NCBI GenBank assembly: GCA_021201535.1
Contig: JAJQEU010000109.1
Coordinates: 1,998 to 65,997, forward strand
Direction: 5' to 3'
DNA: 64,000 bases
Source: Clostridiales bacterium
GTDB lineage: Bacteria; Bacillota; Clostridia; Lachnospirales; Lachnospiraceae
Shown: positions 1-64,000 of the stretch, piece after piece
Numbering within the stretch: position 1 is the stretch's first letter
Layout of the letters: each line of letters begins with the position of its first letter
Translations under genes and position numbers: made by a program
The notes under the pieces: generated by a model
What the model was told of the DNA's origin: nothing
Seen by the model: the letters and a program-made list of their open reading frames with translations, nothing else
The model's database searches: none

Positions 1-1
1 A

Positions 2-400
2 TACATGGATGGAAATCTCACCTGTCTTTGTCTTAAAGACCTCACCCCGGATGCCGATGATGTCGCCGATGTCATATTTTTTAAAATCCTTATACGGATC
101 TTCCCCGATACTGTCTCTGGCGACATATGCCTGAATGCCGCCCTGCAGATCCTGCACATTGCAAAAAGAAGCCTTTCCCATCACACGCTTGAACATCATA
201 CGCCCGGCAACGGAAACCTCTCTGCCCTCCAGCTCGTCATAATGTGCCTTAATCTCTGCACTGTGATGTGTCACATCATATTTTGTGATCTGAAACGGAT
301 CCTTTCCCGCATCCTGCAAAGCCTTCAGCTTCTCACGGCGATTCCTCAAAATCTGGTTCAGATCCTGTCCCGGCGCATTTTCCTTCTTCTGTTCACCCAT
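2..400 (-). CDS. lysS: Lysyl-tRNA synthetase, N-terminal part (runs off the left edge)
   Basis: Manual minus-strand translation from the ATG at 400 (GAGGAG RBS upstream): MGEQKK...GRMMFKRVMGKASFCNVQD...DIGDIIGIRGEVFKTKTGEISIH. This is the class II LysRS anticodon-binding OB fold, and it follows greA as in typical Firmicutes order. Confidence 0.95.
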   Translation of the reverse strand, partial: MGEQKKENAPGQDLNQILRNRREKLKALQDAGKDPFQITKYDVTHHSAEIKAHYDELEGREVSVAGRMMFKRVMGKASFCNVQDLQGGIQAYVARDSIGEDPYKDFKKYDIGDIIGIRGEVFKTKTGEISIHV

Positions 401-482
401 CTTCTCTCCTCAACTTTCCCGAGCACATGATTGCTTTCCATACTCATTCACCGGCATATCCTGCATCCGGCTCAGTAACTTG

Positions 483-962
483 TCAGTTTGATCTCTGAAT
501 CTCCAGCACCTTATAGGTCAGCACGCCGGCCTGTGTCTCCACCTCAACAGTTTCTCCCACCTTCGCGCCGAGAAGCGCTTTTCCTACCGGCGACTCATTC
601 GAAATCATTCCCTTTAAGCTGTTCGCCTCGGTGGAACCGACGATCTTATATTCCAGTTCTTCGTCAAACTCACAGTCCATAATCCGAACCTGACATCCGA
701 CGCCGATGGCGTCAAGATCGACCTCCTCTTCCACAACAACCTCGGCATTCTTCAGAATTTTCTCAATTTCCTCAATTCGTGCCTCGATATCACGCTGCTC
801 GTCCTTCGCCGCGTCGTATTCTGCGTTTTCGGACAGATCCCCCTGCTCTCTGGCTTCTTTGATCTTCTGAGCAACCTCCTTGCGCCGAACCACTTTTAAG
901 TCCTGTAATTCTGTCTCCAGCTTCTGTAATCCCTGATATGTCAAAAGATTTTTTTTGCTCAT
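483..962 (-). CDS. greA: Transcription elongation factor GreA
   Basis: GDLSENAEYDAAK and ISNESPVGKALLG motifs. Confidence 0.97.
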   Translation of the reverse strand: MSKKNLLTYQGLQKLETELQDLKVVRRKEVAQKIKEAREQGDLSENAEYDAAKDEQRDIEARIEEIEKILKNAEVVVEEEVDLDAIGVGCQVRIMDCEFDEELEYKIVGSTEANSLKGMISNESPVGKALLGAKVGETVEVETQAGVLTYKVLEIQRSN

Positions 963-1666
963 TTATCTGCTCCTCCTGTCGATACACGTAAGGCTTCAGC
1001 CTTGACAATTACCCTATTATAGCCAATCGGAACATTGATGTCAAGAATATATGTCCCCGACTTTTCATCCTGTTTTTCATCTGACTGCGCGTACCACTTC
1101 TGTTTCTGAAACGGCAGATAGATCACATCTTCCGTGAAACGGTCCATCCACATCGGTTGATTGCGCTCAAAGTCCAGAACCATGTTCCCATAAAACGGAC
1201 ATTCCCGCGATTTCCCGATGATGCGTACGATCAGACCGTACTCCTCCTCCATGCAATTTTTCCAATCTGCAAAATAGTCCGGTCGATCCGTACAGATTTC
1301 CAGAAAATTCAGCCCCTGTTCCAGCTGTAAGAGGACCTGATCTACATCATCATCCTCCCCGAAAACCTGACCAGGGCTGTCCGTGTCGATCAAAATCGGA
1401 CAGAACGTACGATAATCCAGACCTCTCTGTTTCAAAACCTGCTCGATGACGCTCCTGCTGTACAATAGATAAGGGTTTTCCCACAGGCTTTCTTCCGACG
1501 GCCGGGAAATATCTGACGTTCTGCTTTTTCTGAAATGATCCGTCCAATATACATGCCACGCCGCAATCACCCTCCTGATGGCAGGGAAAATTTTCTCACG
1601 GAATGCAGCCGCCCCTTTTTTCTCCCATCTGTCCGTTTGCTTTTCTGATTGACACATCTCTGCCAC
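959..1666 (-). CDS. Hypothetical protein (start uncertain)
   Basis: 235-aa ORF whose stop overlaps the greA start (ATGA); no motif recognised. Confidence 0.6.
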   Translation of the reverse strand: MAEMCQSEKQTDRWEKKGAAAFREKIFPAIRRVIAAWHVYWTDHFRKSRTSDISRPSEESLWENPYLLYSRSVIEQVLKQRGLDYRTFCPILIDTDSPGQVFGEDDDVDQVLLQLEQGLNFLEICTDRPDYFADWKNCMEEEYGLIVRIIGKSRECPFYGNMVLDFERNQPMWMDRFTEDVIYLPFQKQKWYAQSDEKQDEKSGTYILDINVPIGYNRVIVKAEALRVSTGGADK

Positions 1667-1735
1667 ACTGTAAGTACAGTAACGCTTTCATTGTAAGATA
1701 TGCGGAATAAAAATAACTATTCAAAACTGTTTTTA

Positions 1736-1924
1736 CTATGAAAGTGTCGTGAATAGACAGTCAGATGGGGTGCTTGCACACCCAGATGACTGGATATTCG
1801 ACGACCAAGACGGTACGAGCAAGTAGCGCGATAGCGCGGATTGCGAGTACCGGCGGCGATTGCGGGAGTGCGAAGCACGGAGCAATCGACTTTCATAGAA
1901 GTTGGCGCGCTGCGACAGCAGCGC
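1736..1924. repeat. Structured intergenic element: 10-bp closing inverted repeat with nested hairpins (MITE/bcr1-like or ncRNA)
   Basis: CTATGAAAGT (1736-1745) pairs with ACTTTCATAG (1889-1898). Internal stems are CAGTCA/TGACTG, GGTAC/GTACC and CGATTGC/GCAATCG, with GCGC-GATA-GCGC and GTGC-GAA-GCAC mini-hairpins. An extra hairpin lies at 1907-1924. Confidence 0.6.
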
Positions 1925-1961
1925 ATGAGTGTTTACTTTGACACTTTACCCTACAGGTGAT

Positions 1962-2933
1962 TCAGCTCGTCGCCGTAAACTCCTGAAACAGCTTTTCCAG
2001 ATCCTCATAATTTTCTGCCTCGTTAATCTTTCCGCGCAATCTGGAAGAGTTCCTGTATCCGGCTGTGTACCATGCTGCATGTTTTCGAATTTCACGAATT
2101 CCGATGTACTCTCCCTTCACTTCCAGTTGAAGCCGGGCATGACGCAATACCATCTGCGCCACTTCCTCCGCGGACGGTTTCGGCAGATCTTTTCCTGTCT
2201 CCAGTCTGTACAGAATCTGGCGAAATATCCACGGATTCCCCTGTGCACCCCTGCCGATCATAAATCCGTCACAACCGGTCTGTTCCCGCATCCGCAAAAC
2301 ATCCTCCGCGGAGCGAATATCCCCATTCCCGATCACCGGTATGGAAACCGCTTCCTTCACCTGACGGATGATATCCCAGTCCGCCTTCCCGGAATAATAC
2401 TGCTGCCTGGTCCTGCCATGTACTGCAACTGCAGCCACGCCGCAGTTCTCGGCAATCTTCGCGATCTCCACCGCGTTTATATGATCCTCGTCGAATCCGC
2501 TGCGGATTTTGATTGTCACAGGCTTTTTCACCGCTCGCACCAGTTTATTTAAAATCTTTTCTGCCAGTCGGGAATCTGTCATTAACGCCGATCCCTCACC
2601 GTTATTCACCACCTTCGGCACCGGACAGCCCATATTGAAATCGAGAATTGCAAACGGCCGTTCCTCGATTTTCGCCGCCATATCCGCCAGAATGTCCGGA
2701 TCAGAACCAAACAACTGCAGAGAGACGGGCTGTTCCTCCGGATGGATTTCCAACAGTCTGTCTGTATGTTTGTTTCCATAAAAAATCGCCTTTGCACTGA
2801 CCATCTCCATGCAGAGCAGCCCTGCGCCCTGTTCCCTGCACAACAAACGAAATGGCAGGTCTGTGACTCCTGCCATGGGTGCTAATATCAGATTGTTCTC
2901 TAAAACTACGTTTCCGATTGTCAAGGTTTCCAT
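1962..2933 (-). CDS. dusB: tRNA-dihydrouridine synthase B
   Basis: LAPMAGVTD, NMGCP, GSALM, HGRT, GNGDI and IGRGA motifs. Confidence 0.95.
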   Translation of the reverse strand: METLTIGNVVLENNLILAPMAGVTDLPFRLLCREQGAGLLCMEMVSAKAIFYGNKHTDRLLEIHPEEQPVSLQLFGSDPDILADMAAKIEERPFAILDFNMGCPVPKVVNNGEGSALMTDSRLAEKILNKLVRAVKKPVTIKIRSGFDEDHINAVEIAKIAENCGVAAVAVHGRTRQQYYSGKADWDIIRQVKEAVSIPVIGNGDIRSAEDVLRMREQTGCDGFMIGRGAQGNPWIFRQILYRLETGKDLPKPSAEEVAQMVLRHARLQLEVKGEYIGIREIRKHAAWYTAGYRNSSRLRGKINEAENYEDLEKLFQEFTATS

Positions 2934-3043
2934 CTGTTTTCTGTCTCTTATTTCTGTTCTTATTTTTTGAATTTATTCTCTTTTGATTCTCAAAACAGGT
3001 TCACCCTGTCATCAGGGCAGAACATCGTCTGTTTTCTTCCCGC

Positions 3044-3820
3044 TTATCTCTTCTGCTTCTCAAAAATCAGACGCATCCCCTGCAGCGTCAGCATCGGGTC
3101 ATACACATCGATCAGATCTGTCTCCTTTTCGATCAGCCTGCCGAGTCCTCCGGTGGCAACCACCTTCACGTCATCTCTGCCGAATTCCTTTTTCATCTGT
3201 CGGATGATATACTCTGTCTGACCGATCTGTCCGTAAACAAGACCCGCCTGCATACAGACGATCGTATCCTGCGCAAGAATCGTCTGCGGCTTCCTGATCT
3301 CAAACTCGGGGAGCTTCGCCGCCATGCTCCACATCGACTGCGCCGAAGTACGGATACCGGGCGCGATGACACAGGCTGTAAATGTCCCGTCCTCATCCAC
3401 CAGATCGAATGTAGTCGCCGTCCCGTAATCCACCACGATCGCCGGCCCTCCGTACAGTTCATACACCGCTGCGGCATCCACGATCCGATCTGCTCCCACC
3501 TGGCGGGGATTGCGTCCGGCAACACGGATGCCTGTCCGGATCCCGGCCTCAATAATGATCGGCTTTGCATGTACATATTTCAAAATGGCATTTGTCAGAG
3601 AATGCATCACATTCGGCACCACCGAAGCAACGATCACATCCGTGATTGCAGAGACATTGACCTCATTATGCTCTAACAATTCACACATGACCATACCGTA
3701 TTCATCCGAAGTCCGGGTCTGGATCGTCGTCATGCGGAATGTTGTTATTAACTTTTTCCCCTGAAAAACACCCAGCGTGATATTTGTATTTCCGATATCG
3801 ACTGTCAGCAGCATTCTCAC
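3044..3820 (-). CDS. coaX: Type III pantothenate kinase
   Basis: VDIGNTN, VGADR and VVDYGTATTFD motifs. Confidence 0.95.
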   Translation of the reverse strand: MRMLLTVDIGNTNITLGVFQGKKLITTFRMTTIQTRTSDEYGMVMCELLEHNEVNVSAITDVIVASVVPNVMHSLTNAILKYVHAKPIIIEAGIRTGIRVAGRNPRQVGADRIVDAAAVYELYGGPAIVVDYGTATTFDLVDEDGTFTACVIAPGIRTSAQSMWSMAAKLPEFEIRKPQTILAQDTIVCMQAGLVYGQIGQTEYIIRQMKKEFGRDDVKVVATGGLGRLIEKETDLIDVYDPMLTLQGMRLIFEKQKR

Positions 3821-4155
3821 TCATCCTCCTCCGGTTCTCCCAGAAACACCACGCTGTAATAAAGCTCCAGGGACTCCAGCAGTTCGGCCTGCCGATCCTG
3901 TATCTGCCTGATTTTCAGAATACTGCCGATCTCATCGTACAGAAGATCTCCCTCGTTTGACGATGTCTCCAGCTGCAGGCTGCCGTCCGCGTCAAACTTC
4001 ATCACCAGTATGCCTCCGACATCCTCCGTATACAGCACGCAAAGAATTTTCAACTCCTCCCGTACCTGTTCCGGAAGCCCGTCAAACTCCGGATTAAGAT
4101 AAAATTGTTTCGTGTATGCGCTGGATGCGCAGAGCACTATTTCTTCATCGTACAT
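3817..4155 (-). CDS. Conserved Lachnospiraceae hypothetical protein (DUF6145-like)
   Basis: LCASSAYTKQFYLNPEF...LYDEIGS pattern; stop overlaps the coaX start. Confidence 0.7.
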   Translation of the reverse strand: MYDEEIVLCASSAYTKQFYLNPEFDGLPEQVREELKILCVLYTEDVGGILVMKFDADGSLQLETSSNEGDLLYDEIGSILKIRQIQDRQAELLESLELYYSVVFLGEPEEDE

Positions 4156-4173
4156 GACTTCCGTCCCCTTGTA

Positions 4174-5151
4174 TCATACATATCCGTACACGCCGCGAAC
4201 GGAAACCTCCCCGGCGGAAACACGTCTCAATCCACTCTCCGTTTCCACGAGCAGTTCGCCCTCCGCATTGATTCCCTTCGCAATACCGGTATAATTCTTT
4301 TTAAAATCCAGTACACGAACCTGTCTGCCGCAGTTCACGAGACAGGCATTGTACTCTTCCAGCAGAGCGCTCAGATCATGCGTCTCCAGAAACCGCGCGT
4401 AATATCTCTCAAACTGTCTCATACACTGTGCAGCCAGTCCGGCCCGACAGACATGGATGCCGGTCTCCAGAAAAACAGATGTCGCCGTCTGCCGTACCTC
4501 CTCCGGAAACTCCTGATTATGAACATTGATGCCCACGCCGATCACGATATGATTGACATAGTCGACCTGGGCACTCATCTCCGTCAGGATACCGCAGATT
4601 TTCCTGCCGGAACAAATGATATCGTTCGGCCATTTTATCTGAACCCCCGATACGCCGCTCATCTCCAGGGCGTCACGGACAGCCATCCCCATCACAAGGG
4701 TCAGCATAGACGCATTTGATGGCTCCAGATCCGGCTTCAGAAGCAGGGACATAAAAATCCCCTCTCCCTTTTTCGAATCCCAGGCTCTGCCGCGCCGCCC
4801 TCTGCCGGCGGTCTGCTGCTCACCGATCACAAGCAGACCCTGGCCGGCTCCCGACTCTGCCTGGCGCTTCGCTTCGTTATTGGTGGAATCCACAGAATCA
4901 TACACCAGAACCGGATGTCCGGCCCACACAGTGTCAAGATATTCGCAGACACGCTCCGCTGTCAGAAAATCCGGTTCTGAACAAAGACGATACCCTCTGT
5001 TGCGCACCGCCTCGATCTCATAGCCCATCTCCTCCAGCTGGCGAATCGCCTTCCAGACGCTTGTCCGGGTCACGCCGAACTTTTCACTGATCTCCTGTCC
5101 GGATAGAAATCCGTCTGCCTCCTGCAGGAGCCGCAAAATTTCTTCTCTCAT
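4174..5151 (-). CDS. birA: Bifunctional biotin repressor / biotin-protein ligase
   Basis: N-terminal HTH (SGQEISEKFGVTRTSVWK), QTAGRGRRGR, KWPND and KICGIL; start placed at MREEIL (5151). Confidence 0.95.
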   Translation of the reverse strand: MREEILRLLQEADGFLSGQEISEKFGVTRTSVWKAIRQLEEMGYEIEAVRNRGYRLCSEPDFLTAERVCEYLDTVWAGHPVLVYDSVDSTNNEAKRQAESGAGQGLLVIGEQQTAGRGRRGRAWDSKKGEGIFMSLLLKPDLEPSNASMLTLVMGMAVRDALEMSGVSGVQIKWPNDIICSGRKICGILTEMSAQVDYVNHIVIGVGINVHNQEFPEEVRQTATSVFLETGIHVCRAGLAAQCMRQFERYYARFLETHDLSALLEEYNACLVNCGRQVRVLDFKKNYTGIAKGINAEGELLVETESGLRRVSAGEVSVRGVYGYV

Positions 5152-5282
5152 AAATGAACCACCTGAGTCTTTCACCACTGATCTGTTCTTCCGAAAAACA
5201 CCCGACACTCACCCGGCACTGCGAAGAGTTTTTAAGGCTGTGCTCTGCGTATCGGACAGCGATTTTAAACAGACCTTTCCCC

Positions 5283-5309
5283 GTAACTGTGAAGGTACTG
5301 TACCGTTAC
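5283..5309 (+). repeat. 27-bp REP-like repeat, copy 1
   Basis: GTAACTGTGAAGGTACTGTACCGTTAC; related copies at 13498, 16902 and 22630. Confidence 0.75.
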
Positions 5310-5316
5310 GTACATC

Positions 5317-6318
5317 TTATATTGCGGCAGTTCCGAGCGTCGCCAGCATCACGGCCTTGATCGTATGCATCCGATTCTCTGCCTCATCAAACACAATCGA
5401 CTGCGGGCTTTCAAACACCTCATCGGTCACTTCCATCTCATCCAGTCCGTATTTCTTATGTATCTGCTCCCCGATGGTAGTCTTCAAATCATGGAAAGCC
5501 GGAAGACAGTGCATAAACCGGCACTGCGGACCCGCATTCTTCATCAGCGATGCATTCACCTGATACGGCGTCAGATCCCGGATCCGTTCCTCCCATACCT
5601 CGTCCGGCTCGCCCATGGAAACCCAGACATCGGTGTAGATAATATCCGCGTCCTTCGACCCGGCGTCAGCGTCCCCTGTCAGCTCGATCGTCGCACCGGT
5701 CTGTGCCGCGATCTGCCGGCAGGTATCCACGAGCTGTGAATCCGGGAAATACTTTTTATTCGTGCAGGCGACAAAATGCATACCCAGTTTTGCGCTGAGT
5801 ACCATCAGGGAATTGCCCATATTATAACGGGCGTCGCCGACATAGACCAGTTTGATTCCCTTCAGACAGCCGAAATGTTCCCTGATTGTCAGTGCATCAG
5901 CCAGCACCTGCGTCGGATGAAACTCATTCGTCAGACCATTCCAGACCGGAACCCCGGCATATTTCGCGATCTCCTCCACGATATTCTGACCGAAACCGCG
6001 ATACTCAATTCCGTCATAAATGCGTCCCAGAACGCGCGCCGTATCCGCGATGCTCTCCTTCTTACCGATCTGGGAAGCGGAAGGATCCAGAAACGTGGCG
6101 TGCATCCCCAGATCAAATGCCGCCACTTCAAAAGAGCAGCGCGTCCGCGTACTCGTCTTTTCAAAAATCAGCGCCACATTTTTTCCGCGAAGCGTATCAT
6201 GCATGACGCCCTGTTTTTTCTTCTCTTTCAGATCCGCTGCCAGATCAATCAGGTATGTGATTTCCTCCGAAGTAAAATCCAGCAGCTTTAAAAAATTCTT
6301 TCCCTGTAAACTTACCAT
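5317..6318 (-). CDS. argF: Ornithine carbamoyltransferase
   Basis: [21 protein letters not shown] and HCLPA motifs. Confidence 0.97.
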
Positions 6319-6402
6319 ATCTGCACTCCTTATATACTTTTCCTTGTGTAACTACGTCACCATACGTATTTCTCATCAGGTGCAAAGTACTGTCCTGAAC
6401 AG

Positions 6403-7338
6403 TTATCTTTTATCTTCCTTCAGATCCGTCGCCACTTCCACAATTGATTTTGACAGACCCGCGATCCCCTGAATCTCAGAAGGGATGATAATCTTGGTCG
6501 CCTTTCCGTCCGCCGCCTTCGCAAAGGCTTCCAGACTTTTAATCTGGAGAACCGCCGCATCCGGTTCTGCCTCCTTCAGGAAACGAAGGCCGTCCGCATT
6601 TGCCTGCTGAATCTTTAAGATCGCTTCGGCCTGACCCTGCGCCTCCTGTACGGTCGCTTCACGCTTTGCCTGTGCGCGAAGGATGGCTGCCTGTTTCTCT
6701 GCCTCAGCATCAAGGATAGCGGATTCCTTCTTACCCTCGGCTACGAGAATCGTCGATTTCTTCTCGCCCTCCGCACGGAGAATCGCTTCTCGCCGCTCGC
6801 GTTCCGCCTTCATCTGCTTCTCCATGGCATCCTGAATCGCCTGCGGAGGGATGATATTTTTCAACTCGACACGGTTCACTTTGATCCCCCATGGGTCCGT
6901 CGCGATATCCAGAGACGCCCGCATCTTGGTGTTGATCGTCTCACGGGAGGTCAGTGTCTCATCCAGTTCCAGATCACCGATGATGTTCCTCAGTGTCGTC
7001 GCCGTCAGGTTCTCGATCGCCATGATCGGATTCTCCACGCCGTAAGCAAACAGCTTCGGATCCGTGATCTGAAAAAAGACGACCGTGTCAATCCGCATGG
7101 TGACATTATCCTTCGTGATGACCGGCTGCGGCGCAAAATCAACGACCTGTTCCTTTAAAAGCACCCGTTTTGCAATGCGGTCGATAAACGGCACTTTCGC
7201 ATGAAGTCCTACCTCCCAGGTACCCTGATAAGCGCCCAGACGTTCCACGACGTAGGCATTCGCCTGCGGGACGATCTTGATGCAGGAGGCCAGAATAATC
7301 ACAATAATAATGACAATCACAATAATTGCTATAAACAT
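6403..7338 (-). CDS. SPFH/band 7 (QmcA-like) membrane protein
   Basis: N-terminal TM, VVERLG, QPVITKDNV and KQMKAERERR coiled coil. Confidence 0.92.
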   Translation of the reverse strand: MFIAIIVIVIIIVIILASCIKIVPQANAYVVERLGAYQGTWEVGLHAKVPFIDRIAKRVLLKEQVVDFAPQPVITKDNVTMRIDTVVFFQITDPKLFAYGVENPIMAIENLTATTLRNIIGDLELDETLTSRETINTKMRASLDIATDPWGIKVNRVELKNIIPPQAIQDAMEKQMKAERERREAILRAEGEKKSTILVAEGKKESAILDAEAEKQAAILRAQAKREATVQEAQGQAEAILKIQQANADGLRFLKEAEPDAAVLQIKSLEAFAKAADGKATKIIIPSEIQGIAGLSKSIVEVATDLKEDKR

Positions 7339-7408
7339 ATAATTCCCCTTTCGTTTTTATGACGTTACTGCCGATACGGCAGCCGCAGATCCGTTCCCGT
7401 CATCTCGC

Positions 7409-7864
7409 TCATACGTCCGCCTTTTCCACGATCAGCTTCACACCGCTGATCTCCTGAACCCTGACCGATGTATTCACGGGAATGCATTCTGTCTCCCTGA
7501 CACTCCGGGCAGACCATTCCTGTCCCCGGATCAACACTCTCCCCTTTGCGTGTACATTATCAATCTCCTCAATAACAACAGCGGACTGACCGATCAGGCT
7601 CTGCGCATTCGTCTTCTCTCTTTCATGATTGAAATGCTTCCTCGCCCACGGTCTTACAAGAAGCAGCAGAACAAAAGACACGATCAGAAATACCACAATC
7701 TGTACCTGAACCGGAGTATCCGGCAGACTCACAAACAGCGCCGCCAGAGCGCCGCCGGCAAACCAGATGGATGTCAGGCCCATAGAAACCAGCTCTACAA
7801 CCACCATCACAATAAAAACCAACAGCCATAACATCTGCGGCTGCTCCAGAAAGCTCATGCCCAT
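7409..7864 (-). CDS. NfeD family protein
   Basis: Hydrophobic N-terminus, C-terminal OB fold (LIGQ...GRVLIRGQEWSARS...GVKLIV), adjacent to the SPFH gene; start chosen from the AGGAG RBS. Confidence 0.88.
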   Translation of the reverse strand: MGMSFLEQPQMLWLLVFIVMVVVELVSMGLTSIWFAGGALAALFVSLPDTPVQVQIVVFLIVSFVLLLLVRPWARKHFNHEREKTNAQSLIGQSAVVIEEIDNVHAKGRVLIRGQEWSARSVRETECIPVNTSVRVQEISGVKLIVEKADV

Positions 7865-7976
7865 GCCCAGACTCCTCTTTTTGTATCTCACTCCATTTCA
7901 TGGTTTTCACGAATACGTCTTCAATATACTATATCTTATCCATTTTTACAATAAAAAAACGCTTGTACGCGGGAAG

Positions 7977-8020
7977 AAAAAAGACCGGAATCCGATTTTT
8001 CCTCGGATTCCGGTCTTTTT
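7977..8020. terminator. Intrinsic terminator of the SH3/hydrolase gene
   Basis: AAAAAAGACCGGAATCCGA-loop-TCGGATTCCGGTCTTTTT. Confidence 0.85.
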
Positions 8021-8055
8021 GACACATCCATCAACTCTTCAAAAGAATCTGTTTT

Positions 8056-9321
8056 TTAGTAAAACACCTGATTCCCGATCACGGTACCATTTCCGGATCC
8101 CACATGGAAATATTTGGCTCCGCCGGTATTATCCGCTCCGCCGATGGCTGCCTGCGCCGCCTGATAACAGCTGGATGAAATGCTTCCGCTGCTCAGCACA
8201 CGGGACAGCTTTCCGCTGGACGCCGGCGCAAACTGACCGCTCTGGTAAATCACACCGAAAATACTGTTCGGGAAAGAACCGCTTTTCACCCGGTTCATAA
8301 CAACCGCGCCGACCGCCAGCTGACCGTCATAACTCTCTCCTCCGGCCTCACACTGAATGAGAGCCGCCAGAAGCGTGACATCATCCGCGGATGCACTCAC
8401 GGCTGTACCGGTGCTCGTCGTCACGGTTTCGGCAGATGCCTGTTGCTCTGCCGCCGCCTGTTCTGCAGCAGCCTGAGCCGCTGCTGCCTGTTGAGCATAA
8501 ATCTCTTCCATACTGAGCGCCTCGCCTGTCTGGAGCTCCACTTCCACATAATCAGCAGAAATATAGGCAACTATATTCCCATACTCTACCGCAACCCAGC
8601 CGTTATTCTGCGCGTCTTCCCCGGAATCCGCGCCGGAAGAGATGCCATCCGTCACATCCGCTTCCCCGGCTGCCGCGCTCTGCGCCTCATCCTCTGCCGC
8701 GGAATCTGTTTCCTCTTCGGATTTCCATACGGTCAGCGCGTCGCCCGCATCCAGCACCTCACAGATCGAGGACTCCACATTTGCCTCGCTCCGCAGACGG
8801 ACACCGTCCGCAGTCACTGTCGCCACCGTATCGCAGATCTTTTCCGCCTGTGCCTCAGCTTCCTCTGCGAATACACAATATTCATTTTTTACATATCCCT
8901 CGACTTCTCCGGATACGATCAGGGACCATTCTTCACCCCTCTCGATCACCTCCGCGGCGGAACCCCTGTACATCTTTCCCACTACGTCGGCGTTCGTATC
9001 GGCCGCCGCGCGGATATTCAGACTGGAGTCCTCCTCCACAACAACAAGTAATTTATTTTCCCACTCGGAAGGTTCTTCCTCCGATACGTCCTCCGCGGAT
9101 GACTCCTCCGCGGCAGCCGCTTTAGCAGCTGCGTCTTCCTCACTTTTCTCCTGTAAATCCTGCATAAGCTCACTGCTTCCGCTGTTGTCCTGCTCTGCTT
9201 CGGCATTCCATGTTCCGGAAACAATTTCTGCGGCACTGACAGAAACGGCCGATGGAACGGATACTACTGCGAATGAAGCTGCGATAATGCCGCATTCCAA
9301 AACCAATTTTCTGAATTTCAT
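8056..9321 (-). CDS. Secreted SH3b-domain cell wall hydrolase (SleB/Hydrolase_2 C-terminus)
   Basis: Signal peptide, two SH3b-like segments (SLNIRAAA, GVRLRSEA) and a C-terminal IQCEAGGE...VGAVVMNRV...VIYQSGQF; GGAGG RBS before the ATG at 9321. Confidence 0.88.
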   Translation of the reverse strand: MKFRKLVLECGIIAASFAVVSVPSAVSVSAAEIVSGTWNAEAEQDNSGSSELMQDLQEKSEEDAAAKAAAAEESSAEDVSEEEPSEWENKLLVVVEEDSSLNIRAAADTNADVVGKMYRGSAAEVIERGEEWSLIVSGEVEGYVKNEYCVFAEEAEAQAEKICDTVATVTADGVRLRSEANVESSICEVLDAGDALTVWKSEEETDSAAEDEAQSAAAGEADVTDGISSGADSGEDAQNNGWVAVEYGNIVAYISADYVEVELQTGEALSMEEIYAQQAAAAQAAAEQAAAEQQASAETVTTSTGTAVSASADDVTLLAALIQCEAGGESYDGQLAVGAVVMNRVKSGSFPNSIFGVIYQSGQFAPASSGKLSRVLSSGSISSSCYQAAQAAIGGADNTGGAKYFHVGSGNGTVIGNQVFY

Positions 9322-9544
9322 TTGACCTCCTGTGCGATCCGCATGAAGCGAACCTCTGTTATATTTCATTTTGTCCCAAATCTGTAAAATGATTACATTT
9401 ATACAATATATTGTTCATTTTTGTTAAAAATATTACAGATTTGTTACAAAACTTTTCAAGGATTATAACAGTGCATTTCAGGTATGTCAAGAGTTTTTTC
9501 TGCAAAATGGGGATTCATCCCTAAAATCCGCCTGTTTTTGACAG

Positions 9545-9582
9545 AAAAATGGGGCGAATTCCATGAATTCACCCCATTTTTT
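9545..9582 (-). terminator. Intrinsic terminator after pgi
   Basis: AAAAATGGGGCGAATTC-CAT-GAATTCACCCCATTTTT hairpin. Confidence 0.75.
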
Positions 9583-9606
9583 GCCTTCATCATGCCTTCT
9601 GAATTT

Positions 9607-10953
9607 TTACAGACGTTTTAACAATTCTGCTCGCATATCCTCGTAACCGGGTTTGCCGAGCAAGGCAAACATATTCTTTTTGTAGCTCTCCACGCCGGGC
9701 TGATTGAACGGATTCACCCCAAGCAGATATCCGCTGACACCCACCGCAAACTCAAAGAAGTAGAACAGCTGTCCCAGGGAATATTCATCCTGCGAGGGAA
9801 TCTTTACCAGCAGATTCGGCACACTGCCGTCTGTATGTGCCATAATCGTTCCGTTCATCGCGCAGTCATTGACAAAATTCATGTCCTTCCCCGCCAGATA
9901 ATTCAGTCCATCCAGATCCGCCGGCTCCTCCCGAATCACAGGTGCGTCCGCGGGAGACTTGATCTTCATCACGGTCTCATACATGATCCGCGCGCCGTCC
10001 TGGATAAACTGACCCATGGAATGCAGGTCAGTCGTCAGATCAACGGACGCCGGGAAAATACCCTTCTGATCCTTGCCCTCGCTCTCTCCGTAAAGCTGCT
10101 TCCACCACTCGCTGATATAGTGCAGGGTCGATTCATAGTTCGCCAGCACCTCCACGCTCTTTCCCTTGCGAAGCAGAATGTTGCGGATCGCCGCATACTG
10201 CATCGCGTCATTCTCCTCAAATGGAGTCTCCAGGGCAAGACTTCTGCCGGCCGCGGCTCCGGCCATCAGCTGATCAATGTCCGCTCCGCTGACTGCGATG
10301 GGAAGCAGGCCGACCGCCGTCAGCACGGAAAACCGTCCGCCGATGTCATCCGGTACCACAAAAGTCTCATATCCCTCCTCTGTGGCAAGACCCTTCAGCG
10401 CACCTCTCGCCTGATCCGTGGTCGCGTAGATGCGTTTCGCAGCACCTGCTTTTCCGTATTTCTTTTCCAGAAGCTCCTTGAAAATCCGGAAAGCTATGGC
10501 CGGTTCCGTCGTCGTACCGGACTTGGAGATCACATTCACCGAGAAATCACGGTCTCCGATCACATCCAGAATACCCTTCAGATAAGAACCGCTGATATTA
10601 TTCCCCGCATAATAAATCTCCGGCGTCCCGCGGAGCTCCTTTGAGATGTTGTTGTAAAAACCATGGCGGAGAAACTCAATCGCAGCCCGCGCACCCAGAT
10701 AAGAACCGCCGATACCGATGACGACCAGGACATCCGAGTCGCTCTGAATCTGCGCCGCTGCCTGTTTGATGCGGGCGAACTCCTCCTTATCATAATCAAC
10801 CGGAAGATCAATCCATCCGACAAAATCATTCCCCGCTCCGGATTTTGAAACCAGCACATCCTTCGCGTCCTGTGCCAGTCTGCTCATGTACCCCACTTCC
10901 TCCTCACTGATAAAGGAAGCCGCCTTGCTGTAATCAAATGTAATTTTTCCCAT
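9607..10953 (-). CDS. pgi: Glucose-6-phosphate isomerase
   Basis: [31 protein letters not shown] and NPFNQPGVE; start at MGKITFD. Confidence 0.97.
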
Positions 10954-11115
10954 GTTCTGCTCCTTTGTGCTCTGTAATCTGCTACATATGTTATCATGTA
11001 CTCCGCCGCGCACAGTTTGTCATCTGCTGCACGGCTCATTGCCTACGCTCATTGTACCAAACAGACCTCTTTATTTCAAGAAAGACTTCCCGTTCCGTCT
11101 GATCTTTCGTATATT

Positions 11116-11433
11116 TTACGGAAAAATCTCCTGTATCACACTCCCGAAAATTTCTTCATTCTGCGGCGACAGGACCGTTTTCCCGTTGATATTCTCTTCT
11201 GTATCCTTCTGAATCCGGTTTTTCTCCCGCTGTGTGTTCATACTGCTCTGACTCAGCGCCAGTTTCGTCATTTCCTTTGTCTTTTCGGTCAGTTCCCGGA
11301 TCTGTCTCCGGCATCTTCGCACCGCAAACAGCGCGGCTATCATAAGTAAAAGCGTACACACCAGAAAACCGAGTATCAGTTCATCGGCATATGGCACGTA
11401 CCATGAATTGACCAGATAAAGTATCTGTTCCAT
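11116..11433 (-). CDS. Small single-TM hypothetical protein
   Basis: GGAGG RBS, one hydrophobic helix followed by a coiled segment. Confidence 0.65.
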   Translation of the reverse strand: MEQILYLVNSWYVPYADELILGFLVCTLLLMIAALFAVRRCRRQIRELTEKTKEMTKLALSQSSMNTQREKNRIQKDTEENINGKTVLSPQNEEIFGSVIQEIFP

Positions 11434-11753
11434 TCGCGCCTCCTTTCCGCCGGACCATTCTGTCCGCCTTGTACAGTTTAACAGAATTATTTCTTCGAAA
11501 AAAGAGGGACAGGCTGTCTTTTCGCCGCAAATTCCGACATTTTTCTTACAGTTAAATCATTTTCGTTCTTTTGAACCATCATGTACAAAATATTCCTCGA
11601 CCCGGAAACATGAGTCGTTTACCATAAAAAATCACAGAAAGAGCGGTTGACTTTTTTTTGTAAACATATACTATAATAGGAGTGAACTGATTTGAAACAG
11701 ACAGGACTGTTGACGCAGCCATCATTATCATATTGAACCAGAGGTCATTACAC

Positions 11754-12821
11754 ATGAAAAAAATCATTCTCACCGGCGGCGGTACTGCCGGACATGTAAC
11801 CCCCAATATTGCCCTTTTGCCGCGGCTCCGCGAGCTGGACTATGAGATTTCCTACATCGGTTCTTATCATGGCATTGAAAAGGGATTGATTGAAAAAGAA
11901 AACATTCCGTATTATGCGATCTCTTCCGGAAAGCTCCGCCGTTACTTTGACCCAAAGAACTTTTCAGATCCGTTTAAGGTGATGAAAGGATATCTGCAGG
12001 CCCGGCATCTGATGTTTAAACTGAAACCCGACATCGTCTTCTCCAAAGGAGGATTTGTCAGCGTTCCGGTGGTTCTGGCCGCAAAGCACGCAAAAATCCC
12101 CGTGATCATCCACGAATCAGACATCACGCCGGGACTCGCCAACAGGCTTGCCATCCCGTCGGCCACACGGATCTGCTGCAACTTCCCGGAGACATTAAGC
12201 CATCTTCCCGAAGGAAAAGCAGTCGTGTCCGGATCACCCATCCGCCGGGAGCTGCTTGACGGCGACAGGAAAAAAGCCTGTACATACACCGGGCTGACCC
12301 CGGACCGGCCGACCATCCTCATCATCGGAGGAAGCCAGGGTTCACAGGTGATCAATGAGGTTGTCCGAAGACTGCTGCCCGGGCTTCTGACCTCCTGGCA
12401 GATCATCCATCTCTGCGGCAAGGGGAATCTGGATCCGGCGCTTGCCGGAACTGCCGGTTATGTACAGTATGAATACATTAACGAAGAGCTCGCCGACCTG
12501 TTCGCAGCCGCCGATCTGGTCATCTCCCGCGCCGGTGCCAACGCAATCTGCGAGCTGCAGGCACTTGCGAAACCAAACATCCTGATCCCGCTGTCAAAGG
12601 CTGCCAGCCGGGGCGATCAGATTCTGAATGCGAGGTCTTTCGAGAAACAGGGATTCAGCTATGTGATCGAAGAGGAGCATCTGTCCGAAAATTCCCTTTC
12701 CGAGGCAATTTCCTCCGTGTGGGAGAATCGAAAAGATTATACCGCAGCTATGAAAGAGAGCCGGAAGACAGATGCCATCGAAATTATCGTCGGTCTGATC
12801 GAAGAGCTGAAAAAGAAATAA
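11754..12821 (+). CDS. murG: Undecaprenyl-PP-MurNAc-pentapeptide GlcNAc transferase
   Basis: TGGGTAGHV, GGFVS, HESD, GGSQGS and RAGA motifs. Confidence 0.96.
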   Translation: MKKIILTGGGTAGHVTPNIALLPRLRELDYEISYIGSYHGIEKGLIEKENIPYYAISSGKLRRYFDPKNFSDPFKVMKGYLQARHLMFKLKPDIVFSKGGFVSVPVVLAAKHAKIPVIIHESDITPGLANRLAIPSATRICCNFPETLSHLPEGKAVVSGSPIRRELLDGDRKKACTYTGLTPDRPTILIIGGSQGSQVINEVVRRLLPGLLTSWQIIHLCGKGNLDPALAGTAGYVQYEYINEELADLFAAADLVISRAGANAICELQALAKPNILIPLSKAASRGDQILNARSFEKQGFSYVIEEEHLSENSLSEAISSVWENRKDYTAAMKESRKTDAIEIIVGLIEELKKK

Positions 12822-12895
12822 TACCGATATATTCCGTTCGTATCCCTGCAATCGCGCAGAAGGCGGTTTTGCCTCTGCGCGGTGCATTTCAGTCA

Positions 12896-13321
12896 TTACA
12901 TATCCGTCATATTCAGCATCCCGGCAATCCCGGCAATCTCATCCGCGCTCAGTTCCGCATGATTCCATCCGAGCTTCTCTTCATTGCCGTCTCCGATGTA
13001 GCGCGGAATCAGATGCATATGGAAGTGGAATACAGTCTGTCCCGCCACCTCTCCGTTATTCTGTACGATATTAAAACCGTCACATTTTAAAACCTCTGTC
13101 ATCCGCGCAGCGAGCTTTTTAGCCAGAACGAACACTTTTGAAGCGTAATTATCCGGAAGCTCATAGATATTCGCGGCATGCGTCTTCGGCAGGATCAACG
13201 CGTGTCCCCTCGTCGCCGGGCTCGCATCCAGGATGACTGTAAACATCTCATCCTCATAAATCACGTTTGACGGGATATCTCCGCACGCCAGTTTACAAAA
13301 AATACAGTTGTCATCTTTCAT
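12896..13321 (-). CDS. HIT family nucleotide hydrolase
   Basis: CIFC N-terminus and the QTVFHFHMHLIPR histidine triad. Confidence 0.93.
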   Translation of the reverse strand: MKDDNCIFCKLACGDIPSNVIYEDEMFTVILDASPATRGHALILPKTHAANIYELPDNYASKVFVLAKKLAARMTEVLKCDGFNIVQNNGEVAGQTVFHFHMHLIPRYIGDGNEEKLGWNHAELSADEIAGIAGMLNMTDM

Positions 13322-13497
13322 ATAGTACCTCCTGATATAAATTTTGATTCGTCCATATAAACTATGTTTCTTTTTTATTATAAAAAAAATCGTTTCCAGT
13401 GTAAAGCTGATTTTATCCGGCGAAAATTAACCTCTACGATTTTACTCTTATCTGTGGTAGAATAGAAATCGTACCCGACCGGGCAGATAGAATCAAA

Positions 13498-13524
13498 GTA
13501 ACTGTGAAGATACTGAACCGCTAC
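13498..13524 (+). repeat. 27-bp REP-like repeat, copy 2
   Basis: GTAACTGTGAAGATACTGAACCGCTAC, 31 nt upstream of the mttB-family ATG. Confidence 0.75.
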
Positions 13525-13555
13525 GAATCAAACACTGAAAGGACACCATAGCATC

Positions 13556-14989
13556 ATGCAGGGAAGAATCAAATACAACGTCATGTCACCCGAAGAGCTT
13601 ACGCTCTTCAAAAACCGTATGGAGCGCCTCCTGTCAGAGCGCGGCGCACACATGAATCATCCGAAAATGAAGGAGGAACTGGCCGCCGCCGGATGCACGG
13701 TAACGGGCGACACAGTTCGTTTCCCGAAAGCAGTCATTGACCGGGCACTGGCCGCCGTTCCCCATACCTTTACGCTCTATGCACCGGATGAGACCTGTAA
13801 TATGACCTTCCCACATCCCGGGGGAAGCTTTTACACCAGAACCTGTACCGGCGCGCCGAATTATCTTCCCGTGGAAGGTGAAAAACACTATATAACACTG
13901 GCGGACACCGCAGAATGGTTCCATCTGGTGAACGAGATGGACCAGATTGATTATGTGGCACTGCCGTCCACCTGTGACGACAGCGTTCCCGGAAAAGCCA
14001 TCGATGTATTTACACTGGAAAAAGCACTTCAGATTTCCAGAAAACATATCTGGATCCAGCCCTATGAAACGGATAACACAAAATATCTGATTGAAATGTG
14101 CGCTGCAGCCGCGGGCGGAGCGGACAGGCTGCGTGAAAAGCCGATCTGCAGCTTTATCTCCTGCAGCGTCCCGGTTTTAAAGTTCAAATATATGGACGCC
14201 GAGATTTTATATGAATGCGCAAAAGCAGGCATTCCGGTCCAGCCCTGCGCACTTCCGACCGCCGGAGCCAACACACCGGTCACGGCACAGGGCACCGCTC
14301 TGGCGGCCTGCGCTGACGTGCTTGCCCAGATTGTGATGCTCGAGCTGCTCTGTCCGGGACTGCCGGTCATCGCCACTCCACTGCTGTTCTCCATGGACAT
14401 GCAGACCACTTATACCCTGCAGTCCAACACGGAAATTACGTTCGGACGTCTCATCTGCATGCAGGTGTTTGAACAGGGCTATGGCATCCCCTGTCATTCT
14501 TACGGCACGGGAACAGACAGCATGACCCTCGACGGACAGAATATGATCGAGCGCACTTCCCTCATCCACATGATGGCCATGTCGGATGCCAGCGTGCTGG
14601 GCGGCGCCGGCCAGATGGAAACAGCCAAGACCATCAATCCGCTGACGCTGATCATCGACAATGAGATTTTCGGCATCGCCAGACGTCTCCGCGCAGGGCT
14701 CGTCATTGATGATGAGACGCTCGATTTCGAGGAACTTCTGGAGGGAGACGATGAGGACGGTTATCTGATGAGCGATCACACGCTGGATCATCTGCGCGAT
14801 GCACATCGGCCGGAGCTGTTCTATAAAGGATATCTGCGCGATATTCGCGACGAGGAAAAAACAATTCTGGATCGCGCACTGGAAACATATGACACATTAC
14901 GAAAGCTTCCGGTTCCGTGTATGCTGGATGAAGAAGCTAAAAACACGGTTCACGCCATCGTGCTGCGGGCTGCGGAAGAACTGCAATGA
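13556..14989 (+). CDS. Trimethylamine methyltransferase (MttB) superfamily protein, non-pyrrolysine
   Basis: 477 aa with the MttB pattern (LSERGAHM...VRFPKAVIDRAL..VP, T..G...A.AD.LA, G.P.I, LIIDNEI, YLMSDHTLDH); uninterrupted ORF with no amber codon. Confidence 0.85.
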   Translation: MQGRIKYNVMSPEELTLFKNRMERLLSERGAHMNHPKMKEELAAAGCTVTGDTVRFPKAVIDRALAAVPHTFTLYAPDETCNMTFPHPGGSFYTRTCTGAPNYLPVEGEKHYITLADTAEWFHLVNEMDQIDYVALPSTCDDSVPGKAIDVFTLEKALQISRKHIWIQPYETDNTKYLIEMCAAAAGGADRLREKPICSFISCSVPVLKFKYMDAEILYECAKAGIPVQPCALPTAGANTPVTAQGTALAACADVLAQIVMLELLCPGLPVIATPLLFSMDMQTTYTLQSNTEITFGRLICMQVFEQGYGIPCHSYGTGTDSMTLDGQNMIERTSLIHMMAMSDASVLGGAGQMETAKTINPLTLIIDNEIFGIARRLRAGLVIDDETLDFEELLEGDDEDGYLMSDHTLDHLRDAHRPELFYKGYLRDIRDEEKTILDRALETYDTLRKLPVPCMLDEEAKNTVHAIVLRAAEELQ

Positions 14990-15048
14990 GAAGTAAATTA
15001 TATCATTAGATATTTGTCCTGACGCAGAACGATGAAAGGGATATTTTC

Positions 15049-15363
15049 ATGAAATTGACAAGAGCAGAAAAAATATGGCTTGCAGCCGTCATTATCTTTT
15101 ACGCATGCTACAACCTGCCTTTTGTGCCGGCCTACGGCCACGCGAAGGCAACCCTGATCCACGGATTGATGACGCTGATCCCTCTGTGGATTTCCGTTTA
15201 TATCGGTCTGGTAAAGATATGCCGGATCTACCGCCTGCGCGATTCGCAGACACAAAAATCCTCCTCCGGTGCAGAAATGCCGATGCCGGAAACAGACCCA
15301 AAAACATCTCTGCCGACACAGACAACAGACAGAGAAATAACGAAGGAGGATATGTCATGTTAA
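15049..15363 (+). CDS. Small two-TM membrane protein, likely partner of the solute:sodium symporter
   Basis: Two hydrophobic helices then a polar tail; overlaps the symporter start by 7 nt. Confidence 0.65.
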   Translation: MKLTRAEKIWLAAVIIFYACYNLPFVPAYGHAKATLIHGLMTLIPLWISVYIGLVKICRIYRLRDSQTQKSSSGAEMPMPETDPKTSLPTQTTDREITKEDMSC

Positions 15364-16886
15364 AAAGCTCTACCGTATGGATTGCCTTCCTGTTATATCT
15401 CGCATTTCTTCTGATCGTTGCACTGACAGAGAATATGCGTTCAAAACAAAAAAACGCCCGTGGCTTTGCAACGGCGGGCGGCAGCATCAAATGGCCGATT
15501 CTGGTGATGACCTACATCGCCTCCCTGATGAGCACCTGGGTCTTCTTCGCCGGTCCCGGCGCGTACTACCGGGGCGGCATCGGATACTGGGCATCGGAGC
15601 TGAGCTACATCTGCCTGTTTCCCGTCGTCGTACACTTTGTCATGAACAAAGTATGGATCACAAACAGCACCCGGAAATACACAACCCCTGCTGACTTTTA
15701 CTATGACCGATTCAAAAGTCCGCTGCTGCGGGTACTTCTGGCACTCATTTTTCTGAGCGCGTCCTTCCCCTATATCGCCAGCGTCCTGATCGCCATCTCT
15801 AAAGCCGCAGAGATTGCCACGGGCGGCGCCATAGCATACCGGCAGGTCGTAATCATCGTCGGTGTTGTGATCATCGCCTATGTCATGATCGGCGGATTAA
15901 AATCCATTGCGCTGACAGACACCATCCAGGGACTTGCTTATATCTCCATCCTCTGGATCATTGTATTTGCCTGCCTGTTTACCGCCTTCGGCGGTTCTCT
16001 TGGAAACGCCGTATCCACCATCTGGGAAAACACCAATGAATGGTTCTCCTACCCCGGTCCGGACGGCTGGGTTCCCTACAGTGCACGCTTCGGATACCCC
16101 TTAAGCTGCGCCATCGGCTGGACCGTTATGCTGCCCCACGTGTTTATCCGCTCCGGATACTCCGGCTCGGATCTGAACACCCAGCGGAAGCTGATGTTTC
16201 TGACGCCGCTTCTGCAGGCTTTTGTCTGGACCGGAACCATGATGATCGGTCTGGTCAGCATCGCCCTGCTGCCCGGCCTCAGCACGGATGAGACGGAATA
16301 CATCATTCCCTACCTGATCCAGAATATCATTCAGAACATCCATCCGAATATGGCTGTCGTCCTGATGATCTTTTTCTTTGTCGGTGCCGTCGCAGTGGGA
16401 ATCTCCACCGCAGATTCCTTTCTGCTGGTCACCGGCTCCATCATCTCGGAGGATCTGCTGCATCACACCTTCGGGATAAAAATGGGCGAAAAAAAACAGC
16501 TGCTGTCCGTGCGGCTCGTCATCCTGGCGGTCGGACTGATCAGCATCCTGTTCGCCATCAACCCGCCGGATCTGATCTTCACACTGATCATGTTCGCCAT
16601 CGCCATCGTCATGCCGCTGTTCCCGATCCTGGTGCTCGGCATTTACTGGAAAAAAGCAACAAAACAGGCCGCCGTCGTTTCCACCATCGTGGGCACGGTG
16701 CTCGTACTGATGACTTATTTCGTGTGGGATCTGGGCGGGTCCTGGTACGGAGCATTCGGGCTCGCAGGTTCGCTCGTGTGTATGATCGTGGTGAGCCTGC
16801 TGACACATCAGGATCCGGAGGATTCCAGAAAATTTTACGAGGCGCTGGAAAGCGGAGAACGGAAATACTATGATATCCAACCATAA
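15357..16886 (+). CDS. Sodium:solute symporter (SSS) family
   Basis: About 13 TM helices; MSTWVFFAGPG.YYRGG, DFYYDRF.S, GGLKSIALTDTIQG and ISTADSFLL; GGAGG RBS before the ATG at 15357. Confidence 0.9.
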   Translation: MLKSSTVWIAFLLYLAFLLIVALTENMRSKQKNARGFATAGGSIKWPILVMTYIASLMSTWVFFAGPGAYYRGGIGYWASELSYICLFPVVVHFVMNKVWITNSTRKYTTPADFYYDRFKSPLLRVLLALIFLSASFPYIASVLIAISKAAEIATGGAIAYRQVVIIVGVVIIAYVMIGGLKSIALTDTIQGLAYISILWIIVFACLFTAFGGSLGNAVSTIWENTNEWFSYPGPDGWVPYSARFGYPLSCAIGWTVMLPHVFIRSGYSGSDLNTQRKLMFLTPLLQAFVWTGTMMIGLVSIALLPGLSTDETEYIIPYLIQNIIQNIHPNMAVVLMIFFFVGAVAVGISTADSFLLVTGSIISEDLLHHTFGIKMGEKKQLLSVRLVILAVGLISILFAINPPDLIFTLIMFAIAIVMPLFPILVLGIYWKKATKQAAVVSTIVGTVLVLMTYFVWDLGGSWYGAFGLAGSLVCMIVVSLLTHQDPEDSRKFYEALESGERKYYDIQP

Positions 16887-16945
16887 TCAGGGAAATTCCC
16901 CGTAACTGTGAAAACACTGAACAGTTTATGGGGAATTTCCCTGAT
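16886..16945. terminator. Long hairpin between convergent genes with REP copy 3 in its loop
   Basis: 16-bp perfect inverted repeat ATCAGGGAAATTCCCC / GGGGAATTTCCCTGAT enclosing GTAACTGTGAAAACACTGAACAGTTTA (16902-16928). Confidence 0.75.
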
Positions 16946-17616
16946 CACTCCAGACAGTAAAGAGAACTGTCGCAAACGGCATCCGAACTGCCGGTCAAAA
17001 CCATCCAGAATCCATCCCGAAAGGGAATCTCCCGCTGCATAACCGGCAGTTCATCCACCACAGAAAAATAATCCAGTCCGTCTTTTAAGCCGACGCCGGT
17101 GTATTTGACATAACTCTCTTTATATGCCCACAATCTGCTGAACGCATCAAATCCGTGCTGTTCCAGCCATCGTATTTCAGAGGGATGGAAAAATCTCCGT
17201 GCCAGCTTCTCACCGTCCCCCGTGTGACAGGTCTGCAGATCCAGACCGACCTCTGCATCACTGACCGCACAAACCCAGACATCGCCGCTGTGTGAGATAG
17301 AAAAATGTACCTCCGGCAGTTCTTTCACATACGGCTTACCCTGTCCTTCCCGCTCAGCGGCCTCTGAAATACCTTCCGGATGACGGAATTCTCCCGTATA
17401 CGATCTGTCCGCATCTTCCCGGCGGCAAACGGTAATTTCTTTGATTTCCCGCCCGATATATCGGCTGATCGCCAGTCTCAGCAGCTCATGAGATTCGATT
17501 TTTTTGTCCCAGTCACAATAATATATAATCACTCTCATTATTTGCACGTTCGCCGACATATCCGATACAGTATCTCTCAGTTCATATCCGGAAAGAAACA
17601 GGATAGAAAACCGCAT
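16945..17616 (-). CDS. 4'-phosphopantetheinyl transferase (Sfp-type); start may be at 17538
   Basis: GKPY, HFSISHSG, VGLDLQ and W..KESYVKYTG.G motifs. Confidence 0.88.
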   Translation of the reverse strand: MRFSILFLSGYELRDTVSDMSANVQIMRVIIYYCDWDKKIESHELLRLAISRYIGREIKEITVCRREDADRSYTGEFRHPEGISEAAEREGQGKPYVKELPEVHFSISHSGDVWVCAVSDAEVGLDLQTCHTGDGEKLARRFFHPSEIRWLEQHGFDAFSRLWAYKESYVKYTGVGLKDGLDYFSVVDELPVMQREIPFRDGFWMVLTGSSDAVCDSSLYCLE

Positions 17617-17624
17617 CTCAGAGA

Positions 17625-18854
17625 TCAGTTATCCTCCGATCTGCCCTGATATCGCTCATACAACCGCCGAAACGCCGGCAGACTCCTCGACGCGACCTCG
17701 TCCGGCACACAGTAGGAGATACGCACCCATCCCGGCCCATAGAATGCGGTACCCGGCGCCATAAGGATTTTTTCCTGCTTTGCCGCCTCACAGAATACGG
17801 CGTCATCATCCTCCAGCGCCTTTACGAACAGATAAAACGCACCGTCCGGATGGATACAGGTATAACCGATCTCACGCAATCCGTCATACAGGATGTCTCT
17901 GGTCTTTTTATAAATACTGATATCCACCGAGGCGTCCACGCACTTCAGCAGCATCTTCTGCTGAAGAGTCGGCGCGTTGACAATGCCGAGATACCGCATG
18001 GAAGCCGTCAGACCGGCATACAGGTCACGCATATCCTGTACGCAGGGTTCCATCGCTATGTAGCCAATCCGCTCGCCGGGGATGGAGAGCGCCTTGCTGT
18101 AGGAATAGACAACGATCGTATTCGGATAATAATGTGTCAGGTACGGTACCTCAATATCATAGGCGAGCTTCCGATACGGCTCATCCGACACCAGGTAAAT
18201 CGGATGGCCGAACTCCTCCTGTTTTTTCTTCAGAATATCTGTCACCGCGCGGATCGACGCGTCCGTGTAGACAGCACCGGTCGGATTGTTCGGCGTATTA
18301 ATCAGCACAAAACGGGTGCGCGGAGTAAGCGCTGCCTCGAAAGTCTCCGGGTCCGGCTGCAGGGTCTCCATATTGCAGTAAGCAGGAACCAGCTTCCCGT
18401 AGAAAGACTCCACATAGCTCTTGTACTCCCAGAAATAAGGTGCGAAAGTGACGACCTCATCCCCCTGATCCAACAGTGTGTTGGCGATCATGGCAATCGC
18501 GGACGCAGCTCCGACCGTCATGATAATACCATCCTCATCATAACTGCAGCCGAAAGTCTCATTCAGATAATTCGCAATATGCGCGCGCACCTGCGGATAA
18601 CCGACATTCGCCGGGTAACCGTGCAGTGAAAGTGAGTTTTCCTCTTTCAGAATCTCGATCATAGATTCATTAACAACAGCCGGTGGTTCCACACTGGGAT
18701 TACCGATTGTAAAATTGAAAATATTCTCGCTGCCGTAGACGGCGGCCATTTTCTTCCCCTCTTCAAAAATATCCCGGATACAGATTGCTGCGTCCAGAGA
18801 TTTCCGTAAACGTTTTGCTATCATAGCCTTCTCCTTCATTCTGTCCTCCGGCAC
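17625..18854 (-). CDS. PLP-dependent class I/II (aspartate-type) aminotransferase
   Basis: NFTIGNP, NTPNNPTG, SDEPY, YSYSKALSIPGERIG and P.GAFY. Confidence 0.92.
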   Translation of the reverse strand: MPEDRMKEKAMIAKRLRKSLDAAICIRDIFEEGKKMAAVYGSENIFNFTIGNPSVEPPAVVNESMIEILKEENSLSLHGYPANVGYPQVRAHIANYLNETFGCSYDEDGIIMTVGAASAIAMIANTLLDQGDEVVTFAPYFWEYKSYVESFYGKLVPAYCNMETLQPDPETFEAALTPRTRFVLINTPNNPTGAVYTDASIRAVTDILKKKQEEFGHPIYLVSDEPYRKLAYDIEVPYLTHYYPNTIVVYSYSKALSIPGERIGYIAMEPCVQDMRDLYAGLTASMRYLGIVNAPTLQQKMLLKCVDASVDISIYKKTRDILYDGLREIGYTCIHPDGAFYLFVKALEDDDAVFCEAAKQEKILMAPGTAFYGPGWVRISYCVPDEVASRSLPAFRRLYERYQGRSEDN

Positions 18855-19013
18855 ACCCCTCTAAATACCACGAGTTCAGCGTCTGAAGACGTATTTTATC
18901 CGTTATTTTATCGCCCGAACGCTTTAAAGCGTTAAAGCAATAAATACGTAAACTATGATAGCATATCTGTGAAAAAAATAAAAGGAAAAATTTCCTTACG
19001 CGCCCCTGTACAC

Positions 19014-19050
19014 ATAAAAAACCGATGCAGCCTTCATAGAACTGCATCGG
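19014..19050 (-). terminator. Intrinsic terminator after the NlpC/P60 gene
   Basis: CCGATGCAG-loop-CTGCATCGG followed by a T-run on the minus strand. Confidence 0.75.
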
Positions 19051-19088
19051 AACTTTCTCTGACTTTTATTCATGCTATATTTACAGCA

Positions 19089-20333
19089 CTAAAAGATTCT
19101 CCGTACCGCAATAATTGATTTGTAGGTCGCACTCGTATACTTAATACCTCCCGCCGGATACGGCTTGGAATTGGAAGCGTTAACAATCGTGTTATTCCCC
19201 ACATAAATACCTACATGACCGCTGTAGCAGACGATATCTCCCGGCTGCATATCTGATACAGACACAGCATAGCCCACGGAACGAAGTGCACTTGAACTAT
19301 GCGGAAGAGATACGCCAAAGTGCGCATACACACTCATCACAAATCCGGAACAGTCACATCCGCTCGTCAGACTCGTACCTCCATATACATATGGATTGCC
19401 GATAAACTGGCAGGCATAATTCGCAACCGCGGAACCGGAACCGCTCGCCGTAGAACTGCTAGTACTGCTGCTGGAAGAGCTGCTCGTACTGCTACTCGAA
19501 TCACTGCTCGTGCTGCTGCTCGAATCACTGCTCGTGCTGCTGCTCGACGAACTGCTGCTCGTGGAGACGCTGGAAGAACCGCTCGTGACAGACCCCACCG
19601 TAGTCGTAGCCGCCGCGGCCTGTGCCGCTGCAATGATCTCATTCTGCTCAGCAATCGTCGCCTCATACTGAGCCGCAAGACTCTCGGCCTCAGCCAGCTT
19701 CGCATCAAAATCCTCCAGCTCACTGCTCTTCGCTGCCTTCATGGTCTCTAACTCTGCCTGCTGTTCTTCGTATGTAGCCTGAATCTCCTCCAGCTGGGCT
19801 TCCTCTTCCTCTACCTGAGCCACCAGATTCTCAACCTCAAGCTTGGTATTCTGGTACTCAACCAGCAGACTCCTGTCATATTCGTATACCGTCGAATAAC
19901 TCTCCAGCTTATTTAAAACATCTGCAAAGCTGTCTGCTCCCATCAGCGCGGTCAGGAAAGAGGAGTCGCCGTTCTCATACATGTAACAGATCCTCTCCTT
20001 CATGGACTCGTACTGTTCCTCCTCAGTCTCTTTGGCGACCTCCAGATCTGCCTGAGCCTGTGCCAGCTCGATCTTTTTATTCTCGATATCAGTCTTGGTC
20101 GTGTTGATATTGATAATGACCTCAACCAGCTCGGCATCCAGAGCGTCAATCTGTTCCTGCAGGTCTGCCTGCTGTGCCTCAATACTGCTGATCTGTGACT
20201 GTACGGAATTCAGATTGCTCTGCGCCTCGCTTTTTTTACTTTTTGCCTCTGACAAACCTGTCGCACCTGCCATCTGAGTGCCGCCAAAAACCATGACTAC
20301 AATCAGGCCAAGCGCTATAAGTCTCTTCTTCAT
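19089..20333 (-). CDS. Secreted CwlO/PcsB-like peptidoglycan endopeptidase (coiled coil, Ser-rich linker, NlpC/P60)
   Basis: Signal peptide, long coiled coil, poly-Ser linker, GNPYVYGG...DCSGF...GHVGIY. Confidence 0.92.
   Translation of the reverse strand: MKKRLIALGLIVVMVFGGTQMAGATGLSEAKSKKSEAQSNLNSVQSQISSIEAQQADLQEQIDALDAELVEVIININTTKTDIENKKIELAQAQADLEVAKETEEEQYESMKERICYMYENGDSSFLTALMGADSFADVLNKLESYSTVYEYDRSLLVEYQNTKLEVENLVAQVEEEEAQLEEIQATYEEQQAELETMKAAKSSELEDFDAKLAEAESLAAQYEATIAEQNEIIAAAQAAAATTTVGSVTSGSSSVSTSSSSSSSSTSSDSSSSTSSDSSSSTSSSSSSSTSSSTASGSGSAVANYACQFIGNPYVYGGTSLTSGCDCSGFVMSVYAHFGVSLPHSSSALRSVGYAVSVSDMQPGDIVCYSGHVGIYVGNNTIVNASNSKPYPAGGIKYTSATYKSIIAVRRIF
19491..19547. repeat. 24-bp coding tandem repeat (2.4 copies) in the Ser-rich linker
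   Basis: GCTRCTCGAATCACTGCTCGTGCT at 19491 and 19515, plus a partial third copy. Confidence 0.8.
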
Positions 20334-20547
20334 AAAATATACCTGCTCCTGTCTCTCTATCGAAATCGTTGTGTTATCATCAGATTGCTTTCACAGTATA
20401 ACATCAATACATTCAGATTTCAATACAGAAAGACATTTTTCAGAAATATTTCATATTTTTTTGTAATATTTCTGTAATAATCCGGACATTATGTACATTT
20501 ACACATTTCGGGAACTGTTTGATGAACAGTACTTTGCTCTCGAATAA

Positions 20548-21255
20548 TTATTCAGAACCCCTACTGAAAAATGTTTTCAGATATATCTTCTGCTCCGGTG
20601 TGATCCGCCTGCTCTCCACAGCCTTCTGGATTGCCTTATTATGCGTCCACCGGTCCAGCCGTTTCTCCTCTATAAATGGAAGCACCGCATCATACTGTCT
20701 GGCGAGCGCCGTGGCAAAATACCATGCGATCATCATATTGACATAGTATTCTTCCGTGCGAATGGCAGCCACTCTCTGCGGATATTCAGGTTCAAACAGA
20801 TCTTCCAGAAAATACCGCATCAGAAGCCCGATGCCGAACCGAACCGTATAGGTGTGGTCTGAACAAAGCCATCTGTCTATATGAGGAAGCAATTCTTTCC
20901 GATGTCGCTGAAATACCTTCGGCGAAAGCTGATCGCAGGCCGCCCAGTTGTTGATATAAGGCAAAAAAGCTTCAACCTTCTCCAGGCACCGCTCAAAGTC
21001 CCTCTCCCGGGAGATAAGAAAGACGTGCAGCTGATTTTCATCATAATAATCGTGCGGCAGATCCAGAAGAAACGCCGCTTCTTCCTCTGTCCCTGCCAGC
21101 TGTCTCGCATATGCACGAAGCGTCGGCGTACGCACGCCAATCACAGTTCCGGGATCAACCGTCGGGACTAATTTCGAGCTGAATGCCTGATAAGCGGCAT
21201 CCTGCAGAGTAAATAAAGTTTCCTGTATTGATGTCATCTGTCGTATTCCTTTCAT
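20548..21255 (-). CDS. DNA alkylation repair protein (AlkD-like)
   Basis: GVRTP.LR, INNWAACD, YTVRFGI, YYVNMMIAWYFATAL and NKAIQK. Confidence 0.88.
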   Translation of the reverse strand: MKGIRQMTSIQETLFTLQDAAYQAFSSKLVPTVDPGTVIGVRTPTLRAYARQLAGTEEEAAFLLDLPHDYYDENQLHVFLISRERDFERCLEKVEAFLPYINNWAACDQLSPKVFQRHRKELLPHIDRWLCSDHTYTVRFGIGLLMRYFLEDLFEPEYPQRVAAIRTEEYYVNMMIAWYFATALARQYDAVLPFIEEKRLDRWTHNKAIQKAVESRRITPEQKIYLKTFFSRGSE

Positions 21256-21570
21256 GGCAAACGAACATGTAACTGATTAGTATCTTCACCGTTACGAGGA
21301 GAAGTCCATTTAAAATCGTTCCGTGATTTACAAATTCATTATCACCCTTCTCCACAGAAAAATCAATGCTCTCAAAAAGTATCTTAAAAATATGTAAAAT
21401 AATTTTAAATGCTCTTTTCCAAAGCATAAAATCATGATATGCTTTCCCTGCACACAAAAGTTTTGCATAGAACAACCGTATAACAACAGATTTTCATTCG
21501 GAACATCCTCTGCAGAAGCAATTGCAGCGTATTGTACCGGATCACTTTTATGAAACAGGAGGGCATTCAT

Positions 21571-22560
21571 ATGGGCAGAGCAGGCGGTGGCGGCAGTATG
21601 GGCGGCATGGGCGGCGGTCACTCCGGTGGCGGACATTCCATGGGCGGCGGTATGGGCGGTTCCAGACCCGGCGGCGGACATTCGGGCGGTTCCAGACCCG
21701 GCGGCAGCGGCGGGCGTTCCGGCGGCGGGCATTCGGGCGGCTCCAGACCCGGCGGTGCAGGCGGTCCCGGCGGGCCCAGACCAGGCGGGCCGGGCGGACC
21801 TCCTCCCGGAGGGCGTCCTCCGCGGCACGGATGGTGGGGCGGCTTCCGCTTCTGGCCTTTCGGCGGATATGGCTACGGTCCCCGCGGCGGGTGCGGCGGG
21901 TGTGTGATGCCGTTTATCGTAGTCATTATCGTCATTGTGATAGCTCTCGTGACAACCGGGGTATCGAGGCTGGGAAACAGCGTACGCTATGGATTCTCCG
22001 CTTTTACCGATTCCGACACGACAGCTTATGAGACAAATGACAGATACGAGGACACGTATTCCCAAAATAACGCATCCTCATCTTCCGGTACATCAGGCAC
22101 TTCCACGACAGTCTCCTCCCGCGAAAAAGCCGACACCGGCGTTGCGTTCACCAGCGACTGCATTCTGGACGAACTGGGCTGGATAGAGGACCCGGAGACC
22201 ACCGGTGAGAGTCTGGAGGCATTTTATGATGCCACAGGCGTGCAGCCTTACATTTATTTTAAGGCATACGACGCATCCCTGACGACCGATTCCGAAAAGG
22301 AGGACTTTGCTTTCGACTGGTATGAGGAAAACATCGACAATGAAGGCACCTTCCTGTACATCTATTTCGCGGAGGAAGATTCGGACAACGACATCGGTTA
22401 CATGGTTTACGTAAACGGCTATGATATAGACTCCGTCATGGACGAGGAGGCTGTGGATATCTTCTGGGATTATGTAGACGAATACTGGTATTCCGATCTG
22501 TCCACGGACGATATGCTGACAGCGATATTCACCGCCACGGCAGACGCGATCATGAATTAA
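21571..22560 (+). CDS. Membrane protein with a Gly-rich N-terminal tail and an acidic extracellular domain
   Basis: About 100 aa of G/S/R/P low complexity (GGSRPGG x3), one TM (PFIVVIIVIVIALV) and an acidic C-terminal domain; GGAGG RBS. Confidence 0.8.
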   Translation: MGRAGGGGSMGGMGGGHSGGGHSMGGGMGGSRPGGGHSGGSRPGGSGGRSGGGHSGGSRPGGAGGPGGPRPGGPGGPPPGGRPPRHGWWGGFRFWPFGGYGYGPRGGCGGCVMPFIVVIIVIVIALVTTGVSRLGNSVRYGFSAFTDSDTTAYETNDRYEDTYSQNNASSSSGTSGTSTTVSSREKADTGVAFTSDCILDELGWIEDPETTGESLEAFYDATGVQPYIYFKAYDASLTTDSEKEDFAFDWYEENIDNEGTFLYIYFAEEDSDNDIGYMVYVNGYDIDSVMDEEAVDIFWDYVDEYWYSDLSTDDMLTAIFTATADAIMN

Positions 22561-22629
22561 CAGCTTTCCCGGATTACGTCAGACATGAGACTTGTGCGAT
22601 GCGACAGGCTTCGAAAAATAATAAGAAGG

Positions 22630-22656
22630 GAAACTGTGAAGGTACTGAACAGTTAC
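22630..22656 (+). repeat. 27-bp REP-like repeat, copy 4
   Basis: GAAACTGTGAAGGTACTGAACAGTTAC, 21 nt before the YitT ATG. Confidence 0.75.
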
Positions 22657-22677
22657 AGAAAGAAAGGATGAACAGCC

Positions 22678-23580
22678 TTGCATTCAGAGAACAAAAAAAC
22701 ATCCGGCGTTTTAGATTTTGTATTATTGGCAGCGGGCGCGATTCTCGCCGCGTTTGCCATCGAAGAGTTTCTGGTTCCGAATACCATACTGGACGGCGGC
22801 GTAGTCGGCATCAGCATCATGATCAATACCCTCTCGGGATTCCCGCTGGGTATTCTGACTTTTGCACTGAACATACCGTTTCTGATCATCAGTTCGCGGA
22901 TCCTGGGGAAGATTTTCATCGTAAAATCCATCTACGCCATGGTCATATTCTCCGTATTTCTGGAAATATTTGAACCGTGGGTCAACGCCACATCCGAGCT
23001 GCTTCTGGCCGTCTGTTTCGGCGGCGTGTTCCTTGGAGTCGGCGTAGGGCTCGTCATCCGCTTCGGCGGCTGTCTGGACGGCACGGAGAGCGTCGCCATC
23101 CTGCTGAACCGCAGATTCAAGCTTCCGACAGGCCAGACGGTGCTGCTCTTCAACGTGGTCATCTATGTCATCGCTGGTTTCCTGTTCGGCTTTGACCGTG
23201 CGATGTGCAGTCTGCTGACCTATTTTATCACGTCAAAAATCATCGACTGGGTGGAGACCGGTCTGGAACAGGCCAAAGCCGCCATGATCATCACTGACGA
23301 GGGTGAAAAGATTGCCGAACTGATTTATCAGCAGCTGGGTCGAACTGTAACGATCCTGCGCGGCGAAGGTCTGATCAGCGGAGAAAAGGTCGTTCTCTAC
23401 TGCGTTCTGACCCGCATGGAGATTTATGATCTGAAAAAACTGATCCACCGCGTGGATGCCTCCGCATTCGTGACTGTCAGCGATGTCTCCGAGATCATCG
23501 GCAACCACATCAAAAAGACGGATCCCCGTATCATTGCCACAGCAGGTGATCCGGAGTCAGAAAATGCGCAGCAATCATAA
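22678..23580 (+). CDS. YitT family membrane protein
   Basis: DGGVVGIS, LNIPF, GG..DGTE and C-terminal LGRTVT...D..AFV.VSDV.EIIG. Confidence 0.92.
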   Translation: MHSENKKTSGVLDFVLLAAGAILAAFAIEEFLVPNTILDGGVVGISIMINTLSGFPLGILTFALNIPFLIISSRILGKIFIVKSIYAMVIFSVFLEIFEPWVNATSELLLAVCFGGVFLGVGVGLVIRFGGCLDGTESVAILLNRRFKLPTGQTVLLFNVVIYVIAGFLFGFDRAMCSLLTYFITSKIIDWVETGLEQAKAAMIITDEGEKIAELIYQQLGRTVTILRGEGLISGEKVVLYCVLTRMEIYDLKKLIHRVDASAFVTVSDVSEIIGNHIKKTDPRIIATAGDPESENAQQS

Positions 23581-23603
23581 ACGCAAAAATAAAAGTGCAG
23601 ACT

Positions 23604-23647
23604 AAAAAGCAGAAGAGCCAGCGTTGTGATCGGCTCTCCTGCTTTTT
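23604..23647. terminator. Bidirectional terminator
   Basis: AAAAAGCAGAAGAGCC-loop-GGCTCTCCTGCTTTTT between convergent genes. Confidence 0.8.
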
Positions 23648-23686
23648 TATCTGCATGCGTTCAAAAACATACAGTATATTTCGTGA

Positions 23687-24007
23687 TTATTCCGCAGCCT
23701 GCAGATATTCTACTGCCGCTTTGATATACTTGTTGCCTTTTTCTTTTGCAAGCAGCTCATCGGCGGTACCGACAAAATGAACGATCTGCTCCGAACCTTC
23801 CTCCATATACTTGTCCAGATAATACAGAAATCCGTTAAAGTCATGGGTCCTTCTCACATAGGTGACCTCACTGACTCCAAACATACCGCGCACCAGCTTG
23901 TAGACATTGCCTTCCCGAATCACCAGCGTGGTCGGTGTCGTATCATCCAGCATGTATACCTGCTTTCCTTCCGGCGATGTCCCCGTATAACATGTAATGT
24001 TTCTCAT
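23687..24007 (-). CDS. Hypothetical protein (106 aa)
   Basis: AAAGGAG RBS before MRNITCY; no recognised motif. Confidence 0.7.
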   Translation of the reverse strand: MRNITCYTGTSPEGKQVYMLDDTTPTTLVIREGNVYKLVRGMFGVSEVTYVRRTHDFNGFLYYLDKYMEEGSEQIVHFVGTADELLAKEKGNKYIKAAVEYLQAAE

Positions 24008-24104
24008 AAGTCTCTCCTTTATATTGTAAAAACTGTTATATAACTGCATTTCAACTATATAATAAACAGTCTGCTTTTTCAATACCCAAATCATAAATCC
24101 GATT

Positions 24105-24136
24105 AAAAAACTGCCGCCCAAACCCATGGGCGGCAG
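24105..24136 (-). terminator. Intrinsic terminator
   Basis: CTGCCGCCCA-loop-TGGGCGGCAG with a T-run on the minus strand. Confidence 0.8.
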
Positions 24137-24154
24137 CATCTCATTCGTATGGCA

Positions 24155-24529
24155 CTACTCTTTGATCATAGTCATGATCAGTCTGTCGCCCTCCTCGCGG
24201 GAACCTGCGCGTTTAATGCGCTCCAGCTCAATCTGGAATGCCTTCAGCGAATCAATCAGAGCGTAAATTCTGGAATCACCGATATGTTTATTCTCGGAAT
24301 TCATGATCTCGGTAAGCTCTTTTGCAAACTTTACATGCTCACCCGCAATCATCTCAGCCAGCATCGCATCGCCCTCCTGGCGATTGTCTGCGCGCATCAC
24401 CTGCTCCAGCTGTCCGATAAACTTCGTGGTCTTATCAACCTCATAGTTGATCTTCTTGTCGCCCTCAAACTTGTCCGCAGAGGAAACGATGGATTTAAGC
24501 TCATCCTGAAATCTGTTTAATACTGACAT
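24155..24529 (-). CDS. Hypothetical protein built from four ~30-aa tandem repeats
   Basis: AAAGGAG RBS and own terminator; repeat consensus FxxELxxIxx[AS]xxxxEGDxxIxxxI. Confidence 0.8.
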   Translation of the reverse strand: MSVLNRFQDELKSIVSSADKFEGDKKINYEVDKTTKFIGQLEQVMRADNRQEGDAMLAEMIAGEHVKFAKELTEIMNSENKHIGDSRIYALIDSLKAFQIELERIKRAGSREEGDRLIMTMIKE

Positions 24530-24799
24530 AATAAACTTCTCCTTTCTTATTTAAACAAGATGATACTATGACTATAGCACTTTTGTTCACATTTGTCAAT
24601 GTATTGCTTGTTATACAAAACATTTTTATGACTATTGCACATCGCTCAGCTCCATAGACGCATTGTATTGTATTGGTTTTTGTAAAAATTGCTCCGTTTT
24701 TTGTTCACTCTCAACAGATTCGATTCCAGCAAAAGAAAAGCAGACAAAAGGATACAACCGTTCCTCTTATCTGCTTCACTGTCTGGTCGAAATGAGATA

Positions 24800-25318
24800 C
24801 TAAAACTCTACGCATCCGGTATACTGATCATTGATCACATAGTAAGCCGCCTTGTCCTCCGGCTTGATATAGAGTGTGATCGTTTTTACCGATACGGCGC
24901 CCTCTGTCGCCGCAAACTGCGCCAGCGCCCGCTCTGTCAGGACATCCTCACTGATCTCCTCGCCCATATACTGCAGGACGACAGTCTTTATCGGCTTTCT
25001 GGTATATTTGCGCTTCGTGGTCTCAGCAGAATCCTTAACCGCTTTCTTCGTGGATGTGACTGCTTTCTCCACATTCTTCTTCGTCGTATCAGCCGCTTTT
25101 TTCGTCGCTTTCTTCGTCTTTTCTGCCGTCTTCGCCGCAGCGTCCTTCACAACAGCCGCGGTCGCCTCGGCATTTTTCTTCGCGGCCTCTTTATTCGCCG
25201 CCTTTGCCTTCGCGCTCGCTGCTTTTGCCTCCGCCTTTTTTTCTTCTGCGGACACAACCTCTTCATTCATAATGGTTGTATCTGCAGATTCTTTGATCGT
25301 TGCTGCCATAAGTATCAT
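24800..25318 (-). CDS. DUF6465-like protein with a Lys/Ala-rich histone-H1-like N-terminus
   Basis: K/A/T-rich N-terminus and C-terminal VVLQYMGEE...LYIKPED.AAYYVIN. Confidence 0.75.
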   Translation of the reverse strand: MILMAATIKESADTTIMNEEVVSAEEKKAEAKAASAKAKAANKEAAKKNAEATAAVVKDAAAKTAEKTKKATKKAADTTKKNVEKAVTSTKKAVKDSAETTKRKYTRKPIKTVVLQYMGEEISEDVLTERALAQFAATEGAVSVKTITLYIKPEDKAAYYVINDQYTGCVEF

Positions 25319-25716
25319 CCTCCTTTATCAAAATTTATATCATTCGCCAACGCTTAAAACCCGTGTGTACGTCTTCTGCATATATGCGCTATATTCGCGC
25401 GCATGACTTCCACTATTTTCCACGCTGTCCGATTTATGCCATGCATTTTACCCCAACAGCCGAATCTTGTCAACACGAAATACGGTGGCTGCAAGAAGTA
25501 TCGCTGAAAACTGCACAATTTATGTGCCCGGTTTTTTTGATTTCCCTTGATTTCTATGTAAAATTTTACCAAAGCCTTGATTTTTCATACATTTTTTCCC
25601 ACTTTTTGTACAATTTTTCTGGATTTTATCAATTAAGATGCTATAATAGATTTATGCTTTGAAAACCGATGTTTCAAGGCAGTCATATTATTCATCATTC
25701 ATTAGGAGGGAAAGAA

Positions 25717-26394
25717 ATGGCTAAGACAAAAGTTATTTCTGCGAAAGAAGCAGGCGCTCTCGTAAAAGACGGCGATACCGTACTGATCGGCGGCTTCATG
25801 ACAAACGGAACAGCAAAATCAATCGTACATGAAGTAACGGCAAAGGATCTGACCGTTGTATGTAACGACGCAGGATTCCTGAACGAAGGCACCGGCCGTC
25901 TTCTCGCAAACCATCAGGTAAAGAGACTGATCGCGACACATGTAGGTCTGAACAAAGAATGCGGACAGCAGTATAATGAAGGCATTCTTGATCTGAAGCT
26001 TCAGCCGCAGGGCACACTCGCCGAGCAGGTTCGTGCGGGCGGCGCGGGACTGGGCGGATTTCTGACACCCACCGGCGTCGGCACGATCGTTGCGGACAGC
26101 TCCTCACCGACTACTCTGGAGGGCAAACAGCTCATCGAACTGGACGGCAAAGAGTATCTTCTGGAGAAGGCGATTCGCGGCGACGTCGCCATCGTTCAGG
26201 GTTATATCGCTGATGAGTCCGGCAATATCCGCTATAAAGGCTCCATCCGCAACTTTAACGTACTGATGGCATCCGCAGCAGATACCGTTATCGTAGAGGT
26301 CGAGAAGATCGTTCCGGCCGGCGAGATCGGACCGAACTATGTAGAGACCCCGCACATCTTCGTTGATTACTTAGTATTAAAGGAGGAAGCATAA
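25717..26394 (+). CDS. 3-oxoacid/acetoacetate CoA-transferase, alpha subunit (AtoD/CtfA-like)
   Basis: [35 protein letters not shown] and RNFN..MA. Confidence 0.92.
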
Positions 26395-26395
26395 G

Positions 26396-27052
26396 ATGGA
26401 AAGAAGCGAGATTAAACCCTTTATCGCAAAACGTGTTGCAAAAGAGATCCATGACGGCGATGTTGTAAACCTCGGCATCGGACTTCCGACGATGGTTCCT
26501 GACTATGTAGACCCGACCATTAAGATTACCCTGCAGTCCGAGAATGGTTTTATCGGCTTGTCTGCCGTTGATCCGGACTCTGACGACGCACCGTACACTG
26601 TAAACGCAGGTGGACAGCCGGCGGGTATCGAGAAGGACGGTATGTTCTTTGACTCTTCCATCTCCTTCGCCATCATTCGCGGCGGACACGTGGACGCTAC
26701 CGTACTCGGCTCCCTTCAGGTAGATGAGAAGGGCAATATCGCGAACTGGATCATCCCCGGCAAGATGGTTCCGGGCATGGGCGGCGCGATGGATCTGGTT
26801 GTCGGCGCCAAAAAGGTGATCGTTGCGATGGAGCACACCCAGAAGGGTGCGCCGAAGATCTTAAAGGAGTGCACACTTCCCCTGACCGCAAAAGGACAGG
26901 TAAATCTTATCGTGACCGAGATGGCTGTGATCGAAGTGACTCCGGACGGTCTGGTGCTGACCGAGTACAACCCTGAGTTTACCGTAGAAGAGATTCAGGC
27001 TGCCACGGAAGCGGAACTGACCATCTCCCCGGACCTGAAACCGATGGTATAA
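26396..27052 (+). CDS. 3-oxoacid/acetoacetate CoA-transferase, beta subunit (AtoA/CtfB-like)
   Basis: VNLGIGLPT, catalytic QSENG, IRGGHVD and GMGGAMDLV. Confidence 0.92.
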
Positions 27053-27142
27053 AACCAGTCGTATCATATGACATGAGTTTTTCTGTCTGCGAAAACCGTA
27101 TTCCGGTTTTCCGACGTCAGACACAACATCATCATATATGTT

Positions 27143-27179
27143 AAAAACAGGAGAACATGCTACTGTCTCCTGTTTTTTT
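27143..27179 (+). terminator. Intrinsic terminator after the CoA-transferase pair
   Basis: AAAAACAGGAGA-loop-TCTCCTGTTTTTTT. Confidence 0.8.
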
Positions 27180-27309
27180 ATGTTTTTATGGGGTCAGACC
27201 CCGGCAAGAAATTATAAACTTTCTGAATTTTTTATAAAATCGCATCCCTTAAAATCATATTCTTCGATTGTTTTCGTTCATTTTCGCTTCCTGAAATCGA
27301 CGCATTATT

Positions 27310-27464
27310 TGTTGTTTCAACAGTTTTTTGCTTTTGTTTGTAAAATTCAACAAATCCTCTTTGGTAATTTTATGCAATATATCCATTGACTTTCTGTAAA
27401 AAATCAGCTATTTTATAATCACAAATTGTTGAATTAAAAGTTTTAAAATTGTCATTTCAACAAG
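27310..27464. promoter_or_regulatory. Candidate promoter and operators of the hexitol operon
   Basis: TTGACT (27386) with a 17-bp spacer to TATTTT; repeated TGTTG/TTCAACA half-sites at 27310-27322, 27343-27355, 27425-27435 and 27454-27464. Confidence 0.45.
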
Positions 27465-27480
27465 AAAGGGGGTATTTTAT

Positions 27481-28413
27481 ATGATCTACACGGTTACACT
27501 AAACCCGGCGCTTGACAAGACGGTCGAGATTCCGTCCCTGACCATCGATTCCGTAAACCGCATCACTTGCATGCGCACGGATCCGGGCGGAAAGGGAATC
27601 AACGTATCCAAAGTTATCTCAAAGCTGGGCGGAAAAAGCACCGCCGTCGGCATCCTCGGCGGAAACACCGGATATTCAATCGCAGCCGCGGTCAAGGCCA
27701 TGGGGATTAAGACCGGATTCCTGTTTGCAGAGGGCGAAACCCGCACCAACATGAAGATCGTGGATCCGGTTCTGCACACCAATACCGACATCAACGAGCC
27801 AGGCTTCGAGGTTCCGAAAGAAGTTACGGAACAACTTCTTCAGAACGTACTCGGCAAACTGACAGCGAAGGATATCGTAGTCCTCTCCGGCAGCATCCCA
27901 CAGGGATGCCCGAAGACCGTCTACCGCAAATGGATCAGCGCATGCGGCAAAAAGGGCGCGCGCGTCATCCTGGACGCAGACGGAGAACAGTTCGCGGCAG
28001 GGCTTGAGGCGGGACCTTATCTGATCAAGCCGAACCATCACGAACTCTCCGCGCTGATGGGCAGAGATTTGAACACACCGGTAGAATTGGGACGCGCGGC
28101 GCACGAGCTTCAAAAGCGGTACGGCATCCGGAAAATTGTCGTCTCAATGGGCAGTGCAGGCGCACTGTATGTATCGGCAGGAGAAATGATTCACGCGGAA
28201 GGTCTGCGGGTACCGGTCGGAAGCACGGTCGGCGCCGGGGACAGCGTGGTGGCGGCTCTGGCCCTGGCGGAAGAAAAAGACATGGTTCTCGCGGAGGCAG
28301 CCCGTCTCTCCACCGCGACGGGCGCGGCAAACGTGATGTGCAACGGCTCGCAGGCCGCAGAATACGAAACGGTTAAAGAACTTCTGCCGAAAGTGATCCT
28401 TCATCACTTTTGA
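27481..28413 (+). CDS. 1-phosphofructokinase-family hexose-phosphate kinase (FruK/LacC type PfkB)
   Basis: TVTLNPALD, GGKGINVS, LIKPN..EL, VSMG..GA and STVGAGDS. Confidence 0.9.
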   Translation: MIYTVTLNPALDKTVEIPSLTIDSVNRITCMRTDPGGKGINVSKVISKLGGKSTAVGILGGNTGYSIAAAVKAMGIKTGFLFAEGETRTNMKIVDPVLHTNTDINEPGFEVPKEVTEQLLQNVLGKLTAKDIVVLSGSIPQGCPKTVYRKWISACGKKGARVILDADGEQFAAGLEAGPYLIKPNHHELSALMGRDLNTPVELGRAAHELQKRYGIRKIVVSMGSAGALYVSAGEMIHAEGLRVPVGSTVGAGDSVVAALALAEEKDMVLAEAARLSTATGAANVMCNGSQAAEYETVKELLPKVILHHF

Positions 28414-28462
28414 ACTTGTAAAACAAAAACAGATTGATTATGATAGAAAGGAGTTTTGTATA

Positions 28463-29734
28463 ATGAAAGCAAAAGGTGTACGTCTTCACGGCGCCAATGA
28501 TCTCAGACTGGAGGAATTTGAGCTCCCGGAGATCACAGACGATGAAATCCTGGTAAAGGTCGTCTCCGACAGCATCTGCATGTCCACCTACAAGTGCGCG
28601 ATTCTGGGAACGGAACACAAACGCGTACATGAAGATGTGGCCGAACATCCCGCGATTATGGGACATGAGTTTGCGGGCGATATCGTGAAGGTCGGCAAAA
28701 ATCATCAGGAAAAATTCAAACCCGGCATGAAATTTACACTCCAGCCGGCACTGAATTACAAGGGAACCATGTGGAGTCCGGGATACTCCTACGAGTTTTT
28801 CGGAGGAAACACCACATACTGCGTCATCCCCTCAGAGGTCATGGAGCTCGGATGTCTACTGGAATACAGAGGAAAGGCTTACTACGAGGCATCCCTGGCG
28901 GAACCGATGTCCTGCAGTATCGGCGCCTTTCACGCAGCCTACCACACAAAGATGGGTGTTTACAGCCACCATATGGGCATACGGGAAGGCGGTAAACTCG
29001 CTATCATGGCGGGAGCCGGTCCGATGGGTCTTGGCGCCCTGACCTATGCGCTGCACTGTGATATACGGCCTTCTCTGGTCGTTGTAACTGACCTGAATCA
29101 GGAACGTCTCGATCGCGCCTCGCAGTTGTTCCCGCCTGAAGAAATCGCAAAGGAAGGCATCCGGCTTCTCTTTGTCAACACCGGAAGCACCTCGGATCCC
29201 GTACAGAATCTGCTGGCTATCACCGACGGCACCGGATATGACGATGTGCTCTGTTATGCTCCGGTTGCCTCTGTCATCACCCAGTCAAGTGCCATTCTCG
29301 GCCGTGACGGCTGCCTGAACTTTTTTGCCGGACCGACGGACAAAAAATTCAGTGCAGAGATGAACTTTTATGATGTCCACTACAATTCTACACACGTAAT
29401 GGGTACCACCGGAGGCAATACGGAGGATATGATTGAATCCCTGCAGCTGACCGAACAGGGTCGCATCAATCCCGCGGTCATGGTAACTCACATCGGCGGT
29501 CTTGACGCCGCAGCGGACACCACGCTGAATCTGCCGAAGATTCCGGGCGGCAAGAAACTGATCTACACGCATCTGGCCATGCCGCTGACCGCGCTGACGG
29601 ACCTGAGAAAAACCGGCGAAGCACAGCAGGATGAGCGAATGATTGCTCTGGCGGACATCGTGGACGCGCATATGGGACTGTGGAGCCCTGAAGCGGAGGA
29701 ATATCTGCTTCAAAACTTTATCACTGAAGAATAA
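28463..29734 (+). CDS. Zn-dependent sugar-phosphate dehydrogenase, SorE/YggP family
   Basis: SDSICMSTYK, GHEFAG, ASLAEP, AGPMG, DGCLNFFAGP, VHYNSTHV and IPGGKKLIY match recalled E. coli YggP / sorbose-1-P reductase motifs. Confidence 0.85.
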   Translation: MKAKGVRLHGANDLRLEEFELPEITDDEILVKVVSDSICMSTYKCAILGTEHKRVHEDVAEHPAIMGHEFAGDIVKVGKNHQEKFKPGMKFTLQPALNYKGTMWSPGYSYEFFGGNTTYCVIPSEVMELGCLLEYRGKAYYEASLAEPMSCSIGAFHAAYHTKMGVYSHHMGIREGGKLAIMAGAGPMGLGALTYALHCDIRPSLVVVTDLNQERLDRASQLFPPEEIAKEGIRLLFVNTGSTSDPVQNLLAITDGTGYDDVLCYAPVASVITQSSAILGRDGCLNFFAGPTDKKFSAEMNFYDVHYNSTHVMGTTGGNTEDMIESLQLTEQGRINPAVMVTHIGGLDAAADTTLNLPKIPGGKKLIYTHLAMPLTALTDLRKTGEAQQDERMIALADIVDAHMGLWSPEAEEYLLQNFITEE

Positions 29735-29787
29735 CTGTCAGGATTTCCTGTTCGCGGAATCCTGACACGAACAGGAGGATAAACTAT

Positions 29788-30549
29788 ATGGATACTATGG
29801 AAGCTCGCAGAAATGCGATTGCCCAACTAATTGATGACAACGGAACAATAAGTTTTTCACAGCTGAAGGAAGCCTTTCCGGACGTTTCGGAAATGACGCT
29901 GCGCACAGATCTGAAATGTCTGGACGAGGCAAGGCGGATTCTTCGCGTACATGGGGGAGCCAAATCCGTACAGGTTGTAATCGGAACGGACGATCTGCTG
30001 AAACGTAAGTCCATCCGCAATATTTCCCAAAAGCAGATGATTGCCGAAAAAGCAGTGACATTGCTTCGTCCGGACACTACCATTTTTCTGGATTCCGGCA
30101 GCACTACGACCACACTGGCCCGGCAGTTTCCGGATCAGTCCTATCTGATCTACACGACCGGCCTGAGTTGCGCAACAGAGCTTTGCGGCCTGTCCGCCCC
30201 CACGGTCATGCTCCCCGGAGGAATGCTGAACCGCTACAGCCAGAGCGTATTCGGTTTTTCCGCGATAAAAGAACTGGAAAGGGTCAATTTTGACCAGGCC
30301 TTTCTCGGAATTACCGGTTACCATGCATCGTCCGGTTTTTCCTGCGGCATCAGTGACGAAGCGATTCTGAAGCAGACGGCAATCCGCCAGTCGGAACAGG
30401 TCATTGCGCTTATGGATTCCTCAAAGGTTGATATCAAATGCAGCTTCTCCATCTGCGGTCTGACAGATGTGGACATCATTGTCTCCGATGGGAAACTGCC
30501 GCAGGAATTTCTTTCGGAATGTGAGAGATACGGCGTTCAGGTGATATAG
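29788..30549 (+). CDS. DeoR/GlpR family transcriptional regulator
   Basis: VSEMTLRTDL HTH, RVHGGA and IFLDSGSTT. Confidence 0.93.
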   Translation: MDTMEARRNAIAQLIDDNGTISFSQLKEAFPDVSEMTLRTDLKCLDEARRILRVHGGAKSVQVVIGTDDLLKRKSIRNISQKQMIAEKAVTLLRPDTTIFLDSGSTTTTLARQFPDQSYLIYTTGLSCATELCGLSAPTVMLPGGMLNRYSQSVFGFSAIKELERVNFDQAFLGITGYHASSGFSCGISDEAILKQTAIRQSEQVIALMDSSKVDIKCSFSICGLTDVDIIVSDGKLPQEFLSECERYGVQVI

Positions 30550-30658
30550 TCCGCAGGCAGGTATACCGGGAAATACTGACAGTTTCCTTTGCTGCAGCAG
30601 ATTAAAAGTCTTCGGTTTGGGCAATTCTCTATAGTAGTTGTGTAAGGGAGAATTACTC

Positions 30659-32533
30659 ATGAAAACAAAAGTACAGAGTTTTGGTAAATTCTTATCGGCA
30701 ATGGTAATGCCGAATATCGGCGCGCTGATCGCATTCGGCCTTCTCGCCGCGCTGTTTACGGACAACGGCTGGATCCCCAACGAGGGATTTAACAGCATCG
30801 TCAGTCCACTGCTGACCTACCTGATCCCGATCCTGATCGCCTCCACCGGCGGCAAGCTGGTCGCAGGCGAACGCGGACGGATCGTCGGAGCCATCGCGGT
30901 GGTCGGAGCCATCATGAGCGACACCAGCATCACGATGCTGATGGCCGCCATGGTCATGGGACCGCTGGCAGGCTTCTGCATGAAAAAATTTGACCAGTTT
31001 ATGGAAGGGCGGATGCCGGCAGGCTTCGAAATGCTGATCAACAACTTTTCCGCGGGCATCATCGGCATGCTGCTCGCCATCGTCGGTTACCTCGTCATCG
31101 GTCCGATCATGTCGGCCGTGCTGGTCGTGCTTTCGGGCGGCGTCAATATCCTGGTAAACAACGGGCTGCTCCCGCTTGTCGCGATTTTTATCGAACCGGC
31201 GAAGGTACTGTTTTTGAACAACGCGATTAACCACGGCATCTTCACACCGCTCGCGACAGCGCAGGCGGCGGAGACAGGCAAGTCCATCATGTACATGCTT
31301 GAGCCAAACCCCGGCCCCGGACTCGGCGTCCTGCTCGCCTACATGTTCTTCTGTAAAGATAAAAAGACAAAGGATTCGGCTCCGGGCGCTGTCATCATCC
31401 ACCTGCTCGGCGGTATCCATGAAATATATTTCCCATATATTCTGATGAATCCATTGGTGATCATTGCACCGATTGCGGGTAATATCGTAGCAATTTTCTG
31501 GTTCAACCTGACCGGCTGCGGACTGGTAGGACCGGCATCCCCCGGTTCCATCATCCTTTACCTGATGATGACGCCGGCATCCGACATGTTGAAAGTAATT
31601 ATCGGCGTGGCGATTGCAACAGCGATCTCCTTCCTCATCGCCTCTCCCATTGTCCGGAGAGCCGGCGGCAAGAGTCTCGAGGAAGCACAGCAGGAGGTAG
31701 CGTCACGAAAAGCAGAAGCAAAGGGGCTTACTGCAGAAGTCACTTCCGATGTGACAGTGAAATCTTCTGAAGTCAGAAAAATTATCTTTGCCTGCGATGC
31801 CGGCATGGGGTCCTCCGCGATGGGCGCGACAAAATTCCGCAACCGGATCAAAGCCCTGCGGCCGGATATTTCCGTAACAAATACATCCGTAGATACCATC
31901 CCGCCGGACTGCGATATCGCTGTTGTACAGACAACGCTGGCGGCCAGAGCGCAGAAATCAGCACCGCAGGCGGAGCTGATCACGATCGGAAACTTCCTGG
32001 CGGACCCGGCACTGGATGATCTGTACGAGCGGCTGACCTCGGGAGATAAAACGGTCATTGAAAGTAAAACAGAAAATACAGCTGAACGCGCCGCATCAGA
32101 AGAACCGGCAAAACCTCAGGTTATTATCGCGGACGGCATTAAGCTCGGTCAGAAACCCGTTTCCAAAGAGGACGCCATCCGGGCAGCCGGTGAACTTCTG
32201 GAAAAACTCGGCTATGTCGACCACAGCTATGTCGACGCTATGCAGGAGCGCGAAAAACTCACTACCACCTACATGGGCATGGGCGTTGCGATCCCCCACG
32301 GCACATCCGAAGCGAAGGGGCAGGTAAAAAAGACCGGCATCGTCTTCCTGCAGTATCCCGATGGCGTTGACTTCGGCGAGGAGAAAGCACAGCTCGTCTT
32401 CGGTATCGCAGGCATCGGCGATGAACATTTGGATCTTCTGGCAAAAATCTGCACCATGCTGGAGGATGAGGATCGTCTGGAAACACTGAAGACTACAGGC
32501 GACGCAGACTGGGTATTGGAGCAATTGACGTGA
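30659..32533 (+). CDS. mtlA: Mannitol-family PTS EIICBA
   Basis: VQSFGKFLSAMVMPNIGA, NNAINHGIF, GGIHEIYFP, EIIB FACDAGMGSSAMGA and EIIA GVAIPHGT; substrate not proven. Confidence 0.85.
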   Translation: MKTKVQSFGKFLSAMVMPNIGALIAFGLLAALFTDNGWIPNEGFNSIVSPLLTYLIPILIASTGGKLVAGERGRIVGAIAVVGAIMSDTSITMLMAAMVMGPLAGFCMKKFDQFMEGRMPAGFEMLINNFSAGIIGMLLAIVGYLVIGPIMSAVLVVLSGGVNILVNNGLLPLVAIFIEPAKVLFLNNAINHGIFTPLATAQAAETGKSIMYMLEPNPGPGLGVLLAYMFFCKDKKTKDSAPGAVIIHLLGGIHEIYFPYILMNPLVIIAPIAGNIVAIFWFNLTGCGLVGPASPGSIILYLMMTPASDMLKVIIGVAIATAISFLIASPIVRRAGGKSLEEAQQEVASRKAEAKGLTAEVTSDVTVKSSEVRKIIFACDAGMGSSAMGATKFRNRIKALRPDISVTNTSVDTIPPDCDIAVVQTTLAARAQKSAPQAELITIGNFLADPALDDLYERLTSGDKTVIESKTENTAERAASEEPAKPQVIIADGIKLGQKPVSKEDAIRAAGELLEKLGYVDHSYVDAMQEREKLTTTYMGMGVAIPHGTSEAKGQVKKTGIVFLQYPDGVDFGEEKAQLVFGIAGIGDEHLDLLAKICTMLEDEDRLETLKTTGDADWVLEQLT

Positions 32534-32669
32534 TGCATCCGCTATACCACACAAATACGCCTGTAGATTTCGGACAAAGCCGAAGAAGAACGACAGAAGG
32601 AAGCCTTTCACATTGCAACAATTTAACACTACTATATAACACTACCATAAATAACAGGAGGAATTTACT

Positions 32670-32933
32670 ATGAAGACATTTGAGTACACAATCAAAGATA
32701 ACGAAGGTATCCACGCACGCCCGGCCGGACTGCTCGTAAAGGAGATTGCAAACTACGAATCAGCAGTTTCCATCACATCCAACGCCACCGGCAAAAAAGT
32801 AAAAGCCAGCAGCGTCATGATGCTGATGACCCTCGGCGTGAAGAAGGGCATGACCATCACAGTGACCGTAGAGGGAGCCGACGAAGACAACGCCGCGGCA
32901 GGCATTCAGGCATTCCTGAAAGCAAACCTGTAA
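32670..32933 (+). CDS. ptsH: Phosphocarrier protein HPr
   Basis: GIHARPA (His15); 87 aa. Confidence 0.92.
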   Translation: MKTFEYTIKDNEGIHARPAGLLVKEIANYESAVSITSNATGKKVKASSVMMLMTLGVKKGMTITVTVEGADEDNAAAGIQAFLKANL

Positions 32934-33075
32934 TCAAAGGTGCGATTCACAGTGTATTGGTTTTTGAAAACAGAGTCGTCGTGCCTGCACGTAAGAAACT
33001 GTTTTCAGACGCCAATACAACCTGTGAAGAGGGGGACTGTGAAGCGTAACCCTCATTTTTGAAAGGAGAAGCCAC

Positions 33076-34689
33076 ATGGAACAATACACAGGCAAATCCA
33101 TTTTTAAGAAAATTGCGATTGGCAGGGTTTACCTCTATCAAAAAAAAGAAAACTCCGTGCGCCGGGAGCATGTAGAAGACGTTGAGCAGGAAATCAAACG
33201 CTTTGAGGCGGCAAAAACCGTCGCCCTCGGCCAGCTGGAACGCATCTACCAGAAAGCCTTAAAGGAAGTCGGCGAGGACAACGCCGCCGTGTTCGAAGTT
33301 CACATGATGATGATGGACGACGAAGGCTTTGTTGACTCCATCTGCCACATTATCCGGGAACAGAAGGTGAATGCGGAGTATGCCGTGGCGACAACCGGCG
33401 ACAATTTTTCCGCCATGTTTGCTCAGATGGACGACGATTACATGAGAGCCCGCGCGGCGGACGTCAAGGACATCTCCGAGCGTCTGGTCTCCGTACTGTG
33501 CGGCAGGGAAACCGACATGGGCAGCCTGGACGAGCCGGTCGTTCTGATGGCGGATGATCTGGCGCCCAGCGAGACCGTCCAACTGGACAAAGCAAAAATT
33601 CTCGCCTTCGTGACCCGCCATGGCTCCTCAAATTCCCACACAGCCATTCTGGCCCGCACCATGAACATCCCGGCGATCATCGGCATCGACGTGCAGGATG
33701 AATGGAAGGGAAAAACCGTTATCGTGGACGGATATACCGGAAATGTGACCATCGATCCGGATCCGGAATACCTGAAGACCATGACAGAAAAAATGCAGGC
33801 GGATGTGAAAAAGCAGGAGCTGTTAAAAGAACTGAAGGGAAAAGAAACCGTCACGAAAAACGGACGAAAAATCCATCTTTACGCCAACATCGGCGGCGTA
33901 AAAGATGTCGCCTCCGTCCTGCAAAACGACGGCGAGGGCATCGGCCTGTTCCGGAGTGAATTTCTCTATCTCGAATCCGACGATTTCCCCACGGAAGAGG
34001 AGCAGTTCCAGGCATACAAGACCGTAGCCGAAAACATGGCCGGCAAAAAGGTCATCGTGCGGACACTGGATATCGGCGCGGACAAACAGGTCGATTATTT
34101 CGGTCTGGCAAAAGAGGACAATCCGGCGATGGGATATCGCGCTATCCGCATCTGTCTGGATCAGCCGGAAATCTTCCGCACGCAGCTACGGGCGCTCCTT
34201 CGGGCCAGCGCTTACGGAAACATCTCCATCATGTTCCCCATGATCATCTCCGTCCAGGAGGTGCTGGAGTGTAAACGAATCCTCGCAGAAGTGAAAGCTG
34301 AATTGAAAGCAGAGGGTATCGCGTACAAGGACGTGGAAGTGGGCATCATGATTGAAACGCCGGCCTCCGTCTGGATCAGCGAAGAACTCGGACGCGAAGT
34401 CGATTTCTTCAGCATCGGCACCAACGACCTGACCCAGTACACGCTGGCAATCGACCGGCAGAATGCGAAGCTGGACAACATCAACGATCCGCACCATCCG
34501 GCCGTCCTGCGGTCCATTCAGACCGTCATCGAAAACGGTCACAAGGGCGGCGCCTGGGTCGGCATCTGCGGCGAACTCGGCGCGGATACCACACTGACCG
34601 AAACCTTTGTGAATATGGGAATCGATGAGCTGTCCGTATCGCCGTCGTTTATCCTGCCGGTGCGGGACGCCGTGAGGAAGCTGGATTAA
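33076..34689 (+). CDS. ptsI: PTS enzyme I
   Basis: GSSNSHTAILAR, GIGLFRSE, RTLDIGADK, FSIGTNDL and GICGE. Confidence 0.96.
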   Translation: MEQYTGKSIFKKIAIGRVYLYQKKENSVRREHVEDVEQEIKRFEAAKTVALGQLERIYQKALKEVGEDNAAVFEVHMMMMDDEGFVDSICHIIREQKVNAEYAVATTGDNFSAMFAQMDDDYMRARAADVKDISERLVSVLCGRETDMGSLDEPVVLMADDLAPSETVQLDKAKILAFVTRHGSSNSHTAILARTMNIPAIIGIDVQDEWKGKTVIVDGYTGNVTIDPDPEYLKTMTEKMQADVKKQELLKELKGKETVTKNGRKIHLYANIGGVKDVASVLQNDGEGIGLFRSEFLYLESDDFPTEEEQFQAYKTVAENMAGKKVIVRTLDIGADKQVDYFGLAKEDNPAMGYRAIRICLDQPEIFRTQLRALLRASAYGNISIMFPMIISVQEVLECKRILAEVKAELKAEGIAYKDVEVGIMIETPASVWISEELGREVDFFSIGTNDLTQYTLAIDRQNAKLDNINDPHHPAVLRSIQTVIENGHKGGAWVGICGELGADTTLTETFVNMGIDELSVSPSFILPVRDAVRKLD

Positions 34690-34755
34690 AACAGCAAACA
34701 TCTCAAAACACGCTTCCGCCAGCTGATTCGCAGCTGCCGGATTCGACGCACACAT

Positions 34756-34781
34756 AAATCCCCGGCTTAAGCCGGGGATTT
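34756..34781. repeat. Perfect 26-bp palindrome (CCCCGGCT family, copy 1)
   Basis: AAATCCCCGGCTTAAGCCGGGGATTT. Confidence 0.8.
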
Positions 34782-34783
34782 GT

Positions 34784-34888
34784 AGCAAGCATGTGAATAA
34801 CATTCTCAAGAAGACACATATCATAGCCGCGCTTCTTCATGAGCTTATAGTCCTTTTTGAAAGCAGTCTGATATTTAATCGTCCGTAT
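34784..34888 (-). pseudogene. YafQ-family toxin remnant (start ATG to ATA, truncated after ~35 codons)
   Basis: Manual translation (I)RTIKYQTAFKKDYKLMKKRGYDMCLLENVIHMLA overlapping the upstream stop; similarity ends at the palindrome. Confidence 0.75.
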
Positions 34889-36029
34889 CTAAATCCTCCA
34901 TTAACTCATACACAGATGAAAAACCACGGCTTAACCCTACGCCGTTTCTGGCGTCTTCAATGGCTTTCACCGTCTCAGCATTCGGCAGAGGATTTTTTGC
35001 TTTTTCTTTGCCCTTTTCATGCCATTCATTCAAAACAGCTTCCACTTGTGCTATTAACTGCTCTTTGTTCGGGATATAGGAAACATATCTGGAAGCAAAG
35101 ATTGTATTTGACAGACCACCGAGAGCATATTCAGCAGCTATGCTATCTTTGTCTGTACAAAGGATAATCCCGATTGGCGGGTTATCATGTTCATCGTTTA
35201 CTTCTGCGGTGTAATAATTCAGATACATATTGAGTTGTCCAACTGCTTCCGGCGTAAGTTTGGCTGTTTTCAGTTCAAACAGCACATATGCCCGGAGAAT
35301 TTTGTTGTAGAAAACCATATCCACATAATAATGTACATTGTTAAGCGTTATGCGCTGCTGCGTACCCACAAACATAAAGCCACGCCCTAATTCTAAGAGG
35401 AATTTCTCTATTTGCGCCACAAGTGCTTTCTCAAGATTGCTTTCAAGCATAGGCTTATTCTCCGGCACACCCAGAAATTCAAATACATAAGGGTCTTTAA
35501 TCATGTCCAGAGGTGTAGCCATTTCAATTCCTTTTTTTGCAAGAGCAAGTACCGTTTCTCTATTTGTTTTTCCCTCTGACAGTAATAGCCGTTCATAGAG
35601 CGATGTGGAAATCTGGCGTTTCAGTTCCCGTATTGACCATCCAGAGTTAACAGCTTCCTTTTCATAGAAACTGCGTTTATCCACGTCGGAAATAGATAAA
35701 AGTTCGCAATAATGCGACCAACTCAATTTGCCAGACACTGTCTGGCAAATTGGATAAGCAAGATAAAACGCCCTCATATTCTGTAAATTGGAGCGTGAAA
35801 ACCCTTTCCCAAACTCCTGCGTCAAATCTTTCGAAAGCTGTTTTAAAGTTTGTCTCCCGTAACCTGCCCGTTCCCTGTTTTCCTGTTCATACTCTACAAT
35901 AATTCTGCCCACATTCCAGTAGGTAGAAAGAAGTTCGGTATTTACCTGTACCGCCACGTTCTGACGTGCACTTATCAGTAATTCCCTGATTTCGTTTATC
36001 ATGGAATCATTATATGTTAAGTCGTTCAT
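34875..36029 (-). CDS. YhcG/DUF1016 PD-(D/E)XK nuclease-domain protein with a fused DinJ/RelB-like C-terminal tail
   Basis: YWNVGR.IV, GKGFS.SNL..MR.FY, LSWSHY, KDPYVFEFL, FLLELGRGF, DMVFYN..L..YV.FELK, GQLNMY and PPIGIILC; extra 37-aa tail PNAETVKAIEDARNG...ELMEDL. Confidence 0.88.
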   Translation of the reverse strand: MNDLTYNDSMINEIRELLISARQNVAVQVNTELLSTYWNVGRIIVEYEQENRERAGYGRQTLKQLSKDLTQEFGKGFSRSNLQNMRAFYLAYPICQTVSGKLSWSHYCELLSISDVDKRSFYEKEAVNSGWSIRELKRQISTSLYERLLLSEGKTNRETVLALAKKGIEMATPLDMIKDPYVFEFLGVPENKPMLESNLEKALVAQIEKFLLELGRGFMFVGTQQRITLNNVHYYVDMVFYNKILRAYVLFELKTAKLTPEAVGQLNMYLNYYTAEVNDEHDNPPIGIILCTDKDSIAAEYALGGLSNTIFASRYVSYIPNKEQLIAQVEAVLNEWHEKGKEKAKNPLPNAETVKAIEDARNGVGLSRGFSSVYELMEDLDTDD

Positions 36030-36170
36030 TTTTACCGCCCTCTTTAATGTGTGATGCAATCAAAGTATAACACAAAAGCTACTCTATTTCCATAGTATCA
36101 AATTTATAAAATTCTTATATGAAAGAAGCTCCGGCAAACTTTTTATAATAGTCGCCCCTTATAAAAATGG

Positions 36171-36821
36171 TCAGACTATTTCGCCATTTTCCATTTCATA
36201 TACCTGATCGCAGAGAATGCTTATATCCTCCGCGCTGTGGCTGGCAATCAGAAGCAGCTTATCCTGCGTTCTCAGTGACAGAAGCAACTTACGAACCTCC
36301 GCCACACCATGTTTATCCAAACCATTCATCGGTTCGTCCAAGACTAATACCGACGGCTGTTCCATAATCGCCTGTGCCAGGCCAAGACGCTGCCTCATCT
36401 CCAGACTGTATTTTTTCACCGGCATTTTCGATTCCGGATCCAATCCGGTCTGTCTCATTGCCTTTTTCATATCTTCTTTTGTTATTTTGTTTTTGATGCC
36501 TGCCAGCACAACCAGATTCTTTAACCCACTATAATAGGGAATGAATCCGGGTGTTTCAATAATAATGCCTGCATCCGGCAGATAATCTACATCCTTACCT
36601 ATGATTTTTCCGTCCGCTTTCACATATCCTTCCGTGGGTTTTACAAAACCGCAGATGCAGCGCATAAGCATAGTTTTCCCGCATCCGTTATTTCCCACCA
36701 GCCCATAAATGTGCCCGCTTTCCAATCGCAGGGAAATATTATTTAAAATTTCTTTTTTACTCAGTGTCAGAGAGACTCTGTTTACTTCGATCACTTTATT
36801 CACCCCGTTTATTTCAAACAT
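36171..36821 (-). CDS. ABC transporter ATP-binding subunit
   Basis: Walker A GNNGCGKT, Walker B LVLDEP and H-loop IASH; signature reads YSLEMRQR. Confidence 0.92.
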   Translation of the reverse strand: MFEINGVNKVIEVNRVSLTLSKKEILNNISLRLESGHIYGLVGNNGCGKTMLMRCICGFVKPTEGYVKADGKIIGKDVDYLPDAGIIIETPGFIPYYSGLKNLVVLAGIKNKITKEDMKKAMRQTGLDPESKMPVKKYSLEMRQRLGLAQAIMEQPSVLVLDEPMNGLDKHGVAEVRKLLLSLRTQDKLLLIASHSAEDISILCDQVYEMENGEIV

Positions 36822-36945
36822 CTCCGCAGCTTTTCCATCCTCACGTTTCTTTTTTGCGTCTTAAAAACATTCGACCTGTGCGGTTGGACGCTCTGTGGCG
36901 CGTCCAACCCTGCTCACACATTCGCAAAACCCGCGTTTCTTCCGG

Positions 36946-37797
36946 CTACAGCACCCGATATCTCCGCGATACAATCAGGCTGACCGCTATGAGCCCGATA
37001 CTTCCCGCCGCCAGATAAACATAAGACCCCCACATCGGGAAAACCATCTCGCTCAGATACTCTTCATAATGCACCCATGGGACGATGTGTGTGATGGGAA
37101 AAAGCCACATTCCCTTCATCTTCACCTCCATAAAGACCACTCCCATAATAAGCAAAAACGCATTGATCAGCACTCCCGCATACTTTTGGTTGCAAAGCGA
37201 AGCCGCTAAAAGTATCATAGCAATTACAATAAAATGAAGCAGCAGCAGAAAAAATGAATGAACCAGCGCTTCTGGAAGCGACATCTGCTGATACAAATTG
37301 CCCGGCACAAGTTCAACAACATAATCTCCTGTCCGATCCGGATAAGCGGATGTAAAATGTGTCATCGCATCTGAAAATCCCATCTGCCATGTTCCGCATC
37401 CCATCATCATGAGGCAGGTGATCCAAAAGAGAACCCCAACCACAAAAAGACTCGCCTTCACTGCAAAAAGCACCTGTCCCGCAATCCAGATTTTTTTCTC
37501 ACAGCGTATCTGATAAAACAGATGTATTCCGCTTTTTTGCGGAAAATCAGCCAGAAGAACTAAAAACAAAAGCGGCAGTACCAACAGCACCACCCCTGAA
37601 TTGCTCAGTGCAATAAATCCCTCCAAAACCGACACCGGTTCTCCCATAAGATCGGCGCATTCTGCCAGCGGGGCAACAACCTGTACATGAATAAACACTG
37701 CCATTACTGCCAGTATAATCAATCTGCTGTTCCTTAACCACTGCCGGAATTCCGCAGATGATATGCGCCATATCATGCAGCCCGCTGTATTACCCAT
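36946..37797 (-). CDS. Multi-TM ABC-2-type permease-like protein
   Basis: About six hydrophobic segments; directly upstream of the ATPase; start overlaps the previous stop. Confidence 0.7.
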   Translation of the reverse strand: MGNTAGCMIWRISSAEFRQWLRNSRLIILAVMAVFIHVQVVAPLAECADLMGEPVSVLEGFIALSNSGVVLLVLPLLFLVLLADFPQKSGIHLFYQIRCEKKIWIAGQVLFAVKASLFVVGVLFWITCLMMMGCGTWQMGFSDAMTHFTSAYPDRTGDYVVELVPGNLYQQMSLPEALVHSFFLLLLHFIVIAMILLAASLCNQKYAGVLINAFLLIMGVVFMEVKMKGMWLFPITHIVPWVHYEEYLSEMVFPMWGSYVYLAAGSIGLIAVSLIVSRRYRVL

Positions 37798-38534
37798 TAC
37801 ACCCTCTCCTCTGCACTTCCATATAAAACGCCACAAACAGGCCGGCATATACGGTCAGCATAAAAAACATCGACACATACCAGTACCTGTTCCCGGAAAT
37901 ATTCACAACAGAATCCATAAAAAAGGCTGAAATCAGCTCTGTCCGGTCTCCCGCACCTGAAAAGCTTTCATTCAGTAATCTCTGTAATACCTGTATGTAA
38001 ATATAATTAAGAAGAAACGGCAGGCAGAGCAGCATATATTTATCCCGGATTAAAATGGCCGCGCCCAAACCGAACACACACGCAAACATGCCGTACAGAA
38101 AAATCCCCAGAAGCCTCTTCACCACAAATATCGTTATTCCGGCGCCGCCCCCGTAAAGCTGAAGCCAGATCGTCTGTTCATCCTGGGGAAATGCAGAAAA
38201 CCCCGGAAATACCGACATCATCACAAGTCCAAAAATGCCATATCCCGCCGTAAAACCAATCCCCCCTGCCAGAGCGCCCCCTGTCAGTTTAGATATACTG
38301 TATCTGAAATTCCCCATACGGATCAGCTGAAATCCTGTCTCCCCGCTCTGCCGCTCCGAAGATAACGTTACCAGATATCCAAAACTCAAAAGCAAAGGAA
38401 GCAGCAGCGGAAGCCAACCGCTTAACACCTGCATCCACATCACCAGATCGCTTTTCCCGATTTCCGCTGCCGCCTCCTTTTCCGTTTGCAGCATCAGCGC
38501 AAAAATCGTAATACTCTTTCCGGTATAATCATAA
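37790..38534 (-). pseudogene. ABC permease-like gene, 3' fragment (split by the IS)
   Basis: Hydrophobic ORF whose native frame resumes at ..DYTGKSITIF just outside the IS inverted repeat. Confidence 0.75.
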
Positions 38535-40398
38535 TATAGGCTCTCGGAATCTTGAGCCTCCCGGCCGAATTTCAGCGGCCGACTGAACATTGAAAAGTAA
38601 ATATTATCCAAAATGCAACGGTTATAGCGCAGTTTAGTAAAAAAGAGCGCAGAGTAGTAGACCATATTCAAAACATGGCTTATAATGGTATTGCTTATTC
38701 AGATAAGCGGCCTGCTAAAAGAGATCTCTGAGGCGTGAAGTCTTTGGCGGGTCCCAGGCATCAAGATGTTGGCACATCATGATGCAGAACAGGCGGCAGT
38801 ACCACATCTTAGTTGAACGGTATCTGCCGTCTTCTATTTTATAGTCTACTTTCTCACGTTTATTACAGCGTTCTGCGGAGGTTCTGGCATTATATTCCAT
38901 TTTCCATTCTTTGCTGCTGCGCGGCGGGTTATTGAATAACCTTGGGTTGTCTTTCATGGCAAGATGAACCGTCCTGCCGTATTTCGCATCCGAGCAGGGA
39001 TTTTCACAGGTACATGTAATTTTTCCACCTGCAAAGCTGATCTTCGGGCATTTGAATTTGGTCCTGCCTTTATCGACTTCCGTGCCGTCGCGTCGCATGG
39101 TATATCCTTCGCGGCACACGGGGACGCCATCATTGTTGATTGTGAAATCATCTTTATAAACTGGCGGCCGCCCGCCTTTTCCATTGAGGTCAATAAATGG
39201 CGTGATTCCCTGTTCACGGCAGTATGTATAAACAGGCATGGCATCATGCGCGGAGTCAAGAAGCAGCTTTTTGACGACTGCTTCGGGGAGAAACTGTTTC
39301 ATGGAGAACCAGTTATAAAGGAACCCATGGGAATCATGCCTGGAAGCGGGTCCCAGAAAAGGAAATACAGGAAGGTCATTCTCTGAATCCGAAGCGGTCA
39401 GCATATACAGGTCATAACCAAAGTAGTAGCAGTTCCGAAGGGAATCCCAGCCGATGTTGCAGTCAGGCTGGCTGTAGGTGCGGTTGCATTTACAGTTATG
39501 GATTCCTTTTTCGAGGCAGTCACAGGTACGTTTTTTTCGCTCTCTGGCGGCGGTACGGATGGGGGTCCCATCGCCTGCGAGGGAAAGAGAAAAAAGATTA
39601 ATCAGGCCATCGGCTGCAGAGCGTTTGAGAAAGAGAGTGCTGAAAATCTCGTAGAGCATCCGGCAGGGTTCCATATCATGGGGAGGATCCTGCTCAAAGC
39701 GCTCAAAGAGTTCTTTGACAGTTACTTTCTCAACAGGGGCAGCTTTTTCTCCATTTTTAGATGGCTTTTTGGGTTTTTCTTTCGGCGGATGGACAGAATC
39801 TGAAATATTATTTTTATCAGAGAGCCAGAGCCGCCTTTGAAAGTCGTAAAAGGTAGCGGTGCCCGGTGTATCGCCAACGAGAAAACCGGAAATGATGGCA
39901 TGAAGGTGGTTTTCCTTCAGGTCAGCAGCCCACTTGGTATAGGAGACAATACCGAATTCCACGGAAACAAGGATGGATCGAAGCATATCGGAAGGGAGCC
40001 TTGGCTCAGGGCCGAAGACAGAATACCGGTCCCGCATGATGGAATCGACCTCGGAGAGGTCAAGATTCCAGAACTTTTCCATAATCTCCCAGGTGGAAGA
40101 AGAAAGGGAATTTGGGGCATCAGGATAATATTTACGAAGCTGTGCCAGGACACGATCCTGGTAGGCGGCATGGCCGCCGGAATTAACAGGTTTCATATGT
40201 GCACCTCCAATCAAGCGTGAAATATCTTCTTGATTGAAGGGCGCGCCTCGCAGCCTCTGGCGAGGCAAAGACAGCAAGGCGCGCCGCACATTTTACCCCA
40301 TTTGTCAATAGTTTTTTTTGAAAAAAGTGGGGGGAATTAAAAAAAAGGGGTCTTAAAAAGCCATGTTTTATGCAGGGTTGAGATTCCGAGAGTCTATA
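38535..40398 (-). mobile_element. Insertion sequence (~1.86 kb), DDE type, family uncertain
   Basis: Terminal inverted repeats TATAG[G/A]CTCTCGGAATCT (17/18 match) flanked by TAA (38532-34 and 40399-401). An alternative boundary 38539-40394 with a TA duplication also fits. Confidence 0.88.
38715..40196 (-). CDS. IS transposase (DDE, IS4/IS5/IS1182-like)
   Basis: LAGDGTP, YYFGY, LLLDSAHDA and YNARTSAERCNKREK; Cys-rich insert; GGAGG RBS before MKPVN. Confidence 0.85.
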   Translation of the reverse strand: MKPVNSGGHAAYQDRVLAQLRKYYPDAPNSLSSSTWEIMEKFWNLDLSEVDSIMRDRYSVFGPEPRLPSDMLRSILVSVEFGIVSYTKWAADLKENHLHAIISGFLVGDTPGTATFYDFQRRLWLSDKNNISDSVHPPKEKPKKPSKNGEKAAPVEKVTVKELFERFEQDPPHDMEPCRMLYEIFSTLFLKRSAADGLINLFSLSLAGDGTPIRTAARERKKRTCDCLEKGIHNCKCNRTYSQPDCNIGWDSLRNCYYFGYDLYMLTASDSENDLPVFPFLGPASRHDSHGFLYNWFSMKQFLPEAVVKKLLLDSAHDAMPVYTYCREQGITPFIDLNGKGGRPPVYKDDFTINNDGVPVCREGYTMRRDGTEVDKGRTKFKCPKISFAGGKITCTCENPCSDAKYGRTVHLAMKDNPRLFNNPPRSSKEWKMEYNARTSAERCNKREKVDYKIEDGRYRSTKMWYCRLFCIMMCQHLDAWDPPKTSRLRDLF

Positions 40399-40505
40399 TA
40401 ATCCGCAATGGAGGATAAACATAATGTCAACACACCCGCGACCATTAACAGGACAAAGGGGAAATGCAGACACTTCATTAATTCCGTTTTTATACAGCGC
40501 AGCAT
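40399..40505 (-). pseudogene. ABC permease-like gene, 5' fragment (split by the IS)
   Basis: GGGGAG RBS, then MLRCIKTELMKCLHFPFVLLMVAGVLTLCLSSIAD running into the IS end. Confidence 0.75.
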
Positions 40506-40519
40506 GTTTCTCTCCCCTT

Positions 40520-41836
40520 TTATTCTTCTGTGTCCAGTCTATATGTGTAATAATAAATATCTCCTGTAAAAACATCCACATATAACCGAATCCCTTCATT
40601 CTTTATCTGATTTACTCCGCGGATTTCCCAACACGGAAAAATGATTTTTTCCTCCGGATCTTCAGAATCAAGGAAATTTACCGCATAATACACTAAGCCT
40701 GCTGTCTCTGCTTTTATATTCAACTGCGAAGCCAGCTTCTCGTCCAGAAAAACCGCCAAATCTTCAAGTCCGATGATCTCTTTTTCAGAATAAAGCGTTG
40801 TCATCTTCTCTGCTTCATTATATCCGGAAAACGCCGTCACCCCGGAATCATCCATAACATACGCATTTTTATTGTCACAAGCGGGAAAAACATCCCCGTT
40901 GATCTGATAGGACCCTGTCTGCATATATGCCAATGGAATTCCATCATATATCCGGCGCATGATGTATTCATATGCATAAATATCTTTTAATTTAAATACG
41001 CATACCTCTGCGATTTCATTTTCCACACCCTCCTCCGGCGGAAATGGAGTTCCCTGACGAAAATACTCCAAAACCATCTCAGCCCCTTCCTCCACTGTCA
41101 TTTCACCGCTGGCCAGCTCATATTTTTCGTTTGCCAGTTCAGAGTAACTGCCATACGCAACAACATCTTCTTCAGAGTAGGAATACCCCAGCGCATCCAT
41201 TGCCGCAGAAGAAGTACTCCCCAGATATTCTGTTATTTTTCCGTCGCTCATGGAATAAATTCCACCGGAAGTAATCTGGATATGACACAGGTTATTATCG
41301 ATAAATGCGCCTTCTCCCGAACTTAATTCGGACATATGATTATAAAAAGTATAATAGTTTCCGCCCGCATCTACCCCCAGCTCGGTCGAAACTACCTTTA
41401 CCTCAGTCTCCATATCTATTTCGCTCTTTTTCCCGATACTCTCCAGCCAGTTTTCTATCGTATCCCAGCTCTCTTCCACCGTAATTCCGTGATCTTCTGC
41501 AACAAGAAGCTTCATGTCTTCTGATTCCGGAAAACTATCAAATTCGCAATTTTCAAAATTGATCCTGGAGTATTCCGAATGTCTCACAGTCTCTATCTCT
41601 GTGTCATATTGCTCCCTGCATACAGAAATCGGAGTCAAATCCCTCAAAATTTTTTCCTGATAATCCTCAACAGAAAACACGGTATCCGGACTGTCAGCAT
41701 CCTCAATAGAATCTGTGGAGACTTCTGAAACAGTTTCCCCCTCCTGATCTGATGTCGCGCAGGCCGCGAATCCCATAAGGCATAATAATGCCGCTCCGAC
41801 CATAAACCAACGAACTTTGCGATAATTTCTATGCAT
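40520..41836 (-). CDS. Acidic lipoprotein, unknown function
   Basis: Basic N-terminus, hydrophobic core and lipobox FAAC; first gene of the permease/ABC operon. Confidence 0.75.
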   Translation of the reverse strand: MHRNYRKVRWFMVGAALLCLMGFAACATSDQEGETVSEVSTDSIEDADSPDTVFSVEDYQEKILRDLTPISVCREQYDTEIETVRHSEYSRINFENCEFDSFPESEDMKLLVAEDHGITVEESWDTIENWLESIGKKSEIDMETEVKVVSTELGVDAGGNYYTFYNHMSELSSGEGAFIDNNLCHIQITSGGIYSMSDGKITEYLGSTSSAAMDALGYSYSEEDVVAYGSYSELANEKYELASGEMTVEEGAEMVLEYFRQGTPFPPEEGVENEIAEVCVFKLKDIYAYEYIMRRIYDGIPLAYMQTGSYQINGDVFPACDNKNAYVMDDSGVTAFSGYNEAEKMTTLYSEKEIIGLEDLAVFLDEKLASQLNIKAETAGLVYYAVNFLDSEDPEEKIIFPCWEIRGVNQIKNEGIRLYVDVFTGDIYYYTYRLDTEE

Positions 41837-41868
41837 GGCGCTCCCCTCCTCTACAGACAAAATATCAC

Positions 41869-41894
41869 ATCCGTTTGTATTCTTTTTGTACTTT
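41869..41894. promoter_or_regulatory. Putative response-regulator box upstream of the lipoprotein operon
   Basis: 26-bp sequence identical to 44431-44456; TACAAA-N5-TACAAA direct repeat on the minus strand. Confidence 0.7.
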
Positions 41895-41943
41895 CAGATT
41901 GTTCAATATTCCGTATTCACCCCTGTGCATACAAAACAACTGC

Positions 41944-41970
41944 AACCCTGCCGCAAAGACAGGGTTGCTC
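41944..41970 (-). terminator. Hairpin after the histidine kinase gene
   Basis: GCAACCCTG-loop-CAGGGTTGC. Confidence 0.6.
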
Positions 41971-43584
41971 TCACCTGATATGAAAATAAAATTCCGGACC
42001 GCCCGCCGTGTTTCTGACTCCGTAATCCGCCCGGTACATCTTTAATATCGCTTCACTGATCGCCAGCCCCATGCCGGAAGAACCTTCCTGCACGGTACGG
42101 GAAGCATCGCCCTGATATAAAGGTTCCCAGATGCGAGACAATTCCTCAGCGGAAAGCTCCGGTCCGTCATTGTATATACTGACGCCATGATCATAAACCG
42201 TGATGCGGATCCCGCCTTTTGTACTGCAGAATTTTACCGCGTTGGAGATATAATTATCCATGACCATTTCCATGAGCGCCGCATCGGAAGTCACCTGCCC
42301 GCTTCCCTGAATATCCCATGTCAGGGAAAGCTCCTTTTTCTGCATCAGGTCCTCGTAACGCTCACAAATCCGTTCTGCTGTCTCCTTCAATAAACACGGT
42401 TCTTTTTTTATCTCACAGTCCGCGTCTGTCACACGCGTATAGACCAGCATACTGTTCAGCAGATCATTCATATGATCCGCCTCCCTGCCGATCATATCGA
42501 TGTAATGCGTCTGCTTTTCCTGCTGCAGTCCGGCCTCCAGACACTCCGCACTGTTTTTGATCACTGCCGTCGGTGTCTTCATCTCATGCGCGATAGCATT
42601 TAAAAATGTCTCACGCAACCGGCGAATGTTTTCCTGCTTTTTTTTTACGTAAAGATACACGCAGATCAGGAAAACTGCCAGCGCCTCCCCCAGCACCAGA
42701 ATAGGCAGAATATACTGTTTGATAATCCCGGAATGCAGCGTCAGCTTCCGGATATTGACCGAAATACAGCATTCGTACGCGGCAATGCGGTTCGCGTTTG
42801 TCAGATGAACAAAATATCGGCTTCCGGAAGCGTAAATATCCCGGGAATCTGTTTCCATCTCTGACATATCGTATTTTTCCGGCACAGAGAGTGACTCACT
42901 GCTGTTAATGTAAACAGAAAGGTAACCGGCCTGTATCTGATCCGAATCCTGCAATCCTGTATCTGTCTCATCCAATTCCGTCAGACGCCTTACCATCACC
43001 GAAGTATATCTCTCGTTTTCATACAGACTGTTCGTCAGCTCATAGACAATCTCTCCCGTAGCACGGTCACAAAGCACCACCCGCATCGGATAAAATTTAT
43101 CCTCTCCGCGATAATAACCGTCCATCTCGGAAATATAAAGACGTTGACTCCACTGCGGATTTTGTCTGTATTCCTCAAAAAAATCCGTCATCTCGTCTTC
43201 AAAATATTTTCCGAGCGCAAAATACTCCGTCAGGATTTCTCCATCCTCGAAGCTCTGCCAGCGGCAGATAATATTATCATTTGTCGTTCCTTTGCTGAAT
43301 CCCGCCGAAGAATAAGTACCCGCTGCGATCTCATAGCAGCTGTCCGACATCTCATTTCCCGTGCGGGGCAGGGCATCCAGAGCCGCATATAAAATCTCCG
43401 CCGCATTTCCGCTGTCGGACGCGGCCTCCACTGCCTCCTGCATCTGTGTCATGACTGACTCCGCTTCCGCCTCCTGGTTCTGTTTCTCCATGGAAAAAAG
43501 ATAAGCGGAGCAGATAAACATGATTCCCAGAAAAACCACCTCAATCCAGACCGCAGTCTGATAATTCTTCCACCAGAATCGCAT
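41971..43584 (-). CDS. Sensor histidine kinase
   Basis: Two TMs around a large extracellular domain; AHEMKTP H-box, NYISNAVKF, YNDG and GMGLAI. Confidence 0.93.
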   Translation of the reverse strand: MRFWWKNYQTAVWIEVVFLGIMFICSAYLFSMEKQNQEAEAESVMTQMQEAVEAASDSGNAAEILYAALDALPRTGNEMSDSCYEIAAGTYSSAGFSKGTTNDNIICRWQSFEDGEILTEYFALGKYFEDEMTDFFEEYRQNPQWSQRLYISEMDGYYRGEDKFYPMRVVLCDRATGEIVYELTNSLYENERYTSVMVRRLTELDETDTGLQDSDQIQAGYLSVYINSSESLSVPEKYDMSEMETDSRDIYASGSRYFVHLTNANRIAAYECCISVNIRKLTLHSGIIKQYILPILVLGEALAVFLICVYLYVKKKQENIRRLRETFLNAIAHEMKTPTAVIKNSAECLEAGLQQEKQTHYIDMIGREADHMNDLLNSMLVYTRVTDADCEIKKEPCLLKETAERICERYEDLMQKKELSLTWDIQGSGQVTSDAALMEMVMDNYISNAVKFCSTKGGIRITVYDHGVSIYNDGPELSAEELSRIWEPLYQGDASRTVQEGSSGMGLAISEAILKMYRADYGVRNTAGGPEFYFHIR

Positions 43585-43722
43585 GCCATTCCCTCCGTTT
43601 TTGCATTTGCCGAATTCTTTCACAAATATCTCCTCCCTGTATGTCACAGTAACCCGTACAAGCCTCTCAAAATCCGCAGAGCAGTCTTTACTGCTTATCC
43701 GGACAAATCTATACCCGGCGCG

Positions 43723-44397
43723 TCATGGCCGCGTTTCCATCATATAACCGGATTTGATGATCGTCCGGATACATTTCCCGTATTTTCCCAGCGCTTTCCG
43801 CAAATTCTTGACATGTGTATCAACCGCCCGGTCGCTTCCCTCATAATCGTAACCCCACAGCTTTAACAGAATCTGCTCCCGCGTCAGCACCCGCCCCGCA
43901 TTGTTCATAAAATAGCGAAGCAATTCGAAATCCAATGCCTGAAGGACAACATACTCCCCGCCGCACATCACCTGCCTCCGCTCCGGCTGCAAACGGATGC
44001 CTGATACTTCCAGCCAGCCGCTGCCCCGCTGTCCCCGCTCCAGAACGGCGCGGCACTTCGCGAGAAGCACCGCCAGAGAAAACGGCTTCAATATGTAATC
44101 GTCCGCCCCCAGCTGATAGCCGTAAAGCTGATCCGTCTCCTGCACACGGGCTGTCAAAAATAAAATCGGCACATTCTCTTTTTCCCTGATTTTGCGACAG
44201 AGCGTAAATCCGTCCATCTGCGGCATCATTACATCCAGAAGCACCAGATGATAGTCCCGTATCTGAATCATCTCCCAGGCTTCCTGTCCGTCCGCCGCCG
44301 TATCCACCTCAAAACCGTTCGCGGAAAGATAATCATGGATCAGTTCGCGCATATTCGCATTGTCTTCCGCCAGCAGAATTCTTTTCATGGGTTCCAT
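43723..44397 (-). CDS. OmpR/PhoB family response regulator
   Basis: LLAEDN, LLDVMMP.MDG, GADDYILKPF, W...Y....RAVDTHVKNLRK and GY. Confidence 0.95.
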   Translation of the reverse strand: MEPMKRILLAEDNANMRELIHDYLSANGFEVDTAADGQEAWEMIQIRDYHLVLLDVMMPQMDGFTLCRKIREKENVPILFLTARVQETDQLYGYQLGADDYILKPFSLAVLLAKCRAVLERGQRGSGWLEVSGIRLQPERRQVMCGGEYVVLQALDFELLRYFMNNAGRVLTREQILLKLWGYDYEGSDRAVDTHVKNLRKALGKYGKCIRTIIKSGYMMETRP

Positions 44398-44430
44398 CTC
44401 CCTCCCCTTTGATTACAGACAGTATAGCCG

Positions 44431-44456
44431 ATCCGTTTGTATTCTTTTTGTACTTT
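44431..44456. promoter_or_regulatory. Putative autoregulatory response-regulator box
   Basis: Identical to 41869-41894; lies just upstream of a TATACT -10 on the minus strand. Confidence 0.7.
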
Positions 44457-44505
44457 TTCTATACTTTCCAAATCCCGTTTGCAACTTTTACCCAAAAAAC
44501 ACAAT

Positions 44506-44525
44506 CCCCCGGCTTTAGCCGGGGG
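44506..44525. repeat. CCCCCGGCT palindrome, copy 2
   Basis: CCCCCGGCTTTAGCCGGGGG. Confidence 0.75.
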
Positions 44526-44788
44526 TATCAGATAAATGCTTCTTTCCAACATAATCCGCAACTCCTCCAATAACAGCATTGTAACCTTTTTCTGCTGTTT
44601 TTCAATATGATTTGCAACCTTTTTCGATTTATTTTCCCTGTCCCTTTTATTATTTTTCTGGTATAATGTCAATATTAGGCTGAGAAAATAAACGAGTTCG
44701 GAAAGCCGCTGGTTTTTCGCGCATTTCCCTGATGTTAATGCGCATCAGCACAGAATCATTTTAACAGCGATCAGAGGGTAAACCATTT

Positions 44789-45496
44789 ATGTCAGATTCA
44801 CAGAGCACCCATACCATCTCCACCGATTTCATGGACTGTTTTCTGACGCTCTCCCGGGGCAGCAAACGTCTGGAAGCATTAGGACAGCCTGAATTTTTGA
44901 AAAAGGGAACCATTCTCGTCCGTTCCGGTGAAATCCCCGGATATTGCTATATTGTCCGGACGGGACGCGTCATCTGTTATGAGTTCTCCTTCAACGGAGA
45001 GCAGCGGATCTACAATTTTATGGAACCCGGTTCCCTGCTTCTGGAGGAGTTTCTGCTGTTTGACAGACCGTGTCCGATTTTTTTCGCGACAGCGCTGGAT
45101 TCCGAGTTGGTAAAAATCACGAAACAGGATCTGACCGACGCGCTGCGGCGGGATTTTGATATCGTCATGGACGTCTGCGAATCCATCTCCGCCAAACACC
45201 TTTCCGCGATGGAATACCAGCGCGTAGGGTACCATCAGGATGCGGGCTGGCAAATCTGCCGTTTTCTCCTGCTTCTGATCGAGCATTACGGGGAAAAAGA
45301 GAATGGCCGGATACAGATAACGGAAAAGTTTTCCCATCAGATGATCGCCGATTTTCTGGGCATGAACCGCGTTACGGTCAGCCGAAAGCTGAAGGAGCTC
45401 CGCTCTCTCGGCCTGATTGCCTCTGAAAAGGGGAAACTCAGTGTTCCGGACGTCAACGCTATCAAAAAGTACATGGACTCTATTCAGGGATTTTAG
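44789..45496 (+). CDS. Crp/Fnr family regulator
   Basis: cNMP-binding barrel (CYIVRTGRV...GEQRI) and HTH SHQMIADFLGMNRVTVSRKL. Confidence 0.92.
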   Translation: MSDSQSTHTISTDFMDCFLTLSRGSKRLEALGQPEFLKKGTILVRSGEIPGYCYIVRTGRVICYEFSFNGEQRIYNFMEPGSLLLEEFLLFDRPCPIFFATALDSELVKITKQDLTDALRRDFDIVMDVCESISAKHLSAMEYQRVGYHQDAGWQICRFLLLLIEHYGEKENGRIQITEKFSHQMIADFLGMNRVTVSRKLKELRSLGLIASEKGKLSVPDVNAIKKYMDSIQGF

Positions 45497-45511
45497 GAAG
45501 GAACTGCCGTC

Positions 45512-46222
45512 ATGAAAAATCCAAACTACGTAAAACCTGTCAGTTTGTGGAATTCCTCCCGGATTCTTTCGCCGGACTTTATTCTGCCCTGTCTGGAAAA
45601 GCTTGGTTCTGCGAAAAAAGTTCCGAAAAACACTTATATTTACCGTTCCGAGGAGATTCCGGACTGCTGCTATATCGTAAAAAGCGGGGAGGTCATCGCT
45701 TTGGAGACGACCTCCGGTGGAAATGAGTTCCTCCATTTCCTTATGGACGAAAACGCCATATTCGGGGACGTCAATATGCTGATGGAAAAACCTCTGCCCA
45801 TCCGCTTCCGCACAGCGACGGACTGCGAGTTAATCTGCATCCCGAAGGAAAAACTGATGACGGCGATCGCACAGGATTCCCGCATTTTCATGGAACTGTA
45901 TCTCTCCGCCGCCAACAAGTTTCTGGATTCCATAGAAGAGCTGAGGGAATTTAAGCTCTATCCGGCATCCTGGCGTCTGATTAAGATGCTTCTTACTTTC
46001 GCGGACAAATACGGAACGGATTACGACGGAAAGCTCCTCATCCGACGCAAACTGAGCATCAACTATCTGACCGCCCTCATCGGCGTCAACCGCGCCACCA
46101 CTATCCGGTCGCTGAACGGCCTGAAAAAAGAGAAGCTGATTGAAACCGTCAACGGCTTCTACTGCATCCGGGATCCGGAAGCCCTCAAAAGATATCAGGC
46201 TCGCCTTGCCGAGGATCTGTAG
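45512..46222 (+). CDS. Crp/Fnr family regulator (tandem paralog)
   Basis: CYIVKSGEV...IFGD and HTH LTALIGVNRATTIRSL. Confidence 0.92.
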   Translation: MKNPNYVKPVSLWNSSRILSPDFILPCLEKLGSAKKVPKNTYIYRSEEIPDCCYIVKSGEVIALETTSGGNEFLHFLMDENAIFGDVNMLMEKPLPIRFRTATDCELICIPKEKLMTAIAQDSRIFMELYLSAANKFLDSIEELREFKLYPASWRLIKMLLTFADKYGTDYDGKLLIRRKLSINYLTALIGVNRATTIRSLNGLKKEKLIETVNGFYCIRDPEALKRYQARLAEDL

Positions 46223-46254
46223 TAAGGAACTGTTCAAAAATAACTTTGCACCGG

Positions 46255-47373
46255 TTATTTTTCGGCAGTACTGACCGCGTGCGTCAATATAAATTCCCTT
46301 GCTTTGTCCCGGATCAGCTGCGCCTCCAGCGCATCCCGATCCAACGTCCGGCAAACCTCATCAAAATCCGCCGCGCACTGCTCTGCAATCCGCTCCATTG
46401 CCTGAAATACCTCCGGCTCGCCGACCCGGATCCCCTCGCGATCCGCCACCGCCGTAAACAGCACATCAAACAACGCCGCATCCCTGGCCTGATCCCTGTG
46501 TTCATCTCTCCACTGCTTTTCACTGAGTTCCATCGACCCAAGCCGGGTTTCAAACATCTCGTCACAAATTTCATCGTTGCTCATGGACGACTTTAAGTGT
46601 GCCCTCTTTGTCTGAATCTCACGCAGCTTCTGATCAAAATCCGCCGGAAGGTCATGATAACGCCTGACGCACTCTTTCACCCCTGCAAGAAAACAGTCGA
46701 TTTCTATTCCCTGTTGGTCTGCCGAGACAGACTGAAGCATATAATCCATGGCTTCCGCGCGAACCTGAGACATCGGCCGGTGTACATCCGCCGCGTGATA
46801 CGCCTCTCGCAGCAGATAAACACATTCTGTCAACATACGGCACACCGGATCCTGCACGGCAGCTGCTTTTTCCCGTGCCTCCATGGCATCCAGGCGGGCT
46901 TCCGTCATCGAATCCGGCAGGACGGTTTTCATATTTCTGCAGGCTTTCGTCAGCACGTCCGCCGCAAATCTCTCCTCATCATCCCGCGGCACATCGGTCC
47001 GGATCCCTTTATAGGGACCTAATGTCGCATCCGGATATACATCCGCTTCCACAAGAAAACGGACGCCTCCGTCCCCACGCCAGGTTATCTCCCGCAGACA
47101 GGGTTTCCCTACGGGATGAAGACGCGTTTCCCTCACGTACTGCCGGTACGCTGCGGGAATGCACAGATCGAGTGCTTCGTCATAAAGGACCCGCGGTCCG
47201 TATATTTTTTCGATTTCCTCCCGCGGCGCCAGTCCCGGTGCGTATCCGGGCACAACGATTCTATCCGTATGTTCCAGATACGCGTCATGGAGCGCCTTCG
47301 CGAACTCCTCCGGCTCCAGAATCAGCTCCGTTGTGATCGCGCCGTCCTTCCTCTCCTCGTGTTCTGCTCTCAT
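46255..47373 (-). CDS. Atypical trigger-factor-like protein (N and C domains, no FKBP domain)
   Basis: Tig N-domain pattern (VPG..PG.AP..EIEKIYG...YDEA...LGPYKG) joined to a Tig C-domain pattern (LPDSM.E...D.M; LF.AVADREGI.V.E). Confidence 0.75.
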   Translation of the reverse strand: MRAEHEERKDGAITTELILEPEEFAKALHDAYLEHTDRIVVPGYAPGLAPREEIEKIYGPRVLYDEALDLCIPAAYRQYVRETRLHPVGKPCLREITWRGDGGVRFLVEADVYPDATLGPYKGIRTDVPRDDEERFAADVLTKACRNMKTVLPDSMTEARLDAMEAREKAAAVQDPVCRMLTECVYLLREAYHAADVHRPMSQVRAEAMDYMLQSVSADQQGIEIDCFLAGVKECVRRYHDLPADFDQKLREIQTKRAHLKSSMSNDEICDEMFETRLGSMELSEKQWRDEHRDQARDAALFDVLFTAVADREGIRVGEPEVFQAMERIAEQCAADFDEVCRTLDRDALEAQLIRDKAREFILTHAVSTAEK

Positions 47374-47388
47374 ATCCGCCCTCCGATC

Positions 47389-48039
47389 CTACAGAATCAC
47401 CTTCGTTTCCGTACCGATCCCTCTCAGAACAGACATAAGGATGGCGGCGTCGTGCTCCTGCGCGTACTTTTCAAGGATATCCCGAAATGTTTTTTCCTCA
47501 TCCTCCTCCCGCGCCAGAGCGCCCAGTTCTATCAGATCCGCCCCGTAGCCGCTCATTTCGTCCAGCTTTTTCAAAAGCTCATCTTCCTCCGGCATGCGAT
47601 CCGGATAAATCCAGGTCAACACCGACTTCCGGTTATAATTGGCCGCCTCAAAAAGAATCGACCGTGTCGCATCCTCATAGGGGAGCAGCGGTGCGCTGAT
47701 CAGATCCGTGCCCTGCTTTGCCGCCTGCACAGCCAGCCTGGCGATATACATATATTTTGCCGGGTGTTTTCCCCCGATCACCGCATCCCGGAAGCTGAAC
47801 ATCAACGGTTTTTCTTTCGCCGCCTCCCGCACCGCTTTCAGTGCGGACGGCACCTCCTTAAAGGTAATCTCAAAGATATCGTCATGCTCGTCGCTGCGCC
47901 ACTCGATCGCCGCCACAGCCGGGTCGGCCGCCAGCGCTTCTGTCTGTGCGATGATATCTTTCCTGGAAGCCGCTTTCACGATACCGATGGCTGCTCCCGC
48001 TGTCAATTCTGTCCGGTTGATTTTAATTGTTCTGCTCAT
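47389..48039 (-). CDS. Type I 3-dehydroquinate dehydratase (AroD)-like protein, catalytic residues absent
   Basis: IEWRSD, PLMFSFR...GG and GADL.E.; His and Schiff-base Lys positions substituted; C-terminus short. Confidence 0.7.
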   Translation of the reverse strand: MSRTIKINRTELTAGAAIGIVKAASRKDIIAQTEALAADPAVAAIEWRSDEHDDIFEITFKEVPSALKAVREAAKEKPLMFSFRDAVIGGKHPAKYMYIARLAVQAAKQGTDLISAPLLPYEDATRSILFEAANYNRKSVLTWIYPDRMPEEDELLKKLDEMSGYGADLIELGALAREEDEEKTFRDILEKYAQEHDAAILMSVLRGIGTETKVIL

Positions 48040-48419
48040 TTCCCTGTTTCTTCCTTTCCCTCTGTACCAGATCTTTTTTTAAAAATCGCCGCTACGTTTC
48101 TTCCATATTTAAATTCATAAGAGATCTCATCCATCCTCGCATGCGTACAGGGACTCCGGTCATCCCGGACGGGATTATATAATCCTCCGGCATGCACAAA
48201 CTGCAGACCGACGCCCTCCGTGGACAGGCTGGCGGACACGGTCAGCATGCCCTCTCCCCTGTCCGCGCCGCAGATATTTAAAAACAATTCCAGCGCGGAG
48301 GCCGTAACCGCTTCCTTCCACTCGCCGGAAAATCCGGAATCCGCGTCGCCAAGGCACCGCAGATACTCTTCAAACCACGGCAGGTTCTCCCGCGCCGGAA
48401 CAATGGCCAGCTTTTCCAC
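48036..48419 (-). CDS. Degenerate RsbW/anti-sigma HATPase-like small protein
   Basis: GTG start overlapping the upstream TAG, GGAGGTG RBS; ELFLN N-box and MDEISYEFKYGRN tail. Confidence 0.55.
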   Translation of the reverse strand: MEKLAIVPARENLPWFEEYLRCLGDADSGFSGEWKEAVTASALELFLNICGADRGEGMLTVSASLSTEGVGLQFVHAGGLYNPVRDDRSPCTHARMDEISYEFKYGRNVAAIFKKRSGTEGKEETGK

Positions 48420-48850
48420 TAGCGGATCACCTCCACTTCCTCCTCCTGTCTGGAACACAGAAAAGCCTCGTGCCCTTCCTCCAGCTCGCGAACATCCGCC
48501 TCCCGCAGATCCGCTCCGGTCAGCAGCATTTCCTCGACACGCGCCAGAAGCTCCAGCCGGTTTTTGTCTTCCGGAGATGCGTAAAACAGCGACATCCGGC
48601 TGATCGCTCCAAACCGGTTGATTTCCCTCGACAGATGAGGAAGAAGTGCCAGTTCCGTGAGCGAAAGCTCCCATGGGTCGCCCACGGGCCGATCTTCCGT
48701 CTGTCCGGCCGCAGGCAAAGGGTGAAACACGCACGTCACCCCGCCGCTGGTATACTCCTCGCCCATGACCGCCTGAAGCTTTCCGTACTCTTCCCGGATA
48801 TAAAAATCCCGTTCTTCACGAATCAAATCCCGGATTTTATCTCTGTCCAT
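48419..48850 (-). CDS. Hypothetical protein (143 aa)
   Basis: Overlaps both neighbours, GGAGG RBS; no motif recognised. Confidence 0.65.
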   Translation of the reverse strand: MDRDKIRDLIREERDFYIREEYGKLQAVMGEEYTSGGVTCVFHPLPAAGQTEDRPVGDPWELSLTELALLPHLSREINRFGAISRMSLFYASPEDKNRLELLARVEEMLLTGADLREADVRELEEGHEAFLCSRQEEEVEVIR

Positions 48851-50384
48851 ATCTTCCCTCCCTGTCAAATCCATCTAAGTCCAATTGTTCCAGACGGGCG
48901 ATCCTGTCTGTGATACTCTTTTTTCGCTCCTCAAACTGCAGTTCCCTGTTATACGTATAATATTTTTCACATCCGTAATGTCCGATAAACCGTGCGCAGT
49001 AATAGTTCGCCGTGAGCTCGGTCACAAGAATCAGCATCTCATCGCCGTCCGAAAAAGCTTTTTCACAAAAATCAAATGTATTTTGGAGAATCCGCTGCGC
49101 TTCCTCCACCTCGCTCCGCAGAGAAAACAGGGTATCGTCATAGGTCTCCCGGATGATCGTAAAATCGTCCTCACCGGCGTTCTTTTTTAATATCTTTTCC
49201 CGGTACAACTCGAGCTGCGCGGCAACGCGGCGGGTTTCCTTTTGCTTTTCAGGGGACAGGGATGAGGATGCCCTGCCCTTCGCAATCTCCTCCCTCATTT
49301 CCCCGCAGTATTTTTCCAACAGCTCTGCTGCGGGAGCACCGTCCGCAATCTCCGGCCCAATCTGCCGAACCAGCCTGACCAGACGGGCGAGCATATCCTC
49401 CGTGTCGCAGATGCCTCTCATTTTCGTCGTAACCGCCCCAAAGATAATTCCCAGAAGAGAAAACCTCTCGTCTATTTTAGCCGTCGAAGCCCGCGCGACA
49501 ATATCCTCGGAAACCGTTCCGTCCAGGATCGCGTCGATTTTATAATCGCTCCGGTATTTGTGGTACAGGTCATAATAAATAGCAAAATCCCTGGCGATCT
49601 TCGGATCCTGCAGATACTGGCAGACCAGCCTGTCGTTGACGACCAGCCCGTTTTCTTCATACAGCTTTATCATCTCCGAGAGATCCTCCCAGCTTCGCGC
49701 GGTCACAAAAGTTTTGCCGTCCACAGTACTTTGAACCCGGTAAAAATCATCCGTTTTCGCGTAAAGATACGTCATGACCGCCGGATGTACGCCGTTCCTG
49801 TAAGCATAATCCTTCCAGACCTCATAATCCGGCTCCACATCGATCCGTTTCAGGCGATCCCACGTGACAATATCAAAATCCCGAACCGATTTATTATACT
49901 CGGGCGGGTTTCCCGCAGTCACTACGATCCACCCCTCCGGCAGCCTGTGCTGTCCGAAGATCTTAAACTGCAGAAACTGCAGCATACAGGGCGCGAGCGT
50001 CTCGGAAATGCAGTTGATCTCGTCCAGGAAAAGAATCCCCTCCGTGATGCCGGTATCCCGCATCAGGTCATAGACCGATCCGATGATCTCGCTCATGGTG
50101 TACTCGGAAACCTGATACGTCTTTCCGCCGTACTCTTTTTCCACAATATAGGGAAGGCCCAGGGCGCTCTGTCTGGTATGGTGCGTCATGGAATAGGAGA
50201 TCAGACCCACGCCCAGCTCCGAGGCAATCTGCCGCATGACGGCCGTTTTTCCGATTCCGGGCGGACCGATCAGAAACACCGGCCGCTGTTTTTCCGTGGG
50301 GATTTTATAACATCCGAATTCATCCTTCGTCAGATAAGCTTTCAGCGCTCCCCGGATCTGTTCTTTTGCCTCAGCGATATTCAT
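48837..50384 (-). CDS. MoxR-type AAA+ ATPase with a long helical C-terminus
   Basis: GPPGIGKT, LFLDEIN, AGNP and WDRL. Confidence 0.88.
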   Translation of the reverse strand: MNIAEAKEQIRGALKAYLTKDEFGCYKIPTEKQRPVFLIGPPGIGKTAVMRQIASELGVGLISYSMTHHTRQSALGLPYIVEKEYGGKTYQVSEYTMSEIIGSVYDLMRDTGITEGILFLDEINCISETLAPCMLQFLQFKIFGQHRLPEGWIVVTAGNPPEYNKSVRDFDIVTWDRLKRIDVEPDYEVWKDYAYRNGVHPAVMTYLYAKTDDFYRVQSTVDGKTFVTARSWEDLSEMIKLYEENGLVVNDRLVCQYLQDPKIARDFAIYYDLYHKYRSDYKIDAILDGTVSEDIVARASTAKIDERFSLLGIIFGAVTTKMRGICDTEDMLARLVRLVRQIGPEIADGAPAAELLEKYCGEMREEIAKGRASSSLSPEKQKETRRVAAQLELYREKILKKNAGEDDFTIIRETYDDTLFSLRSEVEEAQRILQNTFDFCEKAFSDGDEMLILVTELTANYYCARFIGHYGCEKYYTYNRELQFEERKKSITDRIARLEQLDLDGFDREGRYGQR

Positions 50385-50415
50385 TGCGCTCCTCCTGAAA
50401 ATCAATTACTGCCGG

Positions 50416-50526
50416 CCATCCCGGTGTTTCCTCTCTGATGAAAAACATGACCGTCCCGGCGTTTTTTACTCCGATGAAAAAGATAGCCGTCCCGGCGTTT
50501 CTGCTCAGATGGCAAACATAGCCATC
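50416..50526. repeat. Degenerate ~35-bp tandem triplication overlapping the LRR gene stop
   Basis: Units at 50416, 50451 and 50487: CCRTCCCGGYGTTT...GATG..AAA.AT.. Confidence 0.7.
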
Positions 50527-52379
50527 ACATCAATTTCGCTGCCGGAAGCTTTTCTGTGTTCCAGCAGCGCAGCGACCATCTCCATCTTCTTTTCCCGCTG
50601 GGCGCGTTCCAGCATATTCGTAAAAAGCTCCGTCCCAATCGCAAAATGTCCGGAAATATACGTCGCGGCGTCCGGCAGATTTCCCGTGACCACGGCGGAC
50701 AGGGTCTTTTCCAAATGGCTTCGGATGTATTCCCGGTACCCGGCGGCGATTCCATCCGTATATCGATCCGCGGCGCGGCAGTATCCGATGGCGGCAAAAA
50801 TCTGATCTTCCTCATCGAACTCCCCGATCGCCATTCCCGGAGCCGTGACGGAGATCAGGCTGTGGCATTGCGAAAACGGCTTTTCATGCAGCTCGCCTAC
50901 CGTCCGCGGCAGTTCGATCTCCTGCAGTGACTCCATGCCGGTAAAGGCGCGGGGACCGATTTTCTCCACGCTTTCCGGAACATATATAAACCGGATCTCC
51001 TTTTTGCCGGAAAAAGCGCCGCCCAGGATCTCCCGGATTCCTTCCGTCAGACGAAGTTCAGAACCCCGGGCGCACAGGCCGACGCATGCGCCGTCCGCCA
51101 CGACAAATCCATTCGCGTCCGCCAGCGCCGTACAACCGTCAAAACAGCCCTCGCCCAGTTCCGATATCCCGACCGGAACGGAAATCCCGACAAGACCTGC
51201 GCAGCCGGAAAATACACGCGCCCCCATATGCTCCAGAGAATCCGGCAAACGTATCCGCGCCAGCGAACGGCATTGCCCGAACGCCCCGGTTTGAAGCGAA
51301 CAGACACCGTCGGCGATATCCACCCGCTCAAGAGCCACGCACTGGGAAAACGCATCCTCCGGCACCTCCGAAACCGACGCAGGAACAGACACCTCCGTAA
51401 TGCTTCTCAGTCCCGAAAAGGCGCTTTCTCCGATAAATTCCAGGCCGTCCGGCAGCTTCAGCTCCCGGATACATCTGCAAAGGCAGAATGCCCTCCTTTC
51501 GATCCGCTTTACCGTATCAGGAATGGAAATCTTCTCGAGAGAAATACACTCATAAAAAGCGTCGATCCCGATCCGTTCCAGCCCCTCCTCCAGATTAATC
51601 CGGCTCAGATTACTGCAGCCGGAGAACGCCCAGTCTCCGATTGCCTCCACCGGTCCGTTAAACTTCACGTCGACCAGCGCGCTGCAGCCGAAAAACATCC
51701 ATCCGCGAAGCGTTTTCAGGGATGCGGGAAATTCAATCCGGTGCAGTCCCCTGCAGCCGGAGAACGCGCCTCCCTCAATCTCCTCGATCCCGTTTTCAAA
51801 GGATATGTCAGCCAGGCGCTTGCAATCCTTAAAACAGCGCCATCCGATCCGCCGGACGCTCCCGGGGATATGGATCCGGGTCAGGCCGGAGCATTCCCGG
51901 AAAGCCCTCCATCCAATCCGCAAAAGTGTACCGGGCAGTGTTATCTCATCCAGAAGGATCCTCTCCGCGAATGCGTCCGCGCTGATCTCCTCCACGCCGG
52001 CCGGCACCGACGCTCTGCGTATATTGCGCCTTGCCTTCAAAAGACACCGGCCGAGAATCAGGAAATCCTCCTGCCATTCGTTTTCATTTTCGCTGTAATA
52101 CTTATAATACGGAGTTCCCTTAAAGGCGTCATTCCCGATATGGCAAAGCGTCTGCGGAGCCCGGACTGCTTGCAGGTTATCACACCAGAGAAACGCCTCG
52201 TCCTCTACAGATTCTACGCCCTCCGGGATCACAATCTCCCGCAGGGAACGGCAGTTCTGAAACGCTTTCTCCCCAATCGTGCGCACGCCGTCCGGAAGCG
52301 TAAGATACGGCTCCTGTCCGCGGTACTTTACCAGCACCCCGTCTGTTATCTCAAAAGCATTCTCATCATCACGGTTCAT
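50505..52379 (-). CDS. BspA-type (LRR_5) leucine-rich repeat protein without a signal peptide
   Basis: About 20 repeats of LxxIxIPxxVxxIGxxAFxxC; N-terminal DGVLVKYRG cap. Confidence 0.92.
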   Translation of the reverse strand: MNRDDENAFEITDGVLVKYRGQEPYLTLPDGVRTIGEKAFQNCRSLREIVIPEGVESVEDEAFLWCDNLQAVRAPQTLCHIGNDAFKGTPYYKYYSENENEWQEDFLILGRCLLKARRNIRRASVPAGVEEISADAFAERILLDEITLPGTLLRIGWRAFRECSGLTRIHIPGSVRRIGWRCFKDCKRLADISFENGIEEIEGGAFSGCRGLHRIEFPASLKTLRGWMFFGCSALVDVKFNGPVEAIGDWAFSGCSNLSRINLEEGLERIGIDAFYECISLEKISIPDTVKRIERRAFCLCRCIRELKLPDGLEFIGESAFSGLRSITEVSVPASVSEVPEDAFSQCVALERVDIADGVCSLQTGAFGQCRSLARIRLPDSLEHMGARVFSGCAGLVGISVPVGISELGEGCFDGCTALADANGFVVADGACVGLCARGSELRLTEGIREILGGAFSGKKEIRFIYVPESVEKIGPRAFTGMESLQEIELPRTVGELHEKPFSQCHSLISVTAPGMAIGEFDEEDQIFAAIGYCRAADRYTDGIAAGYREYIRSHLEKTLSAVVTGNLPDAATYISGHFAIGTELFTNMLERAQREKKMEMVAALLEHRKASGSEIDVMAMFAI

Positions 52380-52438
52380 ACGAACACCTCTTACCAGCTG
52401 TTACAGCGCTCGGTTGCGCGATACCCTGATACATATGA

Positions 52439-54040
52439 TTAAGACGATAAACTGTCCTCCCGCAGCACAACCTTCATTGCCCAGTGCGGAACCTCGGGCG
52501 TTTCTCGCCCCGTATCCAGAAACACAAACGCCGTGTCATATTTCGGCGGCATGGCCGGATAAGTTCCATAGCCGTCCGTAAAATAAATCATCCCCCGCAG
52601 ATTGGAAAATTCATGGCGGCGGAGCAGCCCGTCGACATATGTGAACACCGGACGGAAATCCGTTCCTCCGAAGCCCTTTAAGCTCATACCCTCCATATAT
52701 CGGTCAAACTCTTCCTGCGAAGTGATTTTCTGATCCTCCTCCACCCGCGCGCCGCACTGTATGATATGCACATTGACCGTAGTGAAAAAATTTTCACTCT
52801 GTTTCATGATATTCCAGGTCTTTGCGACAAACGCCTGCACGACCTCGCCGGCGACGGACTGGGATGTATCCAGTGCGATCACAAACTCCCGCACCTTTCG
52901 GACCTCTTTGGACTCCAACGGTTCGATCAGTGGCATCCTTCCGTACCGTTTCATCGCCCAGGTATACAAAATGGGGTCAAATTCATCGTCGTTGACCTCG
53001 ATATTCTCCCCGAGAACGGAAAACTTTCTCAGAAATTCAGCGTAATCGTATCTCTCCCGGCTGATCTCCCGCAGCGCCTGTATCAGATTGCCGTCGGAAC
53101 TGCCCCAGGTATCCGGCATGGTATCCAGTTCTACCCGGATCCGCTCCGAAATCTCCTGCCACCGGCGTTTTAATTCCTCCGGCGACAGCGCCTGCCGATC
53201 CTTTATTTCATCTTTCCGGTTTTCGTCGGAGGGCAGGCCTCCTGTGTCTGTCGAATCCTTTTTCTCTCCCGCGGGATTCCCGCCGGCGGCGTCCGTCTGC
53301 GGGGCATCCTCCGCGTCCGGTTCCGGCGGTCCGGCGCCGCCCGGGCTATCCGCGTCGCCCGTCTCCGGCGGCGTTTCCTTCGCGTCCTCCGTCCGGTCAG
53401 AGCGTTTCCCTTCGTCGGAACTGTCCGGCGCGGATGGTTCTCCGTACCAGAATTCATGGTCGTCCGCGTAAAAATACTCCCGCAGCCGTGTCATCTCGCT
53501 TTTTTCCAGCCCGGACTCTTTGAAATGCCGGTAGATCCGCTCCGCGGTCAGGGCGGGCAGCTCATCCTTTAACCGGACGATCAGCCACTGCTGCCGCTCC
53601 TGGCGTTCACAGAAAAATGTCTTCACATTCTGCTCCGCGATGATGTTTTCCACCATAATATCACAGGAGAGATCCCAGAGCTCCCGGTCAATCTTCGCGT
53701 CCACAAACAGATGGCGAAACACACAGTGGAGAACCAGATGCAGATAATTCCGGTTCACGATCGCCGGCGACCGCTGAAACTGTCTGCACAGGTAATCCGA
53801 ATGATAGAACAGGCTTCTCCCGTCCGTAGCAATCTCCGGTGTCGCGCTCTCTTCCCCGAACCGGATCTCAAGCAATGCCGATTCCAGAAAACGGAAATTC
53901 AGCAGGATAGTATTGCGGGAAAGGCGCAGAATATCCTTCGACAGGTCCGAAGCTTCCCGCCGCCTCCTCATATCGTCTAAGTCAGCATAATGTCCGTCGA
54001 AAGTCCGAGCATATTTCGGCAGCTGATCCGCAGTCTCCAT
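52439..54040 (-). CDS. DUF2201-type metallopeptidase-like and VWA domain protein
   Basis: ATDG...Y, HLVLHCVFRH, acidic linker, MIDAS LDTSQS, GGTDFRPVF and YFTDGYG. Confidence 0.88.
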   Translation of the reverse strand: METADQLPKYARTFDGHYADLDDMRRRREASDLSKDILRLSRNTILLNFRFLESALLEIRFGEESATPEIATDGRSLFYHSDYLCRQFQRSPAIVNRNYLHLVLHCVFRHLFVDAKIDRELWDLSCDIMVENIIAEQNVKTFFCERQERQQWLIVRLKDELPALTAERIYRHFKESGLEKSEMTRLREYFYADDHEFWYGEPSAPDSSDEGKRSDRTEDAKETPPETGDADSPGGAGPPEPDAEDAPQTDAAGGNPAGEKKDSTDTGGLPSDENRKDEIKDRQALSPEELKRRWQEISERIRVELDTMPDTWGSSDGNLIQALREISRERYDYAEFLRKFSVLGENIEVNDDEFDPILYTWAMKRYGRMPLIEPLESKEVRKVREFVIALDTSQSVAGEVVQAFVAKTWNIMKQSENFFTTVNVHIIQCGARVEEDQKITSQEEFDRYMEGMSLKGFGGTDFRPVFTYVDGLLRRHEFSNLRGMIYFTDGYGTYPAMPPKYDTAFVFLDTGRETPEVPHWAMKVVLREDSLSS

Positions 54041-54120
54041 CGCAGCCTCCTATTCCGAACCGGTGTGGTTATTCCCGCTCCGGCAACTGATTCGCAATCT
54101 CTGTCGCAGCCTCCAGTTCC

Positions 54121-56559
54121 TTAATCCCGCTCCGGCAGCGGCGGCATCGTATCAAACTTCTGTCTCAGATCCTCCGCTCCGAATTCAGTCTTTCCCGTTT
54201 TTTCATTTTCACGAAGCGCTCTCCACAGGCGTTCCGGCGTAATCGGAAGCTCCCGAAGCGTCAGGCCGGTCGCGTAGTTGATCGCGTTGCCGATCGCCGA
54301 ACCGACCGGTGCGGTACTTCCCTCGCCCGCCTCCTTCGCCCCAAGCGGTCCTTCCGGATCGTATTCGCTGCAGATAAAGGTCCTGATATTCGGCATATCC
54401 AGAGCCGTCGGGAAACGGTAATCACGAAAGCTCGGATTTAAGTGCCGACCCTCGCTGCTGTACTGGCACTCCTCATAACAGGTAAAACCGAAACCGAGCA
54501 GTACGGAACCTTCGATCTGCCCCTCCACCGCGCGGATATTCAGCGGCCTTCCGCAGTCATGCCCGAACGCGAAATCGTCAAGCGAAACCTGTCCGGTCTC
54601 CTTATCCACCGTAACCTTCGCCGCCGATGCGGAGAAAGAATACGCGGTCGCGTAGTTTCCTACATTTTTCACATAAATATCCTTGTCGCCCTCATGCGCG
54701 AACGAACCCACGCCCACGACGCAGCGTCCGAAGTTTTTCTCCTCATATCCGAACAGCGCCTCATTGTAAGAAATATTCTTTTCCGGGTCGCCCTTGATAA
54801 AGACGCGGTGGTCCTTCATGGTAATGTCGGAGGGTTTGCACCCCCACTCCTCTGCCCAGTGGGAAAGCAGCTTGAACTTTGCGTCTCCCACCGCCCGGTG
54901 GCAGGCGTTTCCGCCGAGGAAAGTCACACGGGAGCCGAAGGAACCCGCATCCCACGGCGTCGTCGTCGTGTCGGACTGCACACACTTAACCTCGTCCATC
55001 CGGAGCCCCAGCTCCTCCGCCACGATCATCGTCATCACCGTATCGCATCCCTGCCCGATGTCGTTGGCGCCGGTAAATACAACCGCGTATCCCTCACGGT
55101 TCAGCCTGACGATCGTGGAAGCCGAACAGTAATGGGGCGTTACCAGTACGGGGAACCCGGTGCCGGACATGAATCCGGAGCCCGACAATCCCACGCCCTC
55201 CCCGCTTCCGAGCGGATACCGCCACCTGTGTTCCCAGTCGATCGCATCAGCAACCGCCGTCAGGCACTCGTCAAATTTACAGGAGGTAAATTCCAGACCG
55301 GTAGGGCCGGTATAATACGGCGTAATCTCATTATCACGGCGCAGCTTCAGCGGATCGATGCCAAGGGAATTCGCCACCTCATCCATGTGTATCTCATGGG
55401 CGAAATGTACCTGACACGCCGAATAACCTCTCATGGCGCCGGAAGCGGGGTGGTTGGTGTATGGCCTCCGCGCCGTCATGTCGATGTTTTCCACCTTGTA
55501 GGGAAAGGTCGCGCAGATCAGCGAAAGGGTATTGGCCGCAATGCCGGATCCTCCGTAGGCTCCCCCGTCCAGGATATGCTTGCAGCGTTTTGCCAGAAGC
55601 TTTCCTTCCTTTGTGAAAGCGCTCTCAATCTCAAAGGAAATGGGATGTCTGGTTCTTGTACACATAAATACCTCATCCCGCTTTAAAATGCACTTGACCG
55701 GATGGCCGGTCATCTGTGCGAACTTGCACGGGCAGAGCTCATGGGCGAATGCGTCCAGCTTTCCGCCGAACCCGCCGCCGATCATCGGCTTGATCAGATG
55801 CACCTGGCTCTCCGGCACACCAAGCCCCCAGGCAATCCAGTAACGGCTGACATAAGCGCCCTGCGTCGTCGTCCAGATCGTATATTCCCCATTCTCGTAC
55901 TTTGCGATCGCCCCGTGCGGCTCAATCGCCGCGTGAACCATCTCCTGCGTCTTATAATAATGCTTATCCGTGTAATAGGCTTCCTCAAACACCCGGTCCG
56001 GCTCTCCCGCCTTCATGGTGGTAAAAATAGAGAGATTACCCGTCCCCGGATAATGGATCGCCGGAGCGTCCGGCTGCATGGAGTAAAACGGATCCAGCAC
56101 CGGTTCCAGCGGTTCGTATTCTACCTTTACCAGCGCCGCCGCCTCCGTGGCGGCCTCCTCCGTCGTGGCGCAGACCGCGGCGACCTCGTCGCCGGCCATA
56201 CGGACCTTTTTACGGCACAGCGGCTCCTTGTCCGCCAGCTCCTTGAAAGCCTCAGGGTTCCCCAGGTTGTGTCCCTCCGGGAAATCCTTTCCGGTAAGCG
56301 TCGCCTTTACCCCCGGCACCTTCAGCGCTTCCGTGAAATCAATGCTTTTGATGAGCGCATGGGCGTAGGGGCTGTGTACCAGCTTACAATACCATGTGCC
56401 GGGCAGATCCACGTCGTCCGTATAGACCGCGGAGCCGGTTACCTTTGCCTCCGCGTCGATCCTGATATACGCGTTTCCCCTGCCTGCCAGTTCATAATCC
56501 TCGGGATCCTTGTATACGCTCTCTACATCCGCGTAATATTCTTTCGCCATAACCGCCAT
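54121..56559 (-). CDS. Xanthine-oxidase-family molybdopterin-binding large subunit (HcrA/CoxL-like)
   Basis: AKVTG...Y.DD, HAAIEPH, TTTQ, GGGFGGK, GAMRG, DIGQG, SRVTF.GGNA, EGQIEG and GAKEAGE; TAATG coupling to the 2Fe-2S gene. Confidence 0.93.
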   Translation of the reverse strand: MAVMAKEYYADVESVYKDPEDYELAGRGNAYIRIDAEAKVTGSAVYTDDVDLPGTWYCKLVHSPYAHALIKSIDFTEALKVPGVKATLTGKDFPEGHNLGNPEAFKELADKEPLCRKKVRMAGDEVAAVCATTEEAATEAAALVKVEYEPLEPVLDPFYSMQPDAPAIHYPGTGNLSIFTTMKAGEPDRVFEEAYYTDKHYYKTQEMVHAAIEPHGAIAKYENGEYTIWTTTQGAYVSRYWIAWGLGVPESQVHLIKPMIGGGFGGKLDAFAHELCPCKFAQMTGHPVKCILKRDEVFMCTRTRHPISFEIESAFTKEGKLLAKRCKHILDGGAYGGSGIAANTLSLICATFPYKVENIDMTARRPYTNHPASGAMRGYSACQVHFAHEIHMDEVANSLGIDPLKLRRDNEITPYYTGPTGLEFTSCKFDECLTAVADAIDWEHRWRYPLGSGEGVGLSGSGFMSGTGFPVLVTPHYCSASTIVRLNREGYAVVFTGANDIGQGCDTVMTMIVAEELGLRMDEVKCVQSDTTTTPWDAGSFGSRVTFLGGNACHRAVGDAKFKLLSHWAEEWGCKPSDITMKDHRVFIKGDPEKNISYNEALFGYEEKNFGRCVVGVGSFAHEGDKDIYVKNVGNYATAYSFSASAAKVTVDKETGQVSLDDFAFGHDCGRPLNIRAVEGQIEGSVLLGFGFTCYEECQYSSEGRHLNPSFRDYRFPTALDMPNIRTFICSEYDPEGPLGAKEAGEGSTAPVGSAIGNAINYATGLTLRELPITPERLWRALRENEKTGKTEFGAEDLRQKFDTMPPLPERD

Positions 56560-57041
56560 TATGCACGCACCTCCCTCGCCAAAACCTTCGCCGCGGCGTC
56601 GATTGCCTCCACGATCTTCGCATAGCCTGTACATCTGCACAGGTTGCCCGCGATACCGTCCCTGATCTCCTGCTCCGTGGGATGCGGATTTTCATGCAGC
56701 AGAGATAACGCGGACATGATCATGCCCGGTGTACAGAAGCCGCACTGCAGCGCCCACTTATCCATAAATTCTTTCTGCACCGGATGCAGCACTCCGTCCT
56801 TTTTGACACCTTCGATCGTCACGACCTCATGGCCGTCCGCCTCCACGGCAAGCATCATGCAGGAATCAATCGCCGCCCCGTCCAGGAGAATGGTGCACGC
56901 GCCGCATTCTCCTTCCTCGCAGCCTCTTTTCGTACCTGTCAGATGCATCTGTTTCCGGAGGAAATCCACCATGGTAAGCCCGTCGGCGACCAGCTCCTCC
57001 ACATCCTCTCCATTAAGTTTAAAGCTAATGATATGTTTCAC
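56559..57041 (-). CDS. 2x[2Fe-2S] small subunit (CoxS/XdhC-type ferredoxin subunit)
   Basis: GCEEGECGACT, QCGFCTPG and GNLCRCTGY. Confidence 0.96.
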   Translation of the reverse strand: MKHIISFKLNGEDVEELVADGLTMVDFLRKQMHLTGTKRGCEEGECGACTILLDGAAIDSCMMLAVEADGHEVVTIEGVKKDGVLHPVQKEFMDKWALQCGFCTPGMIMSALSLLHENPHPTEQEIRDGIAGNLCRCTGYAKIVEAIDAAAKVLAREVRA

Positions 57042-57056
57042 GCTGATTCCTCCTTC

Positions 57057-57944
57057 CTACACTTTCCGCGTCGCGACCGCTTCTTTTATGGCACGCTTTG
57101 TATAGACGCGCACCATATCCGCCCGGTACTCCGCGGATGCCCGGACGTCGGAAATGGGCTTCGCCTCTCCCATGGCCAGCCGGCCGGCTTCCTCCAGCGT
57201 CTCCTCAGTGATCTCTCTGCCTTTTAAGAACTCCTCCGCCTGACAGGCGCGCAGGGGAGTGATCCCGACGCCTCCCATGGCGATTCTCACATCTGCAACC
57301 GTTTTTTTATCCATCCGGATCCACGCCGCCACTCCGATAATCGCCAGATCCATCGCCTTCCTCACAGAATGCTTAAAATAAGCGGATCCCTCACCGGACT
57401 TTAACGCCGATATCAGAATCTCCGTCACAATCTCCCCGCCGTTTTTATCCAGGCAGGTCTTTTTGACGCCCTTGAAAAATTCTCCGATCGGGATGATCCT
57501 GCCGCCTCCCGGACGGTAAGTGGAAACCTCCGCGTTCATCGCCAGTAAAATCGAAGCGGTATCCGCGGACGGCGATGCGTTGCAGATATTTCCCGCCATG
57601 GTTCCCTTGCGGCGGATCTGAGCGGAAGCCACATAATGCGCCGCCTGAGAAACCGCGGGCATCTTTTCCCTGACAAGGTCAGATGTCTGGATGGCGAACA
57701 GCTTTGTGTTCGCGCCGACCCTTAGCCCTCTCCCTTCTTCAAATTCCAGCGTATCCAGCCCCGGGATCCCCTTGATATCGACCACAGAATCCACATCCTT
57801 TAAGACACGCTCTTTCAGCAAGATGATCACGTCCGTCCCGCCGGACATAAGAATCGCGCGCGGACCAAGCTCTGTCATTTTCGCAGAGGCTTCCTCCAGA
57901 CTTCGGACCGCGTAATAATCAATTGCCGGTAAAGCCATACTCAT
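57057..57944 (-). CDS. FAD-binding medium subunit (CoxM-type)
   Basis: GGTDV, ASAQIRRKGTMAGNICNASPSAD and ISDVRASAEYR; no [4Fe-4S] Cys insert. Confidence 0.94.
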   Translation of the reverse strand: MSMALPAIDYYAVRSLEEASAKMTELGPRAILMSGGTDVIILLKERVLKDVDSVVDIKGIPGLDTLEFEEGRGLRVGANTKLFAIQTSDLVREKMPAVSQAAHYVASAQIRRKGTMAGNICNASPSADTASILLAMNAEVSTYRPGGGRIIPIGEFFKGVKKTCLDKNGGEIVTEILISALKSGEGSAYFKHSVRKAMDLAIIGVAAWIRMDKKTVADVRIAMGGVGITPLRACQAEEFLKGREITEETLEEAGRLAMGEAKPISDVRASAEYRADMVRVYTKRAIKEAVATRKV

Positions 57945-58094
57945 TTCCTTCCTTTCTTTGTTGCTTCTTTTGACAAAAGTTTATCAAAAAGAACCCGGGG
58001 AAGCCATGCGCATATGCGACAGGGGTTGCAAATGCGACTAACGCATTTTTATTTTCCCTGCAGCGTTCCCGATCTCATCCTTCTTTTCATCCTG

Positions 58095-58757
58095 TTATAT
58101 GCTTTCCGATCCGTCCGGAAGCGGCGCGGGACGAACGCCGACGCGTACCACCTGAAACCGCTCTCTGCCGTTCTCTTCCTGTCGCGACAGCGTCGTAACG
58201 CCTCCGCCGGGCTGCGGAATCGCCATCACATCTTTTGCGCTTTTCATTTCAATCTGTTCTGTCAGACATATGGCCGCGCGTATAACACCCGCATGCGCGA
58301 CGACGATCAGATCATCCTCCGGCGTCTGCCGGGAAAGCAGAGACAGTTCTTTCAGGAAGCGCTCTCCGGCCTCCCGAAAGGTTTCCGCGCCCGGCACCCG
58401 ATAATCGCCAATGTTCTCTCCTCTCTTTTCATATTCCCCGGGATACCGCTCCCTGATTTCACGAAACGTCAGACCGTCCCAGGCGCCCATGGACGCTTCC
58501 CGCAGATTCTCCCGCACCAGAATATCTGGTTTTCCATCGGAAAACAGCAGATCTGCGCTTTCCCTGCAGCGCAGCAGCGGACTGGTATAGACTTTTCCCC
58601 CGGTACAGATCCTTTGCTCTGCCATCTGTCCCGCAAACCAGTTTCCCAACAGTTCCATCTGCCGGATCCCGCGCGCGCTGAGCGGGAGATCCGTACAGCC
58701 GATGCAGCGTCCCTCCCGGCGCGCCGCCGTTTCCCCGTGTCTGATAAGATAGATCAT
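58095..58757 (-). CDS. Histidine phosphatase (PGAM/CobC-like)
   Basis: IRHGET, TSPL.RC, E...G.WDG, GAE and VVAHAGVIR. Confidence 0.9.
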   Translation of the reverse strand: MIYLIRHGETAARREGRCIGCTDLPLSARGIRQMELLGNWFAGQMAEQRICTGGKVYTSPLLRCRESADLLFSDGKPDILVRENLREASMGAWDGLTFREIRERYPGEYEKRGENIGDYRVPGAETFREAGERFLKELSLLSRQTPEDDLIVVAHAGVIRAAICLTEQIEMKSAKDVMAIPQPGGGVTTLSRQEENGRERFQVVRVGVRPAPLPDGSESI

Positions 58758-58760
58758 CCT

Positions 58761-59681
58761 TTACCCCTGCTTTATGAAAACCGCCGTCCCGTGAAGATCC
58801 ATAAGGGGAACGACAAACAAACCGTTTTCCTCACAGTAACGCCGCGCCGCCCTGCGGACGCCCGGAAACTGCAGGCTGTTATAATCATGGAGGACAATGC
58901 ATCCGCCCGCCGCCAGCCTGGGATAGAAAAACCGCAGCCCCTGATAAACCGGCTCGCCAAGATCAGGATCCAGACTGACCAGCGCAAGTTCTCCCATCTC
59001 ATCCGACAGTCCCCCCGAAACACTATCCGGGAAATATCCTGCAATCAGGCGCGCCTTCTCAGGATAAGGAAGCCTTTTTTCGACTGTCTCCACACTCGTA
59101 TCCGAGAAATCGCACAGACGCGCAGAGGCCTTTCTTCCATCGGGGACAATCCTCCTCTCGATCTCGAGATCCCGCGCATCAAAACCACAGAACGTGTCAA
59201 ACAGAAAAAGCCGGCGTTCGGGAAACAGCCGGTTCAGCTCGACCGCCGTATCTCCCCGATAGACGCCAAGCTCCGCAATGCTGCCGGAGACTCCTCTCTC
59301 TCGGATTTCCCGCGCCAGCAAACGGATCACGGCAAGCCTGGCGTCCTGGCTGCCGCGGTAAAACAGAGCCTCCCTTATGTCCCCCACAAAACCGGCCTGT
59401 AAAATCTGATTTTTGATCCCGGTATTCGCCTGTCTGTTTAAAGTCCCGATACAGATCACATCCGGCCGCCGATCCAAAGCACACAACAGCGGCAGGACCG
59501 GAACGCCATCGATCTCGCTTCCCTGCAATGTTTCATCGTTATCAATATAACAGATCAGCTGGTGATCCGCAGGCAGCCAGGCCGAAATCATCCGCCCAGC
59601 CTGCCCGGCGCCGAAAATTGCCGTTCGAACCGCGTCATTCGTCCGGTCGTTGATTCTGTCACACTTTTTAATTGTCGTCAT
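58761..59681 (-). CDS. TylF/MycF/NovP-family O-methyltransferase with an N-terminal Rossmann-like domain
   Basis: IFGAGQAG N-domain; AELGVYRG, LFDTFCGF, GYFPDS, LVSLDPDL and LHDY; ATGA overlap with xdhC. Confidence 0.85.
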   Translation of the reverse strand: MTTIKKCDRINDRTNDAVRTAIFGAGQAGRMISAWLPADHQLICYIDNDETLQGSEIDGVPVLPLLCALDRRPDVICIGTLNRQANTGIKNQILQAGFVGDIREALFYRGSQDARLAVIRLLAREIRERGVSGSIAELGVYRGDTAVELNRLFPERRLFLFDTFCGFDARDLEIERRIVPDGRKASARLCDFSDTSVETVEKRLPYPEKARLIAGYFPDSVSGGLSDEMGELALVSLDPDLGEPVYQGLRFFYPRLAAGGCIVLHDYNSLQFPGVRRAARRYCEENGLFVVPLMDLHGTAVFIKQG

Positions 59682-60718
59682 ATTGCCTCCAGGAGTACAT
59701 CCAGAACACCGCCGCAGACCATGCCCTCGTCCTCCGCTGCCTCCGCGGTCATATCTACATGAATCAGCTCCGGTGTGAAGGAATCCCTGATCATAAGCTG
59801 CCGGCCACGGTTTGCCACCTCGGCTTCCACACAGCCGCCGCCGATCGTTCCGATCGTCCTTCCATCCGGCAGAATCAGCATCTTGGTTCCGGTCTCCCGA
59901 GGTGCGGAACCCCTGCGCCTGACAATCGTCGCCAGAACCTCTCTGGATGCGCCGCACCCCGGAATCTCCGGAGGCTCCAGAATGCCTTTTAATATTTCCT
60001 TTGAGTATCCGCAGTGATTCTTTTTCTTATTCTTGACCTCCACAATCTGAGCCATGACCGAGATCGCGATTTCTTCCGGGGTCTCCGCCCCGATATCCAG
60101 GCCGATCGGAGAATAGACCTGATCCAGCACGCTTTTATCTACTCCCTCCGCAACAAGAGATTCCTTCACAAGAGCGACCCTCCGCCGGCTTCCGATCATA
60201 CCGATATAACCGTGCGGCTTTGCCGCGATCGCCCGCAGACATTCCCTGTCATACCGATGCCCTCTGGTCACGATCACAAAATAGGTGTCCGCGTCTCCGC
60301 TCACCTGCCGGAGGCTGTTTTCAAAAGAATCAACAAGAATTTCATCAGTGCCCTGCCGTCTCGCGTTGTTTGCGTACGTCGGCCGATCCTCCAGTACGGT
60401 AACATGGCAGCCCAGCATCCGACCCATGGAAATGATCGGCATGGACACATGCCCGCCGCCGCAAATCACAATTTTTTTCTCGTTTCCGAGTATCTCACTG
60501 TAAATACGATTCCCCGCCAGATCGGCCAGACCGCAGATATCAATCCCTGAAATTGCTTTTTCGTAACTGGAAAAAAAGCCCCTGTCCTCTGTTTCCCACA
60601 CGAGTTTTCCATTTGAAAACAGCGCTTTTTTTCCGATTTGATCACCCTCGATCACTGTAAAGACCTGATTCCTGTAATTTGGGTTGATCCTGCTGATTTT
60701 TTCATATAATTCGATCAT
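59678..60718 (-). CDS. XdhC/CoxI family Moco chaperone (Rossmann domain before the CoxI domain)
   Basis: GGGHVS, IVTRGH..D, YIGMIGSRR, PIGLDIGAETPEEIAIS, GSAPR..G.KM, GTIGGGC.E and CGG. Confidence 0.92.
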   Translation of the reverse strand: MIELYEKISRINPNYRNQVFTVIEGDQIGKKALFSNGKLVWETEDRGFFSSYEKAISGIDICGLADLAGNRIYSEILGNEKKIVICGGGHVSMPIISMGRMLGCHVTVLEDRPTYANNARRQGTDEILVDSFENSLRQVSGDADTYFVIVTRGHRYDRECLRAIAAKPHGYIGMIGSRRRVALVKESLVAEGVDKSVLDQVYSPIGLDIGAETPEEIAISVMAQIVEVKNKKKNHCGYSKEILKGILEPPEIPGCGASREVLATIVRRRGSAPRETGTKMLILPDGRTIGTIGGGCVEAEVANRGRQLMIRDSFTPELIHVDMTAEAAEDEGMVCGGVLDVLLEAI

Positions 60719-60766
60719 ATAAAGCCCCTCCATTCTGATCTGATTCATATGATATTGCTATTGCTT

Positions 60767-61711
60767 CTACATAATATTCTCCCGCCGCCAGTCAGCGTCC
60801 GGAAAGATATCGTCATACTTCTTTTTCGCAAACTCTTCTATCTGGCCCACGTATTCCTCATACAACGCCAGCAGCCGTCTGCCCCGTTCGGACACTGACG
60901 CCGTGCCTCCGTTTCGTCCGCCCGGCTTTCGCTCAATAATGCGATAGCCCAGTTCATCCTCCGCGAGCTTAATGATATGCCATCCCTTGCTGTAGGAAAT
61001 ACCCATTTTTTCACACGCATCCCGGACATTTCCCAATCGATCTACCAGACGCAGCAGCGTGGCCGTTCCCTGACCGAAAAAATGCTGTTTACCGGCCAGA
61101 TGCACCCGCACCTCCGCCCGCATCAGACGCTGATCGTGAAGACGTACCAGTCTCTCAAAATCCGTCTGCGTATCTGCGTCAATCATGGCGCCTTCATCCG
61201 TTACCGGAAGCAGATACGGCACGATATCCATGGACAAAAAAGCTCCTTTCAGCCCTCCTTCACCCTCATAACGCAGAATGTCCGGCAGCAGCCCGGCGTC
61301 GATCAGAACCGGATGCCCCCACTTTTCCCGGCTGACGGGTATAATCAGCGGTTCTTCCCGCGAAAGCTCTTCATGCACCGTATGTTCCGTAAACAAAGCG
61401 ACATCCGCCGGGCAGAAAAAGACGCGGTCACACCGTCCTTTAAGAAAATCAAAACCGATTTTTGCCGAGTCAAGCATCTGCGTCGTCTCGTAATTGCGAT
61501 TCTCCAGGAAAGTAACTCCCAGATTGTTCAGGCTTTTCCTTAACTCCTCCGAGCGGTAACCGGTAACCACAACGATGTCCCTGACCCCGCATTTTCTGAA
61601 ATTTACAATGACCCTTTCCGTCAGCATCATGTCCCCGATCTTCATCATCTGTTTAAACTGCTTCATTCGGGTGGACATGCCCGCCGCAGCAATTACCGCA
61701 CCTGTTCTCAC
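60767..61711 (-). CDS. MocA/MobA-like nucleotidyltransferase fused to a ModE-type winged HTH
   Basis: IAAAGMSTRM, D...F, GHPVLI and DADT..D; C-terminal A...MGISYSKGW...ER..GG..GG...S..G. Confidence 0.85.
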   Translation of the reverse strand: MRTGAVIAAAGMSTRMKQFKQMMKIGDMMLTERVIVNFRKCGVRDIVVVTGYRSEELRKSLNNLGVTFLENRNYETTQMLDSAKIGFDFLKGRCDRVFFCPADVALFTEHTVHEELSREEPLIIPVSREKWGHPVLIDAGLLPDILRYEGEGGLKGAFLSMDIVPYLLPVTDEGAMIDADTQTDFERLVRLHDQRLMRAEVRVHLAGKQHFFGQGTATLLRLVDRLGNVRDACEKMGISYSKGWHIIKLAEDELGYRIIERKPGGRNGGTASVSERGRRLLALYEEYVGQIEEFAKKKYDDIFPDADWRRENIM

Positions 61712-61752
61712 ACTGACACCGCCTGTTTTTTCTTTTAGTTTATTTTAAAAAA

Positions 61753-61791
61753 AATAATCGGTCATGTAGCCTATACTACAAACCGATTATT
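61753..61791 (-). terminator. Terminator after aspS
   Basis: AATAATCGGT...ACCGATTATT stem with inner TGTAG/CTACA and a T-run on the minus strand. Confidence 0.7.
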
Positions 61792-61800
61792 ATTTACAAG

Positions 61801-61820
61801 CCCCCGGCTGAAGCCGGGGG
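61801..61820. repeat. CCCCCGGCT palindrome, copy 3
   Basis: CCCCCGGCTGAAGCCGGGGG, 15 nt after the aspS stop. Confidence 0.75.
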
Positions 61821-61835
61821 GGCATCTTTGCTTCC

Positions 61836-63620
61836 CTATATTTTCCGGATTGCCAAACCCAGTTCCTCCAATTGCTTCGCATCCACCGCACCCGGCGCAT
61901 CCGTAAGCAGGCACGATGCATCCTTTACCTTCGGGAACGCGATCACATCGCGGATTGATTCTGCCTGTACCATAAGCATCACCATACGATCCAGACCGTA
62001 AGCCAGTCCCGCATGGGGAGGCACGCCATACTTGAAAGCCTCAAGCAAAAATCCGAACTGTGCCCACGCCTGCTCCTGCGTAAAGCCCAGCACCTCGAAC
62101 ATCTTTTCCTGAATATCGTTCTGATGGATACGGACAGAACCTCCGCCCAGCTCCGTACCGTTCAGCACGATATCATAAGCCTTCGCGCGCACCGCGCCGG
62201 GGTCGGAATCAATCTTATCCCAGTCCTCCTCCATCGGCATGGTAAACGGGTGATGCATCGCCTTGAAGCGATTCTCCTCGTCTGACCATTCCAGGAGAGG
62301 GAACTCTGTCACCCAGAGGAAATTGAACTGCTTCGGATCCAGGAGTTCCATCTCCCTCGCCATGTGCAGGCGAAGCGCGCCGAGCACATCCCAGACCACT
62401 TTATTTTTATCTGCAGCAAACAGCAGCAGGTCGCCCGGCTTTCCGCCCATAGCGTCAATCAGTGCCTGCAGTCCTTCCTCCGTGAAAAATTTGGAGAAAG
62501 AGGATTTTTTCGTTCCGTCTGTTTTACACTGGATGTACGCAAGTCCTTTCGCGCCGTAGGTCTTTGCCAGATCCACAAGCTTATCGGTCTGCTTGCGTCC
62601 CAGATCGCCCTTGCCGGGAACACAGATACCGCGGACGCTGCCGCCGTTCTCCAGCGCGTTCGCAAACACGCCGAACTCACAGCCCCTCACAGTCTCAGAG
62701 ACATCGACCAGTTCCATCCCGAAACGGGTGTCCGGCTTGTCCGAACCGAAGCGGTCCATCGCCTCCTGCCAGGTCATGCGCGGAATCGGCAGCGGTATCT
62801 CGACGCCGATCGCTTTACGGAACACATACTGCAACAGCCGCTCGTTGACGTCAATCACATCATCCACATCCACAAAAGCCATCTCCATGTCCGCCTGCGT
62901 AAACTCCGGCTGGCGGTCCGCACGCAGATCCTCATCGCGGAAGCAGCGCGCAATCTGGAAATAGCGGTCGTATCCGGAGCACATCAGCAGCTGCTTGAAC
63001 AGCTGCGGCGACTGGGGCAGAGCATAAAAATTGCCCGGATGAACACGGCTCGGTACCAGATAATCTCTGGCACCCTCCGGCGTCGATTTCGTCAGCATCG
63101 GTGTTTCGATTTCCAGAAAACCTTCCTTCGCCATAAACTCCCGCAGCAGATAAGCAACTCTGCTGCGCAGCATCAGGTTGCGCTGAATGTCCGGCCGCCT
63201 CAGATCCAGATAACGATATTTCAGACGGATGTCGTCCCTCGTCTGGGAATTCTCCTCGATGGGGAACGGCGGCGTATCAGACTCAGAGAGAATTCGGATC
63301 GACTCCGCGATCACCTCGATATCTCCGGTTTTCAGATTTTCATTGACCGCGGCAGCGCGCTTCTGGATGATCCCCTCCACTGCAATCACAAACTCATTTC
63401 GAAGTGTGCCGGCCTTCGCAAAGCCCTCAGCGCCGACATTGTTCTCATCAAATACGATCTGAAGCAGACCCGAACGATCTCTCAAATCGATAAAAATCAG
63501 GCTGCCCAGATTCCTCCTCCTCTGCACCCAGCCCATCACGGTGACTTTTGTACCCGTATCGGAGGCGGATACCTCCGTACATCTGTGGGACCGCTTCAGG
63601 CCCCGCATAGACTCTGCCAT
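61836..63620 (-). CDS. aspS: Aspartyl-tRNA synthetase
   Basis: GWVQRRR, LKYRYLDLRR, EGARDY, CFRDED, HHPFT and PPHAGLAYGLDR. Confidence 0.97.
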   Translation of the reverse strand: MAESMRGLKRSHRCTEVSASDTGTKVTVMGWVQRRRNLGSLIFIDLRDRSGLLQIVFDENNVGAEGFAKAGTLRNEFVIAVEGIIQKRAAAVNENLKTGDIEVIAESIRILSESDTPPFPIEENSQTRDDIRLKYRYLDLRRPDIQRNLMLRSRVAYLLREFMAKEGFLEIETPMLTKSTPEGARDYLVPSRVHPGNFYALPQSPQLFKQLLMCSGYDRYFQIARCFRDEDLRADRQPEFTQADMEMAFVDVDDVIDVNERLLQYVFRKAIGVEIPLPIPRMTWQEAMDRFGSDKPDTRFGMELVDVSETVRGCEFGVFANALENGGSVRGICVPGKGDLGRKQTDKLVDLAKTYGAKGLAYIQCKTDGTKKSSFSKFFTEEGLQALIDAMGGKPGDLLLFAADKNKVVWDVLGALRLHMAREMELLDPKQFNFLWVTEFPLLEWSDEENRFKAMHHPFTMPMEEDWDKIDSDPGAVRAKAYDIVLNGTELGGGSVRIHQNDIQEKMFEVLGFTQEQAWAQFGFLLEAFKYGVPPHAGLAYGLDRMVMLMVQAESIRDVIAFPKVKDASCLLTDAPGAVDAKQLEELGLAIRKI

Positions 63621-63634
63621 AATAAATTTCCTTT

Positions 63635-64000
63635 CTAGTTTTTATAGAACTCTACGAACTCCCCGTATCCCTCTTTCTCCAGCTGCTCCTTCTGAAACTT
63701 TTTATTCTTATTCATACGAATCACCAGTACCTGCTCTCCCGCGGCTCTCGCCTCCTGCGCCTGCGCGATCACTTCCACCAGACGATCTCCCGGGAAGCCC
63801 TTTTCAATCAGGTAAGCCGTCTTCTTCGGCTGCTCGGGAATCTGAAATCCGCTCTCCATCAGAAGAAGGATAATCCGCTCAAAGCCGATGGAAAATCCGC
63901 AGGCAGGGACATCTCTGCCGGTGAAATTCCCGACCATCTTATCATAGCGGCCGCCGCCTCCGCAGCTGCCGCCGAACTCAGGCATGGCGATCTCGAAGAT
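63635..64000 (-). CDS. hisS: Histidyl-tRNA synthetase, C-terminal part (runs off the right edge)
   Basis: GGGGRYD and GFSIGFERI; upstream of aspS in the usual hisS-aspS order. Confidence 0.9.
   Translation of the reverse strand: MFEIAMPEFGGSCGGGGRYDKMVGNFTGRDVPACGFSIGFERIILLLMESGFQIPEQPKKTAYLIEKGFPGDRLVEVIAQAQEARAAGEQVLVIRMNKNKKFQKEQLEKEGYGEFVEFYKN

Follow-up and report, generated by a model that had tools for sequence, protein, structure and literature searches.

A Ucd-type molybdenum enzyme operon of gut-type Clostridia and its conserved accessory genes

The operon and its three subunits

The genes described here lie in a 64-kb stretch of DNA (the window) and are centred on a three-gene operon of the minus strand (54121-57944), in which the FAD subunit is followed by the 2Fe-2S subunit and the molybdenum (Mo) subunit. 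Their domain and cofactor-binding make-up is observed directly. The FAD subunit (57057..57944, minus strand; 295 aa; Pfam FAD_binding_5 and CO_deh_flav_C) is UcdC/CoxM-like and colinear with CoxM/CutM, it scores best on the XdhB models of NCBIfam, and a second ATG at 57938 may be its true start. It contains three cysteines in all, which are scattered (121, 164 and 234), and no [4Fe-4S] loop was found in it when it was compared with HcrB; the loop is considered missing because HcrB aligns in two pieces, leaving about 32 of its residues (approximately 118-151) unmatched. The second subunit (56559..57041, minus strand; 160 aa; Pfam Fer2 and Fer2_2) is of the 2x[2Fe-2S] type, with cysteines at positions 41, 46, 49 and 61 and at positions 100, 103, 135 and 137. 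The catalytic subunit, UcdO-like and predicted to be of the molybdopterin-cytosine-dinucleotide (MCD) type (54121..56559, minus strand; 812 aa; Pfam Ald_Xan_dh_C, MoCoBD_1 and MoCoBD_2), starts at an ATG that overlaps the stop codon of the FeS gene, and its mechanical open reading frame extends to 56640. The region upstream of the operon (57945..58094, minus strand) holds a motif, GCATTTGCA-N13-ATGCGCAT, that is common to locus L004.

The translation of the Mo subunit contains all six motifs listed in a preliminary description of this DNA (IWTTTQ, GAMRG, GVGLSGSGFMSGT, TGANDIGQG, SRVTFLGGNA and GAKEAGEG), with Gln233 in TTTQ and Glu746 in GAKEAGEG, and these occupy homologous positions (E about 1e-179), so that chance matching is excluded. 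The subunit order and the missing [4Fe-4S] insert given there were likewise found in the translations, and the motifs that it gave for HcrA (GAMRG, FVSGT, TGAADIGQG, SRVTF and GAKEASEG) are seen in the residue-level alignment to 1rm6_A. Its proposal that such motifs set HcrA-like proteins apart from xanthine dehydrogenases (XDH) stands in part. In the residue-level alignment, SRVTF, GAKE..EG and F(V/M)SGT, together with a loop of approximately 18 residues that is missing from E. coli XdhA, XdhD and PaoC, are specific to the HcrA and Ucd-like clades; E. coli XdhA also carries GAMRG and (S/T)GA.(D/E)IGQG, and therefore two of the six motifs fail to separate HcrA-like from XdhA-like proteins.

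Seven of the eight pocket residues proposed for UcdO are kept in the window protein (Y375, F458, F464, F536, Y624, Y632 and E741), while the eighth position, W345 of UcdO, is a Cys here and in 29 of the 31 clade members. Since this pocket Trp is replaced in the window clade, the substrate may differ from urolithin C. The UcdO orthologue that served for comparison (locus L001) has seven of the eight residues named in PMC11760930, with identical numbering.

Upstream genes, with probable maturation factors

Upstream of the operon, and on the same minus strand, lie four genes. A histidine phosphatase of 220 aa (58095..58757; Pfam His_Phos_1, E 1e-43) stands next to a TylF-family O-methyltransferase with an N-terminal extension (58761..59681; Pfam TylF), and a TylF and His_Phos_1 pair is likewise found in L007, located after the Mo gene. 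The TylF protein is 36% identical to the methyltransferase adjoining ucd in L001 and 39-45% identical to those of L004, L007 and L018-L021; in Enterocloster, TylF genes are co-induced with ucd. The third gene encodes an XdhC-family Moco insertion chaperone (59678..60748; Pfam XdhC_C and XdhC_CoxI) of the aldehyde-oxidoreductase-associated type, which scores 268 on the NCBIfam model XdhC_rel_AOR, below the cut-off of 350. The fourth encodes a MocA-like molybdopterin cytidylyltransferase fused to a ModE-type HTH (60767..61711; Pfam NTP_transf_3 and HTH_1), with NCBIfam matches to the DVU_1551 family, MocA and ModE_repress.

The reported absence of yqeB and yqeC was confirmed: no YqeC homologue was found in the 64 kb, and E. 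coli YqeB matches only the generic Rossmann domain of XdhC. The window was also found to contain no purine-catabolic, selenium-maturation or benzoyl-CoA genes, and no genes for a CoA ligase, benzoyl-CoA reductase or the ergothioneine pathway.

The downstream accessory module and its distribution

Immediately 3' of the Mo gene, as in L004, L005, L013 and L018-L021, the minus strand carries a gene for a DUF2201_N/DUF2201 protein (52439..54040; Pfam), which combines a metallopeptidase-like domain with a VWA domain (MIDAS DTSQS). It is followed on this strand by a BspA-type LRR protein of 624 aa (50505..52379; Pfam LRR_5, E 4e-137), assigned to the cytoplasm and with no signal peptide, whose homologues (36-46% identical) occupy the equivalent position in nine loci, and by a MoxR-like AAA+ ATPase of about 515 aa (48837..50405; Pfam AAA/AAA_5; Walker A GPPGIGKT) that is 56-64% identical across all cluster loci. 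A conserved protein of 151 aa (48419..48874), with no Pfam match and no known domain, has homologues after the AAA gene in L004, L005, L013 and L018-L021, and these same loci keep in their cluster the gene for a trigger-factor-like chaperone (46255..47373; Pfam Trigger_N and Trigger_C).

Between these two genes, also on the minus strand, a small N-domain protein (48036..48419) is translationally coupled (ATGA) to a DHquinase_I-like protein of 216 aa (47389..48039; Pfam E 2e-14); in L004 the two are one fusion. The DHquinase_I-like protein scores 47.6 on TIGR01093, against a cut-off of 139, and in the alignment to AroD structures 'SNHDF' becomes 'TWIYP' and 'PKIA' becomes 'IELG', so that both the catalytic His and the Schiff-base Lys are missing. 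The gene is present in four of the ten cluster loci (the window, L004, L019 and L020). The earlier suggestion of a cyclitol substrate, and the quinate/shikimate hint taken from this AroD-like neighbour, are therefore not supported.

Two Crp/Fnr-family regulators (44789..46222, plus strand; NCBIfam) complete the region. The first (44789-45496) is 54% identical to the Crp of L021, and the second (45512-46222) is 41-48% identical to the Crp whose gene directly precedes the FAD gene in L004, L018, L019 and L020. A Crp/Fnr regulator also accompanies ucd.

The three subunit genes belong to a widespread, uncharacterised cluster of gut-type Clostridia. For the Mo subunit, identity reaches 85-91% in the five closest loci and 70-80% in the remaining ones, and the sister loci carry a MATE gene. 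The conserved neighbourhood is a direct observation, and the joining of the operon to a conserved VWA (DUF2201)/LRR/AAA+/trigger-factor-like module in nine loci is new here; neither the 8 kb examined of the ucd locus L001 nor the neighbourhood described in PMC11760930 contains an equivalent of the module.

Relationship to characterised enzymes

The closest characterised relative of the window enzyme is Ucd, the urolithin C dehydroxylase from gut bacteria. UcdCFO (also UcdhABC) is the NADH-dependent urolithin C 9-dehydroxylase of Enterocloster bolteae and its relatives (PMC11760930, PMC12771579), and the ucd locus L001, with orthologues of UcdO, UcdC and UcdF, was retrieved by means of the published Ucdh cloning primer. 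Identity to these orthologues is 53% over 771 aa for the Mo subunit, 53% for the FAD subunit and 63% for the FeS subunit. In a neighbour-joining tree built with few characterised references, which left out NdhL and CoxL (nicotinate dehydrogenase was compared by PDB score only), the window Mo subunit and UcdO form a monophyletic group in 100/100 bootstraps, with HcrA, XdhA and XdhD all outside it, and this position next to UcdO is observed directly; within the group, the window and Ucd clades form separate branches. HcrA falls outside this Ucd-like superclade and is joined by the clade in 54/100 bootstraps, while a grouping of the window protein and XdhA without HcrA appears in 2/100. The phylogeny proposed in the preliminary description, against HcrA, UcdO and XdhA, thus places the Mo subunit with UcdO, and its proposal is not contradicted by an XdhA-type clustering, because no grouping with E. 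coli XdhA, XdhD or PaoC was found.

The kinship with HcrA is real but weak. The best NCBIfam match of the Mo subunit is the HcrA model TIGR03194, at 596, below the cut-off of 994.55, followed by XdhA_XDHase (548) and the E. coli-type XdhA (512); the Mo subunit lies below every XDH, PucD, Se-XDH, CODH and aldehyde-oxidoreductase model cut-off, and the models rank alike for UcdO. The best solved structure is also HcrA (PDB 1RM6; TM 0.89/0.95, rmsd 2.2 Å), and yet identity is 32.7% to HcrA versus 32.0% to E. coli XdhA. The specific affinity to HcrA first suggested was therefore overstated, given these figures and the 54/100 bootstraps, whereas the wider proposal of reductive dehydroxylation, with a hydroxylated aromatic and not a purine as the substrate, draws support from the kinship with UcdO, the shared gene order, the FAD subunit devoid of a [4Fe-4S] loop and the neighbours.

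In UcdCFO, UcdC is the FAD subunit, UcdF the 2Fe-2S subunit and UcdO the Mo subunit (PMC11760930), which confirms that its order is that of the window. Both are three-subunit enzymes of the xanthine oxidase (XO) family with an FAD subunit lacking the [4Fe-4S] loop; the catalytic Glu and most of the proposed pocket are shared, maturation is of the XdhC/MocA type, and both have TylF and Crp/Fnr neighbours, with a MATE transporter in the sister loci of the window. The window protein differs in having a C-terminal tail of approximately 25 residues, its cluster adds the DUF2201-VWA/LRR/AAA+/small-protein/trigger-factor-like module, a histidine phosphatase is present in the window and L007, and the hosts are non-Enterocloster Clostridia, among them an Anaerovorax odorimutans strain, which carries L018. 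The reductive dehydroxylase HcrABC of Thauera aromatica shares the SRVTF, GAKE(A/S)..EG and FVSGT motifs and the loop of approximately 18 residues, but most of the Ucd pocket positions are altered in HcrA (L330, H360, T450, K609 and A617), and genes of a CoA-thioester pathway are absent from the window. Because the window FAD subunit, unlike that of HcrABC, has no [4Fe-4S] loop, ferredoxin input is unlikely.

By description, UxdFOC, the 10-hydroxy urolithin dehydroxylase of Enterocloster, likewise belongs to the XO family and dehydroxylates phenols reductively in gut Clostridia, but its order is FeS, Mo, FAD, and UxdC additionally carries domains that bind [4Fe-4S] and FAD/NAD(P) (PMC12658268). 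The accessory module resembles, by protein class, CoxD, CoxE and CoxF of Mo-Cu CO dehydrogenase, which act post-translationally on the Mo site (PMC4240915, PMC3471820): in both cases XO-family structural genes are accompanied by genes for a MoxR-class AAA+ ATPase, for a VWA protein and for an XdhC-like protein. However, the VWA protein of the window belongs to the DUF2201 type and has a metallopeptidase-like N-domain, the ATPase has about 515 aa, and the module additionally contains an LRR protein, the small protein and a paralogue of trigger factor.

Proposed function and alternatives

Judged from homology and gene context, the window enzyme is, on balance, probably a reductive aryl-hydroxyl dehydroxylase of the Ucd type, and a CoA thioester or a purine is an unlikely substrate. 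At 53% identity to UcdO, neither the substrate nor even the direction of the reaction need be the same; the literature assigns no function to Ucdh homologues of less than 60% identity, and the XO family is mostly oxidative, with no known sequence determinant of direction. An ordinary oxidative Mo hydroxylase or dehydrogenase, acting on an N-heterocycle, a purine-like compound or an aldehyde and passing electrons to NAD+ or another acceptor, would reduce the likeness to Ucd and HcrA to ancestry. This is unlikely, though several points favour it: in addition to the family's habit, the XdhA models score near the HcrA model, identity to E. coli XdhA matches that to HcrA, the FAD subunit tops out on XdhB models, and GAMRG and IGQG are common to E. 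coli XdhA. Against it stand the missed cut-offs of all the oxidative models, the 2/100 bootstraps for XdhA compared with 100/100 for UcdO, the absence of purine-catabolic and yqeB/yqeC genes, and the fact that Ucd and Uxd, the two relatives characterised from the gut, both work reductively. Somewhat more doubtful is another reductive reaction of the family, such as C-S cleavage, the reduction of urate to xanthine or a different deoxygenation; PMC12771579 cites activities of this kind from gut bacteria, the pocket deviates from UcdO at W345C and the accessory module is unique to the cluster, but the rest of the aromatic-rich pocket is kept and the window lacks ergothioneine and purine pathway genes.

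It is improbable that the operon encodes an isofunctional Ucd orthologue, one that removes the 9-hydroxyl group of urolithins, turning urolithin C into urolithin A, in Clostridia other than Enterocloster. The identical gene order, the largely shared pocket, the TylF and Crp neighbours and the MATE gene of the sister loci would fit, but identity is 53% here, while proven orthologues are more than 90% identical and confined to Enterocloster, urolithin C metabolism follows the presence of ucd, W345 is a Cys in nearly the whole clade, and the two clades lie on separate branches. That the enzyme is a genuine 4-hydroxybenzoyl-CoA reductase serving the anaerobic breakdown of aromatic compounds is hardly credible: HcrA is the top NCBIfam model and the top solved structure, and JGI pipelines have so named some relatives, but the score is far below its cut-off at 33% identity, the [4Fe-4S] loop for ferredoxin input and the genes for CoA ligase and benzoyl-CoA reductase are absent, and HcrA lies outside the Ucd-like superclade.

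As a Ucd-type dehydroxylase, the enzyme would be a cytoplasmic XO-family heterotrimer, probably arranged as a dimer of trimers, with molybdopterin-cytosine-dinucleotide as its predicted cofactor, matured and inserted by XdhC and the MocA-like protein. By homology, electrons would flow against the usual direction: they would enter from NAD(P)H at the FAD, pass the two [2Fe-2S] clusters and arrive at the Mo centre. The predicted reaction there is the conversion of a phenolic C-OH, probably one in para position to an electron-withdrawing group, to C-H, with water released, as in Ucdh; purified Ucdh catalyses the NADH-driven dehydroxylation of urolithin C. The putative role of the VWA/LRR/AAA+/small-protein/trigger-factor-like module is to assemble or reactivate the enzyme, and the enzyme may be part of an inducible system for a diet-derived phenolic, to which the TylF O-methyltransferase would belong along with the Crp regulators and, in the sister loci, the MATE transporter.

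Subunit composition and cofactor residues

The operon consists of three minus-strand genes arranged head to tail, which encode an FAD subunit of 295 aa (57057-57944; Pfam FAD_binding_5 and CO_deh_flav_C), a subunit of 160 aa with two [2Fe-2S] motifs (56559-57041; Fer2 and Fer2_2) and a molybdenum subunit of 812 aa (54121-56559; Ald_Xan_dh_C, MoCoBD_1 and MoCoBD_2), the ATG of the last overlapping the stop of the preceding gene. The Mo subunit comprises an a/b hammerhead and two MoCo-binding domains, with PF01315, PF02738 and PF20256 far over their gathering scores, and the Fe-S subunit has eight cysteines in the canonical spacing. All six motifs that the preliminary description had listed for the Mo subunit are found in its translation. 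Residues Q233 (of TTTQ) and E746 align with their counterparts in HcrA, UcdO, XdhA and PaoC; Glu746 is the second glutamate in GAKEAGEG and matches E741 of UcdO. Its position corresponds to that of E1261, the catalytic glutamate in the bovine numbering of the literature. The position of bovine Glu802, a weak discriminator, is occupied by Leu in the window Mo subunit and in UcdO, and by Gln in E. coli XdhA.

Colinear with CoxM/CutM, the FAD subunit has only three cysteines, which are dispersed; when a [4Fe-4S] loop was sought in it, some 32 residues of HcrB (approximately 118-151) were found to have no counterpart. This sets it apart from 4-HBCR (4-hydroxybenzoyl-CoA reductase), whose HcrB subunit carries the loop for ferredoxin-driven inverted electron flow. 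With the motifs present and the loop missing, the initial observation on these subunits is therefore confirmed.

Upstream of the operon, at 59678-61711 on the minus strand, lie adjoining genes for a MocA-like cytidylyltransferase that carries a fused ModE-type HTH domain and for an XdhC-family chaperone, and the cofactor is predicted to be MCD with a sulfido ligand, in whose maturation MocA and XdhC would act. In the XdhC-like protein a Rossmann domain precedes the XdhC_CoxI domain, as in the aldehyde-oxidoreductase-associated type. The window was also correctly said to contain no yqeB or yqeC: tblastn with E. coli YqeC, SsnA and YgfK gave zero matches in it, and YqeB matched only the generic XdhC domain, no YqeB-type protein being present.

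Likeness to 4-HBCR and to xanthine dehydrogenases

The motifs that the preliminary description had given for HcrA were borne out residue by residue in an alignment to PDB 1rm6_A, and some of them do discriminate. A column-by-column comparison found GAMRG and (S/T)GA.(D/E)IGQG in E. coli XdhA too, and these two are therefore non-discriminating. SRVTF, GAKE(A/S)..EG, F(V/M)SGT and a loop of approximately 18 residues (GDKDIYVKNVGNYATAYSF) are common only to HcrA and the window/Ucd clade, and none of the four occurs in E. coli XdhA, XdhD or PaoC.

HcrA is the best match of the Mo subunit by sequence among solved structures (375 bits; a CoxL gives 284 bits), and the AlphaFold2 model (pLDDT 89, pTM 0.90), which resembles XO-family structures, has its best predicted fold match in 1rm6 (TM 0.89/0.95, rmsd 2.2 Å; CODH approximately 0.85). 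The emphasis originally placed on HcrA was nevertheless overstated, since trimmed-alignment identity is 32.7% to HcrA (1rm6_A) and 32.0% to E. coli XdhA, the model for the 4-HBCR alpha subunit (TIGR03194) is not reached (596.3 bits, cut-off 994.55), and a common group with HcrA is weakly recovered in the tree described below. None of the NCBIfam equivalog cut-offs is attained by the Mo subunit; in the comparison with xanthine dehydrogenases of the E. coli XdhA, PucD and Se-dependent kinds it scores 548 bits against NF043082 (XdhA_XDHase; cut-off 780), 512 against NF007426 (E. coli-type XdhA; cut-off 916), and 395 and 345 against the XDH models TIGR03196 (cut-off 784) and TIGR03311 (cut-off 830). 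UcdO gives the same ranking (626 / 541 / 530).

A phylogeny, as the preliminary description had proposed, was run as a neighbour-joining tree of 107 homologues together with UcdO, HcrA and three E. coli proteins, XdhA, XdhD and PaoC (outgroup), a set with few characterised references. The window Mo subunit and UcdO, without HcrA, XdhA or XdhD, grouped in 100/100 bootstraps, and this group joined HcrA in 54/100; the window Mo subunit fell with XdhA to the exclusion of HcrA in 2/100. A tblastn search against plasmids gave only rhizobial XO-family matches of approximately 35%, none of them a useful reference, and the exact window Mo protein has no record in the assembly index. The window encodes a three-subunit XO-family enzyme that belongs to the Ucd lineage and is distinct from HcrA, XdhA, PaoC and CoxL.

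Relation to the urolithin C dehydroxylase and the substrate pocket

In the Enterocloster urolithin C 9-dehydroxylase Ucd (UcdCFO, or Ucdh), ucdC encodes the FAD subunit, ucdF the 2Fe-2S subunit and ucdO the Mo subunit, and UcdC is devoid of the HcrB [4Fe-4S] loop (PMC11760930). The UcdCFO gene order stated in the preliminary description is therefore correct by these published definitions, and both the order FAD, 2Fe-2S, Mo and the loop-free FAD subunit recur in the window. With NADH, purified Ucdh turns urolithin C into urolithin A, and it does not require a catechol; it has been proposed to act in the manner of 4-HBCR, the hydroxyl concerned lying para to an electron-withdrawing group (PMC12771579). 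Uxd, a second reductive dehydroxylase of the XO family, differs in the order of its genes and has an extended FAD subunit (PMC12658268).

A locus for comparison (L001) was found by scanning the genome collection with that portion of the published cloning primer for Ucdh which is specific to the gene (PMC12771579 SI). The primer matched a Clostridia MAG and not an E. bolteae record, and the L001 Mo protein (787 aa) is therefore treated as a UcdO orthologue. It has seven of the eight published UcdO residues under identical numbering (W345, Y375, F458, F464, Y624, Y632 and E741), and has F at position 536, where five of the six members of its clade have Y; its 90%-identity cluster includes records labelled Enterocloster and Hungatella. 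That this protein is the UcdO reference itself was rejected, given F536 in place of Y536 and approximately 320 bp extra between ucdC and ucdF. Compared with their L001 counterparts, the window subunits are 53% (Mo, over 771 aa), 53% (FAD) and 63% (2Fe-2S) identical, and the TylF-family methyltransferase encoded upstream of the operon on the minus strand is 36% identical to the methyltransferase beside ucd.

The urolithin pocket proposed for UcdO is a model composed of W345, Y375, F458, F464, Y536, Y624 and Y632 together with E741 (PMC11760930). The window Mo subunit keeps seven of these eight residues, the exception being W345, whose equivalent is Cys349 (codon near 55513-55515). At this proposed substrate contact, 29 of the 31 members of the window's branch have cysteine, as do four further loci with the same operon (L018-L021), and all other Ucd-like branches have tryptophan. 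The replacement in the window's branch suggests a related rather than identical substrate, and so points to an aromatic compound akin to that of Ucd but not the same.

Conservation and distribution

Across L004, another locus with the operon, and L018-L021, identity to the window proteins is 85-91% for the Mo subunit, 81-84% for the 2Fe-2S subunit, 58-71% for the FAD subunit and 30-64% for accessory proteins. Recent horizontal transfer was considered as the source of the 91% Mo-subunit identity and set aside, as the operons of the window and L004 are only approximately 75% identical in nucleotides; this value argues instead for strong purifying selection on the catalytic subunit, which is under unusual constraint. 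The 90%-identity cluster of the window Mo protein has approximately 1,100 members in metagenome assemblies, and genomes carrying the window-type enzyme are labelled Lachnospiraceae/Clostridiales, Oscillospiraceae, Anaerovoracaceae and Anaerovorax odorimutans; the gene cluster is conserved and widespread. A search for sequencing runs covering the operon, as a source of expression evidence, found none. AspRS places the contig itself among uncultured Clostridiales/Lachnospiraceae MAGs.

The downstream module

The operon is followed on the minus strand (46255-54040) by genes for a DUF2201 metallopeptidase-like/VWA protein, a cytoplasmic LRR protein of the BspA type, an AAA+ ATPase (AAA_5/MoxR-like), a protein of 151 aa that matches no known domain, a small N-domain protein, a DHquinase_I-like protein and a paralogue of trigger factor, and on the opposite strand by two Crp/Fnr regulators; a His_Phos_1 phosphatase gene lies upstream on the minus strand. 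A module of DUF2201/VWA protein, LRR protein (approximately 640 aa), AAA+ ATPase (approximately 510 aa), a protein of approximately 150 aa and the trigger-factor paralogue accompanies a Ucd-like operon in nine independent loci: the window, L004, L005 and L007 (found via the Mo protein), L013 (via the AAA protein) and L018-L021. The last four were picked via DUF2201 homologues (51-57% identity), and in all four, as in L004, L005 and L013, the module comes after the Mo gene; L018 is from a genome labelled Anaerovorax odorimutans and not flagged as a MAG. The module is rearranged in L007, where the triad of LRR, DUF2201 and AAA genes runs in the same direction as xdhC, mocA and a MoCF_biosynth gene and directly adjoins them. 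The association of the downstream gene set with the operon is not accidental. The triad is absent within 10 kb in the Dehalobacter, Lentihominibacter-type and Ucd branches. At locus L015 (3835-7785) a more distant LRR/DUF2201/AAA triad (AAA 53% identical) occurs in a sugar-metabolism setting; there are no XO genes within approximately 6-8 kb of it, and the module therefore exists alone too.

In the carbon monoxide dehydrogenase precedent CoxD/E/F, a trio of AAA+, VWA and XdhC-like proteins acts on the Mo site of an XO-family enzyme (PMC4240915, PMC3471820). By analogy with that trio, the module may serve the Ucd-like enzyme as its own machinery for maturation, assembly or reactivation. A role in anti-phage defence was also considered for the AAA+/VWA/LRR proteins and dropped, PADLOC giving no matches in the module proteins.

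The ucd genes are flanked by TylF genes and a Crp/Fnr regulator that are co-induced with them, and urolithin C upregulates MATE-type efflux genes, which were not placed in the conserved ucd neighbourhood (PMC11760930). TylF, Crp and MatE genes are also present in the sister loci of the window, L018-L021 among them.

The DHquinase_I-like neighbour had been read as a hint of a quinate- or shikimate-type ligand, a suggestion that finds no support. The protein (216 aa) scores 47.6 against TIGR01093, below the cut-off of 139.3, and in alignment to the AroD structures 3js3 and 4guf it has TWIYP for SNHDF and IELG for PKIA, so that the Schiff-base Lys170 and general-base His143 of type I dehydroquinases are both replaced, as they are in the L019 and L020 homologues. 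It occurs in only four of ten cluster loci. It may be a ligand-binding protein, and it offers no evidence for quinate or shikimate as the substrate of the Mo enzyme. Its gene is preceded, with ATGA coupling, by that of a small domain protein of approximately 127 aa (47389-48419), and in L004 the two form a single fused protein of 341 aa; a frameshifted pseudogene was accordingly discarded as an explanation of the two coupled genes.

Proposed function

The central idea of the preliminary description, a reductive dehydroxylase, gains support from the Ucd lineage of the enzyme, and we lean towards an aryl-OH dehydroxylase that is reductive, is driven by NAD(P)H and acts on some phenolic compound. 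An ordinary oxidative hydroxylase would fit the motifs and the level of identity shared with E. coli XdhA, and is to be weighed against the rarity with which the tree joins the window Mo subunit to that protein; it is unlikely. Some other reductive chemistry is a little less likely again. Against it, the aromatic-rich pocket of UcdO is conserved apart from W345. All non-Enterocloster Ucdh homologues, the window enzyme among them, are stated to be under 60% identical and of "currently unknown" function, and "may catalyze other reductive transformations" (PMC12771579).

Two further readings are less probable still. A true urolithin C dehydroxylase would be in keeping with the retained pocket residues; with the W345 replacement and an identity to Ucdh of 53%, under the >90% level at which activity has been confirmed, it appears improbable. 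A true 4-HBCR would account for the HcrA-like motifs and fold, and would be at odds with the loop-free FAD subunit; those ORFs of the 64 kb window that were annotated also include no aryl-CoA ligase, benzoyl-CoA reductase or other benzoyl-CoA pathway gene, and this reading is very improbable.

Building on the favoured reductive dehydroxylase, a broader proposal is advanced tentatively: a widespread, previously undescribed system of gut Clostridia, in which a Ucd-like reductive Mo enzyme would have its own ATP-driven assembly or reactivation machine and act on a common phenolic, possibly of dietary or host origin. The gene set would comprise Crp, FAD, FeS, Mo, DUF2201-VWA, LRR, AAA+, small protein, trigger-factor-like protein, TylF and MATE. 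The putative machine would be the MoxR/VWA/LRR ternary module with the trigger-factor paralogue, analogous to CoxD/E/F in function and not orthologous to it. A common substrate of this kind would explain how the Mo subunit keeps an identity of 85-91% from one bacterial family to another, its neighbours only 30-70%.

To our knowledge, 4-HBCR was the sole known case of reductive dehydroxylation in the XO family until Ucd and Uxd (2025). The window operon is a concrete candidate for a further such enzyme, of a kind whose existence has been explicitly expected (PMC12771579); a literature search returned no paper characterising it or its gene cluster. Its substrate, if found, could link a gene to long-known but unassigned phenol dehydroxylations of the gut microbiota, and the attached AAA+/VWA/LRR/trigger-factor module could explain the difficulty of expressing such enzymes in active form.

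Promoter motifs, paralogues and other genes of the window

The regions upstream of the operon in the window (57945-58094) and in L004 (7794-7938) have in common the motif GCATTTGCA-N13-ATGCGCAT, which adjoins an inverted repeat in both. Branches with sigma-54 activators (L007, L009, L011) have clear TGGCA-N-TTGC -24/-12 promoters, unlike the window operon, upstream of which no sigma-54 promoter is present.

On a 90 kb contig (L012; ENA ERZ15610583) there are three tandem Ucd-like FAD-FeS-Mo operons, accompanied by two methyltransferases of the TylF family and by regulators of the Crp and LysR types, a paralogue expansion that resembles that of catechol dehydroxylases. In L011 (GCA_031553035.1) a single FAD-FeS pair precedes two genes for Mo subunits (775 and 784 aa), with a DUF2798-like membrane protein in between.

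Elsewhere in the window a part of the ORFs was annotated; most of these are genes of the housekeeping, PTS, two-component, CoA-transferase and MttB-family kinds, and several are without a Pfam match. Four consecutive minus-strand ORFs (300, 293, 524 and 446 aa; 36946-41860), none with a Pfam match, are flanked by an ABC ATPase on one side and a two-component system on the other. At 13556-16886 an uninterrupted MttB-superfamily methyltransferase (477 aa) adjoins a sodium:solute symporter, and the two may form a quaternary-amine demethylation unit.
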